The notes under the pieces: generated by a model
What the model was told of the DNA's origin: nothing
Databases searched by the model: none
The model's input: the letters and a program-made list of their open reading frames with translations, nothing else
Position numbers and translations under genes: made by a program
Shown: one piece after another, positions 1-64,000 of the stretch
How the letters are laid out: each line of letters begins with the position of its first letter
Numbering within the stretch: the first letter of the stretch is position 1
Source: a virus
IMG/VR virus record: IMGVR_UViG_3300025133_000023
Strand: one strand, 5' to 3'
DNA length: 64,000 bases

Positions 1-315
1 CGCTCTAGCATCTGTATCAAAAGTCTCTAAGGGTTCCTTAAAGGATTGCCCAACGTGAGATTGAGCAGCTAGATTGAAGTACTTCTCAGGCTTATACTCT
101 TGAACTATCCAGTTGATAAATGAGGCGTCCTTTATGTCTCCAAAGCAGGAGATGAAGGATGGGTGATCAGCAAAAAGGGTTGTATTTTCCCCCAGCCCAA
201 CCCGGGTACTTTTTCTCCTGTCGATCCCGACGACCGTATAGCCCTTGGCTAGAAGATGCTCGGCCAAATACGACCCGTCCTGACCCGAAATGCCTGTTAT
301 CACAGCTGTTTTCAT
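1..315 (-). CDS. gmd: GDP-mannose 4,6-dehydratase (5' part; runs off the left window edge)
   Basis: Not in the ORF track; hand-translated from ATG at 315: MKTAVITGISGQDGSYLAEHLLAKGYTVVGIDRR...YFNLAAQSHVGQSFKEPLETFDTDARA. TGISGQDGSYLAE and NLAAQSHV are Gmd signatures. Strong SD AAGGAG at 322-327. Confidence 0.92.
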   Translation of the reverse strand, partial: MKTAVITGISGQDGSYLAEHLLAKGYTVVGIDRRKSTRVGLGENTTLFADHPSFISCFGDIKDASFINWIVQEYKPEKYFNLAAQSHVGQSFKEPLETFDTDARA

Positions 316-474
316 TTTAATCTCCTTAGCAAGTAACCAAGCCTTAAACTCCTCTAAGCCAGAGCATCGCTTTCGAGAGAAATGAACACTAAGCCCCTGG
401 AAAGTAGTGAAATGCTTGCCACAACAATCAAAACCATCCTGTCCACTGACTCCAGTTACTATTGCTGTCTTCAT
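316..474 (-). other. In-frame 53-codon upstream extension of gmd: duplicated Gmd start (MKTAIVTGVSGQDG) plus a zinc-finger-like insert
   Basis: ATG at 474 overlaps the TAA of the aminotransferase (TAATG). Hand translation MKTAIVTGVSGQDGFDCCGKHFTTFQGLSVHFSRKRCSGLEEFKAWLLAKEIK continues without a stop into the second MKTAVITG. Confidence 0.8.
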
Positions 475-1583
475 TACTGACTCCTGTACGCTTCTACGGC
501 TGCAATGACTTCATCAACCTGTTCATTGGTCATTGTTGGGAACACAGGCAGACTAAGGAGACGATCACAAAGATCTCGGGCCACCCTGAATCCTCCCTTA
601 TCCTTTGTAAGATAGGGAGTAGAGTCAGTGATAATCGATGGATAGTGTAAACCACAAGCAACACCAGCCTCACCTAGCCAAGCCATAAGGGCCTCTCTAT
701 CCTCCTTACTATCACACTTATACTCATACAAGTGAAAGACAGGAACAGCTATTGGATCAATGAATGGAGCCCTATTCCCAAAGGCTTTATCATAACGCGC
801 AGCAACCTCTCGTCGCCTAGCATTCCATGAATCCAAAGACTTAAGTGCATGTCTGAGCTGAGCAGCATGAATAGAGTCCAAGCGATGGTTATGTCCAATA
901 ATTACATGATCATATTTTGAAGCGCTTCCTTGGTTAATGATTTGTCGAGCAACTTCAGCCAAACCAGGGCTTTTGGTAATAATTGCTCCACCCTGTCCAC
1001 AGGTTCCTAAATTCTTAGCCGGGTAAAAGGACGTACAAGCTATATCACTTAACTCACCCACCCCATAGCCCCCAGACCGGGCTCCAATCGCCTGTGCAGC
1101 ATCTTCAATAAGAGCGACGCCGTAGTCCTTGGCTAGCTCTGCAAAGAGCTTCATATCAACCATCTGTCCATATAGATGAACGGGCATGATGGCCTTAATA
1201 CTCTTCGCATCCTGTTTAGATAGTTCCTTGATACACCCATCAACACTCATTAGGTAGGTAGACGGATCTACATCCACAAACACAGGCGTAGCACCTGCTG
1301 CGGTAATAGCAAAGGCGCTTGCAATGAAAGTGTTAACGGGAACAAGAACTCTATCCCCAGGCCCAATCTCCAAGGCGCGTAGAGCAACCTCTAGAGCTGA
1401 TGTTCCACTACTACAACCAATAGCAAAATCTACACCCATGTATTCGGCAAACTCTTCTTCAAACTTATTCAAAAACGGACCACCAACAACCCACCACGAT
1501 CGAAGCACTTCTAGTACATCGTTTTCGATAGCTTGCTGAATGGGGAGATACTGACCCTTAAGGTCAACGAAGGGAACTGTCAT
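474..1583 (-). CDS. DegT/DnrJ/EryC1/StrS-family PLP-dependent nucleotide-sugar aminotransferase
   Basis: VPFVDL start, SSGTSALEVAL, PVHLYGQ, IEDAAQAIG (PLP-binding Asp), SFYPAKNLG (Schiff-base Lys), LSLPVFP. Confidence 0.95.
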   Translation of the reverse strand: MTVPFVDLKGQYLPIQQAIENDVLEVLRSWWVVGGPFLNKFEEEFAEYMGVDFAIGCSSGTSALEVALRALEIGPGDRVLVPVNTFIASAFAITAAGATPVFVDVDPSTYLMSVDGCIKELSKQDAKSIKAIMPVHLYGQMVDMKLFAELAKDYGVALIEDAAQAIGARSGGYGVGELSDIACTSFYPAKNLGTCGQGGAIITKSPGLAEVARQIINQGSASKYDHVIIGHNHRLDSIHAAQLRHALKSLDSWNARRREVAARYDKAFGNRAPFIDPIAVPVFHLYEYKCDSKEDREALMAWLGEAGVACGLHYPSIITDSTPYLTKDKGGFRVARDLCDRLLSLPVFPTMTNEQVDEVIAAVEAYRSQ

Positions 1584-1770
1584 TATAATAATTCCTTAAT
1601 ATGATACGAACCTTCTCGATAAGCTCTAAGTTAGCCCAAAGCTTACCTTTGGTTGCATCAATTGCTAATTGATTAAAAGGTCCTCTCAAGGGCAAGTTAT
1701 GTCTTAGATACTTGCAAGCCATATCGGCAAACTCAACCAGCAGAGCAATTTCTTCAGGAGTGAGTTCCAA
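1564..1770 (-). CDS. Small hypothetical protein (68 aa, TTG start)
   Basis: Fills the gap between two sugar genes on the coding strand; no recognisable motif. Confidence 0.5.
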   Translation of the reverse strand: MELTPEEIALLVEFADMACKYLRHNLPLRGPFNQLAIDATKGKLWANLELIEKVRIILRNYYNDSSLR

Positions 1771-1778
1771 AACTAATA

Positions 1779-2525
1779 CTACTTCTTATAGTCCCCAGTT
1801 CTTCCGGGGAGATTTCCGTAAAGGCCGAACTCATATCTAAAGTCCTCCGGCCAATACTCTCGATCAAGCATCCATGTTTGTGCATCGGTTGAATGTTTAA
1901 AGTTTCGAGGGATAGGTGCTAATTCCATACCAGGACCTGGTCTACATTTCTTGGGACCAAAGCCATGATGGTAATGAACTAAATAATCATCAACAACATG
2001 GGCAGGAATGGTTTCCCCATCTCCCATATCTGATGTTGGTAGGCAATGCCTATTAATTCCATCTGGAAATCTTACACCATTGTAGGCAGTCCTATCAAAT
2101 AATCTAAGCTGTGAATCTGGAAACCAAGTAGGAGCATAAGCCTTTCTTGAAAACAATGAATATCTAGGAAAACGATAAGCTGAAGATAACCCACTTAGGG
2201 CTAGGGTGGAAAGGTTTGCGCTATCACTAAGGCATTCGTCAGCACCTAGGAGAAAAACCCAATCAGTGGAAGACATATCTATAAGAAGATTTAATCGACC
2301 TGACTGATCCCAACTGTCATCATACATCCGGCGTACCTTTTGCGGCTTACTTATGTAGGTTACCCGAGAATCTTTCTCTGCAACTTCAGCTAGATATTTT
2401 TCTGTTCCATCTGTACTACCGCCATCCAAAACTATTACATGGTGACAATGCCTTGTAGCATTATGTAATGATGCCCTAATATAAAACATCTCATTCAACG
2501 TCAAAACTAGACCTGTAATTTTCAT
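1779..2525 (-). CDS. GT2/GT-A family glycosyltransferase
   Basis: ITGLVLTLNE, VIVLDGGSTDGT, WVFLLGADE (degenerate DxD), FPDSQLRLF. Start moved from 2549 to the ATG at 2525, which forms an ATGA overlap with the upstream stop. Confidence 0.85.
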   Translation of the reverse strand: MKITGLVLTLNEMFYIRASLHNATRHCHHVIVLDGGSTDGTEKYLAEVAEKDSRVTYISKPQKVRRMYDDSWDQSGRLNLLIDMSSTDWVFLLGADECLSDSANLSTLALSGLSSAYRFPRYSLFSRKAYAPTWFPDSQLRLFDRTAYNGVRFPDGINRHCLPTSDMGDGETIPAHVVDDYLVHYHHGFGPKKCRPGPGMELAPIPRNFKHSTDAQTWMLDREYWPEDFRYEFGLYGNLPGRTGDYKK

Positions 2526-3361
2526 ACTTGAGCCTCTAATATAGCCCACTCTTTGGGATGAGGGTTAATAGGAAACCACAAATCTTGAAAATGATTAGGG
2601 TGTCGTCCGTTGTATCTTTTAAGATTAGGTAAGCTTTTCTTCATCTCGTAGTCGAACTCATTAAACTTTTCAGGAAGCTCTACTTCAAATTCTTTATCGT
2701 TCGTATACCAAGCCTTTCCTAGGATGCGTCTCATTCCCATAGCGCGAGCTGACCGTACCCATCCATAGTGCCAAAGTGGAATAGATAGGCTAAGCATTTC
2801 TTTACCCCCATAGTTATGAAGAGTAATCTCTTTTCCGTTAACCCTTCCAACTACATCACAAACAGGTCTACGGTTATCGTCTGTGCGGAAGTTCTTAACA
2901 GCAAAACCACTAGAACGATGACCTATTCGACAGTGACGCTTATAGAATGCAGGCCCCTGTGCAATATAGCGAGGCGTCCCATAAAAATGAGTAACCGGAA
3001 GGGAGGCAAATTGTGTTCCCCCTTTTCCCAACTGGTCTTTAAGGGTAGCCATGTGGTCTTCATGAATACCCTCGTCAGCATCCACAGCAAAAACCCAATC
3101 ACAGGAACTCATCTGGAAGGCTACATCCCAGGCCTTCTCTTGCCAGTGACGATTAAATTCAAATCCATATACCTTATAGCGAATGCGTCCTCGATACTTT
3201 GCTGCCAAATCTTCAACAATACCAACAGTATTATCTTGTGATAGGCCGACACTAATAGAAACCTCATCACAACCAACCAAGGCTTGCTCAATAGCAGCCT
3301 CCAGCCCGTAGTCCATAATTTCTACGTTCCGGGCTTTCATAATAGCTGTGATAGAAGTCAT
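2522..3361 (-). CDS. GT2/GT-A family glycosyltransferase
   Basis: SQDNTVGIV, DWVFAVDADE (DxD), LWHYGWVR motif typical of GT2 enzymes. Confidence 0.85.
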   Translation of the reverse strand: MTSITAIMKARNVEIMDYGLEAAIEQALVGCDEVSISVGLSQDNTVGIVEDLAAKYRGRIRYKVYGFEFNRHWQEKAWDVAFQMSSCDWVFAVDADEGIHEDHMATLKDQLGKGGTQFASLPVTHFYGTPRYIAQGPAFYKRHCRIGHRSSGFAVKNFRTDDNRRPVCDVVGRVNGKEITLHNYGGKEMLSLSIPLWHYGWVRSARAMGMRRILGKAWYTNDKEFEVELPEKFNEFDYEMKKSLPNLKRYNGRHPNHFQDLWFPINPHPKEWAILEAQV

Positions 3362-3363
3362 AA

Positions 3364-4287
3364 TTAGATAGCACTCACTACAGCATATCCATGCTCAAAA
3401 CTAATTCGGTTTACTTCCTCAGGATTAATCCCTGCAACTAGACTTAACCAAAAATCTAATTCGGCCCTGAGTGGCTCGGAGTGATCTTTTACTTCAAGAA
3501 CCTTAAGAATACCAGGCTTATTTTCACCAATAATTCGTTGATCCCAGAAGGCTAACTCCTTAGGCTTAGACATGTCATACTCTATGATACCATCAGTTCC
3601 TAGAATACTTATTTTTCTTACCTTTTCAGTATGAGCCCAACTGTAGTTAACAAGGGCATCAACCCCTGACGCCAGCCTATACAGAGAAGAGCCGGCCACC
3701 GAGATAGACTCATTGTCTAGCGATGTTCTTGACAAAAGAACAGGGTTATCTCCTGTAAGGTACTGGATAATACTAAGGTCATGAGGCAAGAGGTCTAGCT
3801 CTACACCACACTCTTGAAACTTACCCCAGTTAAGACGACTAATATTAATAGCCTTAACCTTTCCTACCTTTCCACTATCTATAAGCCTTTTAAGCTCAAG
3901 GATCTCAGGACTGAAAACGAAAATATGACCAACACAACAAGTAAGGTGACTAAAGGTTCGACTTAAAGAAAGCAACTGACTAGCATCACTATCAGACGCA
4001 GCAAGAGGCTTCTCTACAAAAATATGTTTACCCGCCATTAAGCAAAGCCTAGCGATAGCTAGGTGTGTGGACGGAGGGGTAACAATAGCTACAGCATTAA
4101 CCGTATTGTCACTAAGGATTGTTTCAATAGAAGCAACCTCCACCCCTGGATATTTGTCAGCCTGAGCTTGGGCTAGATCTGGGTCCAGATCGCATACATA
4201 CTTAAGGTCAGATATAGTGTTAAGGTTTCGAGTAATGTTGGGGCCCCAATAGCCACAACCAATAACAGCAGTCCCTAGGTTTTTCAT
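3364..4287 (-). CDS. Gfo/Idh/MocA-family NAD-dependent oxidoreductase (GnnA/WbpB-like sugar 3-dehydrogenase candidate)
   Basis: VIGCGYWG Rossmann motif, HIFVEKPLA (EKP), VGH, DLLPHDLSI (DxxxHD). Confidence 0.92.
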   Translation of the reverse strand: MKNLGTAVIGCGYWGPNITRNLNTISDLKYVCDLDPDLAQAQADKYPGVEVASIETILSDNTVNAVAIVTPPSTHLAIARLCLMAGKHIFVEKPLAASDSDASQLLSLSRTFSHLTCCVGHIFVFSPEILELKRLIDSGKVGKVKAINISRLNWGKFQECGVELDLLPHDLSIIQYLTGDNPVLLSRTSLDNESISVAGSSLYRLASGVDALVNYSWAHTEKVRKISILGTDGIIEYDMSKPKELAFWDQRIIGENKPGILKVLEVKDHSEPLRAELDFWLSLVAGINPEEVNRISFEHGYAVVSAI

Positions 4288-5252
4288 AGACTGGTAGCTC
4301 CTTTAATTCTGTATTTACGCAAAAAGATCTTCATCATAGCTGAGATGACATGAGGCTTTACGTGACGATTATCATCTGTAAAGGGATCTTTGATTGCTTG
4401 GGTAATAATGTCATACGATTCAAAATATGTTGTGTTGTTATAGCTTTGACAAAAATATTCAGCAGCGGTGCGTAACGTACACTTACTGAGCCCATTAGCC
4501 ACCCAGGTATTAACGTTACGGCGGAAAGTTGCATGTAGAGGAACAGGACTTACACTCAAAATAATCTGAGCTGAAGGGTTGTGCTCTTTAAGGAGCTCAC
4601 GACACCGATTGAGATCACCCAAAACTTCATCAACCGTTTGAATATGGAACTCATGTATTTTTGGATCATAAAGCCCTATGCTAACTGGAGGCATAAGACT
4701 AAAAGTAGAGTGATCTCTCGAATCCCTCCAAGTTTCCGTTAGTCCTAGGGTAAGAATAACTACCTTAGCTGTTGTAAGGGCCTTTCTAGAGGCACTAACA
4801 TGTTTTTGGAAGTCAATCTCTTTAGACTCCCAGTCATAGTATGAGTACTCTCTAAAAGGATCAATAGCCCTTTTATCAGGATGTCTCCACCAACGCTGAA
4901 CTGGATTAAAATTACCCAAAGAGTACTCAAAGATTTGTCTCATTGAAGCACTGTTGTAAACCCTATTCCATCCACAACTAGCATGGAGACAATTGTGAGG
5001 TTCAGTTATCAAATAGTTGTATTTGGCTTTGCGCAAGAAGGTTGCAATATTTCTAGCGAAACAAGACCCCATACTTGTAATTGGGGTTCGCTGATCAATT
5101 AGATGGCATCTTCCATACTTAGCAAACTGATGAATATCTATTTTCCCTGGATTAATAAGATCAGTCAACTGAAAACGACCACCAGAAAAAGGGACAAGCC
5201 TATTACTCAGCTCTGTCGTCAACCCACTCTCCTCGCTTAATTGTAGTTTCAT
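4284..5252 (-). CDS. GSCFA-domain protein
   Basis: Literal MGSCFA motif, VILTLGLTETW, ILSVSPVPL, YFESYDII, DNRHV. Confidence 0.88.
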   Translation of the reverse strand: MKLQLSEESGLTTELSNRLVPFSGGRFQLTDLINPGKIDIHQFAKYGRCHLIDQRTPITSMGSCFARNIATFLRKAKYNYLITEPHNCLHASCGWNRVYNSASMRQIFEYSLGNFNPVQRWWRHPDKRAIDPFREYSYYDWESKEIDFQKHVSASRKALTTAKVVILTLGLTETWRDSRDHSTFSLMPPVSIGLYDPKIHEFHIQTVDEVLGDLNRCRELLKEHNPSAQIILSVSPVPLHATFRRNVNTWVANGLSKCTLRTAAEYFCQSYNNTTYFESYDIITQAIKDPFTDDNRHVKPHVISAMMKIFLRKYRIKGATSL

Positions 5253-5955
5253 TTGATTGTCGAATTAGCTCAGTTAGCATTGTTGCTGTTAGCTGGTCTA
5301 GCAGTGGAAGGTTCTGCATAATGCAGTGTCCGCCAATAACACCAGGGAACTTATTCTGAATATCATAATCGCTAGCTTGAAGCTTCCAAATCTGACTAAC
5401 AAAGTCATAGTCCGCCTGTGCCGTGTCGCATAGTTGTTGAGCCATTTGAGTCCAGGCAATGAGGTACCCAACCAAAGTTGTTTGGAGGATCTTAGCTAGC
5501 TCTGCGTTCTCTGGTTTGTTACCCATCCATCGTGGCTTAAACCCAGCAGCACTTAGCTTAGCCATAAGGTCAGGCTTAAAGTGGGTTCCACTAATGAACT
5601 TAGGATACTTGAGCATGTCCGAAGTCATCTGATCATTAGCATGCTTTCCTAGTACTGGGGAATGGTATACGAAAGACTGGGTCTGTTCCTGAATACGACG
5701 CGTAGTTCCAACGGGAACAGTAGCGTGAATAACTGTATAGAGGGGGGTATAGGTTCGAATATATTCTGAAACAATATTCTCAAATCCCTTTAACTCTCCA
5801 GGGATACAGATATGCATGCAAAACACATTCTCATCCCTTTTGGGCGGATGAAAGCCCTGAGCTGGGTCGATAGCTTTTACGTCATCACAAGCAGCAGCTA
5901 GCAAATGATAAATAGGATTACCAATCTCGCCTAAACCAATAACAAGATGTTTCAT
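5203..5955 (-). CDS. Short UDP-glucose/GDP-mannose dehydrogenase-family protein (no C-terminal domain)
   Basis: VIGLGEIG, ATVPVGTT, AELAKIL (catalytic Lys region), PGVIGGHCI (catalytic Cys). Ends at 250 aa. Confidence 0.8.
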   Translation of the reverse strand: MKHLVIGLGEIGNPIYHLLAAACDDVKAIDPAQGFHPPKRDENVFCMHICIPGELKGFENIVSEYIRTYTPLYTVIHATVPVGTTRRIQEQTQSFVYHSPVLGKHANDQMTSDMLKYPKFISGTHFKPDLMAKLSAAGFKPRWMGNKPENAELAKILQTTLVGYLIAWTQMAQQLCDTAQADYDFVSQIWKLQASDYDIQNKFPGVIGGHCIMQNLPLLDQLTATMLTELIRQSNETTIKRGEWVDDRAE

Positions 5956-6590
5956 TAATAGCTCCTTCTATTGGGACGCCGACATTTCTCCCACTCTGCT
6001 TCTAGTCCAGAAATGAAACTATCATCTCCACTAGGGAGATTCCACTTCTTAAAGCTATAAGTGTTCTGGCCTAGCGGCTTGCCGGGAATATATTTAGCAA
6101 GGGGTGGAATGTCTTTAACTATTGTAGAGTTCATAGCAGTCATACTATAAGCGCCCACCGTAGTAAACTGATGAGTTATAACCCCAAGCCCAACATTGGC
6201 TGCTCGCATGATGCGAGTCCAGCCTCCTAAGCATACGTTCGTACTTAAGATAGCGTATGGCTCTAAGTAACAATCGTGACTAATATGGCAACGAGCCATG
6301 ACATAGCAATCATCCCCAATAAAGGTAAGGTCTTTCATTGGAGAGTTCACAGTCGTAAACTCCCTAATGACAATACGATCCCCAATAACAATCTTACCCG
6401 GAGATCTGTATACAGGATTAAGCTCATACTTATCACTAGAGTGCTCAGCCCATTGACCTATACTTACGTGTGGACCAATGTGACAATTTTCCCCAATGAA
6501 CGTATTGCCTTCAATAACACAATAAGGACCGATATAGGTACTTCTAGGAACACTAATATGAGGAGCAACCAAAGCAGTAGAATGAATCAT
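5955..6590 (-). CDS. LpxA-like left-handed beta-helix (hexapeptide repeat) acyl/acetyltransferase
   Basis: MIHSTALV, hexapeptide repeats, IREFTTVN and VMARCHISHDC, which match the LpxA IRE.vTI and .AHDC motifs. Confidence 0.85.
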   Translation of the reverse strand: MIHSTALVAPHISVPRSTYIGPYCVIEGNTFIGENCHIGPHVSIGQWAEHSSDKYELNPVYRSPGKIVIGDRIVIREFTTVNSPMKDLTFIGDDCYVMARCHISHDCYLEPYAILSTNVCLGGWTRIMRAANVGLGVITHQFTTVGAYSMTAMNSTIVKDIPPLAKYIPGKPLGQNTYSFKKWNLPSGDDSFISGLEAEWEKCRRPNRRSY

Positions 6591-6599
6591 AGTTTACCT

Positions 6600-8423
6600 T
6601 TAGGCTGTCAAATCTACTTCTTTTGTATCCCACCAGCGAACCATTTCAGTTACTAGGCCAAGCTGTCCTACAAATGAACCAGTCTTCTTTAAGTCTACAG
6701 TGAGGCGACCCTCTACAACTTCACCAACTTTAAGCTCCTTAGGCAATTCGTATAACCCATAGCTTGGATCAGACGCTTCCTTTCCGTTCTTACCAACAGC
6801 TCTGCTGAACCGAACATGAAGCTTATTGTCGGAAGCGTAAACTTTTCCACTATCGTTTGTAACTTTGAAATAGATATAGCGCTTAGAGCTTCTCTTGGTA
6901 ATCTTAATGATTTCGATTTTCATATAATTCTCTCCTTTAAGGATAGGCTTAGTCTCTTCTAAAATCACCAACCTATCTGGGACAGTGATATTCAGAAGGC
7001 TTTTAGCCGCTTGGTTATAGGTATTATTTTCCCGAATCCATTTCGCAGCAGCAAGCCCTACTTTATGGGCCTTGTCTTGCTCACGGTAAACCTGACGCAT
7101 CTTCTGGGCCAGAGCGGGGACATCGATCTCTGCAAATTGTCCGAAAACTTCAGACCCATTATTCTCTGCCTGAAGCCAGCCAGGAATTCTAGCATCCTGA
7201 AGACCCTTAGGATTAACCCAATAGCTTACACCCCTGATACAAATGTCTTCTAAAGCACTCCACTTACATAAAATAACTGGAAGTCCAGTAGACATTGCTT
7301 CACGGGGAGGAAGGCCGAAACCCTCCCCAGAAGAAGCAAAGACCAAACAGTCGACATTCTGCAACAAGCTTAGCATCTTAGGCTGGGATAGCCTCCCATC
7401 TATGATCTTTTCATTAGGCCTTAATCGAGGAACGTTTCCCCCAAAAGAAGTCTTAATGATAAGCTCCACATTTTTGTCTTTAGGAAACGCTGTCCGAAAA
7501 GCTTGAAGGGTAAGATCGGCGTTTTTTCTAGGACAATCCCATCGAGTATTGCTATAGAGTAAAAAGCGAAATGGTCTATCCTTAGTGAGCGATCTCTTAA
7601 GTAGTGGCCAACGTTCAGGATCAACTCCAAGGGGTGAAACCTTAATAGGTATTCTTACTCCAGAGTCTTCAAAGACAGTCTTATTAAACTCAGCAGGGAC
7701 AACAACGTAATCAAAATGAGAGTTGATTTTCTTAGGCCAATTAGAGGGAAGCTGTGTTGTTTCAAACATTGTCATCAACCCTAGCCTTAACCCTTTGGCT
7801 CTAGCAATCCTGCTCTTGGGTGCTTTATTCCAACCATTGGGAGTGTAATAAAGAAGATACTCTCTTATCGTCATGGACTGCTGCCTCTGAGACTCTTTTA
7901 CTAAACGTAATCCATCTTTACTAGCTAGTCTTATAGAGTCTGGAAAGGACTCGAAGGCATCCCAATGCATTTGTTTATCTAGACGAGCCATAGCAACAGC
8001 TAACGCTTCAGCGGAAGACCCATACCCATCACAAGGATTAAACACAGAGGTAAAGCACAGACTAATTTCCTTTTCTCGGTTCATTGGGGAGTCGGAAACC
8101 GCTTCAAGCGCCGACTCTTTGATTTTGATCTTGAATTTGTCACATAGAAACGCCAACGCCGTCTCATACCATAGTGTTCTATGAGTATCTTTGAACACAT
8201 TGCTCACCATCACTGTTGTTGAGAATCTAGAGGGTACAAACCTATTGGTAGGAATATAGGTAATGCTAAAGTTTTGCCTAATGGACTTCAGCATAAAAGG
8301 CTGGACAACAAAGACCCAAGCCATGCTTCTGTTTCCAAAAGCGACAATACACTCAACAGCTCGAGTTATAGCCTCAATCTGTTGAGCATCACTTCCGACA
8401 AAATACAGAGCAATCTTTTTCAC
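6600..8423 (-). CDS. GT4/GT-B glycosyltransferase with extra N- and C-terminal domains
   Basis: DGYGSSAE, TMFET, VVVPAEFN, DCLVFASSGEGFGLPPREAMSTGLPVI. Likely start is the GTG at 8423 (TAGTG overlap, AAGGA upstream) rather than 8498. Confidence 0.9.
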   Translation of the reverse strand: MKKIALYFVGSDAQQIEAITRAVECIVAFGNRSMAWVFVVQPFMLKSIRQNFSITYIPTNRFVPSRFSTTVMVSNVFKDTHRTLWYETALAFLCDKFKIKIKESALEAVSDSPMNREKEISLCFTSVFNPCDGYGSSAEALAVAMARLDKQMHWDAFESFPDSIRLASKDGLRLVKESQRQQSMTIREYLLYYTPNGWNKAPKSRIARAKGLRLGLMTMFETTQLPSNWPKKINSHFDYVVVPAEFNKTVFEDSGVRIPIKVSPLGVDPERWPLLKRSLTKDRPFRFLLYSNTRWDCPRKNADLTLQAFRTAFPKDKNVELIIKTSFGGNVPRLRPNEKIIDGRLSQPKMLSLLQNVDCLVFASSGEGFGLPPREAMSTGLPVILCKWSALEDICIRGVSYWVNPKGLQDARIPGWLQAENNGSEVFGQFAEIDVPALAQKMRQVYREQDKAHKVGLAAAKWIRENNTYNQAAKSLLNITVPDRLVILEETKPILKGENYMKIEIIKITKRSSKRYIYFKVTNDSGKVYASDNKLHVRFSRAVGKNGKEASDPSYGLYELPKELKVGEVVEGRLTVDLKKTGSFVGQLGLVTEMVRWWDTKEVDLTA

Positions 8424-10219
8424 TAGAGGGTCATCCTTTGATAGAGAGATGTGGCAATTATAGAAATACTTGGCTTCCCTAGATTCTGTAAACACCACTT
8501 GATAGTCTGCTTAACTAGCTCGTTTGAATATACTTTATCGTTTTGAAGCCATTCTATTGTTTCTTCTAGGTCACTAGGGTCTACCTTAACTAGAAGACTG
8601 TCTGGAATCAAAAGCTTTGCATCACTATGAACAATACACAGTGCCCCATGGACCGCAGCTTGAGCGATTAATGTTCCATCAGTGTTCGGATCAAGGTCCA
8701 CAACAATGCCAGACATTCCCAGTAGGTTATTAATTGATGTTTCAGATTCACTACGCCAACTGGTGACATCACTAACTGTCTTCCTATCTAGTCTAATCTG
8801 ATCTCTAAAGATGGGTAAGGAAACGATCTGTGTAGGCTTCCTAACTCCAGCATCCCAAATATATTCAGCTTCTTTTGGAGTAGAGCATATGATTACATCA
8901 TAGTATTTAGCTAAGCGGAGAGCAGCCAGCTTATCCACCGGTCCCGGCACAATAGCATAAACACAATTTATGATGCCCTTAGGGGGTAGCTTAGCTTTGG
9001 GTCCAATATTGTCTGTGGAGATAATATCGATAACAATATCCTTCTTATCTATGGCAATTGCGTTTTCAAGGATTGTGTAACCAGCTTCTGTCAGTCCACG
9101 TTTTAGCCCGCGCTTAATAGCTTCAGCCCTGGGGTCTTGTCCTAAGCTGTGAAGAATAAGCTTGTTCTCAGCAAAGGCACCTTCAGGCAGTTTGTACTCA
9201 AGCTTCTTGAGGACATACTCTTGAACCTTGGCAACTGGAAGATCATTCATGCAAGCATGATTATAGCTACATCTAGCATACCAACAATACTGACATCCTA
9301 GCTCTGCAGTGACTGCAATAGCTCCAGGGTAGTGATTGATACGGGCTGCTGGATCAGTGGGCCCAAAGATAGAAACAATATTCAGTCCAAGCGCGCCAGC
9401 CAAATGTAGCATGCCACTGTCAGGGCCAACAAAAAGATCAGACTCATTAATTAACGCCGCCGCAGGCCGGAAGCCAAACTTCTCAGCCGTAGTGTTTGGC
9501 TGTCCCCAGGAATCGGCCCGTCCATTAAAGTCATCAATGATAATTCTCACATCAGGTCGGAAGGCTGTTATCTGGTTAATCAGCTGGGTAGTTTTATCCA
9601 CAGGCCAAGAACGCCTATGGTCGACTGAAGCTACAGAGAGGAAGATAAGCTTATAGCTATCTCTTTCTCCCCACTTTTGCTCTAGCCATTTCTGCGCCCA
9701 TTCTACCTCATCAACCTTGGGTTTGTAAATAGGAGAATACTGTCTTAGCTGAATTCCTACGTACTTGGCAAACAGGTCAATACGATTGATGGGAGGATTA
9801 GATGTCTTCTCATAGGAAGGACAAACACTAGTCACATCAGCAAAGTAATCATAAATCCCTGGATCAATTGTCCGGAAATCTACAATTGTATCAATGTCTG
9901 GATTGTTTTCTACCACCCTAAAAAGGGTAGGGTCTGTAGCATAAGTAATAATACAATTCGGATACTCTTGACGGATAGCCCTAACGGTTGGGGTTGTCAT
10001 AAGAACATCACCCAATCCACCCAGCTTACGTTGAATACAAATTTGAAGAGCTGCTTCCTTATTTTCAAAGGAAAACTTTGAGTGGGCTCTGATGAGTTCA
10101 TGCTGAGCACGAAACTTAGTCCGAGTAAAGCCACCCGGAACTCTCGACACAGGAGCTCGACTCTTAGGCTTAAGAGTTCGTGATCCCCGCGAAGAATTCT
10201 TGCGGAAAATATTGGGCAT
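8423..10219 (-). CDS. GT9-family (ADP-heptose:LPS heptosyltransferase-like) glycosyltransferase with a basic N-terminal extension and an additional C-terminal domain
   Basis: GGLGDVLMTTPTVRAIRQEYPNCIITYAT, RRSWP, FVGPDSGMLHLAGALG, VSIFGPT. SD GGAGG upstream. Confidence 0.88.
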   Translation of the reverse strand: MPNIFRKNSSRGSRTLKPKSRAPVSRVPGGFTRTKFRAQHELIRAHSKFSFENKEAALQICIQRKLGGLGDVLMTTPTVRAIRQEYPNCIITYATDPTLFRVVENNPDIDTIVDFRTIDPGIYDYFADVTSVCPSYEKTSNPPINRIDLFAKYVGIQLRQYSPIYKPKVDEVEWAQKWLEQKWGERDSYKLIFLSVASVDHRRSWPVDKTTQLINQITAFRPDVRIIIDDFNGRADSWGQPNTTAEKFGFRPAAALINESDLFVGPDSGMLHLAGALGLNIVSIFGPTDPAARINHYPGAIAVTAELGCQYCWYARCSYNHACMNDLPVAKVQEYVLKKLEYKLPEGAFAENKLILHSLGQDPRAEAIKRGLKRGLTEAGYTILENAIAIDKKDIVIDIISTDNIGPKAKLPPKGIINCVYAIVPGPVDKLAALRLAKYYDVIICSTPKEAEYIWDAGVRKPTQIVSLPIFRDQIRLDRKTVSDVTSWRSESETSINNLLGMSGIVVDLDPNTDGTLIAQAAVHGALCIVHSDAKLLIPDSLLVKVDPSDLEETIEWLQNDKVYSNELVKQTIKWCLQNLGKPSISIIATSLYQRMTL

Positions 10220-10245
10220 TCATTGCCTCCGATTTTACTTAAAGA

Positions 10246-11772
10246 TTACCAGGTCCAATTAAGGCCTAGCCCAAGGAAGAGAGCATCGTCTGTGTAGGTG
10301 TCTGCAGCGTCTGTAGCTGCGAGGCGACTTATCTTAATATTAATAAGACCAAGGCCACTGACTCCATTCTCAAGCGTTTGAGTAGCGTATTCAAAGTTCT
10401 GCACATCGTCAGCATTGGCGATGGTGAAGACATTGCTTTCTGCCAACCCCCAAGTGCCAGCAAAGGTTTCAGCATCCCCTACCACATCCACATCAGTACC
10501 AGCTAAACCATAGTGTAGATAGAACGCAGCGCCACTGCCACCACCCGGAACGGAGGTTCCCATTACATAAATGGTCGCCTGAACGGTAGCAGGCAAAGTC
10601 CCATCCTCTCGACGGGGGACTTCGATTACCAGAGATGCATACTCATCATCCATACCATCATAGGCAAGAACAATAGCTGCAAAAGCAGCAGCTCCTGCCC
10701 CTTTGATAAGGCTAAGAGTCTCTGGAGTAGTAGCCACATGGGCATTAAACTCACGAGGATGCAACCACGAATGAGTTCTAGTCTGCTTAAGCCCAGAAGC
10801 ACTCTTAGTAAGAGTATCTCCGTCAAGCTCAAGCTGAAACTCGGTTCCCACAAGCTCAAGCCCATCTCCATCAGCAGTATAGGTAGTACCTGAAGCAACC
10901 CTGGGCTCCCATTCAGAACTGACGTTGTTATAGGTGAGAACAAAATCAGCAGTGGGGGCTGCCCCACTAATAGCAACACCCTGAAGAGCACGAGCATTCC
11001 ACCAGTTACCATTATTAAAGGCCGTAATTCCATTAGCACTTTTACTAAGAACAGTGTCACCTGTGGTATCAATCTCCAAAGAAAACTGAGTACCAGTAAG
11101 CTCAATGCCCAGGCCATCGGCTGTGTAGGAAGCAGAGGCTGTCATGGCTGCATCCAATGCACTGATAGCTGCCTCAAGGCTAGTGTTCTGGGTGATGTGG
11201 ACAGTAGAGCTATAGTCAGGAGTACTATCGCCTACCCCGTCACTACCGATGAAGGCTCGAATAGCATCAAGCTGAGCATCCATTGAGCCTGGGCCAGACG
11301 TTAGGGTAGCATCAAATGCCTTTAACCCAATGTAGGCCTTGGTATAGTCTGAGATGGGGTCATTATTAATCTGGAAAAATGCCTGATTAATGGCAGTGAT
11401 AGAGGCATCTAGCTGACCAGCCAGCTTTAAGATCGTTTCCTTGATGGTGAGTTTTCTACCACCGTCCCAGAAGAGCACACTGCTCTTATTGGTTGCAGTG
11501 TTGTCAGTCCAAACCTGGTCACCGCTAAGACCATTTTTAATAGCATCAAGAGCATCCCCAATTGGAGTATCTGTTGCATTGTCTGCATCAAGAATACCAA
11601 GTGGTAGCTGAGCAATCAAAGGCCTTAAGGTATTGTTATAGACCGACTGCAGCTCTTGTATATCACGGGAAAGCTCATTAAAGGTTGAGTTAATACGCTT
11701 TACGCTAAACCCACCACCTTCGGGGGTTTTACGTGACCTTGTGCGTGAAACAATAATTGGGACAGTAGACAT
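10246..11772 (-). CDS. Fibre-like virion structural protein with internal repeats
   Basis: N-terminal coiled-coil-like region, two YTADG...TKSA.G repeats, acidic T/A/G/D-rich composition, last gene of the structural block. Confidence 0.55.
   Translation of the reverse strand: MSTVPIIVSRTRSRKTPEGGGFSVKRINSTFNELSRDIQELQSVYNNTLRPLIAQLPLGILDADNATDTPIGDALDAIKNGLSGDQVWTDNTATNKSSVLFWDGGRKLTIKETILKLAGQLDASITAINQAFFQINNDPISDYTKAYIGLKAFDATLTSGPGSMDAQLDAIRAFIGSDGVGDSTPDYSSTVHITQNTSLEAAISALDAAMTASASYTADGLGIELTGTQFSLEIDTTGDTVLSKSANGITAFNNGNWWNARALQGVAISGAAPTADFVLTYNNVSSEWEPRVASGTTYTADGDGLELVGTEFQLELDGDTLTKSASGLKQTRTHSWLHPREFNAHVATTPETLSLIKGAGAAAFAAIVLAYDGMDDEYASLVIEVPRREDGTLPATVQATIYVMGTSVPGGGSGAAFYLHYGLAGTDVDVVGDAETFAGTWGLAESNVFTIANADDVQNFEYATQTLENGVSGLGLINIKISRLAATDAADTYTDDALFLGLGLNWTW
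10792..11127 (-). repeat. Two intragenic peptide repeats of about 30 aa (YTADGLGIELTGTQFSLEIDTTGDTVLSKSANG at ~11029-11127; YTADGDGLELVGTEFQLELDGDTLTKSASG at 10792-10881)
   Basis: Direct comparison of the translation. Confidence 0.85.
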
Positions 11773-11775
11773 AGA

Positions 11776-13830
11776 TTAACCTAGCTTGATTGTGTAAGAG
11801 TCGATGAATGGCGACACAGAAGGGTCTGAAGTGCTTAGGATAGCCCTTAAGGTAATGTTAGTAAAAGTTCTTGTGGGGAGTTTGTACTCTACCCTGAAAC
11901 GTTCACTGAAGTGATCACCAAAACTCTGTTGAGTCTTAAATATAAATGCAATATTGCCAGAAGCATCTACTCTTCGAGTATACACTCCGAGTTCTCCAGT
12001 GTCAGAGAGGCTATCGAACTCCTGCTGAGAGACAAAGACTATCTTCCTTTCTGCCCAGAACACCCCTCCAGTATAAATCTTCTCTCCGGTAAAGCCCGTA
12101 GGATATGGATAGCCTTCTACAATATACTTATGGTTATAGGGATAAAGGGAATCGCTTGCTTCTAGAAGGACTTCTGTGGTTAATGGAGTTGTCGTATCGA
12201 GTAGCTTCCAGTTCTCTGCATCTGTTTGGAATAGATAGTCCCCCTTGCTTAGGAGGATAGCCCCTGTTCGCTCTACTCCATCAATCTTTGCTGAAGTGGA
12301 GCCTAGGTTAATCTCATATCCATTAGGATCATCTACTCTAAGGATGGTTTGATAAACATTCGTCTCTACATCCAAAGACCAACCAGAGGATATTCCCCTA
12401 ACGATCTCATCACGATTTCCTAGGTTACGATATACCACATAGGTAGTTTCATTAATGTCTCCTACAGAAGCCAAAGGAACAAAGGAGTTCAGCGCAACAT
12501 CTGATATTCCATTCAGAGTAATGCCGTGAGCCGCTGTTGAGTCCAGAGCTTCAGCGTCCTTGGTTGCATCGAAAACACTAGTAGACCCTACATTGTTAAC
12601 AGGGACAGAGTCTGTAAAATCAATTACCTGTGGGTGAGAAGGAGCACCGTCACCCAAGGATGAAATCGGAATAAAGGTAACGCCATCTGGGCTTACCCAG
12701 TAGTAGATATCAGTTCCCTCAGGCTTAAAGTCACAAGTATGAAGGGCAACCTTTGAGAAGGTTTTAACTACACCATCGTTGTCTTCTACGCTAAGGGCAT
12801 TGGACTCAAGAAGAGTTCCAAGGGCTACATCAAACTTGGGGCGATAGAAGCTAACATTCTTACACCCAAATTCATACACAAAGTTATTATCGATGTCTAC
12901 GTCATCATAGCCTGACTTGGAGATAATGAACTTAAAGAACCGAGCCTGAATCTCGGGGAACATCCATACCCCTGGACTGCTTACAAGGCTAATGCTTGGC
13001 TGACCTGGGACTAGGACAAAGTCAACCCCATTCTGACTATACATAAGACTTACTACAAAGGCACTCGTACCAGTAGAGCCAAAGGGAACGAAGGTTGCCT
13101 TGCTTACTGCCTTACTCTCTCCCATATCTACAAGTAGACTGTGGGTAATAACTTGAGCAGTTGAAGTTCTAACCACAGAGAGCCACTTAGAGTATTCATC
13201 ATCGATAGCATGAACTACTCCCATTCCTGCTGGGGTCTCCTGTAGGACAAGGCTGTTTGCAGAGAGAAGTTGAGCGCTTGCTATCCATGCATCGTCTGGA
13301 AGAATCCTTGCCGCTCCATTAGGAATCCACTCTTCCCTCATGGCAGCAATGCCTGCATTCGTATCGATTCTTGCAGTCGTTAGGGTCTGATTGATTTGCT
13401 CCATGTTGACGAAGTCGTCAGAAACATAAGCAAAGTATCCAAGGGTATCTCTCTTGAGAAGAAGAAGGTTTTCAATTCGGTCTTCCAGGCTAATCAAACT
13501 TCGCCTTACTGACTCATAATAGGCAGCCCATCGTCTCTCTTGCTTAATGGTAGCTACACTCAGGTCTTTGATCGTGTCATACATTGCTGTGATGTCACGG
13601 TGCTGGCTTGTAAGGGTAGTGTTCCACTTGGAAGCCGAGGCGGTTTCATAATGGACAATATCAAAACTTTCTAAGGCGATAAGGGGCCTATCGCCCAACA
13701 GTGGATTGCTAGCTTCCAGCTCCACCACCTGCTCTTCCAGTTCATCCATATTGGGAACTGTTCCCAGCTTCAACTCCTGTAGGAGGAAGTCGGTAAAGAG
13801 AACGTTATGATATCTGCCCTTTAAACTCAT
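11776..13830 (-). CDS. Baseplate/fibre-associated structural protein (paralogue 1 of 3)
   Basis: Helical N-terminus followed by a discoidin-like segment (LLVDMGESKAVSKATFVPF) and a C-terminal LRAILST...SPFIDSYTIK, shared with the two upstream genes. Confidence 0.6.
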   Translation of the reverse strand: MSLKGRYHNVLFTDFLLQELKLGTVPNMDELEEQVVELEASNPLLGDRPLIALESFDIVHYETASASKWNTTLTSQHRDITAMYDTIKDLSVATIKQERRWAAYYESVRRSLISLEDRIENLLLLKRDTLGYFAYVSDDFVNMEQINQTLTTARIDTNAGIAAMREEWIPNGAARILPDDAWIASAQLLSANSLVLQETPAGMGVVHAIDDEYSKWLSVVRTSTAQVITHSLLVDMGESKAVSKATFVPFGSTGTSAFVVSLMYSQNGVDFVLVPGQPSISLVSSPGVWMFPEIQARFFKFIISKSGYDDVDIDNNFVYEFGCKNVSFYRPKFDVALGTLLESNALSVEDNDGVVKTFSKVALHTCDFKPEGTDIYYWVSPDGVTFIPISSLGDGAPSHPQVIDFTDSVPVNNVGSTSVFDATKDAEALDSTAAHGITLNGISDVALNSFVPLASVGDINETTYVVYRNLGNRDEIVRGISSGWSLDVETNVYQTILRVDDPNGYEINLGSTSAKIDGVERTGAILLSKGDYLFQTDAENWKLLDTTTPLTTEVLLEASDSLYPYNHKYIVEGYPYPTGFTGEKIYTGGVFWAERKIVFVSQQEFDSLSDTGELGVYTRRVDASGNIAFIFKTQQSFGDHFSERFRVEYKLPTRTFTNITLRAILSTSDPSVSPFIDSYTIKLG

Positions 13831-16800
13831 ACGATTGATTGGTCCAAGACCCTAAATCTAAGATCTCTTAGTACTGGGGTATAGAAAGGAGCTACCTCAA
13901 CTAGGTTTTGGGTAAGCTCAGGAATATATCCATAGAGGTAGTCTACCTTACCAGAGAACAACTGCTCAGTTTCCAGTGAGATAGTGTTGTCCTCTACGTC
14001 AACAGAGAACATTGTCTCTGGGAGAACTCTAGCTACATTATACTTCAACTGATAAAGGGTATAGCGGTAAGAAACTCCCTTACCGTCTTCGACAGTATCA
14101 ATGCAATAGATGATTCCGTTCTTATAGTCAACAGAGTATCGACCATCCGTAGAGGTAGCAAACCCACTACTATAGGTGTAGGTGGTTGATCCAATCTCTG
14201 TCTCGGAGCCAGTGTAATAAACCTGAATGATACCGGTAGCATAATCAATATTGTACTGACCCTCAACCCCCGGAACACCACCTACCTCCGTTACGAAAAG
14301 ATCTGTCCTTGAGAAGACAACTCCAGTCCCCTGAAACAAAGCATTATCCGTACCGTGAGCAAGAGTAAAGGTAAATACTGGACTAGAGTCTACATCCGGA
14401 ATAACCTCAGCCTGAACTCGTAGGTTTTGATAAAGCTCATCGTGCCCATTAGCAAAGACTACCTCTACGGGAGCTACTGCTGGGAGGAAGATATCATCAG
14501 GCATAATGACGCTTCCCTTAACGATATTCTTCTGACTAAGACGAATAACATATCCAGTATTGGTACTGACATTGGTCTCTTCCGTTGGCGGGAAAAAGTA
14601 ACCATTAAAGCCATAAGGAGCTCTGATCGTACCGGTAACATCGCTACCCGCTCCTGGAACAAAGTTGTCAGAAGCAACGACAATCCTATCAAAACCATTC
14701 TCTCTTGTAGAGTATGTGAAACCGATATCTCTATAGATTGGGAAGTATCTATAGCTAACCATTGTGATATTCGTAGAGGAGGTAGCGTTAAAACTAGTGA
14801 TAACTCCATGCTCATAGTCTACGTAATAGTCACCAGCTAGGGTTAAGTCATCAATGCTTGCAACTTCAGTTTGAAATATGCCAGAAGTGATTAGCGTTCC
14901 AGTAAGGTCTCGCTCTGTAATCTGGAAAGACCAATTATGAAGGGTTGCTTCGGTTGAGATAATCTTCTTATGCTGAAGCTGGATGTTTGTCTGACCTTTG
15001 GGAAGGATATAGCTAACAACACCAGAAGGACTGCCCAGCCTTTCTAGGGAACTTCGGCCCACAACACCATCTGAACTAAACTCAAGATTAGCTGCAAAGC
15101 CATTACTGATTGAAGCAAACGTAACAGCTTCGGGAGTAAAGTGCATCCTTACCTTAGCTCCAGCCGGAACAGCCTTACCGTTCGTCCCGTCTCCAAATAC
15201 AATCTTAGCAATACCATCTTCGCTACCCAGTCTGTAAACCAAATCAGTTGAACTATAGAGAGAAAGGTTTCCTACAAGCCCCCACTCAACTCCATCCACA
15301 GAAACAACTAGACTACTAGCTGGAAGCTCATCGATAGCAAAGGGAGCAAACAATTCGAGCTGTCCACCATTCCCAGTACCAATAACAAACGGAACGCGCG
15401 TCGTTCCGTTTGGTCCTCTTGTTGCGATGGTTTCCAAAACGGTGACATCATCTGAGGCTAGAGTTTCTGTAGGGGAGATGAGAGCTGGAGTAATCTCCGG
15501 GTTGACAATAGTGCTTTCTGACTTACGAACTACAGACTCGGTCTCTTCTCCAAAGTTTTCATTGGTAGTAAAGGCTCCACTGTTTCTTTTCAGTACAGCT
15601 CTCCACAGAAATGAACTAGTCACAACCAAATCATCAAAGGTTAAAACCTCTGGAGTGTCGAAGGAGTCCCTCTTTAGTGGCTGAATTTCTTGCCAGTCCT
15701 GACCTTCGTCAGTTGAAATATAAAACTTTATACTTCCAAAAGCAGAACTCTTGGGACGATAGGCAGCAAGAAGGCCAACCTTAAACATGTCTAGGGTAAT
15801 AGATCTACCCTTGGAAATAATCTCAGACTCTTCTGCAAACTCTACAGCCTTAATATCTATTGACCGAACGCCAATAGCCATTCGATACTTATCAACTCCA
15901 AGCTGAGTTGGATAGATGTAGGGTGTAGATTTTCTAAGGCGAACACTTACATGCTTTGCCTTATGGGGTAGGAAGGTATAAGTGAACTTACCATTCCACA
16001 TAGATGAACTTGGGTTTAGGAGGAAAACATCACTCTCAGTCTCGTTTGCATAATCTTTTAAAGGGATGGAATCCTTAACGGAAGTCCAGGTTTCCCCATC
16101 ACGGCTAACACTAATATCAAGGATCTCAACTTCGTCTAGGGTGCCGAAGTTGACTGGGTCAATGACAATTCTATTTACAATGGCAGGCTCCTCGAGAGCT
16201 AGCCTTAAGTTAACCGTGAGGGGAACAATGCTGGCCGCCTCATCAAGGTAATATGTTTTCTCAAACTCTGCCCATGTGTCGGCGTTGAAGTCTTTAATGG
16301 AATCTAAATTATTCCTAGGTGTAAGACTTGCAATTCCTTCGTTATTTCCTAGGACTCCCTCAAAGCTAGTAGTGTCTAGTTCTACAGAGTCTATCTGTAT
16401 ATTAGTTACAGCCGTTTCACCTAGGGTCACAATACCTTCGTCTAGGACAACACTCGCTTCAGTAAGACTCAGCTTACTAGACCCAATGTCTAGTAGGTCA
16501 ACATTAGTAAAAGACTCACTGACTAACTCTCCAGCCGATCCTTCATAAAGCTTAAGGTCATCAAGCTTACTGGCAATACGTCGGATTGAGCCAAGGAGAT
16601 CATCTCGCTCAATCGTTGTCTGGTTAAAGGTACTTACAATAAGTTCACCCAACAACTTTAAGCGGAGGAATAGGATGGCAATATCTCTACCAACATCACG
16701 CATCTCTTCATTGTGCAAACTTGTTTCAGGAGCAGAATCTGGGACAACTCCAATAGGGTCGAAGACTGCCTTCCCTACTGAGTCTTGAAACTCTCCAACT

Positions 16801-16940
16801 AGCTGAGACCACATCTGTAGGAGCTCTTCTCTTGTTTGAAATGCTCCCGATGCAAAAGCAACAGAAAGCTCATCAAGAAGAACCTTAAGTCGGTTTCTCT
16901 CTACGGTTAAGCTAGGAGCCTGTAGGGCATTATATGGCAT
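13827..16940 (-). CDS. Large baseplate wedge/fibre-attachment protein (paralogue 2 of 3)
   Basis: Same N-terminal architecture as its neighbours; IVFGDGTNGKAVPAG motif of T4 gp6-like wedge proteins; repeated Y.vDY..GiI motifs. Start set at MPYN (16940) to avoid an 89-bp overlap. Confidence 0.6.
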   Translation of the reverse strand: MPYNALQAPSLTVERNRLKVLLDELSVAFASGAFQTREELLQMWSQLVGEFQDSVGKAVFDPIGVVPDSAPETSLHNEEMRDVGRDIAILFLRLKLLGELIVSTFNQTTIERDDLLGSIRRIASKLDDLKLYEGSAGELVSESFTNVDLLDIGSSKLSLTEASVVLDEGIVTLGETAVTNIQIDSVELDTTSFEGVLGNNEGIASLTPRNNLDSIKDFNADTWAEFEKTYYLDEAASIVPLTVNLRLALEEPAIVNRIVIDPVNFGTLDEVEILDISVSRDGETWTSVKDSIPLKDYANETESDVFLLNPSSSMWNGKFTYTFLPHKAKHVSVRLRKSTPYIYPTQLGVDKYRMAIGVRSIDIKAVEFAEESEIISKGRSITLDMFKVGLLAAYRPKSSAFGSIKFYISTDEGQDWQEIQPLKRDSFDTPEVLTFDDLVVTSSFLWRAVLKRNSGAFTTNENFGEETESVVRKSESTIVNPEITPALISPTETLASDDVTVLETIATRGPNGTTRVPFVIGTGNGGQLELFAPFAIDELPASSLVVSVDGVEWGLVGNLSLYSSTDLVYRLGSEDGIAKIVFGDGTNGKAVPAGAKVRMHFTPEAVTFASISNGFAANLEFSSDGVVGRSSLERLGSPSGVVSYILPKGQTNIQLQHKKIISTEATLHNWSFQITERDLTGTLITSGIFQTEVASIDDLTLAGDYYVDYEHGVITSFNATSSTNITMVSYRYFPIYRDIGFTYSTRENGFDRIVVASDNFVPGAGSDVTGTIRAPYGFNGYFFPPTEETNVSTNTGYVIRLSQKNIVKGSVIMPDDIFLPAVAPVEVVFANGHDELYQNLRVQAEVIPDVDSSPVFTFTLAHGTDNALFQGTGVVFSRTDLFVTEVGGVPGVEGQYNIDYATGIIQVYYTGSETEIGSTTYTYSSGFATSTDGRYSVDYKNGIIYCIDTVEDGKGVSYRYTLYQLKYNVARVLPETMFSVDVEDNTISLETEQLFSGKVDYLYGYIPELTQNLVEVAPFYTPVLRDLRFRVLDQSIV

Positions 16941-18804
16941 CAGATTCTCGCACCAACAATGAGTAGTCGGAAATGATTGGGGTATTTCGTGTGGTGAGCA
17001 AGTCAGTGGACCTAGCAATTACCTTTAGATACATCTTGCTATAGCTGACTACGTCTAGGTTTGGGAGATATTCGAATAGCAATCCATTGTCGCCTACCCG
17101 GACTGTTCTCAAATCATTAAGCCACACTGGTTCACCCGTAAGGGTTGGGTGTGCTGTAGCTACAGTATAACTGACCGTATAGCTACTAGCGGATAGGTAA
17201 TCATTTAGCCGCACATGTAATCTAATTGGAGGGCCAACAGGGGCTGTTGCTGGAGCTGGACCGTAGACATTACCACCATCAACACTAAAGTCATAATCAG
17301 TATCAAGGGTTAGTAGAGTGTGATCTCTATAGACTTGAACCGTTGAAAGCACTGGATAAAATCTAGTCTTGGCAAAGCCACTAGCATCTGCAACTAATAC
17401 TTCCTTTTCTATGGTTTTACTCGTGGGAAAGATAGGTATTGTTTCTACGTAGACAAGAGCGTCATCTTCATTATAGTTGTACTTGGAAAGCGTGAACTCG
17501 ATAGCATCCATCACAAGTCCAGTAGAGCTTTCACTTTGAACGATTGTGCTCTTGAGCGCAACCTCTGCTACGGCCTTATCTGTGGTGACTTCCCTTGAAA
17601 CGTAGACTCCCTTGTGTTCAAAGGTTGACAAGTCTACAGAAATGAAGTCAAACCCTATTGTATAAAGATAACCCTTCGAGTAAACCGTCTGAGGCCCACT
17701 ACCAAAAGAAACACCATAGGCGGTTGCCTGATCAATCAGATCAAAGATAGTAGTAGTCGTCTCAGGAGCATCAGCATAGGAGAAGTCAATCAATTCTGTA
17801 TAAGATTTCTGAGTGAACTGTAAGATAATCTCTCGAGTATCGATCTTTTCAAAATAGATAACAGCTCGCTCTAGAAGAGTAAACGAATCTGAAAGCAATG
17901 AATACCACAAGCCATCCGTAGACAAGTAAAGAATCTGAGCTAGATCAAACTGTGTATCGGTGTAGGGGACTAAAGTTAGTGAATTAATTGAGCGATATCC
18001 ACCCAGGTCTAGCCTAAGAGAAAGCTTAGCTCCATCTACTGGTGGACTGATTGGGTTTTGGAAAGCATCTTCATCTAGGCGAAGGATAGACCTTACCCAA
18101 TAAAGCCCATCTCCTTCTGCCGTGATATTAAACAGGGAGTTATCATCAGGGTCAACATTAAGATCACTAGGGGTTGAGTCTGCCCCTTCGTAAAGCTGAA
18201 TCCCTACAATGGTTGAGTTAGTTTTACTTAAGGTCGGTAGAGCTAGGCCTTCCTGATGGACATCAATTAGCAAATCATAGCTAGGCCCGAGCGGAGATCC
18301 CTTACGGGAATCATAATAGAGATCACTAGCTACAGGATGCGCACGACTAAGTCCCGTAGCTCCAAGCATGTTGAAGCTGTTAACGATAGCCAGGTTATAA
18401 TTACTCTCGTCAGCAAGCAATTCAAGCGTCGAGATATTAGAGTCAAGAGCAGAGAGAGCGTTCCTTACATCAATGATATGCTCTTCCATTAGGTCACGAT
18501 GACCAAGGACAGCATCCTGCAAAGCATCAAGCTCAGTAAAGACAGTCTGCATGTCAAGACGCATCATGCGAATTTCATGATTGAGCCGACCGTTGTCTAC
18601 AAGCTCACCCCCCAACACATAAAAGAAAGTAAAGAGAGGAGCATTAATTGCTTGAAGCTCAGCGCTAAGCCGAGTCAAGTCATCGAGGAAGGCTTGCTGA
18701 GTAGCATACTTCCCACCATCTTCTCCTTCCTTTAATAGCTGAGCAACCTGAGCCCTTTGAGAGGCACTCATCGTTGAAGCAAATCGTGAGATAATCTTAG
18801 CCAT
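16930..18804 (-). CDS. Baseplate/fibre-associated structural protein (paralogue 3 of 3)
   Basis: Helical N-terminus, LRLDLGGYRSINSLTLVPY, C-terminal LKVIARS...TPIISDYSLL. Confidence 0.6.
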   Translation of the reverse strand: MAKIISRFASTMSASQRAQVAQLLKEGEDGGKYATQQAFLDDLTRLSAELQAINAPLFTFFYVLGGELVDNGRLNHEIRMMRLDMQTVFTELDALQDAVLGHRDLMEEHIIDVRNALSALDSNISTLELLADESNYNLAIVNSFNMLGATGLSRAHPVASDLYYDSRKGSPLGPSYDLLIDVHQEGLALPTLSKTNSTIVGIQLYEGADSTPSDLNVDPDDNSLFNITAEGDGLYWVRSILRLDEDAFQNPISPPVDGAKLSLRLDLGGYRSINSLTLVPYTDTQFDLAQILYLSTDGLWYSLLSDSFTLLERAVIYFEKIDTREIILQFTQKSYTELIDFSYADAPETTTTIFDLIDQATAYGVSFGSGPQTVYSKGYLYTIGFDFISVDLSTFEHKGVYVSREVTTDKAVAEVALKSTIVQSESSTGLVMDAIEFTLSKYNYNEDDALVYVETIPIFPTSKTIEKEVLVADASGFAKTRFYPVLSTVQVYRDHTLLTLDTDYDFSVDGGNVYGPAPATAPVGPPIRLHVRLNDYLSASSYTVSYTVATAHPTLTGEPVWLNDLRTVRVGDNGLLFEYLPNLDVVSYSKMYLKVIARSTDLLTTRNTPIISDYSLLVRESDAI

Positions 18805-19271
18805 TATGAATCTTCTTGCTGGTAGTCGAGCTCCAATTCAAAGAATAGTCTCCGAGCAACCACTGCAGCTGGAACCACTACTTGAATAGAAATAGTAACA
18901 CTCGCTCCAGGCTCAACCTGATTACTGTCATCTCCAGTACCCACCGACAGAGCCACTGGAGTGGCCGCTGTGCCCATATTATAAGTACACTGAGTAGTGG
19001 CTACCCCCTGGACAATAAAGGCTCCCTCAGTGGGGTCTGCTTGTCCCCAGCCTAGGATGTCATACCAGTCAATAGTCTTCCCCAATGAGCTTGGGAAGTC
19101 CTTCTCTCCTTCGGTGACCGCCTCCTTAATATAGAAGCCAACGCTTGTAGCCTTCTTGTCAATAGAGGTGTTAGTAATAGTGAACTGATACAGGGTAGAT
19201 CCCAGTACTGCATATGGCTCATCGATAAGACTGCCATCAGATGTAAGCTCAACGCTCCATGTCACTGCCAT
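18804..19271 (-). CDS. Small beta-rich virion structural protein
   Basis: Translationally coupled within the structural block; beta-strand pattern; no specific family recognised. Confidence 0.55.
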   Translation of the reverse strand: MAVTWSVELTSDGSLIDEPYAVLGSTLYQFTITNTSIDKKATSVGFYIKEAVTEGEKDFPSSLGKTIDWYDILGWGQADPTEGAFIVQGVATTQCTYNMGTAATPVALSVGTGDDSNQVEPGASVTISIQVVVPAAVVARRLFFELELDYQQEDS

Positions 19272-21367
19272 TAGTAAATCCTAATTCCCTGAATGCCACT
19301 CTTAGGCCCTTCGATGCTAGAAGGGCTAAGGGCTGTAATGTAGTAATAGTAGACAGCGCCAACAACAAGGCCCTGGTCAAGGTATTCGTTACACGCCCCA
19401 CTACCATCTCCTGCCACAGTAGCTATAAGGTTATAAACCCCATTAATACTGTTGCTGCGATAGATTTTGAATTGATAGGATGGGTCTTCTCTATACCAAG
19501 TAAGCCGAGCTTCTGCCGGATTGTCATTGTATAAGCCTCGGTATTCTTTCGATAGAGGATGATAATCTGCACCACCACAACCCCATTCAGGGATGACTCC
19601 ATCGAATCTAATGATAGCATATTCACCTGCGCTCATATGCTTTTGAACCAAGTCTCTAATCTGCTGCATTGTAAACTCTCCACCATAGTCTAGGTGAAGG
19701 GTATAGGGCACCTTAACAACAAGAGCACCATACCTTGGCCAAGGATATCCACCAGCAGGAGCAACGCCTGGAATGTAGGCGACTCTTGGCTGTGCCAAGA
19801 TTGCATTGTCTTCCCAAGCAATGTTAATCCCACCACCCGGCACTCTCACATCCAGCTCTAGATCTGCTGCACCAATAGAGCAAGTAACAAAGATCTCTGC
19901 AAGGGTAAGGTATTCGGCAGGAAGACTTACACTACCTGAAGCCCCATCATTTATGTATAGAGATCCAATGATGTTGTCTGGATTGTAATCACCATTATCA
20001 TCAACCTCTGCGAACTCAGGCTGACTTGCGAAAACAATAACATTATCTTCCACTAGAAGATACCAAATAGAGTGATTACCATCGGGCTGATCGGGCTGTA
20101 GGTAGATAACGATCTGCTTGCCCAGCACTGCTGGATTGAGGAAAGGATTGAGGTTCAGGTCCTTAAACTCATAAGCAACAGCCTTATAGTTATAGTAGGC
20201 AAGGATCTTAAACTTGTCGGCAATGAGGTTTTCGCTTAGCCGGACAATCCCACCTGGTTCATCGTAGTCAAGAATCTTATCTGTAAAGTCAATATCGGTA
20301 GTGCTGAACTTTGTTCCAATGCGAGCGGGGTCTGTAGTGAAAGCAAACTTTGCATCTCCTGTTGTTTTCTCTACAAGAATAATATCCAAGTGAGTATAGG
20401 AAACACTATCAACATAAAGGTTCTCTCTTTGGAGTTTAATCAAAGCAGGAGACATCTTTATTGCTGTCTCTGCAATGGCCTTTAAATATGGCTTTACTGG
20501 AGTGAAATCAAGATTGTCAAACTCACTAACAGAGTAGGTGTGAGGAACACCATCAATGGTTGCAGTAAAGAAGCCATCAGTAATAGAGATGTACCACGGA
20601 TCAGAGATACTAGTTAGCGTAGGAGGAAGCACAGCAATCTGACTTTCTCTCTTTTCCTTCATGTAATAGGTAGCGAAGTGCGGCATACTAAGAACGAGAT
20701 TAGGTTCAGTTCCCGTCACCCAATAGGCAGGAGCATCAGAATAGATAAGCCCAGTGTCTGGGTCAATGTCATCAATCGTCACTTCACGATAGGCATCCTC
20801 AGAGTTAAGGATTTCTTCATGGCTTGTCCCGTCTGCCTCTATCCACTGGACATAGTAAACCGTGTAGCGTCCAGTATCCTCATCGAAACTATTCTTAAGG
20901 TCTGTGTATAGATCACGTCCACCTGGGGAGAGGATAAAATGAATAGGGTCTACTACCGTTAAGGCTCCATCCCACTGAATAGCTTGGATACTAATTCCAT
21001 TAGGCGGAACCACCATTGGTAATCTATGCCTGTAGAACAAGGGGATCTTAAGTCCAGCATTGTCTGTGGAAGCCTGATCTGTAATAAGAACATTAAGCGT
21101 AGCTACATCAAGGATTGATCCTGCCTCAACTGTAATTCCATCATCAAATACCAAAGAAGCATTCTCTGGAATAGATGCGCTTAAGTCTGTGATGTTCAAC
21201 ACATCCAAAGCATTCACTACGGGCCAGCCCAGAAACTCTACGCCCACACCAGTATGAGGCACGCGAGTGCTGTAGCGAATATAGTCAAGTCGCTTTTGAA
21301 CAACCTGTAGCATCCCCATTGAGTCTGTATAGGATAAGCCTGTATGAAGTAGCTCCAGTGTGAGCAT
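19271..21367 (-). CDS. Virion structural protein with C-terminal fibronectin type III domain
   Basis: ARLTW...FKIYRSNSINGVYNLIAT...YLDQGLVVGAVYYYYITAL...EGPKS is an FN3 signature. Confidence 0.7.
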   Translation of the reverse strand: MLTLELLHTGLSYTDSMGMLQVVQKRLDYIRYSTRVPHTGVGVEFLGWPVVNALDVLNITDLSASIPENASLVFDDGITVEAGSILDVATLNVLITDQASTDNAGLKIPLFYRHRLPMVVPPNGISIQAIQWDGALTVVDPIHFILSPGGRDLYTDLKNSFDEDTGRYTVYYVQWIEADGTSHEEILNSEDAYREVTIDDIDPDTGLIYSDAPAYWVTGTEPNLVLSMPHFATYYMKEKRESQIAVLPPTLTSISDPWYISITDGFFTATIDGVPHTYSVSEFDNLDFTPVKPYLKAIAETAIKMSPALIKLQRENLYVDSVSYTHLDIILVEKTTGDAKFAFTTDPARIGTKFSTTDIDFTDKILDYDEPGGIVRLSENLIADKFKILAYYNYKAVAYEFKDLNLNPFLNPAVLGKQIVIYLQPDQPDGNHSIWYLLVEDNVIVFASQPEFAEVDDNGDYNPDNIIGSLYINDGASGSVSLPAEYLTLAEIFVTCSIGAADLELDVRVPGGGINIAWEDNAILAQPRVAYIPGVAPAGGYPWPRYGALVVKVPYTLHLDYGGEFTMQQIRDLVQKHMSAGEYAIIRFDGVIPEWGCGGADYHPLSKEYRGLYNDNPAEARLTWYREDPSYQFKIYRSNSINGVYNLIATVAGDGSGACNEYLDQGLVVGAVYYYYITALSPSSIEGPKSGIQGIRIY

Positions 21368-23235
21368 TAGCCGCCTCGGGTGATAAAGGTGTGGTTGAAG
21401 TTGACTTTGATAGCGTATAGCGTGAAGAAGGACGCGCCACTAGTCCATTCTGGATAGATTCTCAGGTAAATACGATTGTCGGACTTGTCGATAGTCTGAA
21501 CAATATCAAAGCTGGTGGTGTGTGAGCCGTCGGCATCGCCCATTGAGTCGTCATCATCCATGAGTACTTCACCAGCTTGTGTCCATGGGTCGTGATATAG
21601 ATCGACATTAACAACTCGGCTACCGCTTGCTGCTGATTCCCACCTGTATCTCATCTCAACACTGGTGATTGATGAACCCTGAGGAAGGTGTGCTCCTAGG
21701 TCAAGAATGAGTTTCTCGTCAGTCAGACTAAACTTAACCCCGGGCTGAGTGCCGGCCGTCTCTGCATACACAATGCTTGCGCCGCTAAGCCAGGTGGCTC
21801 CGTTCCAAGGCATAATGACAACACTGTCTGATCTCGCCGGGTCCCAACCGAAGTTGGTAGAGGCATCATCGAGGATGAGGTCCTTCCTATATACAGCGAG
21901 TGAGTCAGATGAGTTGTGATACCGCACGAACGGCCCAGACGAATAGTCACCAAAGAAGATGCCCATGCTGTCATCACCAACACCAAAGGTTGGTGGATTG
22001 GTGACTCCTGCATTCTTCCCGCTAGCCATGAGGAGGTCCCCAAGCATGGCGTTTTCTGAGTGGGAATCATCTCTTCCCCATCGCCCCAGATACTGAGGGT
22101 GGTCGTTGGTCCAGTCTTGAGAGTCGTCGTCGAAGAAGCTATAGCTATCTCCACCACCGTTGCCAGCTACATGGCCTGTAGCTGACTCACTAAGATTCGC
22201 ATGCGGAATACGCATGTCCATATTGGTTCCATCGTGCTGGTGTTCTCTATGATTAGCCCTAAGTGCATCCACGGTTCTGGTTAAATCAGTACCCCCAGCA
22301 AGGATAAGACTATATCTAACATTACCTGCAATCAAATCTTCACCAACATATTCAACCACTGTAGCTGAAGTAAACTTAAAGCTACCAGGAACAAGTCTAC
22401 TCTCTACTTCATCCCAAAGGCCTAGCAATCCATCAGCAATAATGTCTGTTGCTGCATACTCAGCAGTTAGCCAAGCTGGCAAGAAGAGCTGAACATTATG
22501 GTTAATATCATTCTGTGCAGTAAGGGCACTTGATGTATTTCCCCAGTCTGCTTGCTGATGAGTCAATACTGGAAGCGTGATTATCCCACCTGTGGTGGTA
22601 GTTGAAACGCTACACTTAATAGACTGTTGAGGTCCTGGATAAACATTAAAGTTGGCACCATAATAGGTGTCAGCCATGTTTGTCCCAGATGTATCTGCAA
22701 CATAATCAACAGTCCCATTGGAGCCACTACCATCCCAAACAACAACCAAGCCTGTGAGCGGCTCAAAGTGATAGTCACCATAGGCTGCCACAAGAGCTCT
22801 AGTTGCTCGATAATTAGCAAACTTGCTTGCAGACAGAGAAAAAGTAAGCAGACCATCTGGAATAAATCTTAAGTAAAATTCATTCGCATCACTAGGCAAA
22901 GGCTCAGCTGTAATTGATGCAGTAACTCCACTTAGAATCCTTGGATTAAGCGCTGCCGCAGGTCCCACCAACCTAGCTAGATTTAGAATCTGAAGATGTA
23001 GGTCTGTGGTACTTAGTAGGGTTCCACCCTTACCATAGGCCCATCCAGATATAGGAGTATTAGTACTCGTGAAAAGTGGATGGAAGTCTGCATGCATATC
23101 TCCAAGTGCAGCTTCTAATTGGTTAAGAGCAGCATTAGTCTGGGCTGCCCAAGCCGTAAGCTTAGCAGCGGAAGGCTGCTCTCCGCTTACGAAGGAAATC
23201 GGCACTGGGAAGGTATCTTTAAATTTGTCTGGCAT
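21367..23235 (-). CDS. Tail fibre/baseplate-associated structural protein
   Basis: N-terminal FVSGEQPSAAKL, HQHDG and HPQY motifs typical of phage fibres, beta-sandwich-like C-terminus. Confidence 0.6.
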   Translation of the reverse strand: MPDKFKDTFPVPISFVSGEQPSAAKLTAWAAQTNAALNQLEAALGDMHADFHPLFTSTNTPISGWAYGKGGTLLSTTDLHLQILNLARLVGPAAALNPRILSGVTASITAEPLPSDANEFYLRFIPDGLLTFSLSASKFANYRATRALVAAYGDYHFEPLTGLVVVWDGSGSNGTVDYVADTSGTNMADTYYGANFNVYPGPQQSIKCSVSTTTTGGIITLPVLTHQQADWGNTSSALTAQNDINHNVQLFLPAWLTAEYAATDIIADGLLGLWDEVESRLVPGSFKFTSATVVEYVGEDLIAGNVRYSLILAGGTDLTRTVDALRANHREHQHDGTNMDMRIPHANLSESATGHVAGNGGGDSYSFFDDDSQDWTNDHPQYLGRWGRDDSHSENAMLGDLLMASGKNAGVTNPPTFGVGDDSMGIFFGDYSSGPFVRYHNSSDSLAVYRKDLILDDASTNFGWDPARSDSVVIMPWNGATWLSGASIVYAETAGTQPGVKFSLTDEKLILDLGAHLPQGSSITSVEMRYRWESAASGSRVVNVDLYHDPWTQAGEVLMDDDDSMGDADGSHTTSFDIVQTIDKSDNRIYLRIYPEWTSGASFFTLYAIKVNFNHTFITRGG

Positions 23236-23244
23236 TACAAAACC

Positions 23245-26007
23245 TTATGGGGCACTAAGCAGGAATGATATGGAAGCAAATGGGTTGCTCAGTGCTAGGT
23301 AGCTTCCACTAATGGGGTTGATTGTGACGAAGGTACTTCCGCCAAGACCCGACGAGGCACTTGAAGAACTGTCAATGAACTTAAAGCCATATGGAATCTG
23401 GGAACTGTTTTCAAGCGCTACGCCTTTTAGATAATCAGGCAGGCTAACTCGTACTCGAACGATGTTCGAGAATACACGTTTTCCCGTAAGGATACTATCA
23501 GCAAAGGCCTGGAAGGACAACTCTGCATCCAGTGAGAGCCAATAAGCTCCTAGATTATTCGCGTCTACTGTTGCGCTTGGAATTGGAAGGATGAAATCAA
23601 AGACAAAGGTTGTCTTCCCTGCGGTAATCGAAGAAGAGATTGGCTGAACAGGGAAGTAGGCCCCAAGCTCACTGGTGGCTGGATGAACAGCCGTAGGATC
23701 GTATTCATAGATAACCTTCTTCTTGCCGTTAAGGTCAGCCTCTATCCAAGCAGTCCAACTACTGTCCATTAGCTTAACATAATCAGGGGCACCACCAAGG
23801 GTAAGTTCCTGATCTATATGAGCAACTCCGTCACGCCAATAGATAATATTAGCAAGATATTCAGTCCCCAAAGTATCAACGACTGTAATCGTTCCACCAT
23901 CAAAGGTTCCGTCAGGGTATCTTGTCTTTACTGGAAGACTGCTTACTGTAGAAGGATTAGAAGCATCTGTAATAACGTTTCCGACATAGAGCTTAGCCGC
24001 AGCTAGAGGAAAGGCGCTTCCTGACGCATAGCCGGTAGCATTTCCCCATATGCCAACAGTCCCGATTGAAGGGTCATCCTTAGTTACAGCGAAAAGTAGA
24101 ATCTCAGCAAGGTCTGGAGTTAAGATTTCTCTATCTACTGTGATAAGTGTTTGTCCTCCAGCAACAACTGTTGTTTCAGCATACATTCCAACAAGATCAA
24201 GGTCGGTCCCAATAGTAAAGGGGGCCGAGATCTCTCCATCTTGATTAGAGATAGAGGTGTAGTCTGCTGGGCTTCCATTAAGCAAGCCAATAAAGGGGTC
24301 GTTAAGTTCATCGATTGTAATCGTTAGCCCCGGAATAGGAGTTCCCAAGGCGGTAAACGCTGTTGCTGTAAGGATAGCGCTATCGCTTCCCACAGCTAAT
24401 GGACCATATAGTCCACCACCAAGGCTAGGCTTGTCGATTGATAGAATGAGTTCATCTACTTCAAGAGGGTTTCTTCCAATATAGACAATGCCATTAGAAG
24501 ATGGGTTGAGGAGAGGGTGTACGTTTGTTGTGTCGGCAATAATCCAGTCAACAAAGTCAAGAGGCTCATACTCAATTCGTGGTACAGCTACATAGCTAAT
24601 AGCAACAGTTTCTCCAACGGAGACAGCCCTACCACACTGGACAGGGGTGATAGAGGCTCCCTTTGCATGAGCTGCTGCAGTCGTTCCATTGACTCCTCTG
24701 ATTAACCCACCTAGGACATTGTTTTCTTTGGAGGTGTACTGAATCTCTTCTGTTCCTAGCTTAACTCGTCCACTAGCTGGGAGGAGCGTAGCATCATCTA
24801 CAAGAAGACTAGAGCTCGTAGGGCTAACAGCCTCATCAAGGAAGAGAACCGCATCAACAGAGTTCCGAGCAAATTTAATGATTCCATAGTCATAGTCTAC
24901 TTCAAAAACATACTCAGTATCTGAATGATTGGATAGGCTGTTGTCCGTTGCGAGAGTCCACTTCCTTGCTGTGGTTCCGTCATTAGTTATTACTTGAGGA
25001 ACCTCTACGATGCCCGTAGGCAACATACTATCAACGGTCCAAGCCCAAAGAGGGAAGTATCTTGTGAAGAAAGCTTGGTTATCAGTATCACTACCAACTC
25101 CTAACTGCTCCATACAGGTATTAACTCTCTGAAGAGCGATCGTATCTGTTGAAGGGAAGAGTGAGCCATTGCCAAGCTCCCACACATTTAGCTCTCCCAC
25201 AATCAAGTACATAGCACTGCTAAGGTAAGCCTCAGGGCTTCCTACATCCTCACGATAAAGAATCTCAAAGTTGTTGAAGCGCTCAATAGCACTATCGTCA
25301 AAGGGAGGAGTTAATAGTCCATCTCCTTCTCTCTCCCTAGTAGACAAATCAGCAATGCCAGTGAACTCGTCAACGTAGTCTGCATGCCAAAAGGCCTCTG
25401 CAGTCAGGTCTTCTGCCCGACGGAAGATAGTCGCATGCATGGGGGTATTGGGCTTTTTTCTATAGCTTAGAGGAACATTGGTATACTTATCAGTAGCGCC
25501 CCCGACGAAGGGGGTAGAGTTAACATAGGGAACGATAATGCTCTCTTCACTCCACAGATAATAGTCCTTCCAGTTAATGAAGTAATCACCATGGAGTACA
25601 CGTGGGAGCCACGTACATGGATATTTGGCATAGAGGTCAAGATACTTACAGTCATCTCCTCCGCCAATTCCAGAGAGCCAATGCTGGTCTAGGGTTCCTT
25701 CAACCGCAGATAGCTTTCCGTTAAAGAGGCGGCTAGCCTGTCCCGTAGTGATATCATCTTCATCCTCCCACCGTCTGCGGTCATGCATGAAGCCTTCGAT
25801 ATCATGGTCTGTTTGCTCAAGCCTAGCGGCCCTTGTTCCCACAATAGGTAGCTGATCATTGGTCTCGTATACTTCTTGCTGCAAGGGAAGAGTAAGAACA
25901 ACGATACGGTTGTTGAGCAGGGTAGGGGACGCACCCTGGGTTACAGAGATATTGAAATCTCCAGTAACGAGAAGGTTTGTTCCAAAGCCATGGATAACTA
26001 ATTGCAT
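23245..26007 (-). CDS. Large baseplate/tail structural protein
   Basis: 920 aa, acidic; VDYDYGIIKF and RGVNGTTAAAHAKG motifs seen in phage tail proteins. Confidence 0.6.
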   Translation of the reverse strand: MQLVIHGFGTNLLVTGDFNISVTQGASPTLLNNRIVVLTLPLQQEVYETNDQLPIVGTRAARLEQTDHDIEGFMHDRRRWEDEDDITTGQASRLFNGKLSAVEGTLDQHWLSGIGGGDDCKYLDLYAKYPCTWLPRVLHGDYFINWKDYYLWSEESIIVPYVNSTPFVGGATDKYTNVPLSYRKKPNTPMHATIFRRAEDLTAEAFWHADYVDEFTGIADLSTREREGDGLLTPPFDDSAIERFNNFEILYREDVGSPEAYLSSAMYLIVGELNVWELGNGSLFPSTDTIALQRVNTCMEQLGVGSDTDNQAFFTRYFPLWAWTVDSMLPTGIVEVPQVITNDGTTARKWTLATDNSLSNHSDTEYVFEVDYDYGIIKFARNSVDAVLFLDEAVSPTSSSLLVDDATLLPASGRVKLGTEEIQYTSKENNVLGGLIRGVNGTTAAAHAKGASITPVQCGRAVSVGETVAISYVAVPRIEYEPLDFVDWIIADTTNVHPLLNPSSNGIVYIGRNPLEVDELILSIDKPSLGGGLYGPLAVGSDSAILTATAFTALGTPIPGLTITIDELNDPFIGLLNGSPADYTSISNQDGEISAPFTIGTDLDLVGMYAETTVVAGGQTLITVDREILTPDLAEILLFAVTKDDPSIGTVGIWGNATGYASGSAFPLAAAKLYVGNVITDASNPSTVSSLPVKTRYPDGTFDGGTITVVDTLGTEYLANIIYWRDGVAHIDQELTLGGAPDYVKLMDSSWTAWIEADLNGKKKVIYEYDPTAVHPATSELGAYFPVQPISSSITAGKTTFVFDFILPIPSATVDANNLGAYWLSLDAELSFQAFADSILTGKRVFSNIVRVRVSLPDYLKGVALENSSQIPYGFKFIDSSSSASSGLGGSTFVTINPISGSYLALSNPFASISFLLSAP

Positions 26008-26120
26008 CGGCGTTCCTCGTAATGGCGCTCTTCACATAAGGTGAGCCCGTTTGAAATCTCATATCTCAAACTTTCGCTGTCAACCCATCGAACGTAGCGT
26101 TTTTCTATACAACCAGTTAA
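25998..26120 (-). pseudogene. HNH endonuclease C-terminal remnant
   Basis: Hand translation: LTGCIEKRYVRWVDSESLRYEISNGLTLCEERHYEERRCN*, matching the W...LRY(D/E)xxNGxTLCxxCH signature. No start codon, catalytic His region missing, last Cys replaced by Arg. Confidence 0.72.
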
Positions 26121-26124
26121 ATCT

Positions 26125-27087
26125 TTATTCACCATAATACATCGGGACCACACTCAAAAGTTCGTTGGCATAGTCTGCGCCAGTAACGCTAAGGATTCCG
26201 TCTTGGTTGTCCCCAAATACATCTAGGTTCTGTTCTGTAAGGATGTCCATTGTGTCTGGATCGGTTAAGGTGTTTATTTCAACTGTGCTCATTGGGATGA
26301 TTAAAGGAAAGACAGAGAAGAGAATGTCTATTGTACCAACCATTGGTGGAGTTAGCGTATGAATAGTTCTTCCAAAATCAGGAACTGCAAAGTCTCCACA
26401 TCCCTCTAGATCTTCAATATTGTCGACCTCTTCAGTGACTCCAGAGTCGCGAGAGAATACTGCACTAGTGATCCAATTACTATCTGTCATTTGAGTATAG
26501 AAGGTTTGGAGATTGGTTCCATTAACAGGAACACCGTGCAGAGAGCGGACTGAAGAAATCTTCTTGAGGTATTCTGACTTATCGAAACTTAATGCTGTTC
26601 CCCAGCTAATAGCTTCTAGCCCTGGAATAGCATTCAGTGCAATGAGCAAATCAATTAGGAAGTAGGAGTCTGTTCTTCCCCATGTAGCAATATAGTCGAA
26701 CTCTGGAGTCTCCCATCTCTCGTCAGGCCATCCATCCCATGTTGTTTGGAAGTCTAGTCCCGAAGCTGACATTACTGAGTTAGCAAGAATGCCTCGCTCA
26801 TCCACACTAAGGGCAAACCTATCGCTTACAATAGGAACACCATCCACTCTCTCTACATCAATAATGATTCCACCAGTGTAGGCAGCTTGCCCAAGCTCTC
26901 GACTAATTCCGTTATACAATCCTCCATAGGAAGCATTTGCTGGATGGATATAGTTATCAAGAACACGAAGCTTAAAGGCTTTAAGGCTCTCGTTAGGGAG
27001 TCGATGAAGGTTGATGAGCTGCCCAATCCTATCGAGAGGAGTAGTTACATTAACCTTCTGTGTTGTCTGATTAGTAGCTGAAGACAT
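26125..27087 (-). CDS. Baseplate wedge protein (P2 gpI-like N-terminus)
   Basis: PLDRIGQLINLHRLPNESLKAFKLRV fits the LD.iG....R...E....r.R pattern; located downstream of the J-like gene. Confidence 0.55.
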   Translation of the reverse strand: MSSATNQTTQKVNVTTPLDRIGQLINLHRLPNESLKAFKLRVLDNYIHPANASYGGLYNGISRELGQAAYTGGIIIDVERVDGVPIVSDRFALSVDERGILANSVMSASGLDFQTTWDGWPDERWETPEFDYIATWGRTDSYFLIDLLIALNAIPGLEAISWGTALSFDKSEYLKKISSVRSLHGVPVNGTNLQTFYTQMTDSNWITSAVFSRDSGVTEEVDNIEDLEGCGDFAVPDFGRTIHTLTPPMVGTIDILFSVFPLIIPMSTVEINTLTDPDTMDILTEQNLDVFGDNQDGILSVTGADYANELLSVVPMYYGE

Positions 27088-28862
27088 TAGGGACTATCCT
27101 CCCCAGTTAGTACCGAGACAGAGTCGTACTCTTCTCTGAAGTAGACCGTGTTGCCACGATAGTCTACAGTAAAGTAATCATAGTGCAGGTTAAGATTCCA
27201 GACATCTCCATTATCCAAAAGAACCAAAAGAGCCCCTTCACCATCATAGGTCATACCAGCAACCTTTCCCTGTATGGCTGCAGGAAGAGGAAGGTCTACG
27301 TAGACCCTTGAGAGCTGCTGGCTTAAGAGAATACTATCCTTCTGGATTTCTCCTCCTGCCAACTTCGTCTCCAGTACAAAGATTTCTACTGGCTGTCCAC
27401 CATCTGGATCAGTAAAGGGAGATACCGTGAGCGTCTTCTCTTGCCAATCGTTAGCCGTTCCATTGGCAGCTGTGTTAAAGATGAATCCTTGGAAAGGGTC
27501 AGTCAATGGATTAATCTCATTCCCATCCCAATCCAAAACTGTTGAAACGATTTCGTTATCGCCATCGCTTAAGGTATACCGAGTAAGCCTAGTTGATGTA
27601 ATTATTTGAGTATTGCCAGCATGGTGAGTATAGATATCCATGGAGGGGCCTTCGCTTAGATTCATCCATGTTCTATCTGCGTCAATAAGGAGTTCAGCAT
27701 TAGGTGTTCGATTCTTATATAGAAGATCGATGAACAAAAGGCGTTCACTGTCATCCATAGTCCACAGGAATGGATGAGTCCTTTCTGCAGAGACAACCTT
27801 AAGGGTTGTCTGGTTAATCAGAATCAAATATCGGCTAAAGGGAATTCTCTCGATGGCAATGAAGCTAGGTTCAATTCCTGACTCACTGAAGAGGAGCTCT
27901 TCATAAACAACCTCTTGGTCATCAAAGCCCTCAGCCTCAAAAGCTGATGGATATTCTGGAACTGTCCACTGAAGAACGGCCATAGGGGTTGAGGGATCTC
28001 CTGGGTCTCCCGGGACAGTTAGATTTTCAAACTTATGAGCTAGCCTTTTCTCTGAAGTAGCATCCACCCATAGAGTATATGGGTCTACGATATAGTTCTT
28101 CTTAAAGCCCCGAGTAACTTCCATTGTAGTGTCCTCGGGGTTGTTGATGCCTTCTGTTCCCATAAGCCAGATAGAATCATAAATATTCTTAGTTGGCTGG
28201 ATTCCATTTACAGGGAACGGCATATGTTCAATCCTTTCATCAAGATAGTCAAACTCTACTGGCTGTCCACTGATTACGACCTTAGGCTTAAGGGTCTCTC
28301 CGTCAGAAGTCTCTCCTCCAAATACGGTGGCTCCATTAATCTTGACCCACAGTTTTGACCTAAGCCTAAGCAGCTGTGCATTGTCAAAGCTAGAGCTTCC
28401 TAGCTGGTCTAGATAGGTTTGCGTAAGAAGGGTATCGCTAATCTCGGTAGCGAGAAGCCCTCCAGTAATTCGACTAGGAGGTCGCTCAAAAGGAGACGCC
28501 TTGGCCCATGTATCGACATGGGTCAACTCAATACTTTCCGCTCCTATTCTAGCTGTGATGGTTGGAATCTCGAAAACCCTTGAGCCAGGATCTAGGACAA
28601 ACTCAAACTCCATAGGCAGCCTAAGAACATAGGCAAAGGCTAAGTCGTTTATGTTAACCGAAGGGACGAAGTAGTTATCCCGAACCATAAATTGCCGAGC
28701 ATAGAGCTCATCGTACTTAACAGCAAAGGGATTCACCATTGCCTGAAGAACAGAGTCTTGTCTCGTTCGTGCACGGCTCCATCCAGGTAGACGATTAGCT
28801 ATACGCTGTAGCGTCCATGGACGAGTAACTCCTGCTCGATCTATGGTGGGATTGCATGCCAC
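27087..28862 (-). CDS. Baseplate structural protein
   Basis: Immediately follows the baseplate J-like gene; acidic and beta-rich; function inferred from position. Confidence 0.55.
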   Translation of the reverse strand: MACNPTIDRAGVTRPWTLQRIANRLPGWSRARTRQDSVLQAMVNPFAVKYDELYARQFMVRDNYFVPSVNINDLAFAYVLRLPMEFEFVLDPGSRVFEIPTITARIGAESIELTHVDTWAKASPFERPPSRITGGLLATEISDTLLTQTYLDQLGSSSFDNAQLLRLRSKLWVKINGATVFGGETSDGETLKPKVVISGQPVEFDYLDERIEHMPFPVNGIQPTKNIYDSIWLMGTEGINNPEDTTMEVTRGFKKNYIVDPYTLWVDATSEKRLAHKFENLTVPGDPGDPSTPMAVLQWTVPEYPSAFEAEGFDDQEVVYEELLFSESGIEPSFIAIERIPFSRYLILINQTTLKVVSAERTHPFLWTMDDSERLLFIDLLYKNRTPNAELLIDADRTWMNLSEGPSMDIYTHHAGNTQIITSTRLTRYTLSDGDNEIVSTVLDWDGNEINPLTDPFQGFIFNTAANGTANDWQEKTLTVSPFTDPDGGQPVEIFVLETKLAGGEIQKDSILLSQQLSRVYVDLPLPAAIQGKVAGMTYDGEGALLVLLDNGDVWNLNLHYDYFTVDYRGNTVYFREEYDSVSVLTGEDSP

Positions 28863-30091
28863 TAGAAAGTAAATCCAAAGGCGACGGTAAGGCTAGGTTC
28901 AGGCTGCAGCACCTCCCATCCTTCGATAGGGACTTCATTCTGGTCAAGCAGTTCACCTCTTACTCTTTGATTATCTACTCCCTGCTCAAGCCTCCATCGG
29001 CCTATTTGATCGAAGAAGTCTGAGCCGCTTCCAAAGGAATCAATACGACTATCTGATCGGATTAGTTTTGATTTAAGTCTTTCAAGATCTAGGGACTGAC
29101 CAATACGAGTAGCCGTTACCGTCTCTCGGGTGAGAGAAATAAGGTTTTGTCTCATTTCAAGTTGAGCAGAAGCTGTGAGTGGCTCTACGGTATTGACTTT
29201 TGTAGAGAAACTAATCCCCACAATTGGTGGGGTATAGGCTCTTACTTGGATTCCAAAACTTTTAACGGGAGCAATAGCTAGCTCTACCAGTCGAGTCATT
29301 GAATCACTTGGGGTATTGTCTTGTCCTACAGTAAAGATTCCAGCACTTCCGATTCCATCAAAGTAATTGATAAGCATAAGGTCAAGAACGCCAGGAACTC
29401 CAAGAGCAGCAAACCGAATAGCTGTAAGGTTTCCTGCTTGAGCTGCTGTAGCTGCAATAGAGATAAGGAATCTCATGTCTTGATCTGACTGAACGTTCTC
29501 TCCATTGATGATGCCATAGGTGTTGATAACCTTTAAGGTCTCATTGATTTTATCTGTGTAGCCTCTAAAGTCATGGTTCCGCAAAGACAGAGGACCAATT
29601 CGCCCACCCGACCCTTCAAGGACAGCCTCTACTGAAACGAACTGTTGGCTAGCAGAAGAGACAAGGACAACTGGATTAACCAGCTCATACTGGATAGGGT
29701 CTTGAGCTCCAGCAATAATGGGGATTGTCTCGATAATCGTTCCTGCAGGAATGCTGATTGGACTTCCTCCATTAATATCTCCAAAGGTTCCTGAGCTTAC
29801 ATAGAAGGAAACATTAGCTTCAGTTGAGTAAGACAAGCACTTAGAAGATTGTCGTCTTCGTACTCCGAACAGTACTCCCAACGCATCTAGGAATTCCCCA
29901 CTAGCTCCGCTTAGGAAGGCCTTATCGAAGTTGCTATTGAAGAAAGCATAGGCTGTCTCGAGCTCCTTAGAGATGATGCTGGATAAAGCATAAGCCTTAG
30001 AGGAGCGATGGGTATAGGAGAGTCCTGTTGTTCGAAGCTCAGATAAAAGCTCCAAAAGAATCTCTTGACTTGATCTAGTAGGAAGTGCCAT
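28862..30091 (-). CDS. Baseplate J-like wedge protein
   Basis: ASGEFLDALGVLFGVRRR, IPAGTII, VEAVLEGSGG, GENVQSDQDMRF, AGNLTAIRFAALGVPGV. Confidence 0.88.
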   Translation of the reverse strand: MALPTRSSQEILLELLSELRTTGLSYTHRSSKAYALSSIISKELETAYAFFNSNFDKAFLSGASGEFLDALGVLFGVRRRQSSKCLSYSTEANVSFYVSSGTFGDINGGSPISIPAGTIIETIPIIAGAQDPIQYELVNPVVLVSSASQQFVSVEAVLEGSGGRIGPLSLRNHDFRGYTDKINETLKVINTYGIINGENVQSDQDMRFLISIAATAAQAGNLTAIRFAALGVPGVLDLMLINYFDGIGSAGIFTVGQDNTPSDSMTRLVELAIAPVKSFGIQVRAYTPPIVGISFSTKVNTVEPLTASAQLEMRQNLISLTRETVTATRIGQSLDLERLKSKLIRSDSRIDSFGSGSDFFDQIGRWRLEQGVDNQRVRGELLDQNEVPIEGWEVLQPEPSLTVAFGFTF

Positions 30092-30100
30092 GGTTATCTC

Positions 30101-30544
30101 TTAGAGGGGGGTAGGGTCAACGTGGTTCTCACCATAGTCATAGTGAATAGTGGTGTTAATAATTCTTGAGTTCTTGTTCCGGGGAGTAGGTGCAACTTGT
30201 AGAGTGATGTGCCCAACAACCGCGTTAATGCTAGTGGGGAAAACATCAACACTAACATCTGTGAGATCGAATACACCATAAGGAAGTAGTGAGTTGAAAA
30301 GCCTTCGCTTTAGTCTCTTTCCGTTAAGTGCAGTGTTGGGTTCACCTGTGAAATCACTAATCGTTGCTCCCAACAGTGGGGCAGGCAACCAATCTCCAAC
30401 ATCAGACTTTCCTCGGTCATAGATATCCTGAGCAGCAGCGAGCAAGGGATCGAACCTTGTATCTGCTATATCTCCATCATGACCCATAACGAAGTCTCCG
30501 GTATTACTCCAAAGAAGATCTATTGCATCATAGTTCTTAGCCAT
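30101..30544 (-). CDS. gp25-like baseplate wedge/sheath-initiator protein
   Basis: DLLWSNTGDFVMGHDGDI, LGATISDFTGEPN, size of 147 aa and position just before the J-like gene. Confidence 0.75.
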   Translation of the reverse strand: MAKNYDAIDLLWSNTGDFVMGHDGDIADTRFDPLLAAAQDIYDRGKSDVGDWLPAPLLGATISDFTGEPNTALNGKRLKRRLFNSLLPYGVFDLTDVSVDVFPTSINAVVGHITLQVAPTPRNKNSRIINTTIHYDYGENHVDPTPL

Positions 30545-30547
30545 TAA

Positions 30548-30886
30548 TTATCCTAGCAGCGTCAGCATTGAAGCTGCCGTAGCAACTACTTCAACGATCC
30601 TTCCAATGAGTTCGATGTTGGGAAGCACCCCAGGGAAGGGGGTTGTTAAGGTACTTGGGACCATCATGAGTGGGGTTAGCTGAAACATCATTAACCCACC
30701 CATTTTGATTTGATTAGACATTCCCTGGAGATTAATATTACCAGAGATGCCAATGGCTTCTTCCCCAATACTGATCCAGATATCTTCATCAGCACCCGTA
30801 AGGGTAACTGACTCATCCATAAACTTAATCCCAGCATTCGCTTCGGGATTGGCCTTGAACGTTCGTACAGGTTTGTTAAAACTCAT
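30548..30886 (-). CDS. Putative baseplate spike-region protein
   Basis: Short alternating beta pattern (VTLTG...ISIG...IGISG.INLQG); positional inference. Confidence 0.45.
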   Translation of the reverse strand: MSFNKPVRTFKANPEANAGIKFMDESVTLTGADEDIWISIGEEAIGISGNINLQGMSNQIKMGGLMMFQLTPLMMVPSTLTTPFPGVLPNIELIGRIVEVVATAASMLTLLG

Positions 30887-30903
30887 TTATTACTCCGATT
30901 ATA

Positions 30904-31443
30904 CTATCCCATGATTGCAGAAGTGAGGCTGTATGCCTTCTGGTCAAGGTACTTTTTGTTGTCAGTGACAGTGGTATCCTCATCATTTTCTGGTTTAAGG
31001 TTTCTTACTGATTGAAGATAGACACGAGCTGTGTTTCTAATGTTAGGCATCATGAACTTAACAGTACAGGGGGCTCCTGCAAGGCCATCACTGCCGTAGA
31101 CAAGACCGACAAGAGCCGGGTTCTCCTCTAGAACAATGGGCAGGTCTTTGATTAGGGCGTCATAATCCTGATCAGCATCTTCAATGATAACAGTTACTCT
31201 GACAATGTTATCGTTCCATTCTCGGCTCTTAGATTTCTTTCGCCCCTTGCGAGTTCGACCCTTTGCGTAGGAGTCATCTTCTTCTTCAGGAAGCTCATCT
31301 CCTGGATGATAGACCTTATCAATGAAACCTTTAACCTCAGTAACAGACCCACGAGCAACGGCAGCACGGCCACGACGTACAGCTCTATCTTGTGCCTGTT
31401 CTCTCATGTTTCTGGCTATACGTGAGCCTGGGTCAAATGACAT
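30904..31443 (-). CDS. Hypothetical baseplate protein (possible spike OB-fold partner)
   Basis: Coupled to the hub gene; no confident family. Confidence 0.45.
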   Translation of the reverse strand: MSFDPGSRIARNMREQAQDRAVRRGRAAVARGSVTEVKGFIDKVYHPGDELPEEEDDSYAKGRTRKGRKKSKSREWNDNIVRVTVIIEDADQDYDALIKDLPIVLEENPALVGLVYGSDGLAGAPCTVKFMMPNIRNTARVYLQSVRNLKPENDEDTTVTDNKKYLDQKAYSLTSAIMG

Positions 31444-34400
31444 TATTCAGAAGTCTCCTTATCAAATCTCCACTTATCGTCGAGCGTCATATCGCCCTTA
31501 TAAGCAGTAGCAACATTGTAGCCATGTAGCTGTGCAGCTAGAATCTGGGATAGGCGTCCCTCGCGAGCGTTCTTAATAGCTGACTTAGCATTCCCTGCAA
31601 AGTTATCCCAGCCAGTCTCAAACAAATCTTCTGGAATTCCTGCAATCCAAGGCTCTCCATTCCTCATAAGAGGAACAACATTAACAGCGATCTGCTGTTT
31701 AGCCCAGAACCAAAAGTTGTACATGTTAAGGAAAGTGTCAGCAACCTTAGGCTCAAACACGGAGGCAGCTGCCTCAATCACTACTTTAGCCCTTTCAGGC
31801 CTGTTCTCAATCTCGTTAGCAATACTGCCGGTAGTTACTCTTGGGACACCTCCAATAAAGTTAACGATGTTCTGCTGGAAGAAAGAGCCTGTGCTCCAGA
31901 GCCCGCTCCCCAACTTAGCCCGATTTAGACGATTAAGAATAACACCAGCAGATAGCCCGCTCAATACTGGGAAGCTGGCTACCTCATTGGAAATAACGAC
32001 AGCGTCTGGGGTAATGACAGAAATGAAACCATTCTCTGGAGTGAAAATATGGGTAACTTCCTCGACTTCAATTGGTCCAGCGATACCGTTATAGTCATCA
32101 GCTAACATAATAATATCATAAGGCTTGATTCGAGCATTACCAATAAGGGTGATAGAACCCTTATACATGTCTCGTAGCCCTTTCATAATAGACGCAACAC
32201 CGTAACGAGTGGCAAGCTGTTTACCATTACAGTTGAAGAAGTCGATATTCTCAGCAAGAACATCTTCATCAGGCATAGAGCTGTGAGCCTTCATCTCAAG
32301 AGTGTTCCACCAGTTAGCTCCAGAGTTCTTCTTACCCATTCTTGTTCTTGCGCGAGTGCTTTCATCAAAGTCAAATAGTTTCTCTGTGCTAGCGTCCCAA
32401 CTCTTAGTATAGGTAACTGAAACAGCATTCCAAACACCATAACTTGAAACTGCAATGTTGTTTCCAACAAGATTAATGGAAGAGCTAGCAAGATGATACC
32501 CACGGAAGGGCTTAAATCGAGCATTCAGTCCTTCAATATATTCAGCAATTAACAAGTGGAAAGCTTCCTTATTTTCATAGCTTCGGTTGGTTATCTCGGC
32601 AAGGTCTTCATCAAGCCTCCTAAGAATACCTTTTCGAAGCGTGGTCATCCTTTCCTTATAGCTTGTGGGAACAGGACGAGCCCAGTATCTCTGACTTGGG
32701 ACTCCAAAGAACATTGTCATACGCCGACCGTAGGGAACAGGAGATGCAATCCACCCAGGATGCCTTAGGGTCATCTCTTGGAAGACATCCCAAACAGTTG
32801 TGTTCATTAAGAAGTACATGATATCATTGGGGTGCATCTTCCCAGTCACGTCGAAGACCCCCCAGTCAACAATATCTTCTACCGATGGAGCAAAGACATT
32901 ATCGTCTACAGGGTTGTTGAGCCTATGTCGCATTTTATACTTAAACTCTGCATCAGAAGTATAGAGGGCATCAGCTGCTTCGATTGCACCAAGGGCTAGA
33001 ACTGCTCCGACTGAAATCGGAGCGGCCAGCGGCATCACCACGGCTCCAACAGCACCAGTAGCGATAGCTCCAGCGATTCTCCATAGACTCCAGTGAGGCT
33101 TAGAGTGAATCGTTGTGCGTGACTTACGTGGGCCAAAAATTTCTGGACGAGGAGGCCTGGTTCCGTGCTCTAGTTCGAAGTCAGCTTGCTGAGCCTCTCC
33201 TGGCTGGAATGTAGACCCATAGGTGAACCTGCCAAAGTGCAAAACCTCAGGCGACTTGAGCATTGTGTCAAGGAGCTCGGCAGTGTCTACATAACCGTAA
33301 GCTCTCGAGAGAGTCCTATTATTCATAACCTCATCCCCCTTCATCTTCTTACCAGAGACGCCCTTTTCTACAGCGACAAGCTCAGCTGCATAGGACTGGG
33401 CCATGATGGAAACATGATCGTTGTTGTCACCCCAGCTGACTTGAAGGACACGACCATTGAAAAGGTTCTCCATGTACTGAGGGTTGTTAGCAAACCCAAG
33501 ACGGAGGCGAATGTCCATGCCCTCTCTGAGAACTATAGACTCAAATCGCTGCTTAGAATTATCTGCTTGGCGTCTTTCATCAGCTTCATTAGCCCTACCT
33601 GTAGTTGCCCCATTCTTAGTTTCCCTACCGATGTAGTCAATGTCTCGCAGTCCGGCAGGCATTGTTCCGTCAAGAACACCACCAACATTCTGAAGCTCAA
33701 TAATAACCAGGTCTGCTGGGATCTTACGGCTGCGTGTACAGGTGATCTTTTTAACAGCGGAGTAGCCGTAGAAATCGCTAAGGGATCTCCACCCTTCGGT
33801 CCCGTTGTCATCAACGAATTCAATCTTAAAGGTTGGAAAGGCTCTCCTCATCAAGAAGATTCCTTCACTGAGCATCCCGTTAGCAGACTCAAGACATAGC
33901 TGCTGGATAGCCTCATCCCCATAGATGTGGTCTGTGTTTTTGTTCCCACTAAATACACCAGCCTCCTTAGAGGCCATGCGCCCAGTAGCCCCATCAACAA
34001 AGTCATTCTCTGCTTCCATGAAGTCTTTAAGGTCCTCGGATGGCTCATAAACCTTAATAGAAGATCGCGTGTTGCCTTCACCGCCATCTCCACTACCGTC
34101 TGGGACTGCAAGCTTATCTGCTATTTCTGTATCCTCTAGTTCTTCTTTGAGCTTCTTGCCACTTGAGAAATCCTTCAAACTCCCCCAAGCATTGCTAGCA
34201 CAAGTACGGAGCTGGGCTTCCCATGGAACCCCACTAAGGTCATCCACTCCACCATCTTCGCTTGGATTATAGAAGTAAAAGTCAGGGTAAGTCATGACAC
34301 GACTATGCATGATTGGGTGAGTGGGAAGAATAAGATCAGGATATGCATCTGGCATGTGAGCATATGCGCTCTTCCTTGCAAGGGCAATAGTCTCGGGGAA

Positions 34401-37400
34401 ATGCTGGTCATCTCTGTCTACAAGATCTGCAATGATTTGCTGGATCATGTTTGCCCAGCCCCTCTTGTAAATCTCATAAATAGACCTCTCCAGTTCAGGA
34501 GAAGTGTGGGTTCCGAAAAGAAGACGGTCATCCTCGGGAGTGTAACGAACTATAGTCTTAGTTCTGTTCCGAGATACTGGGAGAATCTCCGTTGTTCCTC
34601 TGGCTCGAATTGCGGCAAGCTCCGCTCTTACACTTTCTGTGTGTTCAGAGCCAGTAGCGACTCTAGCCTCATAGGCTCCAATAGGCCCTTGAATACCTCG
34701 CACAGCATATTTGTTAAAGGTAAGATTCGCATACTCTTCCCAAAGAGCATCAAGCTGATCATTGTGCCAACCCTTGGTGGATTCTTGCTGAGCAAAGGAT
34801 GATCTATTAGTAAGGGAATCCACCCAGGCGGTATGCTCCGGATAGGTTAATGAAAGGGTTGCCCCGCTTCCAGAAACATACTGTCTTCTATTCCCAAACA
34901 TTGGGAGGATCACTTCTTCAAAGCCCCACAAATCAAATTCTGCTTTAATCTCAGCTTCAGTAAACCCTCCATACCACTTATCACTGAAGACATGACAACC
35001 TAGAAGGAGACGCAAAATCACCTGATTGACCATGTTTTCCGCATAGCTACTTTCTCCAGTTGGGTATTTGTTAGTGTAGTCTGCGTACCATTCTCCAGAG
35101 TTGTTCAGTTCAGGCCTATTGACAGCTACACCGTCTCGATGAACCTCTGTGCCAGGTCTTCTGTTGAGGGTGCTTGCGACGGTAAAGAACTTCCTCACCT
35201 CTTTGAAGAACTGACGGAAGACCTCGTCCTTGTCATAGGTTACGCTTTCGAGCACAACGTTGTGGAACTCAGCACTTGCGTCAAATTCCATTTGAATCTG
35301 ATACAAGCCAGGAGAGCCTGGGATAGAGCTAGTACCCATGCTGCTGATAACCCAATTAGATGATCCGGCAAGATTGCTTCCAATGAAGTCAATGTTTGCG
35401 CACCATGCCATGGGAATGTTTCTAAACTTCCGAGCATTGTATTCAAGAGTAGCCCTCATGCTCCAAAGCTGACGAGCTTCTGGGGAGAGACTATCTAGCC
35501 TCCTATCTCCGTCATAGGTTCCCTTCTTAGCCTCACGTCCTAGACGGTCTACGCCTTCTTGCTCGAAGGTGCTATTAAGGTCAAGAGCCTGGAAGAAGAT
35601 CCGCGCCTCCTGTCCTCCCATGTACTGAGCGGTAGGAAGCTCATGTCCAACAAGAGGAATACTAGCAAACCTGTTAAGGAGCTCAACTCCCCACACGGTA
35701 ATGACTGTTCCATCCTTAGGCCTGTTTCCACTGGAAACAATAATACGCCTGGGACGATAGAGAGTAAGGGGAACATGAGGACTGTTATAGAGATGCCACC
35801 CTTCTTCCTGCAAGCTTATAGCTTCGAGCTTTGCTGCGTCTCGCTCCTCTTGAGTTGGCTCTTCATACTTGAATTCCTTAGATGGACTAACATCTTCTAC
35901 TTCAATAGCATCAGCCCGAGCAACTACACCTCCAGCTGCATCCACAATGCCTGGGTTTACATTCTCGATATTCATTAGGCGAGGCTCGCCACCCATGTCA
36001 GGATTTGGAGAACCATTCTCCCATAGCTCAACGTGAGCGTGAACACCGTGAACTCCACTCGTGCCACTTCCTCTGTCTGCGTTAGACGTTCCGGCATTGC
36101 CAACCTGCTGTCCAACCGTAACAAAGGCTCCGTTTCTTGGAAGGCTGGCATTCTCCATGTGTCCTATGCGAACCCAAAGACCGTCATGATCGCCGGTTCC
36201 TTGGATTACAATATACCCACCAAAAGAACCAGAGGGATTTCCTCCTCCTGTTGTATATCGGATGACACCATTGATTGGACTATGAATAGATGTGGTTGTT
36301 CTGCTGTCAGTTCCACCCCAGGCAATGTCTGTCCCCTTATGGCTTCTGCTTCCGCCAGAAGGGGTCGAGCCTCTTGGCCCAACTCCATCACCCACACTAC
36401 CGACATTGTTAGTAACGACCATAGCCGTACCAACACCTTCGTAGACCTTTTCATTTCCATTAATAGTTCCAGTGCCAAAGACACTAGAGTCGAGCCCAGG
36501 GATACGATCGGCTCCACTGTAGGTGTCGGCGCTGTGACGAATCTTTGCGAAGGACTTATGTAGGAGTTTACCTAGAGCAGTGTTCGGAGAGAGAGCCGTA
36601 TATTCTCTATAGTCGAAGATAACATTTTGACCAGGACTGAATTGCCCGTAGCTAAACGGAATTGGATTAAACTGACTGGTATGGCCGCCGGTCACCCCTC
36701 CAACACGAGTGAGGCTATTGTCAGTTCGATATCTGTTTCTTTCGAGTCGGGAAGTCTTTGCACTATTTCTAACGGCATCAATCATTCCAAAACCATCAAA
36801 GTCTCGCTCCATGGCAATGGCTTGGAGATGATTCAGATAAAGAATGTAAATGTTTGATTCATTAGCAGAGACAGGATTCGTTGGAAGGTTGGGAACAATA
36901 GGAGGAGTAACGTCTGTGAACTCCATAAACTTAGCCTTTTGGATAAGGTCTGTTGGTTCATCAGACTGAGCTGTAGGGAAACTTGATCCTGCTGGAGGGC
37001 GAATATCGCTGCCTCCCCCGTCTTCAATCTCTAAGATGGTTACTTCTTTTCCGCTCTTCCTTTTAAAGCGCCAGTTTTGTTTGTAGCTAAAGAGTGGGCT
37101 AAAGGGGGAGTAGTTGAACCATGACAACATAAGCTGAACGGACAATGCATCAGGGTTCTCTTCGATAGAAGTGATGGTCATGGCTTCAGCACATACAGCC
37201 ATAGGAACAGCATCAGTCGCATTGGCAAGCATGACGGACCGAATGTAGTTATTTTCTATTTCCCAAAATGGGGTGTACTTGAACTGCTGGATTAACCTAT
37301 GAAGCTTCCAGACCTCTCCTGGGAGGACAATCATGGTTAGGTTGATTGCAGCTATACCTCGGCCCGTTTTCGTCTTGGACGAAGTTCGAGATCTTAGATA

Positions 37401-37523
37401 AGACGATTCATTAATAGCCCCACGATGAGATATAGAAATATCTGTAGGTGGAACGATAAACCCAAGGTCATTAAATCTAAAGTATCCTTCTTGGACCTGT
37501 TGATATGAATTAAATGCTGTCAT
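31443..37523 (-). CDS. Giant baseplate hub/central tail protein with embedded M23 peptidase
   Basis: SHKGTDIA (HxxxD, His codon 36339-36341), IHSPINGVI, GHM, HGVHAHVEL (HxH, 36033-36041). C-terminal half has a hub-like DIRLRLGF...LFNGRVLQV and YKGSITLIGNARIKPYD. Confidence 0.8.
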   Translation of the reverse strand: MTAFNSYQQVQEGYFRFNDLGFIVPPTDISISHRGAINESSYLRSRTSSKTKTGRGIAAINLTMIVLPGEVWKLHRLIQQFKYTPFWEIENNYIRSVMLANATDAVPMAVCAEAMTITSIEENPDALSVQLMLSWFNYSPFSPLFSYKQNWRFKRKSGKEVTILEIEDGGGSDIRPPAGSSFPTAQSDEPTDLIQKAKFMEFTDVTPPIVPNLPTNPVSANESNIYILYLNHLQAIAMERDFDGFGMIDAVRNSAKTSRLERNRYRTDNSLTRVGGVTGGHTSQFNPIPFSYGQFSPGQNVIFDYREYTALSPNTALGKLLHKSFAKIRHSADTYSGADRIPGLDSSVFGTGTINGNEKVYEGVGTAMVVTNNVGSVGDGVGPRGSTPSGGSRSHKGTDIAWGGTDSRTTTSIHSPINGVIRYTTGGGNPSGSFGGYIVIQGTGDHDGLWVRIGHMENASLPRNGAFVTVGQQVGNAGTSNADRGSGTSGVHGVHAHVELWENGSPNPDMGGEPRLMNIENVNPGIVDAAGGVVARADAIEVEDVSPSKEFKYEEPTQEERDAAKLEAISLQEEGWHLYNSPHVPLTLYRPRRIIVSSGNRPKDGTVITVWGVELLNRFASIPLVGHELPTAQYMGGQEARIFFQALDLNSTFEQEGVDRLGREAKKGTYDGDRRLDSLSPEARQLWSMRATLEYNARKFRNIPMAWCANIDFIGSNLAGSSNWVISSMGTSSIPGSPGLYQIQMEFDASAEFHNVVLESVTYDKDEVFRQFFKEVRKFFTVASTLNRRPGTEVHRDGVAVNRPELNNSGEWYADYTNKYPTGESSYAENMVNQVILRLLLGCHVFSDKWYGGFTEAEIKAEFDLWGFEEVILPMFGNRRQYVSGSGATLSLTYPEHTAWVDSLTNRSSFAQQESTKGWHNDQLDALWEEYANLTFNKYAVRGIQGPIGAYEARVATGSEHTESVRAELAAIRARGTTEILPVSRNRTKTIVRYTPEDDRLLFGTHTSPELERSIYEIYKRGWANMIQQIIADLVDRDDQHFPETIALARKSAYAHMPDAYPDLILPTHPIMHSRVMTYPDFYFYNPSEDGGVDDLSGVPWEAQLRTCASNAWGSLKDFSSGKKLKEELEDTEIADKLAVPDGSGDGGEGNTRSSIKVYEPSEDLKDFMEAENDFVDGATGRMASKEAGVFSGNKNTDHIYGDEAIQQLCLESANGMLSEGIFLMRRAFPTFKIEFVDDNGTEGWRSLSDFYGYSAVKKITCTRSRKIPADLVIIELQNVGGVLDGTMPAGLRDIDYIGRETKNGATTGRANEADERRQADNSKQRFESIVLREGMDIRLRLGFANNPQYMENLFNGRVLQVSWGDNNDHVSIMAQSYAAELVAVEKGVSGKKMKGDEVMNNRTLSRAYGYVDTAELLDTMLKSPEVLHFGRFTYGSTFQPGEAQQADFELEHGTRPPRPEIFGPRKSRTTIHSKPHWSLWRIAGAIATGAVGAVVMPLAAPISVGAVLALGAIEAADALYTSDAEFKYKMRHRLNNPVDDNVFAPSVEDIVDWGVFDVTGKMHPNDIMYFLMNTTVWDVFQEMTLRHPGWIASPVPYGRRMTMFFGVPSQRYWARPVPTSYKERMTTLRKGILRRLDEDLAEITNRSYENKEAFHLLIAEYIEGLNARFKPFRGYHLASSSINLVGNNIAVSSYGVWNAVSVTYTKSWDASTEKLFDFDESTRARTRMGKKNSGANWWNTLEMKAHSSMPDEDVLAENIDFFNCNGKQLATRYGVASIMKGLRDMYKGSITLIGNARIKPYDIIMLADDYNGIAGPIEVEEVTHIFTPENGFISVITPDAVVISNEVASFPVLSGLSAGVILNRLNRAKLGSGLWSTGSFFQQNIVNFIGGVPRVTTGSIANEIENRPERAKVVIEAAASVFEPKVADTFLNMYNFWFWAKQQIAVNVVPLMRNGEPWIAGIPEDLFETGWDNFAGNAKSAIKNAREGRLSQILAAQLHGYNVATAYKGDMTLDDKWRFDKETSE

Positions 37524-37526
37524 AGA

Positions 37527-40500
37527 TTAATAGTGATCAATTGCTGATGGGTAGAGGGGCCGACGGTTGTCGTTAATTCGTGTTCGAATATTTGCCCCAG
37601 GACGACGTCTGCGATATTCAGAGATGGCTCTATCCATTTCGCTTGACTGCATGTTCGCTCCCGTTCGTGCGCGACTTGTTGTCCCGGTAGAGGTGACCCT
37701 GGCGGTGGGAGAATGGGTCACGCCACTTCTTCCAGGCATTGCAGACTGAGGAGCTACTCCCTGTGGGGTGATATTGGCAGCAGGCATGTTAAGCATACTT
37801 CCATCTTGAATGTGCTGTAGCAGTCTAGGATCAAGCCCAGCCTCATCTCCTAGGGGAGCTCCACCATAGCCAGGACCACCCATTACACCCTGCATTAGGG
37901 CTGTTCCTGCAAGGCCTATAATCGCTGCAGTGCCTAGTGTTCTCTTGTGTTTTCCGAGTTCCTTAGTAGAGACGTTAATCTTTCCTAGCATCTCTTCGAC
38001 AAACCCAGCCATAGTGCTTTGGCGATTGACTGTGCTTACAGCCCGAGCCAACTGATCTTCACCAGCCATGCCATGCTCTATAGCATACCGAGCAGCCTTA
38101 AGTGTATCATCTAAAGACATATTGCGCTTGGCTCTGCTTAAGTTGAAGACCCTTCTCTTGATGCCACCTTCTTCATTCTGGTAGTTAGCCATGACGGTCA
38201 TGAGAGCTTTTCTGTCAGCTTCACCCCAGGCGAATCTCTGAGACTTTCCACCAATCTCAATATTGTAGCCTGACCTAATGTTTCCCTTGCCCATGAAGAT
38301 GTCTTCCATAACCCCAATGAACCTGCCAGTGTCCATTTGAGCTTTTGTGGAACCTTGTGGTCCATAGAGAGCTTTGATTAATTCATCTCCAACATTCATA
38401 GCTTCAGGAAGATGACGAGATTTTAGAGTAGCTGTTTCTTCAACAGCACTAAGGATAGAGTAGATTTTAGATCGCTGCTGCTCTGGCATATCCTCAAGGA
38501 GCATAGCGTATTTGACTTCCTCAAGGGTCCTCGAGACGCGCCCAACATCTTTACCGTAGAAGAGCTTTTTGGATTGCTGAATACGTAGATCACTGACAGC
38601 TTCTTGACTGTAGCCCTTTCTTTGCCCATAGTCGATCATACTATCAAAGACATCTTTGTTAACCTTCTTCTGCCAAACCATTGCATAGTCATATTGCCGG
38701 GCGATCTTTTCCATAGCGCCTTTTCTGCGCATCATGCGAACACCATCTGGGTCGGTCATGAGCTTAACGAAAGCCCTATCCGCGTCATAGTCCATACCCA
38801 TGCCTGGAGCAAGGCCTAGCTCGTAGTCGCTCTTCACCCCATTAACGGTAACGCTAACCAGTCTTTGAGCAATCTTGATGATCTCTTGATCCTTAGAGGA
38901 TCCTCCAGTGTAGACAGCAATTCGAGCAGGCTGAATAGATCCCTGATAAGCAGCAGGCATTCGGCCAACGATACCCGACCAAGAAGCCTCCCCTCTAAGA
39001 AAGGCTCCCTTCTCAAGCTTGCTAGGCAGGGTTCCGGCATCTTCCATTTCGCCAACAAGTCGCTTTGCCAGTTTCTGACTAATGAAGGCCGTGTTGCCAT
39101 CGGCTAAGTCCATCCCAACCCGAGTATTAATTCCTTCCCTAGCGCCAATCATGCTATCTTCAAGGATGTCACTAATAGCTGGCAAGCCAGCAACCTGAGC
39201 ATAGGAAGAGCCTGCCCCAAGCTTATTCTTAGTGAGGCTCCTCTTCGCGGACTGGTAAAGGCCAACAACCCCTGCCATTCCGCTTTGCTCATGTCCACTC
39301 ATGATCCGAGCTAGGCGGGTGTCCATGTCAAGATCCTCATATCCATCAGGAGCCAACAGCTGGAACATCTTTTTAACCTGATTACGGTAAGCCTTTTCCT
39401 GCAGCTCACCACCCTGTGCACGAGCATAGCCAGCTGTGCGGATCTCTGCCCCTAGCTCAGCGCTCACAGACTGCATACCAGGGACGTGCCAAGAGGTAGA
39501 CATACCTCTAGCCTTAAGGGCTCCATGCATTTCCTTTGGCATTTCTACTACAGCACCCCTGCCACGGAACCAATCTTCCTGAGTAATGTCTGCAAGACTC
39601 TGGGAGGCAAACTTCACTCTAGGTAAGCTTTCATCTATCTGGGTAGCGTCACCGGTCATGCTCCAAAGCATCTTGCCAATAGCATTGAAGTCATCAATAG
39701 TCGCAGCAGAGGAGGTGCTTCCATAGATGTCCCTAACAAGTGCTTCTGTTAGGTTCTCCCCACCAGACATGATCTGCTTGCTAAGGAGCATGTCAAAGTT
39801 ACGAGCCTCAACACTTCCCATACGGCCCTGAGCCAGATGGGGAAAGTCACCTATAAACTGCGATGAGCCTCCAATAGCCATTTTAAGTCTAGCAAGGCCG
39901 GCTACGTGACCGGAGTCTTTAAAGACACCAGTAAGCATTGACTCATAAGCAGCAACGGCTTCTGGACTACCTTGCTTTCCGCCATAGAAAATGCTACCGC
40001 CACCAAAGACAAGTCCAATTGACTCGCTTCGACCTAGCCCCAGAAACTTCGCTTTCTCAGCGACAGCACGTAGGATATCGGGAACTTCCTGTCCCGCAGC
40101 GTTGAGTGTCTTTCGTGTAGTATCATAAAGCTTACCTTGATCTTGAGCTAGGAACTGCTTAAGCCTAAGCATCTGTGGAGTCTCCCCCAAGGTTGCATTC
40201 AGCTTATCAAGACTGCCTCTGGCAGCAGCGAGGTCTGCCCTCCATGAGGCTGGTGAGCCATAATCGATAAGTCGCTTCTCTAGACCACGCTTTTTATCTA
40301 CAGCAGCAAGTGTTTTTTGAACATCGAAACTTTCAATTGGTGCCGAACTTAGCTTTCCTAACATAGCCCTTGCTTTCTTATAGTCCTTTCTAAGCTTATT
40401 CAATTCTGGATGCTTTAGACCGATCTTCTTCTCAAGATTAAGGATTTTACCCTTTAGCTTAAGCAGGTCCTCGGCAGCCTTAGAGTTATCAAGATACCTC

Positions 40501-42833
40501 TTCTGCTGAAGCCCTTCAAGCTCTTGTCCTGCAACAATCCTAAGTCCACTAACTGCCTGCTCGTGTACAGCGAAGAGGTCCTTCGTGAGAGGAGAGGTGT
40601 TGGTGATTTGGTCAATATGCTGAGCAAGCTTACTCATTTCCTTTACAGACATTCCCATGTGCTTTGCTAACTGAGCTAGATTCTTATCCATTATCTCTTC
40701 GGAACGAATCTTCAAAGTTGTTTTTGTTCCATGGAAAACCTTCATATGCTCAACAGCATCGATATCCTGCTTCACATGGAGACGTAAATATCCTTCATGG
40801 GAAAGCGTTGCCCCAACAAGAGTCTCTGACACATAACTTTCACCCGCAGCTCTAATGACCTGCCCAGACTTAGTTCCTGAACCAAGGCCTAAAGCCTGAC
40901 CTCGGCCTAGACTAATTCCACCTTTGGTTTCTGCAATACGTGCTCGAATAGCTTGAGCCATTTCTTCTGGGCTAAGGTTCCCAGCCGATAGCTTCTTAAG
41001 GGTTGCTTCTCCAAGAGGCAGACTAACAGGGGAGCCAGGCGCAGCAATAATATTGTAGCTCTTTGTCTTTTGAGCTCTTAAAGCTTTAGAGAAACCTTCA
41101 CGAATAAAAGACTCACCATCCATCATCCCCCATCGACGCAAGATGCCTGGGATTTTGCCTGGCTGACCATCTGCCCTAATCCCATCACCCAGGACATGCA
41201 AGGTAATAGCAGAAGGAGTCACATAACCGAACCCCTTCATGAATAGGTCCTTATACGTTGCTCCAGCATTCACTGGAACAAATCTCTTGAGAGCGCTGAC
41301 AGTCTTGACTGAACGACGACCTGTCCCCTTATCAAAGGCTCCCTCAATTTGAAAGCTTGGCCCCATGCCAACACTTTGGAGATGCTTAGAGTCCATAAGG
41401 TCAAGGACAAACTTCCCATCGTGTCCCTTCTTTCCCCACTCCTTGCGAGCTGTCTCTGTAGGAGTCCAGTTTAAATCTCTGACAAGCTGGAACAGCCTTC
41501 GACTTCGGTCAAAGCTGTGCTGGTCTTTAAACAAGTTCAATAGATTGTGAGAAGGACCACCGGGGGCTATTCTGAAGTGAGCCATATCGACAAACCCACC
41601 CCTGGTCAAAGTACCAGGACCAATAGCTTCTACGCTTGGGTTCTTCCTCATAAAAGCTTCCATCATGTCTGCAGTGTAGTGATCGTCTCCTAGAGCGGCT
41701 GGATCAAAGACGGTATTCCGAGCAAAGGCAGCGCGTAGCCTTTCCCCTGGAGTGGAGTGACTAGTTTCAAACTGACCAATCTTTCTCAGATCTGAATAGA
41801 AGCCTCTATAGGACATCGCTCTGTCTGCTCCAGACATACCTCCCATCTTCACAATCTGTGCGGCTAACTTATCATTTACAGACTGATTCGACCCAAGAAC
41901 ATGACCCACAGAGAAGATCGACATACCCTTAGGAGAAACAACTCGCTCTCCTGTTGGGGTTCTTTTCCCTTTGGGGCCTAGACTCTCATTCCCAAAGATA
42001 AACCTAAACTCTCGCTTGCTTCCTTTATACTTCACATTGAGTTCGCGGAAGGTAGAGCCATCTCTTCCTGTTAGCTTATGCATCGTCATGTGAGCATTAA
42101 CCTTAGCTAGTCCAGCACTTCTTCTCCATCCCTTAAAGCTTGCAACCTCTTCTCTTTCAAAGAAGTCAGGAACCTTCATCTCGCTACCAGCACCAAGGAA
42201 GCCCATGTTGCTATAGAAGCTACTAAGCCCATGCTTCTCCCAAAACATTCCAGTGCCAATAATCTGTCCACCCTTAGCTACACCTCCCCTGCGGGGACCG
42301 TGTTGTCCTTTAATGTCGATATACTTACTGGGATCAAGCATCTGCCACTTCTTCCAGAGAATGCTTGCATCACTACTGGACATTCCGGAAACAATTCCCT
42401 GCATTCGAGAAGCATAGGCAGTACGGTCTCCACTTGATCCTAGGGCTTGCTTGGACATTGACTGTGCTTCAAAGAGCGCCTGAAGCATGTTCTGTTTGTT
42501 AAGGCTTACTGCTGGGTCTGCAATAGCTGCTGCATAGGCAAAGGCTAGTCTCTTGGCTGAGTTGGGACCGAAGCTTCCACCCAGAGATTGCTTGAGCATT
42601 TTACGAGCATCCAGCACATTACCTGCAGCGTTCCTAGCAGCCAGACGCATACCCTTAATAGACCTAGCCGCCCTACCTGCTGCATCTGCTGCGGTAGTTC
42701 CCTGAGAAGCCTGGTTGGATTGAATGTCCCTATACACAGATAGTCCACCCAGACCCACAGCGCCCAACAATGGAGTGTAGGTGAAGACGGTGGCAAATGG
42801 GTTTCGACCCTTTCTGTTTTTATTGTCAGACAT
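37527..42833 (-). CDS. Putative virion-associated single-chain two-barrel (double-psi beta-barrel) DNA-dependent RNA polymerase
   Basis: Ordered motifs: MMDGESFI (D572), MKVFHGTK (K698/K704), IDQITNTSP, GRMGSVE (R1004), LTKNKLG..SYA, AFISQKLAKRL, IVGRMP (R1291), GMDYDADRAFV (D1348/D1350/D1352; nt 38778-38792), GRVSRTLEEV (bridge-helix-like), TLKSRH (trigger-loop-like H1474). By-eye alignment only. Confidence 0.78.
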   Translation of the reverse strand: MSDNKNRKGRNPFATVFTYTPLLGAVGLGGLSVYRDIQSNQASQGTTAADAAGRAARSIKGMRLAARNAAGNVLDARKMLKQSLGGSFGPNSAKRLAFAYAAAIADPAVSLNKQNMLQALFEAQSMSKQALGSSGDRTAYASRMQGIVSGMSSSDASILWKKWQMLDPSKYIDIKGQHGPRRGGVAKGGQIIGTGMFWEKHGLSSFYSNMGFLGAGSEMKVPDFFEREEVASFKGWRRSAGLAKVNAHMTMHKLTGRDGSTFRELNVKYKGSKREFRFIFGNESLGPKGKRTPTGERVVSPKGMSIFSVGHVLGSNQSVNDKLAAQIVKMGGMSGADRAMSYRGFYSDLRKIGQFETSHSTPGERLRAAFARNTVFDPAALGDDHYTADMMEAFMRKNPSVEAIGPGTLTRGGFVDMAHFRIAPGGPSHNLLNLFKDQHSFDRSRRLFQLVRDLNWTPTETARKEWGKKGHDGKFVLDLMDSKHLQSVGMGPSFQIEGAFDKGTGRRSVKTVSALKRFVPVNAGATYKDLFMKGFGYVTPSAITLHVLGDGIRADGQPGKIPGILRRWGMMDGESFIREGFSKALRAQKTKSYNIIAAPGSPVSLPLGEATLKKLSAGNLSPEEMAQAIRARIAETKGGISLGRGQALGLGSGTKSGQVIRAAGESYVSETLVGATLSHEGYLRLHVKQDIDAVEHMKVFHGTKTTLKIRSEEIMDKNLAQLAKHMGMSVKEMSKLAQHIDQITNTSPLTKDLFAVHEQAVSGLRIVAGQELEGLQQKRYLDNSKAAEDLLKLKGKILNLEKKIGLKHPELNKLRKDYKKARAMLGKLSSAPIESFDVQKTLAAVDKKRGLEKRLIDYGSPASWRADLAAARGSLDKLNATLGETPQMLRLKQFLAQDQGKLYDTTRKTLNAAGQEVPDILRAVAEKAKFLGLGRSESIGLVFGGGSIFYGGKQGSPEAVAAYESMLTGVFKDSGHVAGLARLKMAIGGSSQFIGDFPHLAQGRMGSVEARNFDMLLSKQIMSGGENLTEALVRDIYGSTSSAATIDDFNAIGKMLWSMTGDATQIDESLPRVKFASQSLADITQEDWFRGRGAVVEMPKEMHGALKARGMSTSWHVPGMQSVSAELGAEIRTAGYARAQGGELQEKAYRNQVKKMFQLLAPDGYEDLDMDTRLARIMSGHEQSGMAGVVGLYQSAKRSLTKNKLGAGSSYAQVAGLPAISDILEDSMIGAREGINTRVGMDLADGNTAFISQKLAKRLVGEMEDAGTLPSKLEKGAFLRGEASWSGIVGRMPAAYQGSIQPARIAVYTGGSSKDQEIIKIAQRLVSVTVNGVKSDYELGLAPGMGMDYDADRAFVKLMTDPDGVRMMRRKGAMEKIARQYDYAMVWQKKVNKDVFDSMIDYGQRKGYSQEAVSDLRIQQSKKLFYGKDVGRVSRTLEEVKYAMLLEDMPEQQRSKIYSILSAVEETATLKSRHLPEAMNVGDELIKALYGPQGSTKAQMDTGRFIGVMEDIFMGKGNIRSGYNIEIGGKSQRFAWGEADRKALMTVMANYQNEEGGIKRRVFNLSRAKRNMSLDDTLKAARYAIEHGMAGEDQLARAVSTVNRQSTMAGFVEEMLGKINVSTKELGKHKRTLGTAAIIGLAGTALMQGVMGGPGYGGAPLGDEAGLDPRLLQHIQDGSMLNMPAANITPQGVAPQSAMPGRSGVTHSPTARVTSTGTTSRARTGANMQSSEMDRAISEYRRRRPGANIRTRINDNRRPLYPSAIDHY

Positions 42834-42835
42834 TC

Positions 42836-45800
42836 TTATAGGCCATATCTCTTACGGAACTGATCTTCCTCGCCCATGCGAGAGTCGTTTACTTCAAGAT
42901 CAAGTGTGTGGCTTGGGTTAGCTGAAGAGTAGCTAATGGTCCTCATGTTAGTAGAGCTGAAACCATTGGCCCCAAAAGCTAAGTGACCCAAGTCTCGGTC
43001 ATTGGTGGGCTCAAAGTAATTTCCCTGAGCAATCACCTCATCTGTTAGATAAGGTTTTCTAGAGAGAAGACGCGACTGGCTTTCCCACATTCCATAATCA
43101 TGGATGTCTTTCCCTTGTTGCTGAACAACCCTTAGTTTAACATCTTCAAGGTCAACAGCAGGGTTAAAGCCAACCCAATCTACAGCAGGCATCGTGTCAC
43201 CAAGCTCAGCCTCAGTACGCTGCAGCTTTTCGAAGTCGCCAAACGACATCCAGCTAGGGGCTTCCTTTTCATATCTCGAATATCTGGCTGTGCTGAAATC
43301 TTCTCCAGCAGTAGAGCCCCAGTCTTGAACAAGCCGACCTAGCTTTTCATCTCCTGTTCTAAGATAGTCAGCCTTAAGCCATTGTGCCTCATAAATGCGA
43401 TGGAGAGACTCGGGTACTAAATCAAGGATTTCCTTTCGTCTTCGCTCGCTAGTGGTGCTAGCAAACGCCTCGAAGAAGTCTTGTTCCTCACGAGGCAAAG
43501 CAGCTTTCACAGCTGCAAGTCTATCAAATGGGTTGACTCCAGTTACCGTCTTACTGGCAAGCTTCTCGTAAAGAGAAGCGTTCCGTGTATCTCCAGCTTC
43601 ATGGGCCTGCTCTTCAAGCATCTTCCATTTATAGTATTCAAGCTTATCGTAGTGGTCATTGAATCCACGAATCGTCTTAATGTGTCCAGGGATGGCATCT
43701 ACACCGAACCAGTCATGGAGGGTCTGGTTAATGAATGGTCTGAACCAATCACGCCACATTTCCTTAAGTCCCCAGAAAGCGAACCGAGTACCATACACAA
43801 CAGTGTCTTCATACTCTGAGATTGGGTCAAGATACTTGAACAACTTTTCGACAGGGCGGAAGCCAAGAGGGATAATCTTAGAGGGACCAGAGAAGACATC
43901 ATGGATAACTTCATTGAAGCCCTTCCATGCCATGCCTGCTGCTCTGCCAACTAGCCCACGTCGCTTGGTGTTCTCGTTAAGAGCTGGAAGATAGCTTTGC
44001 CATTCTCTCTTAGCTCTCTTCTGCTGCATGCGAGACTCTGCTGCTTGAACAAACTTAAGAGCCTCTTCTCCAAACTGTCCCTGAGCTGTACGGAACTTGA
44101 CTGCTCTCTGAACTTCTCTGAATTCCTGAGACCATGCAGCAACATCACCAAGAACGGCATACTTGTAAACTAGCGGCCAACTTTCCGGATCCTTTCCTTC
44201 TAGTTCGGGGTGCAAGGCAGCGTAACCCTTGCCAGGTAGTCGATACTCTCCACCCGCTACATTGCTATAGGGATCACCGAAGCGTAGTTCTTCGGGCATC
44301 CAGCTAGGCATGTTGTTAGGGATGGGGTTGTACTGCTGTATGGAACTAAGAGGACGGGGGAAGAATCGACGGATTGGCTCAGACAAGAATCCAAAACCAC
44401 CTAGGTTCTGTTCCCAGTAACGCCTAGTCCATGAGTCAATAGCATTCGCTGACTGGAGCTGTGAGCCTTGAGTTCCTGGTACGTCTACTCCAGCAAGATG
44501 CTTACCAACCTCTCCCAAAGTGAAACCCCACAGACCGGGGCCTTCAACAAGGTTCTGATAAAAGAACTGACCCAGTCGACGTTTCCCGCTATAGGGACTG
44601 TCTGGAGTTCCTGGCTGCAGGCCACCCAGAGAATAGGCTGGCTGAATCTCCAGGGAGTTAGAGATGTGCTTCAGCTCTAGGCTACCTGTTTCTCTGTTAA
44701 CTCGAGCCCACTCTCCTACATGCATTAAGCGAGCTGGCTTAATCAGCTTGCCAATAGGATCGAGGAAGAGCTTAGCGAAAGGAACCTCTTCAAAGGCCTG
44801 CCCAGTAATTGGGTATGGCCTATCTTTATAGTTTCTTTCTTCTAGCTCATAGGTAAAGTGCTTACGATAGAACTTGCCAATAGGAGAGTGCCACGCACCA
44901 CCAACAGGGTTCCAGAAATCAAAGTCTTCGTCTTCACCCCATACGGACTTCTCAATAGCTCTCGACTTAGACAACGCCAACCAGTGAGGCTTGAAGTGAC
45001 TAATAGCGCCACCTTCCCAAGCAGTACCACCGCCTTCCCACCATCTACCCTTACGGACTGGCTGAAGCTTTCGTCCTTCATAGATCGCACTTAACTCTTC
45101 AGTAGTCTCAGACGTAGCAAGCTTTCCGGCAAGCACCGACCAAGCAGCAGCAGCTGTGACGAATCGCATACCCCAAGATGAGCCAAAGGGAAGACTCCAC
45201 TGTTTGATGTTCTTTATTCCACCAGCACGCCAGAACTTGTCACCTAGCTCAGAGCGAGCAATGACTCTCTTAGGGTTAGCCCCAGCCCATGCAGCTTGAA
45301 CCTGAAGCCCCATTCTCTTCCAGGGGTTCTCTTCTCCTACAATCCTAGTAGCCCAACTGATGTCGTGGTTGATTTGCTTGGTCATCCACTTCGGGATCTC
45401 TCCACCCTGGATGCCTTCTGTTACCGAGTGTCTCCAGGCAGAGCGTTTGGAGATTTCGTTAATAGCATAGACCGAGTCACGCATACGCTGCTGACCCTTA
45501 CTAAGGACAGCTCCGCCGGACTTCTTAGACTCATTAACTAATCCACGTTCATTATAGATGTTCCAGAACTGAGTAGCATACGTTCCAGTGCTAGCATGAA
45601 TTCGCTGAAGGATTGTTCCACCCTTCATACTTGGACGCATTTCCTTACGAAGCATACGGTCTAGGACATGACCAACTCCCACACCAATAATACCCATACC
45701 AATAGCTGTTGAGCTATCAGTGGAGCCTGGCATGTTGGTTTCAAACCATCTTCTCCAGCCACTACCAATGAACGGGACGGGGCTGAGGGCATTCGTAACT

Positions 45801-47077
45801 GTTGATCGAAGCTTGTTTGCAATAGCTCCAACGTTTCCGAATCCAGCGAACAAGCCATCCCTGAAGGGAGGAAGCAGACTACCTACTGCACCAATAGCAG
45901 CTCCGCGACCAATGTGAGACCACTTCTTTCCAAAGATGCTTCCAAAGTAAGCGCCAGTAATACCAAAGGCAGCTGCTCCACCGACAGTATCATGCTGCTT
46001 TGCCCAGCTTGCAGAACTTAGGAGAAGCCCAGCCATGCCGACAGTCCCCGCCTTGCGGGCATACATGAATGAGTTCTTTAGGAAGCTTCCTTCTTTTCCA
46101 TAAAGCTTAAAGGGTAGCTGTCCACCAATGTCTGACAGGATAGGGATCTGCTGCCAAATAGTACGGATAAGCTCGTTGAGCCGACCACTACCAGCAGCCC
46201 CTACTAGGCGTCCCATATGGATAGCGGTGTCTGCTGGGCCTGCCCCTGTTACTGTGGGGATGTGTATTGGCAAGAACTCTAAGTTTCTACCAACAGCCTT
46301 AATGGCATCGTCCTCCATAGCAGAACCAACATGGTAACCAATACCAGCACGAACCTTGGAAATCTTCATCTCCTGTCCTGCAGTAGCTACTAGGCTGGGG
46401 GCTGTCTTGTGACTGTAGGCTTTGGAAGAAGCTTCACCGCTTCCATACTTCTGGCGTTCCCAATCTGCCTGAACCCTAGCCAACAGGTCTGGATTCTTAA
46501 TAGCAAGATCAGCCTGGATCATTCGCTGAAGCTCTCTAGCTCTACCGCGCTGACCCAACACTAGACGGTCTTGAACGAGCTCTCCTGACTTTGCGTTATA
46601 GGCTTTGTAGAAGACACTGTCTGCGGATTCTCTCTCAAGCCTTAGCCCGTGCTGTCCTGCATCAATAAGCTTATGGGGCTCTACCCCCATTACCGAAGCC
46701 ATCACCTCGCGGATGAACTTGTTCCCTCCATCAATGTTAAAAGCTTCAGGGGGCAAGAATGGCTTGAAGAGCTTCCCAGTAGCCTCCATAATCCGCTCAT
46801 GATCAACAAACGGAGACACCATAAATGGTAGTCTGAAGGTAGCCATCATGCCACCAGGCAGGACGAATCTCTCAGCTACTTGAAGGGTTCTGTAGGCTTT
46901 CGTAAAGCCTCGCTCTCCGCCATGGCGGAGCATCCCTACCCCAAAAACACCAGCGCCCACAGCAGCGCCAGTAGCCCAACCAAAGAGCTGCCTTCCTGTG
47001 GAAGGCTGTGTTAGCTCATCTTGGCGTTGGCTACTCCACGTTGTGTGCGGGCCGGAGTTTGAGTACAGATTGGACAT
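42836..47077 (-). CDS. Tape-measure-like/tail-lumen ejected protein
   Basis: 1413 aa, directly downstream of the tube and chaperone genes; several Gly/Ala-rich hydrophobic segments; basic and Trp-rich. Confidence 0.65.
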   Translation of the reverse strand: MSNLYSNSGPHTTWSSQRQDELTQPSTGRQLFGWATGAAVGAGVFGVGMLRHGGERGFTKAYRTLQVAERFVLPGGMMATFRLPFMVSPFVDHERIMEATGKLFKPFLPPEAFNIDGGNKFIREVMASVMGVEPHKLIDAGQHGLRLERESADSVFYKAYNAKSGELVQDRLVLGQRGRARELQRMIQADLAIKNPDLLARVQADWERQKYGSGEASSKAYSHKTAPSLVATAGQEMKISKVRAGIGYHVGSAMEDDAIKAVGRNLEFLPIHIPTVTGAGPADTAIHMGRLVGAAGSGRLNELIRTIWQQIPILSDIGGQLPFKLYGKEGSFLKNSFMYARKAGTVGMAGLLLSSASWAKQHDTVGGAAAFGITGAYFGSIFGKKWSHIGRGAAIGAVGSLLPPFRDGLFAGFGNVGAIANKLRSTVTNALSPVPFIGSGWRRWFETNMPGSTDSSTAIGMGIIGVGVGHVLDRMLRKEMRPSMKGGTILQRIHASTGTYATQFWNIYNERGLVNESKKSGGAVLSKGQQRMRDSVYAINEISKRSAWRHSVTEGIQGGEIPKWMTKQINHDISWATRIVGEENPWKRMGLQVQAAWAGANPKRVIARSELGDKFWRAGGIKNIKQWSLPFGSSWGMRFVTAAAAWSVLAGKLATSETTEELSAIYEGRKLQPVRKGRWWEGGGTAWEGGAISHFKPHWLALSKSRAIEKSVWGEDEDFDFWNPVGGAWHSPIGKFYRKHFTYELEERNYKDRPYPITGQAFEEVPFAKLFLDPIGKLIKPARLMHVGEWARVNRETGSLELKHISNSLEIQPAYSLGGLQPGTPDSPYSGKRRLGQFFYQNLVEGPGLWGFTLGEVGKHLAGVDVPGTQGSQLQSANAIDSWTRRYWEQNLGGFGFLSEPIRRFFPRPLSSIQQYNPIPNNMPSWMPEELRFGDPYSNVAGGEYRLPGKGYAALHPELEGKDPESWPLVYKYAVLGDVAAWSQEFREVQRAVKFRTAQGQFGEEALKFVQAAESRMQQKRAKREWQSYLPALNENTKRRGLVGRAAGMAWKGFNEVIHDVFSGPSKIIPLGFRPVEKLFKYLDPISEYEDTVVYGTRFAFWGLKEMWRDWFRPFINQTLHDWFGVDAIPGHIKTIRGFNDHYDKLEYYKWKMLEEQAHEAGDTRNASLYEKLASKTVTGVNPFDRLAAVKAALPREEQDFFEAFASTTSERRRKEILDLVPESLHRIYEAQWLKADYLRTGDEKLGRLVQDWGSTAGEDFSTARYSRYEKEAPSWMSFGDFEKLQRTEAELGDTMPAVDWVGFNPAVDLEDVKLRVVQQQGKDIHDYGMWESQSRLLSRKPYLTDEVIAQGNYFEPTNDRDLGHLAFGANGFSSTNMRTISYSSANPSHTLDLEVNDSRMGEEDQFRKRYGL

Positions 47078-47079
47078 GG

Positions 47080-47694
47080 TTATTCTCTAAGGGCTTTCTG
47101 TGCTTGCGCAATTTCTTCAGCGCTTACAACCCCATAACCAGTCTTTTGATTAATTTGCCTTGTGGTTCCGTCAGGATTTACTCCAACGGCAGGTGCTCCC
47201 TCCTCTAGGGAGTAGATAATGGCAGGCTCTGAGATCAATCCTTGATCAAGAAGAACACCTTCTGCCTGAGTAAACACCTGGATTATTTCGGGGAACGTAA
47301 GCTCATCAAGCTTATCCATAGTATACCCTGAAAAGACTCTGCAGATAGTTGTCTTCATCATTAGGTCTATTTGCTGTGACTTAGTTCTGCAAGTCACAAG
47401 CATGGCGTTCTGATAGTTAGTGTCTCCAGGAGAAGACAGCTCTACGATGAGTAAGGCTACTGTCTGGACAATACCTGCTTCGAGAGTCTCTCGATAATCT
47501 TTGTAGTAGTCTTCGCTGACACACTTATCAAACAAATAATCAAACAGCACCCAATCATCAACATCCTCTGAATCCAGAGCGGAGCTGATGACTTTATATT
47601 CTCCATAGTTCAGAAGCCGAAAAGGGATCACACGACTATCAAAAAGCTGAAAGCCATAGAGATCCCCTTTGGCCCCAATCCTGTAATCAAGCAT
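47080..47694 (-). CDS. Tail assembly chaperone (paralogue 2)
   Basis: Between tube and tape measure; FRLLNYGEY...DKCV...AGIVQTV...IVELS aligns with the upstream gene. Confidence 0.6.
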   Translation of the reverse strand: MLDYRIGAKGDLYGFQLFDSRVIPFRLLNYGEYKVISSALDSEDVDDWVLFDYLFDKCVSEDYYKDYRETLEAGIVQTVALLIVELSSPGDTNYQNAMLVTCRTKSQQIDLMMKTTICRVFSGYTMDKLDELTFPEIIQVFTQAEGVLLDQGLISEPAIIYSLEEGAPAVGVNPDGTTRQINQKTGYGVVSAEEIAQAQKALRE

Positions 47695-47722
47695 GGGGTT
47701 TTATTATCCTAGCAGTTAAGGA

Positions 47723-48253
47723 TTATAGTCTTAGAGTCTGACGAAGGGCCTGCTCTGTTGGCATGAAGTAGCTTCCAGCCATGATAACTTCGTAAAGAAG
47801 ATTCTTCAAACCTGCTGGCTGCTTGTCTGCCTTAACTGGATCTAGAATATTCTCTCGTGGCCACACGATACATCGTGCCAACACCTGAGTCTGAATCCAT
47901 TCCTCAACCTTCTCTGGGTCAACGGCTGCAAGGCCTGACTGGATATCTCTCCACTCTCCCAACTCTAGATAACGCCAGACATACCAGTCGTCGTCCCTTA
48001 GGCTAAGGGCATAAATGGAAGTGTATCGTTCTCGCCATTCAGCGATTTGTTCTAGTGTTGGTCCGTCGACAAGAGACGTTAGGAGAGCCTCTGGGCCGTC
48101 CTGTACGGCCTCTTCTACTGTGGGAGTATCTGAGTCTACCTCGGGCTCGTCCAGAGCCTCCTCGGTTGTCTCAGCGGCCTCTAGTTTGGCCTCTTCTTCT
48201 CTCTGCCGCTTAGCGGCTGCTTCTTTAGCAATTCTTTGTGCTGCAGATGACAT
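47723..48253 (-). CDS. Tail assembly chaperone (paralogue 1)
   Basis: EQIAEWRERY...YVWRYLELGEW...ARCIVWP...AGLKNLLYEVIMAGS; acidic N-terminus; position after the tube genes. Confidence 0.65.
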   Translation of the reverse strand: MSSAAQRIAKEAAAKRQREEEAKLEAAETTEEALDEPEVDSDTPTVEEAVQDGPEALLTSLVDGPTLEQIAEWRERYTSIYALSLRDDDWYVWRYLELGEWRDIQSGLAAVDPEKVEEWIQTQVLARCIVWPRENILDPVKADKQPAGLKNLLYEVIMAGSYFMPTEQALRQTLRL

Positions 48254-48254
48254 A

Positions 48255-48944
48255 TTAGGTTACTTCCCTGCAAATAAATGGGTATTGTTCTAGGACAGGC
48301 TCACCTTCTACAGTGATCGTTTGTCCAAAACCCGTAAGTTGAACTTGGCGCAATGTGCGCACTGCGGAAAGAGTAAAGCTAGGTTGGTTATCCTGGCTTC
48401 TCAGTTGATTACCAAACGCATCACCATAGGTGACGATAATATCGAAAGGTAGGTAGTGATCGTCTGGGCGAGCAAGGCTAGTGCTACTTAACACATCCTG
48501 CCTAGATAGCTCGGAGCCTGCGTCTCCACCCCAGAACCTTCTTTTAAGAGTGTCTCTATCTTGACCTGCATGATCGGGGTCGCTTGGGTTTACCAAAGCC
48601 TGGGCACTCTGTCCCAGCTTCTTTTCAAACTTGTTTGTGTAGAAGTCTGATTCTACATCAAGACCATGGGTTCGTGCGATTAAAGTTGGAAGAAACTGCG
48701 CATACTGAAAGTTAACCATGAGAAATCCAGAACACTGGACCGTTCCCCAGGCAACCCCATCCCACAGTTGGGACGCATATCCCCACACTGGTCGCTTATT
48801 TTGGACTAGAGAAAACTCTATGCCCACCGCCGTTCCGATTAGGATCTCGCGAATATAGAGGCCGATATTGGAACCAGTAAAGTAATCATAGGTAAAATGA
48901 GAGGTATCATTATTATCATATCCGCTACGGTAGGTCTTTGTCAT
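48255..48944 (-). CDS. Tail tube-fold protein (paralogue 3)
   Basis: YFTGSN...PVWGY...LPFDIIVTYG...VQLTGFGQTITVEG...EQYPFICRE; shares its framework with the two upstream genes. Confidence 0.72.
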   Translation of the reverse strand: MTKTYRSGYDNNDTSHFTYDYFTGSNIGLYIREILIGTAVGIEFSLVQNKRPVWGYASQLWDGVAWGTVQCSGFLMVNFQYAQFLPTLIARTHGLDVESDFYTNKFEKKLGQSAQALVNPSDPDHAGQDRDTLKRRFWGGDAGSELSRQDVLSSTSLARPDDHYLPFDIIVTYGDAFGNQLRSQDNQPSFTLSAVRTLRQVQLTGFGQTITVEGEPVLEQYPFICREVT

Positions 48945-48946
48945 TG

Positions 48947-49819
48947 TTAGCCCCCACCCCCGCCCCGGTCGGGTCGCCTAGCTGGGAGAGCAGCTTCAGC
49001 TCGCTCCCGCCCACTAGCAAAGCCAGGGTTCTGTACAGCGATATGCTCTCTTGCTCTTTCGAAAGTATAGGAGATCTCGTTCTCAAGGGCTTGACGCTGT
49101 ACGGCGCTAAGGTCACCAGACTGAAGCCTCGTAGCTCCAAGTAAAGCATTAAGCCTTTCATCGTCCGCGATGTTGGTGTGTCCACTCCTGTTAGTTGATG
49201 TCCTATATGAATGTTTAGGATCACGAGAGTTTCTGTAACCTTCAAAGATGTGCATGTCCCGGGCTACATACTGATAGGTGTTTTCAGTTAAAAGGTCATC
49301 AATAGAGGTGACCATACCATCGTTCGTTAGCGTTACTCCAAAGATTGTCAATGTCCCCCAAGTTGGAAAGGGAACCCTTCTCGAAGCGTTTTCCTCAGGA
49401 GTGATCCTGGCAGGAAGCTCCGCACTATAAACAAGATGAATATTAAACGGTGGAATTTGATCAGGGAAATTATGACCATCCCAATAACCAGTGTCATAGG
49501 AATATTCATAAATCCATGTATCTAGTAACTTTCTAAGTGGATGCTCGTCAATAACGGCAAAGATCAAAGAGCCAGCAATCGTTCTAGTACCTCTCGTATG
49601 TCCTCGGACATTACGATACCCGATAGCCCGAACTGGGCTAACATCTCTATAGATAGAAACTGAAAGGGTTTGTAGGTCTTTGATCCTTACGAGACCAGGG
49701 TGTCTAGCACCCCCGTCTCGATCATAGGCACCCTTAAAAAACATATAAGGGATGGTTGCGTAGGCTTTGACGTCTGCCCCACTGAAGCTCAGTCCAGCGA
49801 TACTGGCTGATTGGCTCAT
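48947..49819 (-). CDS. Tail tube-fold protein (paralogue 2) with a charged C-terminal extension
   Basis: SFSGAD...RGTRTIAGSLIF...PDQIPPFNI...SIDDLLTENTYQYVARD. Confidence 0.75.
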   Translation of the reverse strand: MSQSASIAGLSFSGADVKAYATIPYMFFKGAYDRDGGARHPGLVRIKDLQTLSVSIYRDVSPVRAIGYRNVRGHTRGTRTIAGSLIFAVIDEHPLRKLLDTWIYEYSYDTGYWDGHNFPDQIPPFNIHLVYSAELPARITPEENASRRVPFPTWGTLTIFGVTLTNDGMVTSIDDLLTENTYQYVARDMHIFEGYRNSRDPKHSYRTSTNRSGHTNIADDERLNALLGATRLQSGDLSAVQRQALENEISYTFERAREHIAVQNPGFASGRERAEAALPARRPDRGGGGG

Positions 49820-49840
49820 AGGAGAGAGTTCCTTTTGCTA

Positions 49841-50533
49841 TTAGTTTGCGTTAGTAGCGCCCTGACCCTCTTCATTTGCTTCTAACTCAATCCAAGGTAC
49901 GAGTTCACGTGCGATGAAGGTGTACTGGAACTCAGAGACTAGGTCGTCAATGGAGATTCCATAACCTTCGTTTACAAGCTCAACTCCAATCACAGCCATG
50001 CTAACTACCGCACCATATTCGTTAGAAGCGGTGAGGGTAATGTCGAATGGAGGGATCTGGTCTGGGTACCAAGGGGTAGTCAGAATCTGATCGTTGAAGC
50101 TGTTACCGTCTGGCAAAATGTCGTTACTACCGATAGAGGTTGGATTTCCTACCTGACTAATGTCGGTGATTGGCCTGTCCCCGGTAAACATAATGGAAGG
50201 ACGAATTTCTTCTTCATCTGCCCAGAACTTATTTGCATTTTCATCTTTAGAGAAAATAGGCTGAGTCGCAGAGCTAGGGTTAACTGGCCCTACTAGAGGA
50301 TGCTTATTAAACATCGCAAAGACTAGTGTCCCAGCAATGCCTCTCTTCCCTCTAGAGAATGCTCGTGGGTTTGCATAACCCATTGTGTAGATAGGAGCCT
50401 TCTCACGCTGAACAGCATAAGAGAAGGCCTGTAGCGGTACAGCTACTGTGCTATTAAAAACAGCCTTAATATCGATTCCAGTGAACGAGTTATACGCGTT
50501 CGCTCGACTTTGCTGTCCTGCTGGAAGTGCCAT
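49841..50533 (-). CDS. Major tail tube protein (paralogue 1)
   Basis: Directly after the sheath with a strong SD (GGGAGG); SFTGID...RGKRGIAGTLVF...PDQIPPFDI...SIDDLVSEFQYTFIARE. Confidence 0.82.
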   Translation of the reverse strand: MALPAGQQSRANAYNSFTGIDIKAVFNSTVAVPLQAFSYAVQREKAPIYTMGYANPRAFSRGKRGIAGTLVFAMFNKHPLVGPVNPSSATQPIFSKDENANKFWADEEEIRPSIMFTGDRPITDISQVGNPTSIGSNDILPDGNSFNDQILTTPWYPDQIPPFDITLTASNEYGAVVSMAVIGVELVNEGYGISIDDLVSEFQYTFIARELVPWIELEANEEGQGATNAN

Positions 50534-50558
50534 GTTTTACTTATCCTCCCTGGATAGT

Positions 50559-50588
50559 TTGGTGGGGCCATATTTCAGACCCCACCAA
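50559..50588 (-). promoter_or_regulatory. Stable intercistronic hairpin between sheath and tube (no U-tract)
   Basis: Minus strand TTGGTGGGG-TC-TGAAATAT-GG-CCCCACCAA: 9 perfect bp plus one G-U and one G-C pair; followed by ACTATCC, then the SD at 50544-50550. Confidence 0.7.
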
Positions 50589-50598
50589 GTCTGTTGTC

Positions 50599-52443
50599 TT
50601 ACTCTGCAGCAAGGGTAATTGTGAGTGGGATGAACCTTACTTCGAAACTAGGTACGAGTAGAAGATCAATCACTAGCTGCCCAAGGACTCTCTGCTGTGG
50701 AGTAGAAGAAACCTTAAGGTCGAATCTCCTTAGAGACCCATCAGAAACTCTTGACTGAAGAGCAGTCTCGAGGATCGTCTTAAGAGCCTGCTGCTGTGCA
50801 GGACTGTTAGGTTCACCTAGGAATGGATCAGCTTCATCACGTACTGTGTTCACAATGCTCTTAACGATCCTAACCGTAGACAGTCGCGTATAGTTACTCG
50901 TTGGACGAGCAGCTGTTGGAGCGTCAGTAACAACAACACCCTTAGGCTTGTTGGTTAGAGAAACGATCCTGACTCCAGCCATGTCGTCCAGCTTTCGCGC
51001 CTTGAGGTCTCTAATGAGACGAAGGTTCTTAACTGCCTTGTTGGTTGGTGCTGACTGAGGAGCCAAGCTGGCAATGAAGCCACCATAGGAAGCCTCGATT
51101 CCTGAAATGTAACCGCTCGACTGGTAGTTGTTAGTGTGGATTGCGATTGCACCGCAAACGCTAATGTACTTACCAATGTCAACAACGTTATCTTCTGCGT
51201 CAGTCAGTTCGGCTCCGTCGAGGAAGCCGTCATCTGTAGCGATAAATCCACCGCCGGTGACTCCTGCTCTCCAATCGTCTTGCCCAGCAAGGAACTTATT
51301 ACCTAGCATACCATTACCATTCGCTGAAGGTCCAGCAATGTACCGAACTTGTGTGATTGGGTTAGTCGTATAGGTAGGAAGCTTACCGACCCAACTAGCT
51401 AGCGCAGCCAGACTAAAGCCGGTTGGAGCTAGGAAGCTAATCACGCCGACAACGAACTGCCACTTGTCTGTTGCGTTGTGGCAGAAGTTGGCTAGCTGGT
51501 AGGCAAAGTTAACTTCATGGAAGTCGCTTGCAGTAAGAGTTACGCCATCTGCGTCAGCAGAAGGTCCAGCACTACCAACATGTGGAACGATCTCAGCAAC
51601 ACCGTCGCCGTCCATGTCCCACCAGAAGTAGTTAACCCCGGCGACCTCCTGAACGAATACCTTTCCAAGTACATCCTGTGCACTATCTTCGGTTGGATAG
51701 TCACTAAGACCACCAAGGGCACGTGTGACAATTTCTCCAGCCGCTAGGTCTGCGACGTTTAGATCGTCAATGAATACACACATTGGAACGACAATGTCAA
51801 AATCAGCAAAGTCTAGAAGCTCAAATGCATTGTAAAGATTCTCATACATGACAGTCTTAATGCAGCTAATACCATCCGTACCTGCGACGTAGGTGGCGCT
51901 TCCGCCTGGAACATCTTCCATTGCGACAGGAGCAGAGACCGTACCAATGTCAATTCCACCTGCGGTGAAGCCAACACTAGCAAGAGTAACTGTTACGCCA
52001 GTGGAGAATGGTGCAAGGACACCGACTGAGTCATGGACCCAATCCCCAAGAGTGCTATCGAACACTGCAAGACGTCCAGTAGACGCTTCGTACCAAATTA
52101 GATATTGTGCACCAGCTCCGTCGTCAAAAGAATCAGTAACAACTGACCAGCCTCCGACACCACCGATACCTGTTAGTGAAGCTGATGTTCCGCCAACTCT
52201 TAGAGCCACAATGTTTCTTGCACCCTGGGCCTTGGCCTCATGAATTCCTCGAAGAAGAGTTCCTGCAACACCAAAAGTCCCCCTGGCACTAGATGTAGTA
52301 GTGACTGGAATTGGCTGGAGTGACGGCCCCTTTTCTGCTGTTCCAATAATTAGGACTCGTGGTGACGGGTCCTGACTATCGATAACCAGCGGGGTGTCAA
52401 TCAGCGCAGGCTGTACGCCTGGTAGAAAATTGTAAAAAGCCAT
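50599..52443 (-). CDS. Contractile tail sheath protein
   Basis: N-terminal LPGV...VLIIGTAEKGP; C-terminal RLSTVRI...FLGEPNS...LVIDLLLVPSFEVRFI sheath signature. Confidence 0.93.
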   Translation of the reverse strand: MAFYNFLPGVQPALIDTPLVIDSQDPSPRVLIIGTAEKGPSLQPIPVTTTSSARGTFGVAGTLLRGIHEAKAQGARNIVALRVGGTSASLTGIGGVGGWSVVTDSFDDGAGAQYLIWYEASTGRLAVFDSTLGDWVHDSVGVLAPFSTGVTVTLASVGFTAGGIDIGTVSAPVAMEDVPGGSATYVAGTDGISCIKTVMYENLYNAFELLDFADFDIVVPMCVFIDDLNVADLAAGEIVTRALGGLSDYPTEDSAQDVLGKVFVQEVAGVNYFWWDMDGDGVAEIVPHVGSAGPSADADGVTLTASDFHEVNFAYQLANFCHNATDKWQFVVGVISFLAPTGFSLAALASWVGKLPTYTTNPITQVRYIAGPSANGNGMLGNKFLAGQDDWRAGVTGGGFIATDDGFLDGAELTDAEDNVVDIGKYISVCGAIAIHTNNYQSSGYISGIEASYGGFIASLAPQSAPTNKAVKNLRLIRDLKARKLDDMAGVRIVSLTNKPKGVVVTDAPTAARPTSNYTRLSTVRIVKSIVNTVRDEADPFLGEPNSPAQQQALKTILETALQSRVSDGSLRRFDLKVSSTPQQRVLGQLVIDLLLVPSFEVRFIPLTITLAAE

Positions 52444-52464
52444 ATCCCGTTAGATCCTCCCTAG

Positions 52465-53202
52465 TTAACCCACACCCACGGCTATGTTGACCAAAAGGTC
52501 ACGAAGTGTGGAGGCACTGATCTCAAAAGTTCGATCAGTTCTTACATAATAATGCATGGACCTACTCTTTAGCAAGTTGCCACTGGTTCGCGTATCTTCC
52601 CAATACTTGTCAGCCAGTCGCTGCTTAAAGACAATTTCCTCGACACCCATATATTTATAATACCAGTGTCGTGCATCCATAAATTCTTCAAACCATAAAG
52701 CTCTTGCATCAACAGCTTTGTTGGTTTTTGCCCAGCATGTAAATTCTACCACGTTATCAAACTTCTGTCCCATCACCATAATGCTTTGGAGAGGTCTAGT
52801 GGCATCCTTTGTAACATACCTAATGCGCGGACGCCATTCTCTAACGACCGAGTCATCATTTCCAAGAATATCAGGTAAACGTCCGGAATGCGCGCCTGGT
52901 CTTCTTTCAAGTACTTTAAATGTGATTACCTCATTTTTAAAGTCTGTAGGTGGCCCCTCTTCAACGAAACTAACTCTTTCGGCCTCAACCGTATTACAGC
53001 GGTCTTGAAAGTCAGTTAGTGTTGTATTGACAAGCTCAAAGAACCCACGCAAGTCTCTTGCGGGATATCTTTTCATCTGATTCCGTAGATTGACAGGAAT
53101 AGGCCATTCACTATCAATCGTTACAGATTCCATAATCTGAACACTAGTGTGATTAGCCCATGCCAAGGTCTCTGGAGAAATGTCTCTTAGTTCGTCGGCC
53201 AT
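52465..53202 (-). CDS. Tail terminator/neck protein
   Basis: FDNVVEFTCWAKTNKAVDARALWFEEFM pattern; immediately upstream of the sheath. Confidence 0.6.
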   Translation of the reverse strand: MADELRDISPETLAWANHTSVQIMESVTIDSEWPIPVNLRNQMKRYPARDLRGFFELVNTTLTDFQDRCNTVEAERVSFVEEGPPTDFKNEVITFKVLERRPGAHSGRLPDILGNDDSVVREWRPRIRYVTKDATRPLQSIMVMGQKFDNVVEFTCWAKTNKAVDARALWFEEFMDARHWYYKYMGVEEIVFKQRLADKYWEDTRTSGNLLKSRSMHYYVRTDRTFEISASTLRDLLVNIAVGVG

Positions 53203-53768
53203 TACTTCATGTATCCGTCTTCATCAAGCTGGATAGCATCCTTTTGAGAGACAAAGACGGAGTAATACTCGATACGCCCTATGTCGCTTCGGTGCTCAAC
53301 AACAGCCTGTGGCTTATGTATCTTCCATCTACGATATGGCTTAACTGGAGCACCCTCAATATCATGAACCATTTCAACGATACGATCATAGTGCTTGGGA
53401 AACGCAGTGTACTCCATATAATACACAACGGTGTCAATATTAATGACTCCGCCTGGAAGATGCTGGTTCTTAAGTACCAGTTTTTTCATGTTGGACCCAA
53501 TGTCCACTTTTCGAACCCAGGCCCAATCCTCATCCCAAAGATAGCCTTCACCCTTACAAGTGGGGCACCGAGTGGTTGCTTCGTTAGTTAGGGAATCTAC
53601 ACACTCACAGGGGATAAGTTTGTTGTCACTAGTCCATCTCATTTTACGAAATAGAATCCTATGAGCTTTGGGAACTTCGTAGTCGTTCCCAAAGAACATA
53701 TCATTGAGTTCTTTTCTAAGGTCAGCTTCAATCGAGCCACTTCCCGTATATGGGTTATAAAGAGACAC
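53202..53768 (-). CDS. Head closure/neck protein with CxC...CxxC motif
   Basis: IPCECVDSLTNEATTRCPTCKGEGY; position in the neck cluster. Confidence 0.65.
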   Translation of the reverse strand: MSLYNPYTGSGSIEADLRKELNDMFFGNDYEVPKAHRILFRKMRWTSDNKLIPCECVDSLTNEATTRCPTCKGEGYLWDEDWAWVRKVDIGSNMKKLVLKNQHLPGGVINIDTVVYYMEYTAFPKHYDRIVEMVHDIEGAPVKPYRRWKIHKPQAVVEHRSDIGRIEYYSVFVSQKDAIQLDEDGYMK

Positions 53769-53773
53769 GATAA

Positions 53774-54835
53774 TCAGTACCCGCTACCAGAGCCCCACTT
53801 GCTTGGGAACGGATCTCTACGATCAGTTCCTGACTTGCCCTTGGTTCTCCGACCCTTGTAGGTCTTGGTTTTTCGGCTACCCCTGTTCTTATAAACATAA
53901 ACGTTTCCGCCACCACGCTCTCCAGCAACAAATCCCCTACCAAACTCTGGGTAGTCGGGATGGTTGAGTCCCTTAATCGTTGTACTCAGAGGCAGTGAAG
54001 AACCGGGACTAATGTTGCCGCCAGCCTGAAGGATGGGTGTAAGTTCATCAAGACAATCTTGAAGGTCATCAATCTTTGCACCCCAGCTTAGATCATACTC
54101 TACAGTCAAGTCAGCAAGCTGCTTCTTCTTGACCATATTGCTGACAAGGTTAGTCATAACAAGTCGACTCGCCATACAGGTTACCCACCTACGCTTAACC
54201 CATTCATAGTATTCACTATTGGGTCGGGTTGTTACAAAGCTCAACACATCAGCATCAAGTGACGCCTGGTAGATTGCAAGAAGGATAGAGCTTTCATCTA
54301 CGCCTCTCAAATACCCACCAACCTCTGCCATTACTAGGGAGGTCGACGTATAGACTGGAGTGAACTCTGTCCAGAACCTAATCTCGACATCACTTCCAAG
54401 AGTGGTAGCGTCTTCATCAACGATGGATGAGTCCAGGGTGATGAGAACACAACTGTTGAGATTGAGGGTTGCTGACTCAATACGAGATCTTGTTAGAACG
54501 TCAAATGTAAAATCAACAGTAGTAACTACACTATCCTGAGTGAAGGTCCATCTATCTGTCCAAGTGCCAATAGTAGTGTCTGCAAGAATGGGGAAAATAT
54601 ATGAGTAAAGCCCGATGGACTCCCTTACCAGAAGATTAGTTCCCTGCTGTCCGGCGTCTCCTAGGCTTGTAGTAGATGCATTTAATACATCAGCAAGAGT
54701 ATCGTCTGAAGTGTCAACAGAAGGCGCAAAGATATCTACTACCGGTCCAACAGCTGGATCGAATAGGTTGTCTTCTGCATCCCTAAGCTCAACAATGAGC
54801 TTGAAGACTGAGTTGTCTTGATATGTAATGCGCAT
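53774..54835 (-). CDS. Head-tail adaptor/neck protein with N-terminal Ig-like region
   Basis: GLYSY...GTWTDRW N-terminus; KKQLADLTVEY C-terminal connector-like motif; basic tail. Confidence 0.55.
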   Translation of the reverse strand: MRITYQDNSVFKLIVELRDAEDNLFDPAVGPVVDIFAPSVDTSDDTLADVLNASTTSLGDAGQQGTNLLVRESIGLYSYIFPILADTTIGTWTDRWTFTQDSVVTTVDFTFDVLTRSRIESATLNLNSCVLITLDSSIVDEDATTLGSDVEIRFWTEFTPVYTSTSLVMAEVGGYLRGVDESSILLAIYQASLDADVLSFVTTRPNSEYYEWVKRRWVTCMASRLVMTNLVSNMVKKKQLADLTVEYDLSWGAKIDDLQDCLDELTPILQAGGNISPGSSLPLSTTIKGLNHPDYPEFGRGFVAGERGGGNVYVYKNRGSRKTKTYKGRRTKGKSGTDRRDPFPSKWGSGSGY

Positions 54836-54941
54836 TCAGATCCCTTAAGGTGCTGGGGTAAAGGTCATTTGTAGGTCAGAAAAGATCGCCTCGTACTCTG
54901 CAGCAACGCGAATCATGTCGCGCTTCGGCTAGCTGTAGACA

Positions 54942-55331
54942 TTAGACTGTATCCGTGACGACTGGGAGATCACTTAAGTCGACAATGCCTCCTCGCCAAG
55001 TGACGCTGGTAAAGTTAGGAGCTGCTGCTATAGCAGACCAACTTCCAACCATGTCGATTTCAGCTACCGTTCTTGATTCATTCATATTGAGAAGCTCTGT
55101 AGAAACAACTCGTCCCCTTCCATTTGGATGGAAGATAGGACTGTTGACTTCAAACCTTGGTTGTCCCAATTGGTTAGCGTTAGGGTTAACGGTACGTCCC
55201 GCCCCCCAATTAGCAAACAGACTCTTTCTGAGAAAGAAACCACTCATTGTGATTTCATCAATTCTGATTGTGTCCCCTGCTGCGTTCTTGTATTGCCTCA
55301 AAACTGAGAAAAATGCTAGGTCTTGACCCAT
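54942..55331 (-). CDS. Hypothetical protein (129 aa)
   Basis: Strong SD (AGGGAGG at ~55339-55345) and co-orientation; no family recognised. Confidence 0.65.
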   Translation of the reverse strand: MGQDLAFFSVLRQYKNAAGDTIRIDEITMSGFFLRKSLFANWGAGRTVNPNANQLGQPRFEVNSPIFHPNGRGRVVSTELLNMNESRTVAEIDMVGSWSAIAAAPNFTSVTWRGGIVDLSDLPVVTDTV

Positions 55332-55345
55332 TAGTCGATCCTCCC

Positions 55346-56413
55346 TTAGATCTGGATTGTCAGTACTCTCCCACTGACACTTAGGATTTTGGGAATATCA
55401 GACTGACCAGTAACGCCAGTATACAAGCCAAGGGCTGGCAAGATATCTATCGCCACCTGATCTGGAGTGATAGTACCCAAATTATTTGTAAAAGTAATTG
55501 TAATTGTACGTTTGCTTCGACTAATGCTAGTCGCAAGATTCACGGGGTTAGATGTACTAACCTCAAAGATCGTAGGAGCAACCGGGGTACCCACATCACC
55601 AATAACGCTTGTACTGGTAGAGCTAGGTACGGTTGTGATGTCACCACTGCCTGTGGTAAAGACCCACGAGGACGTAGTTGTCATATACTCAGGAGGGTCT
55701 ACCCTTGTCGTAAAGCGATCTCCAACACGGAAATCGCTTCCTGAAAAACTTAGATATACTCCTTCATTGAGGATAACTTCATTCTGGCTCACTGTTCCTG
55801 TTCTAATATTGAGAGGGTTGGAGGTTCTCCACCAACTAAACTTCGCTGTACCAAACTCACCAGCAAGTGTAACCTCAACAACATACTGATCTTCAGCTGT
55901 TCCAATGTAGCCACCAGTAAAGCTAGCTCCACCAGAGCCTAGATTAGTCCCAAGCTCAGTGTCTCCAACAGTACGAGAAGCAATGCCAATCCTAACGGTA
56001 TCAGAAGAGTTTTCATCTCCTGCAACGTAGACCCTAAACTGAACCCCAGGCGCCATTATCTTGGTTGGGGTAAAGGTTAGTTTAGTCTTAAAGGCACTAG
56101 CATCAGGATCATAGGTGGGGCTTGAGGTGGAAACACCCAAAGCTGTGAGCTTCTCGTAGGTGAATGTCCCTTCAAGGATTCCCTTATAGCCTGGAGTATC
56201 TAGATAGAAGTCAGGAGTTGGGGTAAGGGGTCGATCATATAAAATCAAATCAGGGCCAGTCCAACGATCACTATCATTAGCCTCAACCAAAAAAGCTCTA
56301 GCCACTGAAGCTGGATCAATCTCTTTATCAAAGATTACCCAAATAGGCGAACCAAGAACCACTCCTGTTTGGAGGTTGGCCGGGTTTACGCTTTCAATAG
56401 TTGGAGCTGCCAT
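55346..56413 (-). CDS. Ig-like (Big_5/SbsA-type) domain virion protein
   Basis: PTIESVNPANLQTGVVLGSPIWVIFDKEIDPASV, and a second PTIFEVSTSNP...ITITFTN unit. Confidence 0.7.
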   Translation of the reverse strand: MAAPTIESVNPANLQTGVVLGSPIWVIFDKEIDPASVARAFLVEANDSDRWTGPDLILYDRPLTPTPDFYLDTPGYKGILEGTFTYEKLTALGVSTSSPTYDPDASAFKTKLTFTPTKIMAPGVQFRVYVAGDENSSDTVRIGIASRTVGDTELGTNLGSGGASFTGGYIGTAEDQYVVEVTLAGEFGTAKFSWWRTSNPLNIRTGTVSQNEVILNEGVYLSFSGSDFRVGDRFTTRVDPPEYMTTTSSWVFTTGSGDITTVPSSTSTSVIGDVGTPVAPTIFEVSTSNPVNLATSISRSKRTITITFTNNLGTITPDQVAIDILPALGLYTGVTGQSDIPKILSVSGRVLTIQI

Positions 56414-56416
56414 GTC

Positions 56417-56797
56417 TTAGATCCTTCCGGTAAAGAGGAACACTAGGCGTTCCCATAGAGTCATTTGATGATACTTGGCAACCTTATCTTCAAGGGAACG
56501 AATCTCTTGATCCTTGGCGTCAAGCGCAGCTTCGAGACTATCTCTATAAGCATAGATGACTTTCATCTCTTCAAGCTGATCGTCGGAGGGAAGACCTTTC
56601 TGTAATGCTACAGTAACTTCTTCTTCCTCTTCAGTAATAGAAAAGAACTGAGCTTCCTTCTCGGACTTGGCTAGTTCTTTCTTCATAGCAATCATAAGCT
56701 GCTGGTGTTTCGCCTCTTCAAGACGCTTCTTAGACTCTGGGTTACTTACCCAGTCATTAAGCTTACCTAGATCGAGGGCTTTTCTTTGTCCTGACAT
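56417..56797 (-). CDS. Hypothetical coiled-coil protein (126 aa)
   Basis: Heptad pattern in the C-terminal half; ends TLWERLVFLFTGRI. Confidence 0.65.
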   Translation of the reverse strand: MSGQRKALDLGKLNDWVSNPESKKRLEEAKHQQLMIAMKKELAKSEKEAQFFSITEEEEEVTVALQKGLPSDDQLEEMKVIYAYRDSLEAALDAKDQEIRSLEDKVAKYHQMTLWERLVFLFTGRI

Positions 56798-56850
56798 ATT
56801 TGTGTTCCTGTGTATTACTACTCCACCCCTGATAAGGAAAGTGTTCTCTT

Positions 56851-56859
56851 AGTATACCA
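56851..56859 (-). promoter_or_regulatory. Candidate extended -10 promoter (TGGTATACT)
   Basis: TGnTATAcT in the only long intergenic gap, about 55 nt upstream of the 56797 start; no good -35 element. Confidence 0.4.
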
Positions 56860-56867
56860 CTCAAAAC

Positions 56868-56912
56868 AAAAAAAGGCCGAGGTCACTAGTTATGTTCTTC
56901 TAGATAATCGGC
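56868..56912 (-). terminator. Possible second intrinsic terminator (imperfect stem plus T7)
   Basis: GCCGA...TCGGC closing an interrupted stem, followed by CTTTTTTT on the minus strand. Confidence 0.35.
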
Positions 56913-57081
56913 TAGTTTTCGTAAGGCTAATGGGCTTTCTGAAGCTAAGCCAATAGCTAGATTACATCCTATGCACAACAATCCTCTAACCTTTTCCGTC
57001 AGCTTTTGACTTATCCTTACGGAAACAAGAAGGACTTTTCCTCTCTTTGCATCGCGAACAGATCTTTTGCTCTAATAACAT
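56886..57081 (-). pseudogene. Internally deleted, frameshifted endonuclease VII-like (homing) endonuclease remnant
   Basis: Frame 1 (57081-56986): MLLEQKICSRCKERKSPSCFRKDKSKADGKG*. Frame +1: TEKVRGLLCIGCNLAIGLASESPLALRKLADYLEEHN* (ends 56886). These are the N-terminal CxxC and the C-terminal VRGLLCxxCN...YL signatures; the DHxH catalytic segment is absent. Confidence 0.82.
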
Positions 57082-57095
57082 GCTATCTTCCACAG

Positions 57096-57128
57096 AAAAA
57101 GGCAGAGCCTACAGATGTAGACTCTGCC
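57096..57128 (-). terminator. Rho-independent terminator downstream of the major capsid gene
   Basis: Minus strand GGCAGAGTCTAC-ATCT-GTAGGCTCTGCC-TTTTT: 12-bp stem with one G-U pair, then a U-tract. Confidence 0.88.
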
Positions 57129-57155
57129 CAATTTCTTTAGGTCAGACTACCCGAA

Positions 57156-58445
57156 TTATACGACTGCGGTCGTCATCGGGATTGCTGCAATGGAGTTACT
57201 TACGTTGTAAGTAGCGGTTGCCGGCAGTACCACCTGGTTAGGCGTGACCTTGACGTTCTTCGCGACCATGATTCCCTGGCCTTCGTCATAGATTGCAACA
57301 CCGTATCGTTCACGGAGCTTAATCTTTCGAACATCAACTCGTGGGTCATTCCACTCTTCGGTCATCAGCTCTTCGTCTACAAGAAGGGCACCAAGGGCAC
57401 CAGACTGGAAGACGAACACGTCAGTCAGTAGAGTCTCAGGATCGAAAGGCATAAATGGACTTACGATAATCCTGAATGGGAATGGGAAGTACGCGCTTGG
57501 TAGCGATGGACCAGAGTCCAGAGCGTTTGCGTAATCCGCAACACCGGATGCGTCAGCGCCATGAGCGTTGCCATCAGGCAGGCCTGGGACGATGTCCCTA
57601 CCCTGACTAATACCGGTGCGGTCACCGTTGTTGAATGGATCTTGGTGTGCAACTCGACCCTGCCACTGCTGGAAGAAACTTCCTGCACCGTTCTGAAGCG
57701 CGAACGCTCGCATAACGGGGTCCTTGACCCACATGAGCCAAGTAAGTGGGTGGCAAAGAATGGTGTCAGGCGTATAGCCGTTGTGCCATGCTGCTGCCAT
57801 CAGGTCAAATAGGTCATCCATAATCATAGAACCGTTAGCGGTTCCGTCTAGTGCACGACCGTGCGTTACGCCGAATAGTGACGTGGTTGGGTCAGCATTG
57901 TCATAGGCGACAATACCCAGACCAAGAATGTGCTGCCAGATCTTGCTCTCCTTATGGCGAGCCATTGCCTTACCAGCCTGTCGCATGTACAGACCCATCA
58001 GATCCCAGTCACTGTAGCGAAGCATCTCTTCGGTGAATCCGAAGGCCATTCCGACCTTTCCGACATTCGCCGTAACAGTTGCTCCACCCAGGTTTGGCTG
58101 GTGCTCTGGGTAAGGACCACCCTCAGGAATGTCATCTGCGCTCATAGCACCAAGTGCTGGCATGACAAACTGAGTGTATGGCTTGAACTGAACCTTGTCT
58201 AGAAGGCTCACACCAATCATGAGAGGCTCCTGGGCCTCCTTGATGATTGAGACGACGACCTTAGGAAGAAGTGGAGAGGCATTACTCGTGTTGAGAATAT
58301 CCTTGATATCCATCTTCTTACCGTTCGTGAAGTCGAAACCGTCATTCAGGAACACATTCTTAAGTCGAAGGAAGTCGCCACGGCTAGCAATTGCTTCGCC
58401 ATTTCGATCCTGTAGGCTGACGTTTACGTTTTCGTTAAACCTCAT
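57156..58445 (-). CDS. Major capsid protein (HK97 fold)
   Basis: 429 aa; IPEGGPYPE, VGKVGMAFGFTEEML.YSDWD, KIKLRERYGVAI; strong SD, followed by a terminator. Confidence 0.93.
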   Translation of the reverse strand: MRFNENVNVSLQDRNGEAIASRGDFLRLKNVFLNDGFDFTNGKKMDIKDILNTSNASPLLPKVVVSIIKEAQEPLMIGVSLLDKVQFKPYTQFVMPALGAMSADDIPEGGPYPEHQPNLGGATVTANVGKVGMAFGFTEEMLRYSDWDLMGLYMRQAGKAMARHKESKIWQHILGLGIVAYDNADPTTSLFGVTHGRALDGTANGSMIMDDLFDLMAAAWHNGYTPDTILCHPLTWLMWVKDPVMRAFALQNGAGSFFQQWQGRVAHQDPFNNGDRTGISQGRDIVPGLPDGNAHGADASGVADYANALDSGPSLPSAYFPFPFRIIVSPFMPFDPETLLTDVFVFQSGALGALLVDEELMTEEWNDPRVDVRKIKLRERYGVAIYDEGQGIMVAKNVKVTPNQVVLPATATYNVSNSIAAIPMTTAVV

Positions 58446-58467
58446 TGTTTTTCCTTTCTCCTTAGAA

Positions 58468-59787
58468 TTACCTGTTAATCAGGCTGACTAGAACTTCCTT
58501 GTCTGCGCCTTGTGCATACATGACGGTTGAGGGAAGACCTTCGGTAGCGGTACCTGGCATTCGGTTTACGTTACCCAGCATTGTGTACTGGGACTTAACT
58601 CTATGCATGAGGTCCTTGGGGTAGGTCTTGAATCCGAACACCTGGCCTACTCGGAAGTTAGTCCAAGTAGCATCGCCAACGCCCGTCTCGACCGCAAAGT
58701 TACTATCAGAGTCACACACCAAGAAGTCACCGTTGCGGATCTCGCGACCAGCAACTGGAACAGCAGATGCGTAAATGCTAACTGCAGCGGGTGGTACGTC
58801 ATAACTGAAGTAGGTAATGGTGCCAGTTAGGTTGGCTCCAATCACTGTCTGAGATGCACTGTATAAGAACAGTACACCAGCTTCTGCGTCGACATAGTAA
58901 TCACCAAGAACGGAAAGAGCGTCAGGCCCTGACCGTAGTCGAGTGAGGACACCAGTTCCTGACTCAGTCAGGGGCGCAAATAGCGTAGTAGGTCCAGCAA
59001 GGGGATAATGATCAAGGAACATAGCAAGCCATGTTCCTGTAGCAGATAGGTTATCCCACCGCTCCATTGCAATAACAGAAGCTCTGTCTTGAAGACGGGG
59101 GGTTCCTAGTACTGGAGCAGTAGCCGTAATGGCACCCGGAACCGATTCCGTGGCGACAACCCCAGGAATGTAGGGTAGTCGTAGCTGGTAGGAGACCAGG
59201 ACCTGAACCTGGTGCTGAAGACTGAAGTTGTGACTCTTTCGCTGAAGAGCGTTGAACTTCTCGCCGTTGTAGTTAGACCATGCCCAGAATGCCTGTGCAG
59301 CAACCCCTAGTGGGTAACTGACGAAGGCATCGCAAGTCTCACCGGTTTCGATGAGTCCACGATCAATCAGGGCTGTAGTAATATCAGCGGCTGTGTAGGT
59401 AGTTGTACCGTTGACGTCATATACATCTCCGGTTGTTAGGTCAATAGTCTGCTCGGTGAAATCGTCAGCCGTGTATGTGAGGCCGGTTCCTGCGGCAAAC
59501 AGGATCTTAAGACCTGCTGGCACGACGTGCTGACTATCTTCCCAATCGCTGACTGCACTCTTAACTGCTTCTGCCTGACGAGTCAGGGAAACGATCTTTC
59601 CGGGGCTTACAACACTCCAAGCTTCAAAGTGCTTGTCGTATCGTTCCACTGGTAGCCATGGAGCAGGAATAAAATCCCCTGCCAGACGACCGTGAGGTCC
59701 CTTCTCAGAGTGCTCAACGTTAGGGAATAGATTTTCAACATGATCCCACTGACGGTGCGTTGCACTATATCTGTTAGCGTAAGACAT
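58468..59787 (-). CDS. Candidate head decoration/minor capsid protein
   Basis: Between protease and capsid genes; strong SD AAGGAG; PAPWLP...VVSPGKIV and C-terminal GQV...MPGTATEG. Confidence 0.6.
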   Translation of the reverse strand: MSYANRYSATHRQWDHVENLFPNVEHSEKGPHGRLAGDFIPAPWLPVERYDKHFEAWSVVSPGKIVSLTRQAEAVKSAVSDWEDSQHVVPAGLKILFAAGTGLTYTADDFTEQTIDLTTGDVYDVNGTTTYTAADITTALIDRGLIETGETCDAFVSYPLGVAAQAFWAWSNYNGEKFNALQRKSHNFSLQHQVQVLVSYQLRLPYIPGVVATESVPGAITATAPVLGTPRLQDRASVIAMERWDNLSATGTWLAMFLDHYPLAGPTTLFAPLTESGTGVLTRLRSGPDALSVLGDYYVDAEAGVLFLYSASQTVIGANLTGTITYFSYDVPPAAVSIYASAVPVAGREIRNGDFLVCDSDSNFAVETGVGDATWTNFRVGQVFGFKTYPKDLMHRVKSQYTMLGNVNRMPGTATEGLPSTVMYAQGADKEVLVSLINR

Positions 59788-59806
59788 TTAGGTTCTACTC
59801 CTTGTA

Positions 59807-61639
59807 TTAGTCCCCATCAGTAACACCTGAAAGGTGCTTCGTGATGTCAAAATCCCTAGGTAATACATCGACTTGCTTCATTCGATGTAGCCAATTGTTA
59901 GCGTGCTCTTTGCTCTCGTACTCTTCTAGCCAACGATAACGCTGGATTTGGGACTCGTAAAGCTTAGATTCTTTCTCAGTGGCATCCTTAACGGAGTGCT
60001 CAGAGTTAGTTCCTGCACCTGGCAGGGTAGGGTCATCCACTGCCACGTTTGTTACAACACCCGAAGTTCCATCGGGCCTCAGAACCATGTTATCAAAGTT
60101 AGCTTTCTCTCGCAAGTCATTGAATTCACTTTCAAGCTGAGAGATAGTTTTTTCGGACTGAGCCTCCTTCAAAACATCGAAACTATCTTCCTTGCTATCA
60201 ATCATACGGAGAACCGTAGTAAATTCAACAAGTACGTCATGAATTCTAGAAATAGACTCATCACGCTCTTCAGTTAGTTTCTTCTGTGCGGTAAACATTT
60301 CAGACAACTCAGAGCGCATAAAACGCTTATTGTCTGTTGCATCCTTAAGGGTCTGACGCAGATTATCTGCCTCTGTCTTAAGTGTAGTGAACTCATCCTG
60401 AGCAACGTAGTTACTCAAGTCAACCTCTTCCTTCTTAGGTGCTAGCTCGTACCCCTTGACTACAGCTGCTGATAGAACAGCACCGTAGAGGGTCTTGAGG
60501 CTCGCATCGTCAGAAAAGGCTGGGATAAGCCTTTCAGCTACATCATTAATAGAATGCCCAGAAAGCTCAGAAACAATGTTCTCAACAGAAGCTCCAGCAA
60601 GAGTAAGCATATCTTCTAGCTTAACCTCTTCCTTTGGCTCTTCCTTGACATCGTCTTCCAGCTTTACAGCGGCTTCTGGTTCCTGAGCATCGTCCTGAAG
60701 TTCGACTTCAGTCTCCTCAGGCTGATCGGTATTGGTATCTGCCATGCTCTTCCTACTCCCGTAAGCGTCCGTAAAGGAGAGTGAAATAGGGTAGGTAAAG
60801 AAATCTTCCCGTAAACTCTCCGTCATAATATTGGTGACTTCATGACCGTTATCGTTAACGATCTGGAAGGAAACACTCTGTGCAAGAGTATCACCAGGGT
60901 TAACTACATAGGAGAAGGCCTCCTCGTAAGTTAGTTTGCCAGGAATGACAAAGCATCCATCGGCTCCAGGCTCATGATCACACATACCGTCCTTAATAAA
61001 GTCAGTATGGCATTCAGAGCAATAGGCTTCATTTGAAGACATTCCAGTAGACACTGTAAGCCACCGCTGATCGAGGATCTTTTCAATAGCATCCTGATCA
61101 TAGATCATTGCGTCAACTACAAGATGCCCAAGTCCTTCCCAATCTCTCTCATAGAGGAGACCTGTTTTCTTGAGATCCTTAACTGCGTCAAGCCAGTAAC
61201 CCATTCCCTGCTTACCGTTATGGTCAGACAGTCGGAAGGGAGACTTCCCAAAGCGATCGGTGTGTTTGTTTGTTGCAAAATCATATGCAACATAGTGGTT
61301 ACCGACTGCCCTACCTAGAACACGCCCTTCACCCTTGCCTCCAAACATACTAGGAGATCCGTCATCATGACCAACAAGAACTGGCTTGTCGTATCCGGCG
61401 GTTCCACCCCTAGCCCTAGAAAGCATAGAGCCACGTCCCTCTTCTACCTTAGCTGGTAGATAAAGAGCGTGGTTACGCGTGATACGGGCTGCGTGCTGTG
61501 CAATAGACCTCACAAAGAGGCCTTTGCCAGACGATAGATAGCTATCAATAAACGCCACCTTAGCCTTAGTGTCTTCGGGGACTCTAAGACCAACTGGGGT
61601 TACTGTTCGTGAATCGCGAAAAAATGCGACCTTAGACAT
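59807..61639 (-). CDS. Prohead protease fused to an acidic coiled-coil scaffold
   Basis: QHAA (His), WLTVSTG (Ser), CSECH...CDH metal-binding motif, followed by an E/D-rich helical C-terminal half. Confidence 0.8.
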   Translation of the reverse strand: MSKVAFFRDSRTVTPVGLRVPEDTKAKVAFIDSYLSSGKGLFVRSIAQHAARITRNHALYLPAKVEEGRGSMLSRARGGTAGYDKPVLVGHDDGSPSMFGGKGEGRVLGRAVGNHYVAYDFATNKHTDRFGKSPFRLSDHNGKQGMGYWLDAVKDLKKTGLLYERDWEGLGHLVVDAMIYDQDAIEKILDQRWLTVSTGMSSNEAYCSECHTDFIKDGMCDHEPGADGCFVIPGKLTYEEAFSYVVNPGDTLAQSVSFQIVNDNGHEVTNIMTESLREDFFTYPISLSFTDAYGSRKSMADTNTDQPEETEVELQDDAQEPEAAVKLEDDVKEEPKEEVKLEDMLTLAGASVENIVSELSGHSINDVAERLIPAFSDDASLKTLYGAVLSAAVVKGYELAPKKEEVDLSNYVAQDEFTTLKTEADNLRQTLKDATDNKRFMRSELSEMFTAQKKLTEERDESISRIHDVLVEFTTVLRMIDSKEDSFDVLKEAQSEKTISQLESEFNDLREKANFDNMVLRPDGTSGVVTNVAVDDPTLPGAGTNSEHSVKDATEKESKLYESQIQRYRWLEEYESKEHANNWLHRMKQVDVLPRDFDITKHLSGVTDGD

Positions 61640-63794
61640 TCGGCTCTCCTGCAGGAATCACTTCACATCCGCAAAATGGATGGTGAGGTGGAATTGAATC
61701 AATAGTAACAGTATCAAGACGTAGTGTCAATTTAGAGAGCTCTACACACTCTTGACACGGATCTTGAGAACGAATCTCAAACCTAAGTGTCTCTACACCT
61801 TGAATCTTGTATGCTGCAATTCTACCACGACTGTATGCTGCTTTGCGTTCAGTAATGTAGATTGCATTGATACGATTCATGCTGATGTCCATTGCTGCCA
61901 TGATTTCGCGGTTACTTTCTTCTGGATTAATACGACTAACATGACTTGAGATGTCGAAAGCTAAACGTCTAATTACAGAGTTAACACTACTCTCTACGGA
62001 TCGAAGCTCATCGGTAAACTCGTGTTCCCATCGATTTAATCCAGTAGAAGAAGCTCCATCTCTAAAGCGTGAAATAGCCAAGGTAATAAGTCTGTTGGCT
62101 GTGTCATTCTGCCATGCCTCGATGACCCCTTCAATCCAGCTAATAGGAGAGCCTACAACAATATGGTACTTCACATCCTTAAGAAGACTAGAGAAGGCAT
62201 TAGAGATGAGATGGTCCTTAAAGGCTACCTTGGAGGGGAAACAAAGGGCTTCCTTCTTCTTAGCAGCCGCTGGTGCCCTGGGAAGCTGCGGCTTAGCCTT
62301 GATCTCTCTTTCCTTGTTCTTCTGCCCAGCTTCAATGTCAGACTTCTCAATAGAGGTCATAGGGTTGACAGCAGCAGCACTAGCCATTGGGCTCGTTGCC
62401 ATGCTTGCTTGCTTTAACATCTCTAAGGGTTCTACATGTAGCTTAGCGAAGCTTAGTTCTCGTCGTTCGTCGTCAACTTCGAGTGCGTCAAATCCAACCA
62501 TTTCACGAGCTTCATTCTCCATGATAAGGTGTTTGGTGAAGATATCTGCTGCGTGCTCTTCCATTTTGATCTTCTTGTCGATGTCAATTTCTTTGAACAC
62601 GAGTGAAGCATCATTGCCAGCCGCCAACGGATCATAGTCAAACTTACCCTCTGCAAGAAGCTCATCTAGAATAAGGAACTTGAACTGACAAGCGAAGTCA
62701 TTCTGAACAGCCTTTACTGTATCGATTAACTGAATAGACAGCTGCGCTGCAGTTGCCTTGTTTGCAGTAGCTCCCTCACCAAAGTCAACAGCACTCATTC
62801 CAAGTCCAGCAAACACACGAAGCTTGAAGTGGGTAAGGTAGTTTTCTGCTCTAAGAGCTCTACCTTCACTGCCAATCAGTTCAATCTCGTGTCTCTCTGG
62901 AGTAACCAGTACACCCTCTGGGGGCATGTAACTAATCTCAGAACGGACCACGTCAATCTCTGTAGAGCCATCTGGATATACTTGAGCCGGCCTGTCGGGA
63001 GTTCCTACCTTGTACTGGAATAGAGGGAATAGGTTTTGGTAGATAAGGAGGTCGATGTTTTCTTCAATACGACGTAAAGTCCGGATGTCATCGATGACAG
63101 GAGTTACCGTAGGAGTGCCTACGGCCCAACCGGCTTTCTTGTTAATGTAGAAATGAACGATATCGTTCTTAGGCCAAGTCTTCTTTCGACCGTCTTCCAT
63201 TCGCTGCTGCACATGAGTAATGTGCCCCATGTTGTTTCTCTTAAACTCAATGGTCTCCATGGGAACATGGAAGTATGCAGCAACTGGCTCAACAATAGTA
63301 AAGGTTCCATTAGCCTTGAAGACTCTTCTAGGGAATCCACCAGAGGCTTTACGGTCTCTAGACTTAACCAGAATAGCATTGCTAAATCGGTTAAGGTCTC
63401 GACCAATATCTTTCTTGAGGTGAGCCCAGGGTTTTCCTTGCGCCCGTTGGGTCTGAGCTAGGCGTTTGTCAACATAGGTTTGGGTATCGGGGTTAATAGA
63501 GACAACCTTATACCCCTCCTTAAACATAAGATTAGTCTTCTTCTCGACAGCACGGGCGAAGTATCCCTCTGCGTCTTCTGCAGACAAGATTTCATCAAAG
63601 TCATACTCTGCTGGCTCAAAACTAGATCTGGATGATCCATCCTTATAGGCAAAGACTCGATTCCTTTGAAGAGGAATCTTTGCAATACGATTAGGAACAT
63701 CAGGATTTGTTTCAGCTCTGTCTAGACTAAGAAGCCTTTCAGATACTGTTCGAGTCCCGTTACGGTCTACTTGAATGTGTCTAATTTTTGCCAT
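61632..63794 (-). CDS. Portal protein with C-terminal MuF (SPP1 gp7-like) domain
   Basis: IVHF...GTPTVTPVIDDIRTLRRIEE, FPLFQYKVG, ASLVFKEID are portal-like; the C-terminus has PCQEC...IPPHHPFCGC. Confidence 0.85.
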   Translation of the reverse strand: MAKIRHIQVDRNGTRTVSERLLSLDRAETNPDVPNRIAKIPLQRNRVFAYKDGSSRSSFEPAEYDFDEILSAEDAEGYFARAVEKKTNLMFKEGYKVVSINPDTQTYVDKRLAQTQRAQGKPWAHLKKDIGRDLNRFSNAILVKSRDRKASGGFPRRVFKANGTFTIVEPVAAYFHVPMETIEFKRNNMGHITHVQQRMEDGRKKTWPKNDIVHFYINKKAGWAVGTPTVTPVIDDIRTLRRIEENIDLLIYQNLFPLFQYKVGTPDRPAQVYPDGSTEIDVVRSEISYMPPEGVLVTPERHEIELIGSEGRALRAENYLTHFKLRVFAGLGMSAVDFGEGATANKATAAQLSIQLIDTVKAVQNDFACQFKFLILDELLAEGKFDYDPLAAGNDASLVFKEIDIDKKIKMEEHAADIFTKHLIMENEAREMVGFDALEVDDERRELSFAKLHVEPLEMLKQASMATSPMASAAAVNPMTSIEKSDIEAGQKNKEREIKAKPQLPRAPAAAKKKEALCFPSKVAFKDHLISNAFSSLLKDVKYHIVVGSPISWIEGVIEAWQNDTANRLITLAISRFRDGASSTGLNRWEHEFTDELRSVESSVNSVIRRLAFDISSHVSRINPEESNREIMAAMDISMNRINAIYITERKAAYSRGRIAAYKIQGVETLRFEIRSQDPCQECVELSKLTLRLDTVTIDSIPPHHPFCGCEVIPAGEPNV

Positions 63795-63797
63795 AGG

Positions 63798-64000
63798 TTA
63801 TACGCTAGAAGCTTCAAGCTCTTCAATCCAAGAGGCGACCTCTGTCTGAAGGCTATCGGGTACAGAGCCAATACATGTAGGAATAGTGTATGTCTGATTA
63901 AGGACAGGGTCATTCACAACTAGGGCACCAGCTTCATTAATGTTAACGCTGAATACGTCGGGAATATCACCGACTTCAATGTCAGGAATTTCTTCAAGTA
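63798..64000 (-). CDS. 3' end of an acidic hypothetical protein (5' part beyond the window)
   Basis: Hand translation ...LEEIPDIEVGDIPDVFSVNINEAGALVVNDPVLNQTYTIPTCIGSVPDSLQTEVASWIEELEASSV*, with TAA 3 nt before the portal ATG. Confidence 0.7.
   Translation of the reverse strand, partial: LEEIPDIEVGDIPDVFSVNINEAGALVVNDPVLNQTYTIPTCIGSVPDSLQTEVASWIEELEASSV

Follow-up and report, generated by a model that had tools for sequence, protein, structure and literature searches.

We found that an open reading frame (ORF) at positions 37527-42833, minus strand, of a 64,000-nucleotide stretch of viral DNA (the window; IMG/VR record IMGVR_UViG_3300025133_000023) fairly probably encodes a single-chain two-barrel RNA polymerase (RNAP), which is probably carried in the phage tail and injected with the DNA. 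The parts of this reading have different strengths. The predicted structures make it very probable that the 1768-aa product has a fused beta-beta' RNAP fold. That it is an active polymerase, for which we infer catalysis, template and product, is quite likely, and delivery by the tail, for which we infer virion presence and tail location, is somewhat favoured. The protein is most likely a single-chain (beta then beta') nucleotide polymerase of the DNA-dependent RNA polymerase type, and the sequence-orphan RNAP-like family in myoviruses to which it belongs is new.

The ORF and its neighbourhood in the tail module

The ORF (P0001) is genuine, with an ATG start, 1768 aa and no internal stops, and it is squeezed among co-oriented ORFs with gaps of 2-3 nt in the complete 189.6-kb genome of a marine contractile-tailed phage. 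It lies in a minus-strand block with the order sheath, tubes, chaperone-like genes, membrane protein of 1.2-1.5 kaa, RNAP-like gene, M23 hub and baseplate J. The tail sheath (50599-52443) and three tube-like paralogues (together 48255-52443) were assigned by PHROG matches and by tblastn to the sheaths of Acinetobacter phage vB_AbaM_ME3 (ME3) and Bacillus phage 0305phi8-36, and two small ORFs of 204 and 176 aa (47080-48253), which have no PHROG match, stand at the tail-chaperone position by comparison with 0305phi8-36 ORF143/144. The upstream partner gene (42836-47077) encodes a 1413-aa protein with several membrane segments, a homologue of 0305phi8-36 ORF145 and ME3_35, and the downstream partner gene (31443-37523) encodes a 2026-aa baseplate hub with an M23 peptidase, a homologue of ORF147 and ME3_37. 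The conserved block ends with a baseplate wedge (J-like) gene (28862-30091; phrog_6), for which Baseplate_J is found in the homologous loci. In a synteny survey of the kind proposed by an earlier sequence-only reading of this DNA, the series of giant membrane protein, RNAP-like gene, M23 hub, three small genes and baseplate J was kept at 38%, 24%, 22% and 19% identity.

The same reading had placed the gene between a tape-measure-like gene and the hub. The hub side of this placement holds (M23 peptidase, ORF147 homologue). On the other side, no tape measure is obvious: the upstream product, an ORF145 homologue, is rich in membrane segments, and its C-terminal half looks globular, which is why we rejected it as a classical tape measure. 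The 1768-aa protein may itself play the part of a tape measure, in which case it would not be a 'stand-alone' RNAP. Both this protein and its upstream partner are free of cysteine, and so are ORF145/146 and ME3_35/36. Mass spectrometry has detected ORF145 and ORF146 in 0305phi8-36 virions; the annotation of ORF147 is baseplate hub. The case for tail injection, which is indirect, also draws on the setting in a late structural operon, the missing cysteine and the terminal hydrophobic segments, and it is strengthened because the synteny holds to about 19-24% identity and the flanking genes are homologous to ORF145 and ORF147.

Layout of the protein

The N-terminal region (residues 1-520; 41274-42833) is Ala-rich and without a Pfam match, and its language-model features are weakly tape-measure-like (scores 0.86-0.87), which we treat as a lead only. 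The hydrophobic segments claimed for both ends were recovered by Kyte-Doolittle averaging, one at residues 13-31 (42741-42797; mean 1.38), which is kept in homologues, and one of membrane type at residues 1633-1651 (37881-37937; mean 1.53). Model confidence is low at residues 440-540. The beta-like module with the second double-psi beta-barrel (DPBB) spans residues ~532-1011 (39801-41240) and carries the basic pair K698...K704 (K-x5-K; 40722-40742), the counterpart of beta K1065/K1073, followed by a long helical coiled-coil-like insertion (residues ~753-896; 40146-40577), which was assigned by DSSP in both models and is weakly conserved among homologues. The beta'-like module (residues ~1060-1603; 38025-39656) includes DPBB A (residues 1208-1381; 38691-39212) with an [RK]xP element, R1291-M-P1293 (38955-38963; cf. 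beta' NRAPTLH), whose R and P are invariant, and with the candidate metal-binding triad D1348-Y-D1350-A-D1352 (38778-38792). After the barrel, DSSP and conservation mark two helices (residues 1430-1476; 38406-38546) as a candidate bridge helix and trigger-loop start. The protein ends with a conserved basic tail (residues 1740-1768; R-I-x-D-x-R-R-P-L; 37530-37616) in which D1755 never varies and R1757 hardly does.

Predicted fold

The sequence-only reading had called for a structural model with two double-psi barrels, and these were obtained in two independent AlphaFold models, in which the N-terminal half matches beta-like subunits and the C-terminal half matches beta'-like subunits and isolated DPBB domains. 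A Foldseek search of the PDB with the beta'-like half gave, as its best 50 matches, nothing but RNAP beta' chains and beta' fragments of phiKZ/AR9 (prob ~1.0; lowest E 9.6e-4). The beta-like half was modelled separately (pLDDT 75.6, pTM 0.68), and its best 50 were all beta/Rpb2. The search was unbiased and covered 48,161 chains, and each model ranked its own cognate subunit family, exclusively, on top. A shape search of the ESM Atlas returned RNAP clusters only, and one fused Rpb2+Rpb1 protein among them aligns over model residues 24-1170. The beta-like structural match is restricted to the C-terminal half of beta. In alignments to Rpb1, its residues ~20-1460 correspond to model residues 621-1164, and the candidate helices at protein residues 1430-1476 fall inside the aligned range. 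Predicted structure and sequence together point to a beta'-type DPBB with the DxDxD loop and to a beta-type second barrel with two basic residues. The models are middling (mean pLDDT 69 and 76) and were built on an alignment of just 15-17 sequences, and the mutual placement of the two barrels is not fixed, because the pTM of the whole model is 0.49.

Motifs and conservation

All eleven motifs quoted in the sequence-only reading were located, at residues 570, 682, 740, 1003, 1200, 1249, 1288, 1318, 1346, 1431 and 1469, and their E. coli counterparts are genuine and follow the same order (rpoB 1050, 1094 and 1268; rpoC 341, 366, 422, 446, 458, 794 and 930). In an alignment of 13 homologues with 17-77% identity, 18 columns are invariant, including G573, K698, R1011, R1291, P1293, D1348, D1350, D1352 and E1466. 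The residues proposed as catalytic persist in distant homologues, with K698 and the three Asp invariant and K or R at position 704, while the spacing of the 698/704 pair ranges from x4 to x9 and the Asp triad varies as DFDKD, DxDAD and DxDGD. The motif match to RNAP exceeds chance: the motif segments, which were picked blind to the homologues, account for 7.4% of the 1768 residues and yet hold seven of the 18 invariant columns (binomial P = 1.8e-4).

The motifs are off-canon in two places, DYDAD in place of DFDGD and K-x5-K in place of K-x7-K. DxDKD-type variants of the fourth position are listed for the profile of phiKZ-type non-virion RNAP (PMC10770324 Suppl. Data 4), and the signature [RK]xPx{20,100}DxDxD, used as a filter in the same supplement, is satisfied by P0001 and 12 further family sequences. 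In P0001, DYDAD follows R1291-M-P1293 at a distance of 54 residues; P0016 and P0017 have a longer insertion between RxP and DxDxD, and two short family fragments are without that region. A role with nucleic acids fits, because the homologue P0007 bears a 3'-5' exonuclease domain.

Sequence searches and extent of the family

Sequence methods link the protein to no known RNAP. The 1768-aa protein has no match in Pfam or PHROGs, and the Pfam RNAP families PF00623 (RNA_pol_Rpb1_2) and PF00562 (RNA_pol_Rpb2_6) gave no matches genome-wide even at E 10, in a search where 14 of 14 control genomes match; the protein is thus not filed in these families, and its likeness to them is one of fold only. Neither phmmer nor a 13-sequence profile retrieved anything from the PDB sequences, where the best match, T4 internal protein I (E 0.44), was taken as chance, and tblastn of the protein against 50,697 phage records was empty. 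In hhalign, the family profile reached probabilities below 1% against E. coli beta and beta', against 0305phi8-36 ORF145 and ORF146, and against ME3_36. The top hhalign alignment to beta' coincides with the AFISQKLAKRL / CGLPKKMALEL pair quoted in the sequence-only reading. Two relatives were found by word-index homology search and 15 by exhaustive profile search, and a scan of IMG/VR with a 3-sequence alignment confirmed none; as far as these sequence searches reach, the RNAP-like family is rare.

The complete 189.6-kb genome yielded neither a second RNAP nor a sigma factor nor any paralogue; a T7-type RNAP (searched without a positive control) and sigma70 region 2 were likewise not found. 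Intergenic 10-mer enrichment, examined for a phage-specific promoter, gave tRNA T-loop words only. The same phage encodes its own DnaE-type polymerase and primase. The public runs that hold the sequence are marine metagenomes, a few of them probably its origin, with no RNA run listed.

Proposed function and alternative explanations

In the proposed mechanism, the protein would be produced late, alongside the tail proteins, and loaded in the tail lumen or baseplate, either as the tape-measure equivalent or beside one, where its Ala-rich N-terminal part and conserved C-terminal tail may hold it. Sheath contraction would then eject it along with the 1413-aa membrane protein, and its hydrophobic segments would anchor it at the cell envelope, where it would transcribe the first genes of the incoming DNA with no need for the host polymerase. 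In the putative active site, the beta-like barrel (~532-1011) would contribute K698 and K704, and the beta'-like part (~1060-1603) would contribute the barrel at 1208-1381 with R1291-x-P1293 and the metal-binding D1348/D1350/D1352, followed by bridge-helix-like and trigger-loop-like helices. A broader proposal, which is tentative and on balance doubtful, is that throughout a lineage of large contractile-tailed phages (the marine relatives and probably ME3) the protein serves as the tape-measure equivalent and is also an active multisubunit-clade RNAP in one chain, that tail-lumen storage arose independently of the Thermus siphovirus, and that DNA entry is coupled to first transcription while the protein is envelope-anchored beside its 1413-aa partner and the M23 hub.

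The alternatives differ in which part of this reading they deny. It is unlikely, though the least so among them, that an active two-barrel RNAP is made but does not travel in the tail, and is instead either head cargo, ejected in the manner of N4, crAss-like phages and phiKZ, or a non-virion enzyme that shares the late operon. Apart from P23-45 gp96, the known virion RNAPs are all carried in the capsid (PMC10770324), a polymerase core of ~1100 residues, once folded, would not easily fit a tube lumen, and the tail placement of the protein is putative; however, the gene has the same slot, between chaperone-like genes and hub, even in very divergent relatives, the hydrophobic segments at the termini go together with a conserved C-terminal tail, the protein is cysteine-free like its ejected-looking neighbour, and its N-terminal part is weakly tape-measure-like (again a lead only). 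Slightly less likely still is a structural tape-measure or ejection protein with a retained or co-opted RNAP-like fold that is inactive as a polymerase. The same slot in 0305phi8-36 is annotated 'hypothetical tape measure protein' and its product has no DxDxD, the motifs DYDAD and K-x5-K are non-canonical, and the long helical insertion and Ala-rich ends have a tape-measure flavour. Against this, residues of catalytic type (the three Asp, RxP and Lys) stay invariant at 17% identity, which a structural role alone would not keep, and DxDKD-type variants are also listed for the non-virion RNAP of phiKZ type (PMC10770324 Suppl. Data 4).

Other readings concern the chemistry and the fold itself. 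A two-barrel polymerase of another kind, whether a QDE-1-like RNA-dependent enzyme, a primase-like starter of replication or a PolD-like DNA polymerase, seems improbable, as the best matches for both halves are DNA-dependent multisubunit RNAPs and reach the bridge-helix/trigger-loop range, PolD is absent among the matches listed, and the phage already has a DnaE-type polymerase and a primase. We give very little credence to the view that there is no RNAP kinship at all, with the fold matches an AlphaFold artefact of a shallow alignment and the motifs due to chance, since each of the two separately built models has only its cognate subunit family among its top matches, the motifs run in the same order as in rpoB and rpoC, and conservation falls on the catalytic residues beyond random expectation. 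The tail-carried single-chain RNAP is the reading that we retain.

Significance

RNAPs carried by phages start the viral programme without the host enzyme and so escape host control and rifampicin-type inhibition. To our knowledge, the sole known tail-associated two-barrel polymerase is that of P23-45, a siphovirus. If our reading is true, loading a polymerase in the tail would be a recurring solution, and a deeply divergent branch, beta/beta'-like in both halves, would be added to RNAP evolution. It would also assign a function to one of the giant orphans encoded between tube and hub in phages like 0305phi8-36 and ME3, and it would pose a physical puzzle of how a polymerase core of this size fits into and passes the tail tube. 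The idea is directly testable because ME3 is cultured.

Comparison with known systems

The best structural matches overall are cellular RNAP beta/beta' chains (including natural rpoB-rpoC fusions), which share the domain order and the collinear motifs, but the cellular enzymes have no counterpart to the N-terminal 520 residues or the C-terminal membrane tail. The RNAPs of the jumbo phages phiKZ and AR9 (PDB 7OGP, 8QUE, 7S00) consist of four or five polypeptides, whereas here there is one fused chain; their virion form is carried in the head, their genes lie outside the tail module, and they are recognised by Pfam, while sequence methods fail here. The crAss-like phi14:2 gp66 (PDB 6VR4) is likewise a single-chain two-barrel enzyme; it forms part of a giant virion protein that is ejected into host cells, and it was recognised by its DFDxD motif. 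In contrast to our protein, gp66 belongs to a podovirus, is capsid cargo and falls in a QDE-1-like clade; it is absent among the best 50 structural matches, though the two may be related. The giant N4 virion RNAP is carried in the virion and transcribes the early genes of the entering genome. N4 is a functional analogue only, as its enzyme has a T7-like right-hand fold rather than two barrels and is packed in the capsid of a podovirus.

Among tail modules of the same order, ORF146 of 0305phi8-36 sits in the same slot, between the homologues of the 1413-aa protein and the hub, but it has no DxDxD and no detectable similarity to the 1768-aa protein; its extreme C-terminus weakly matches the tail at 1740-1768 (E 0.073; a lead only). 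A YonO-like RNAP is reported elsewhere in the 0305phi8-36 genome (PMC7824862), and the family profile finds nothing in that whole genome or in that of ME3. The slot is therefore not always polymerase-bearing, because ORF146 is without DxDxD and 0305phi8-36 has its YonO-like RNAP elsewhere. ME3 gene 36 (ME3_36), in the same slot and annotated as a hypothetical protein, is a probable cultured relative of the 1768-aa protein: the family profile does not match it at the sequence level, but it was matched by both halves in a Foldseek search of BFVD (E 2e-4 and 3e-4) and has collinear K-x6-K, RxP-x5-S-x-Q and DHDQD.

The closest precedent is gp96 of the Thermus phage P23-45 (PDB 8H2M/8H2N; PMC10770324), a virion RNAP fused to the tape measure. 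The RNAP of gp96 is at the N-terminus of 5002 aa in a siphovirus, whereas our candidate is a separate 1768-aa ORF of a contractile-tailed phage with the polymerase in the middle of the protein. There is no sequence similarity between gp96 residues 1-1200 and the family profile (hhalign probability 0.65%), and gp96, which lacks a clamp, is a member of the single-subunit clade, whereas both halves here match multisubunit beta/beta' better, including N-terminal Rpb1. The sequence-only reading knew of no description of the arrangement; with a tail-associated two-barrel virion RNAP already described in P23-45, the novelty is narrower than that.

Predicted fold and conservation

The minus-strand ORF at 37527-42833, encoding 1768 aa, had been read as a single-chain beta-beta' RNA polymerase (RNAP) from eleven short motifs. 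Each quoted motif was found in the protein at its assigned place, the E. coli motifs used for comparison are all genuine, and the order is collinear between the two (target positions 682, 740, 1003, then 1200, 1249, 1288, 1318, 1346, 1431 and 1469; E. coli rpoB 1050, 1094 and 1268, then rpoC 341, 366, 422, 446, 458, 794 and 930). Since short motifs in a 1768-aa protein are weak proof alone, evolutionary conservation was examined. A word-index search gave two relatives (74% and 38% identity), and a profile search run exhaustively over 1.84 billion representatives gave 15; the family is rare. When 13 full-length members, as little as 17% identical, were aligned, 18 columns proved invariant, including G573, K698, R1011, R1291, P1293, D1348, D1350, D1352 and E1466. 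The motif segments, which make up 7.4% of the protein, hold 7 of the 18 (P = 1.8e-4). For two-barrel polymerases there is a published filter, [RK]xPx{20,100}DxDxD (PMC10770324, Supplementary Data 4), which matches the target and 12 further family sequences; two other full-length members merely carry a longer insertion between its elements. In a distant member with the same synteny (P0007, L012:10001-15463, 22% identity), the polymerase-like part is preceded by a DNA_pol_A_exo1 3'-5' exonuclease domain (residues 234-389, E 4.3e-27).

The target protein had no match in Pfam, PHROGs, PDB sequences or phage records (tblastn), the family profile had none in PDB sequences, and the Pfam RNAP models had none over the whole phage genome at E 10. 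Using hhalign against beta, beta' and gp96, the tape-measure-fused virion RNAP of Thermus phage P23-45, nothing was found, and the Pfam membership test placed the target outside the canonical RNAP families. Because all sequence methods were empty, the target was modelled structurally. The first model, of residues 440-1620 from a 17-sequence alignment, had a mean pLDDT of 69.4 (70-90 for most of the core) and a pTM of 0.49, and its best 50 Foldseek rows in the PDB were all RNAP beta' chains or phiKZ/AR9 beta' fragments (probabilities about 1.0, best E 9.6e-4). As this model tested the beta-like half weakly, residues 525-1050 were modelled alone (pLDDT 75.6, pTM 0.68), and the best 50 Foldseek matches were all beta/Rpb2. 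An ESM Atlas shape search returned RNAP clusters only, one match being a 1006-aa protein that has an Rpb2 as well as an Rpb1 domain and aligns to model residues 24-1170. Since each of the two models, built and searched on its own, retrieves its matching subunit, first beta and then beta', we accept the two-barrel fold, which the target very probably adopts, the pTM of 0.49 leaving the mutual position of the barrels unfixed. The AlphaFold and Foldseek comparison proposed in the sequence-only reading thus recovered both halves from the two models. Helices 1430-1476 are candidates for the bridge helix and trigger loop.

Genome and late operon

The window belongs to a single virus record of 189,645 bp (CheckV completeness 100%), and the phage sequence is contained in marine metagenomes. 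The minus strand carries every ORF of at least 100 aa with a family match. Read in the direction of transcription, the portal and major head protein are followed by the tail sheath (50599-52443), three consecutive tube-like paralogues of 230, 290 and 229 aa (48255-50533, all matching phrog_9206), two small ORFs placed as tail chaperones by position, a 1413-aa ORF (42836-47077) directly upstream of the target, the target itself, a 2026-aa ORF encoding an M23 peptidase domain, three small ORFs and a baseplate J-like wedge protein. Because the gaps flanking the target gene are only 2 and 3 nt, we consider it part of the late structural operon. The rest of the genome encodes a DnaE-type polymerase, a primase and a ribonucleotide reductase; no other RNAP, sigma70 region 2 or family paralogue was found in it. 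A sole polymerase of this kind, encoded amid tail genes in a phage of this size, fits an injected enzyme.

The record (C1) opens with a repeat of about 25 bp that contains GGTAGGGTT and is present in three copies (C1:1-100). Its first 20 nt reappear at C1 position 189494 (region 189494-189645), suggesting that the ends of the assembly overlap and that the genome is circular or terminally redundant. tRNA T-loop words are repeated in intergenic DNA genome-wide, and the phage therefore has several tRNA genes. Outside the window, a staphylococcal-nuclease domain occurs in the 1241-aa product of C1:16947-20672 (L005:947-4672), which lacks cysteine, as do the 1413-aa and 1768-aa proteins, and may be another ejected protein.

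Tail block and proposed virion location

The gene order (1.2-1.5-kaa protein, family member, ~2-kaa M23 protein, three small genes, baseplate J) is conserved in metagenomic loci whose family members are 38%, 24%, 22% and 19% identical to the target, so that the synteny survey suggested earlier found the block kept down to 19% identity. One related locus has an Endonuclease_7 (homing-type) gene (L014:15824-16120) interrupting the run of three small genes that separates hub from baseplate J. By sheath and hub, the closest cultured phages are Bacillus phage 0305phi8-36 and Acinetobacter phage ME3. Homologues of the 1413-aa neighbour are ORF145 and ME3_35, and those of the 2026-aa neighbour are ORF147 and ME3_37, which puts the target in the ORF146/ME3_36 slot.

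The target had been placed between a tape-measure-like gene and the hub. The M23 protein, as a homologue of ORF147, bears out the hub, but the upstream gene does not clearly have the expected character: the 1413-aa protein has hydrophobic and Gly-zipper segments within its first ~650 residues, its homology to the virion proteins ORF145 and ME3_35 lies in the C-terminal half, and it has the look of an ejection protein that inserts into membranes, not of a classical tape measure. The target and this partner contain no cysteine, and the same holds for ORF145/146 and ME3_35/36. The hydrophobic segments noticed at both ends of the target are present (residues 13-31 and 1633-1651), its C-terminal tail is basic and conserved, and language-model features of residues 60-520 give tape-measure families as a lead only (score 0.87, few shared features). 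These properties fit a tube-threaded, envelope-inserted protein but do not prove one, and synteny and slot lend support to the proposal that the target is a virion and tail protein.

Slot occupants in other phages

The occupants of this slot differ between phages. 0305phi8-36 has the order sheath, tube, tube paralogues (common to the target phage), two 'tail chaperonins', ORF145, ORF146 and ORF147 (hub); ORF146 is annotated as 'hypothetical tape measure protein', and ORF145 and ORF146 were detected in virions by mass spectrometry. In ORF146, DxDxD is absent and no similarity to the family was found; a YonO-like polymerase is reported elsewhere in that genome (PMC7824862). ME3_36 (L021:11173-15984), a cysteine-free 'hypothetical protein' of 1603 aa, was not reached by the family profile search; both its halves match the model by Foldseek in BFVD (E 2e-4 and 3e-4), with the collinear elements LGxxxxG, K-x6-K, R-x-P-x5-S-x-Q and DHDQD, and it could serve as a cultured test system. 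Among the best viral BFVD matches (A0A8S5SD80, A0A7R7G2L5, A0A7J4, A0A075BUT7) are a 'minor tail protein' from an uncultured siphovirus (E 9e-7) and giant proteins from the Microcystis phages Ma-LMM01 and MaMV-DC. Polymerase-like proteins of tail modules may be more widespread than the target family.

Proposed mechanism and comparison with known systems

Beyond fold, conservation and synteny, we infer the following working. The beta-like barrel would supply K698 and K704, the beta'-like barrel would supply R1291/P1293 and the D1348/D1350/D1352 metal site, and helices 1430-1476 would serve as bridge helix and trigger loop. Built in along with the tail, the protein would be expelled when the tail contracts, accompanied by the 1413-aa membrane protein and the M23 hub. 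Its hydrophobic ends would anchor it, and it would then transcribe the incoming DNA. P23-45 gp96 is likewise proposed to transcribe entering DNA (PMC10770324).

The target thus resembles this tail-fused virion RNAP in proposed working, but without detectable membership of the gp96 family. In fold, the multisubunit beta/beta' and phiKZ/AR9 enzymes are its nearer neighbours and gp96 a more distant one; rows no more than one Z unit apart count as ties, so the clade of the target is not settled. No description of the family or its arrangement was found in the literature searched. P23-45 already provides a case of a two-barrel virion RNAP encoded in a tail module; what appears to be new is a tail-module RNAP candidate in contractile-tailed phages, encoded as its own gene and belonging to a sequence-orphan family.
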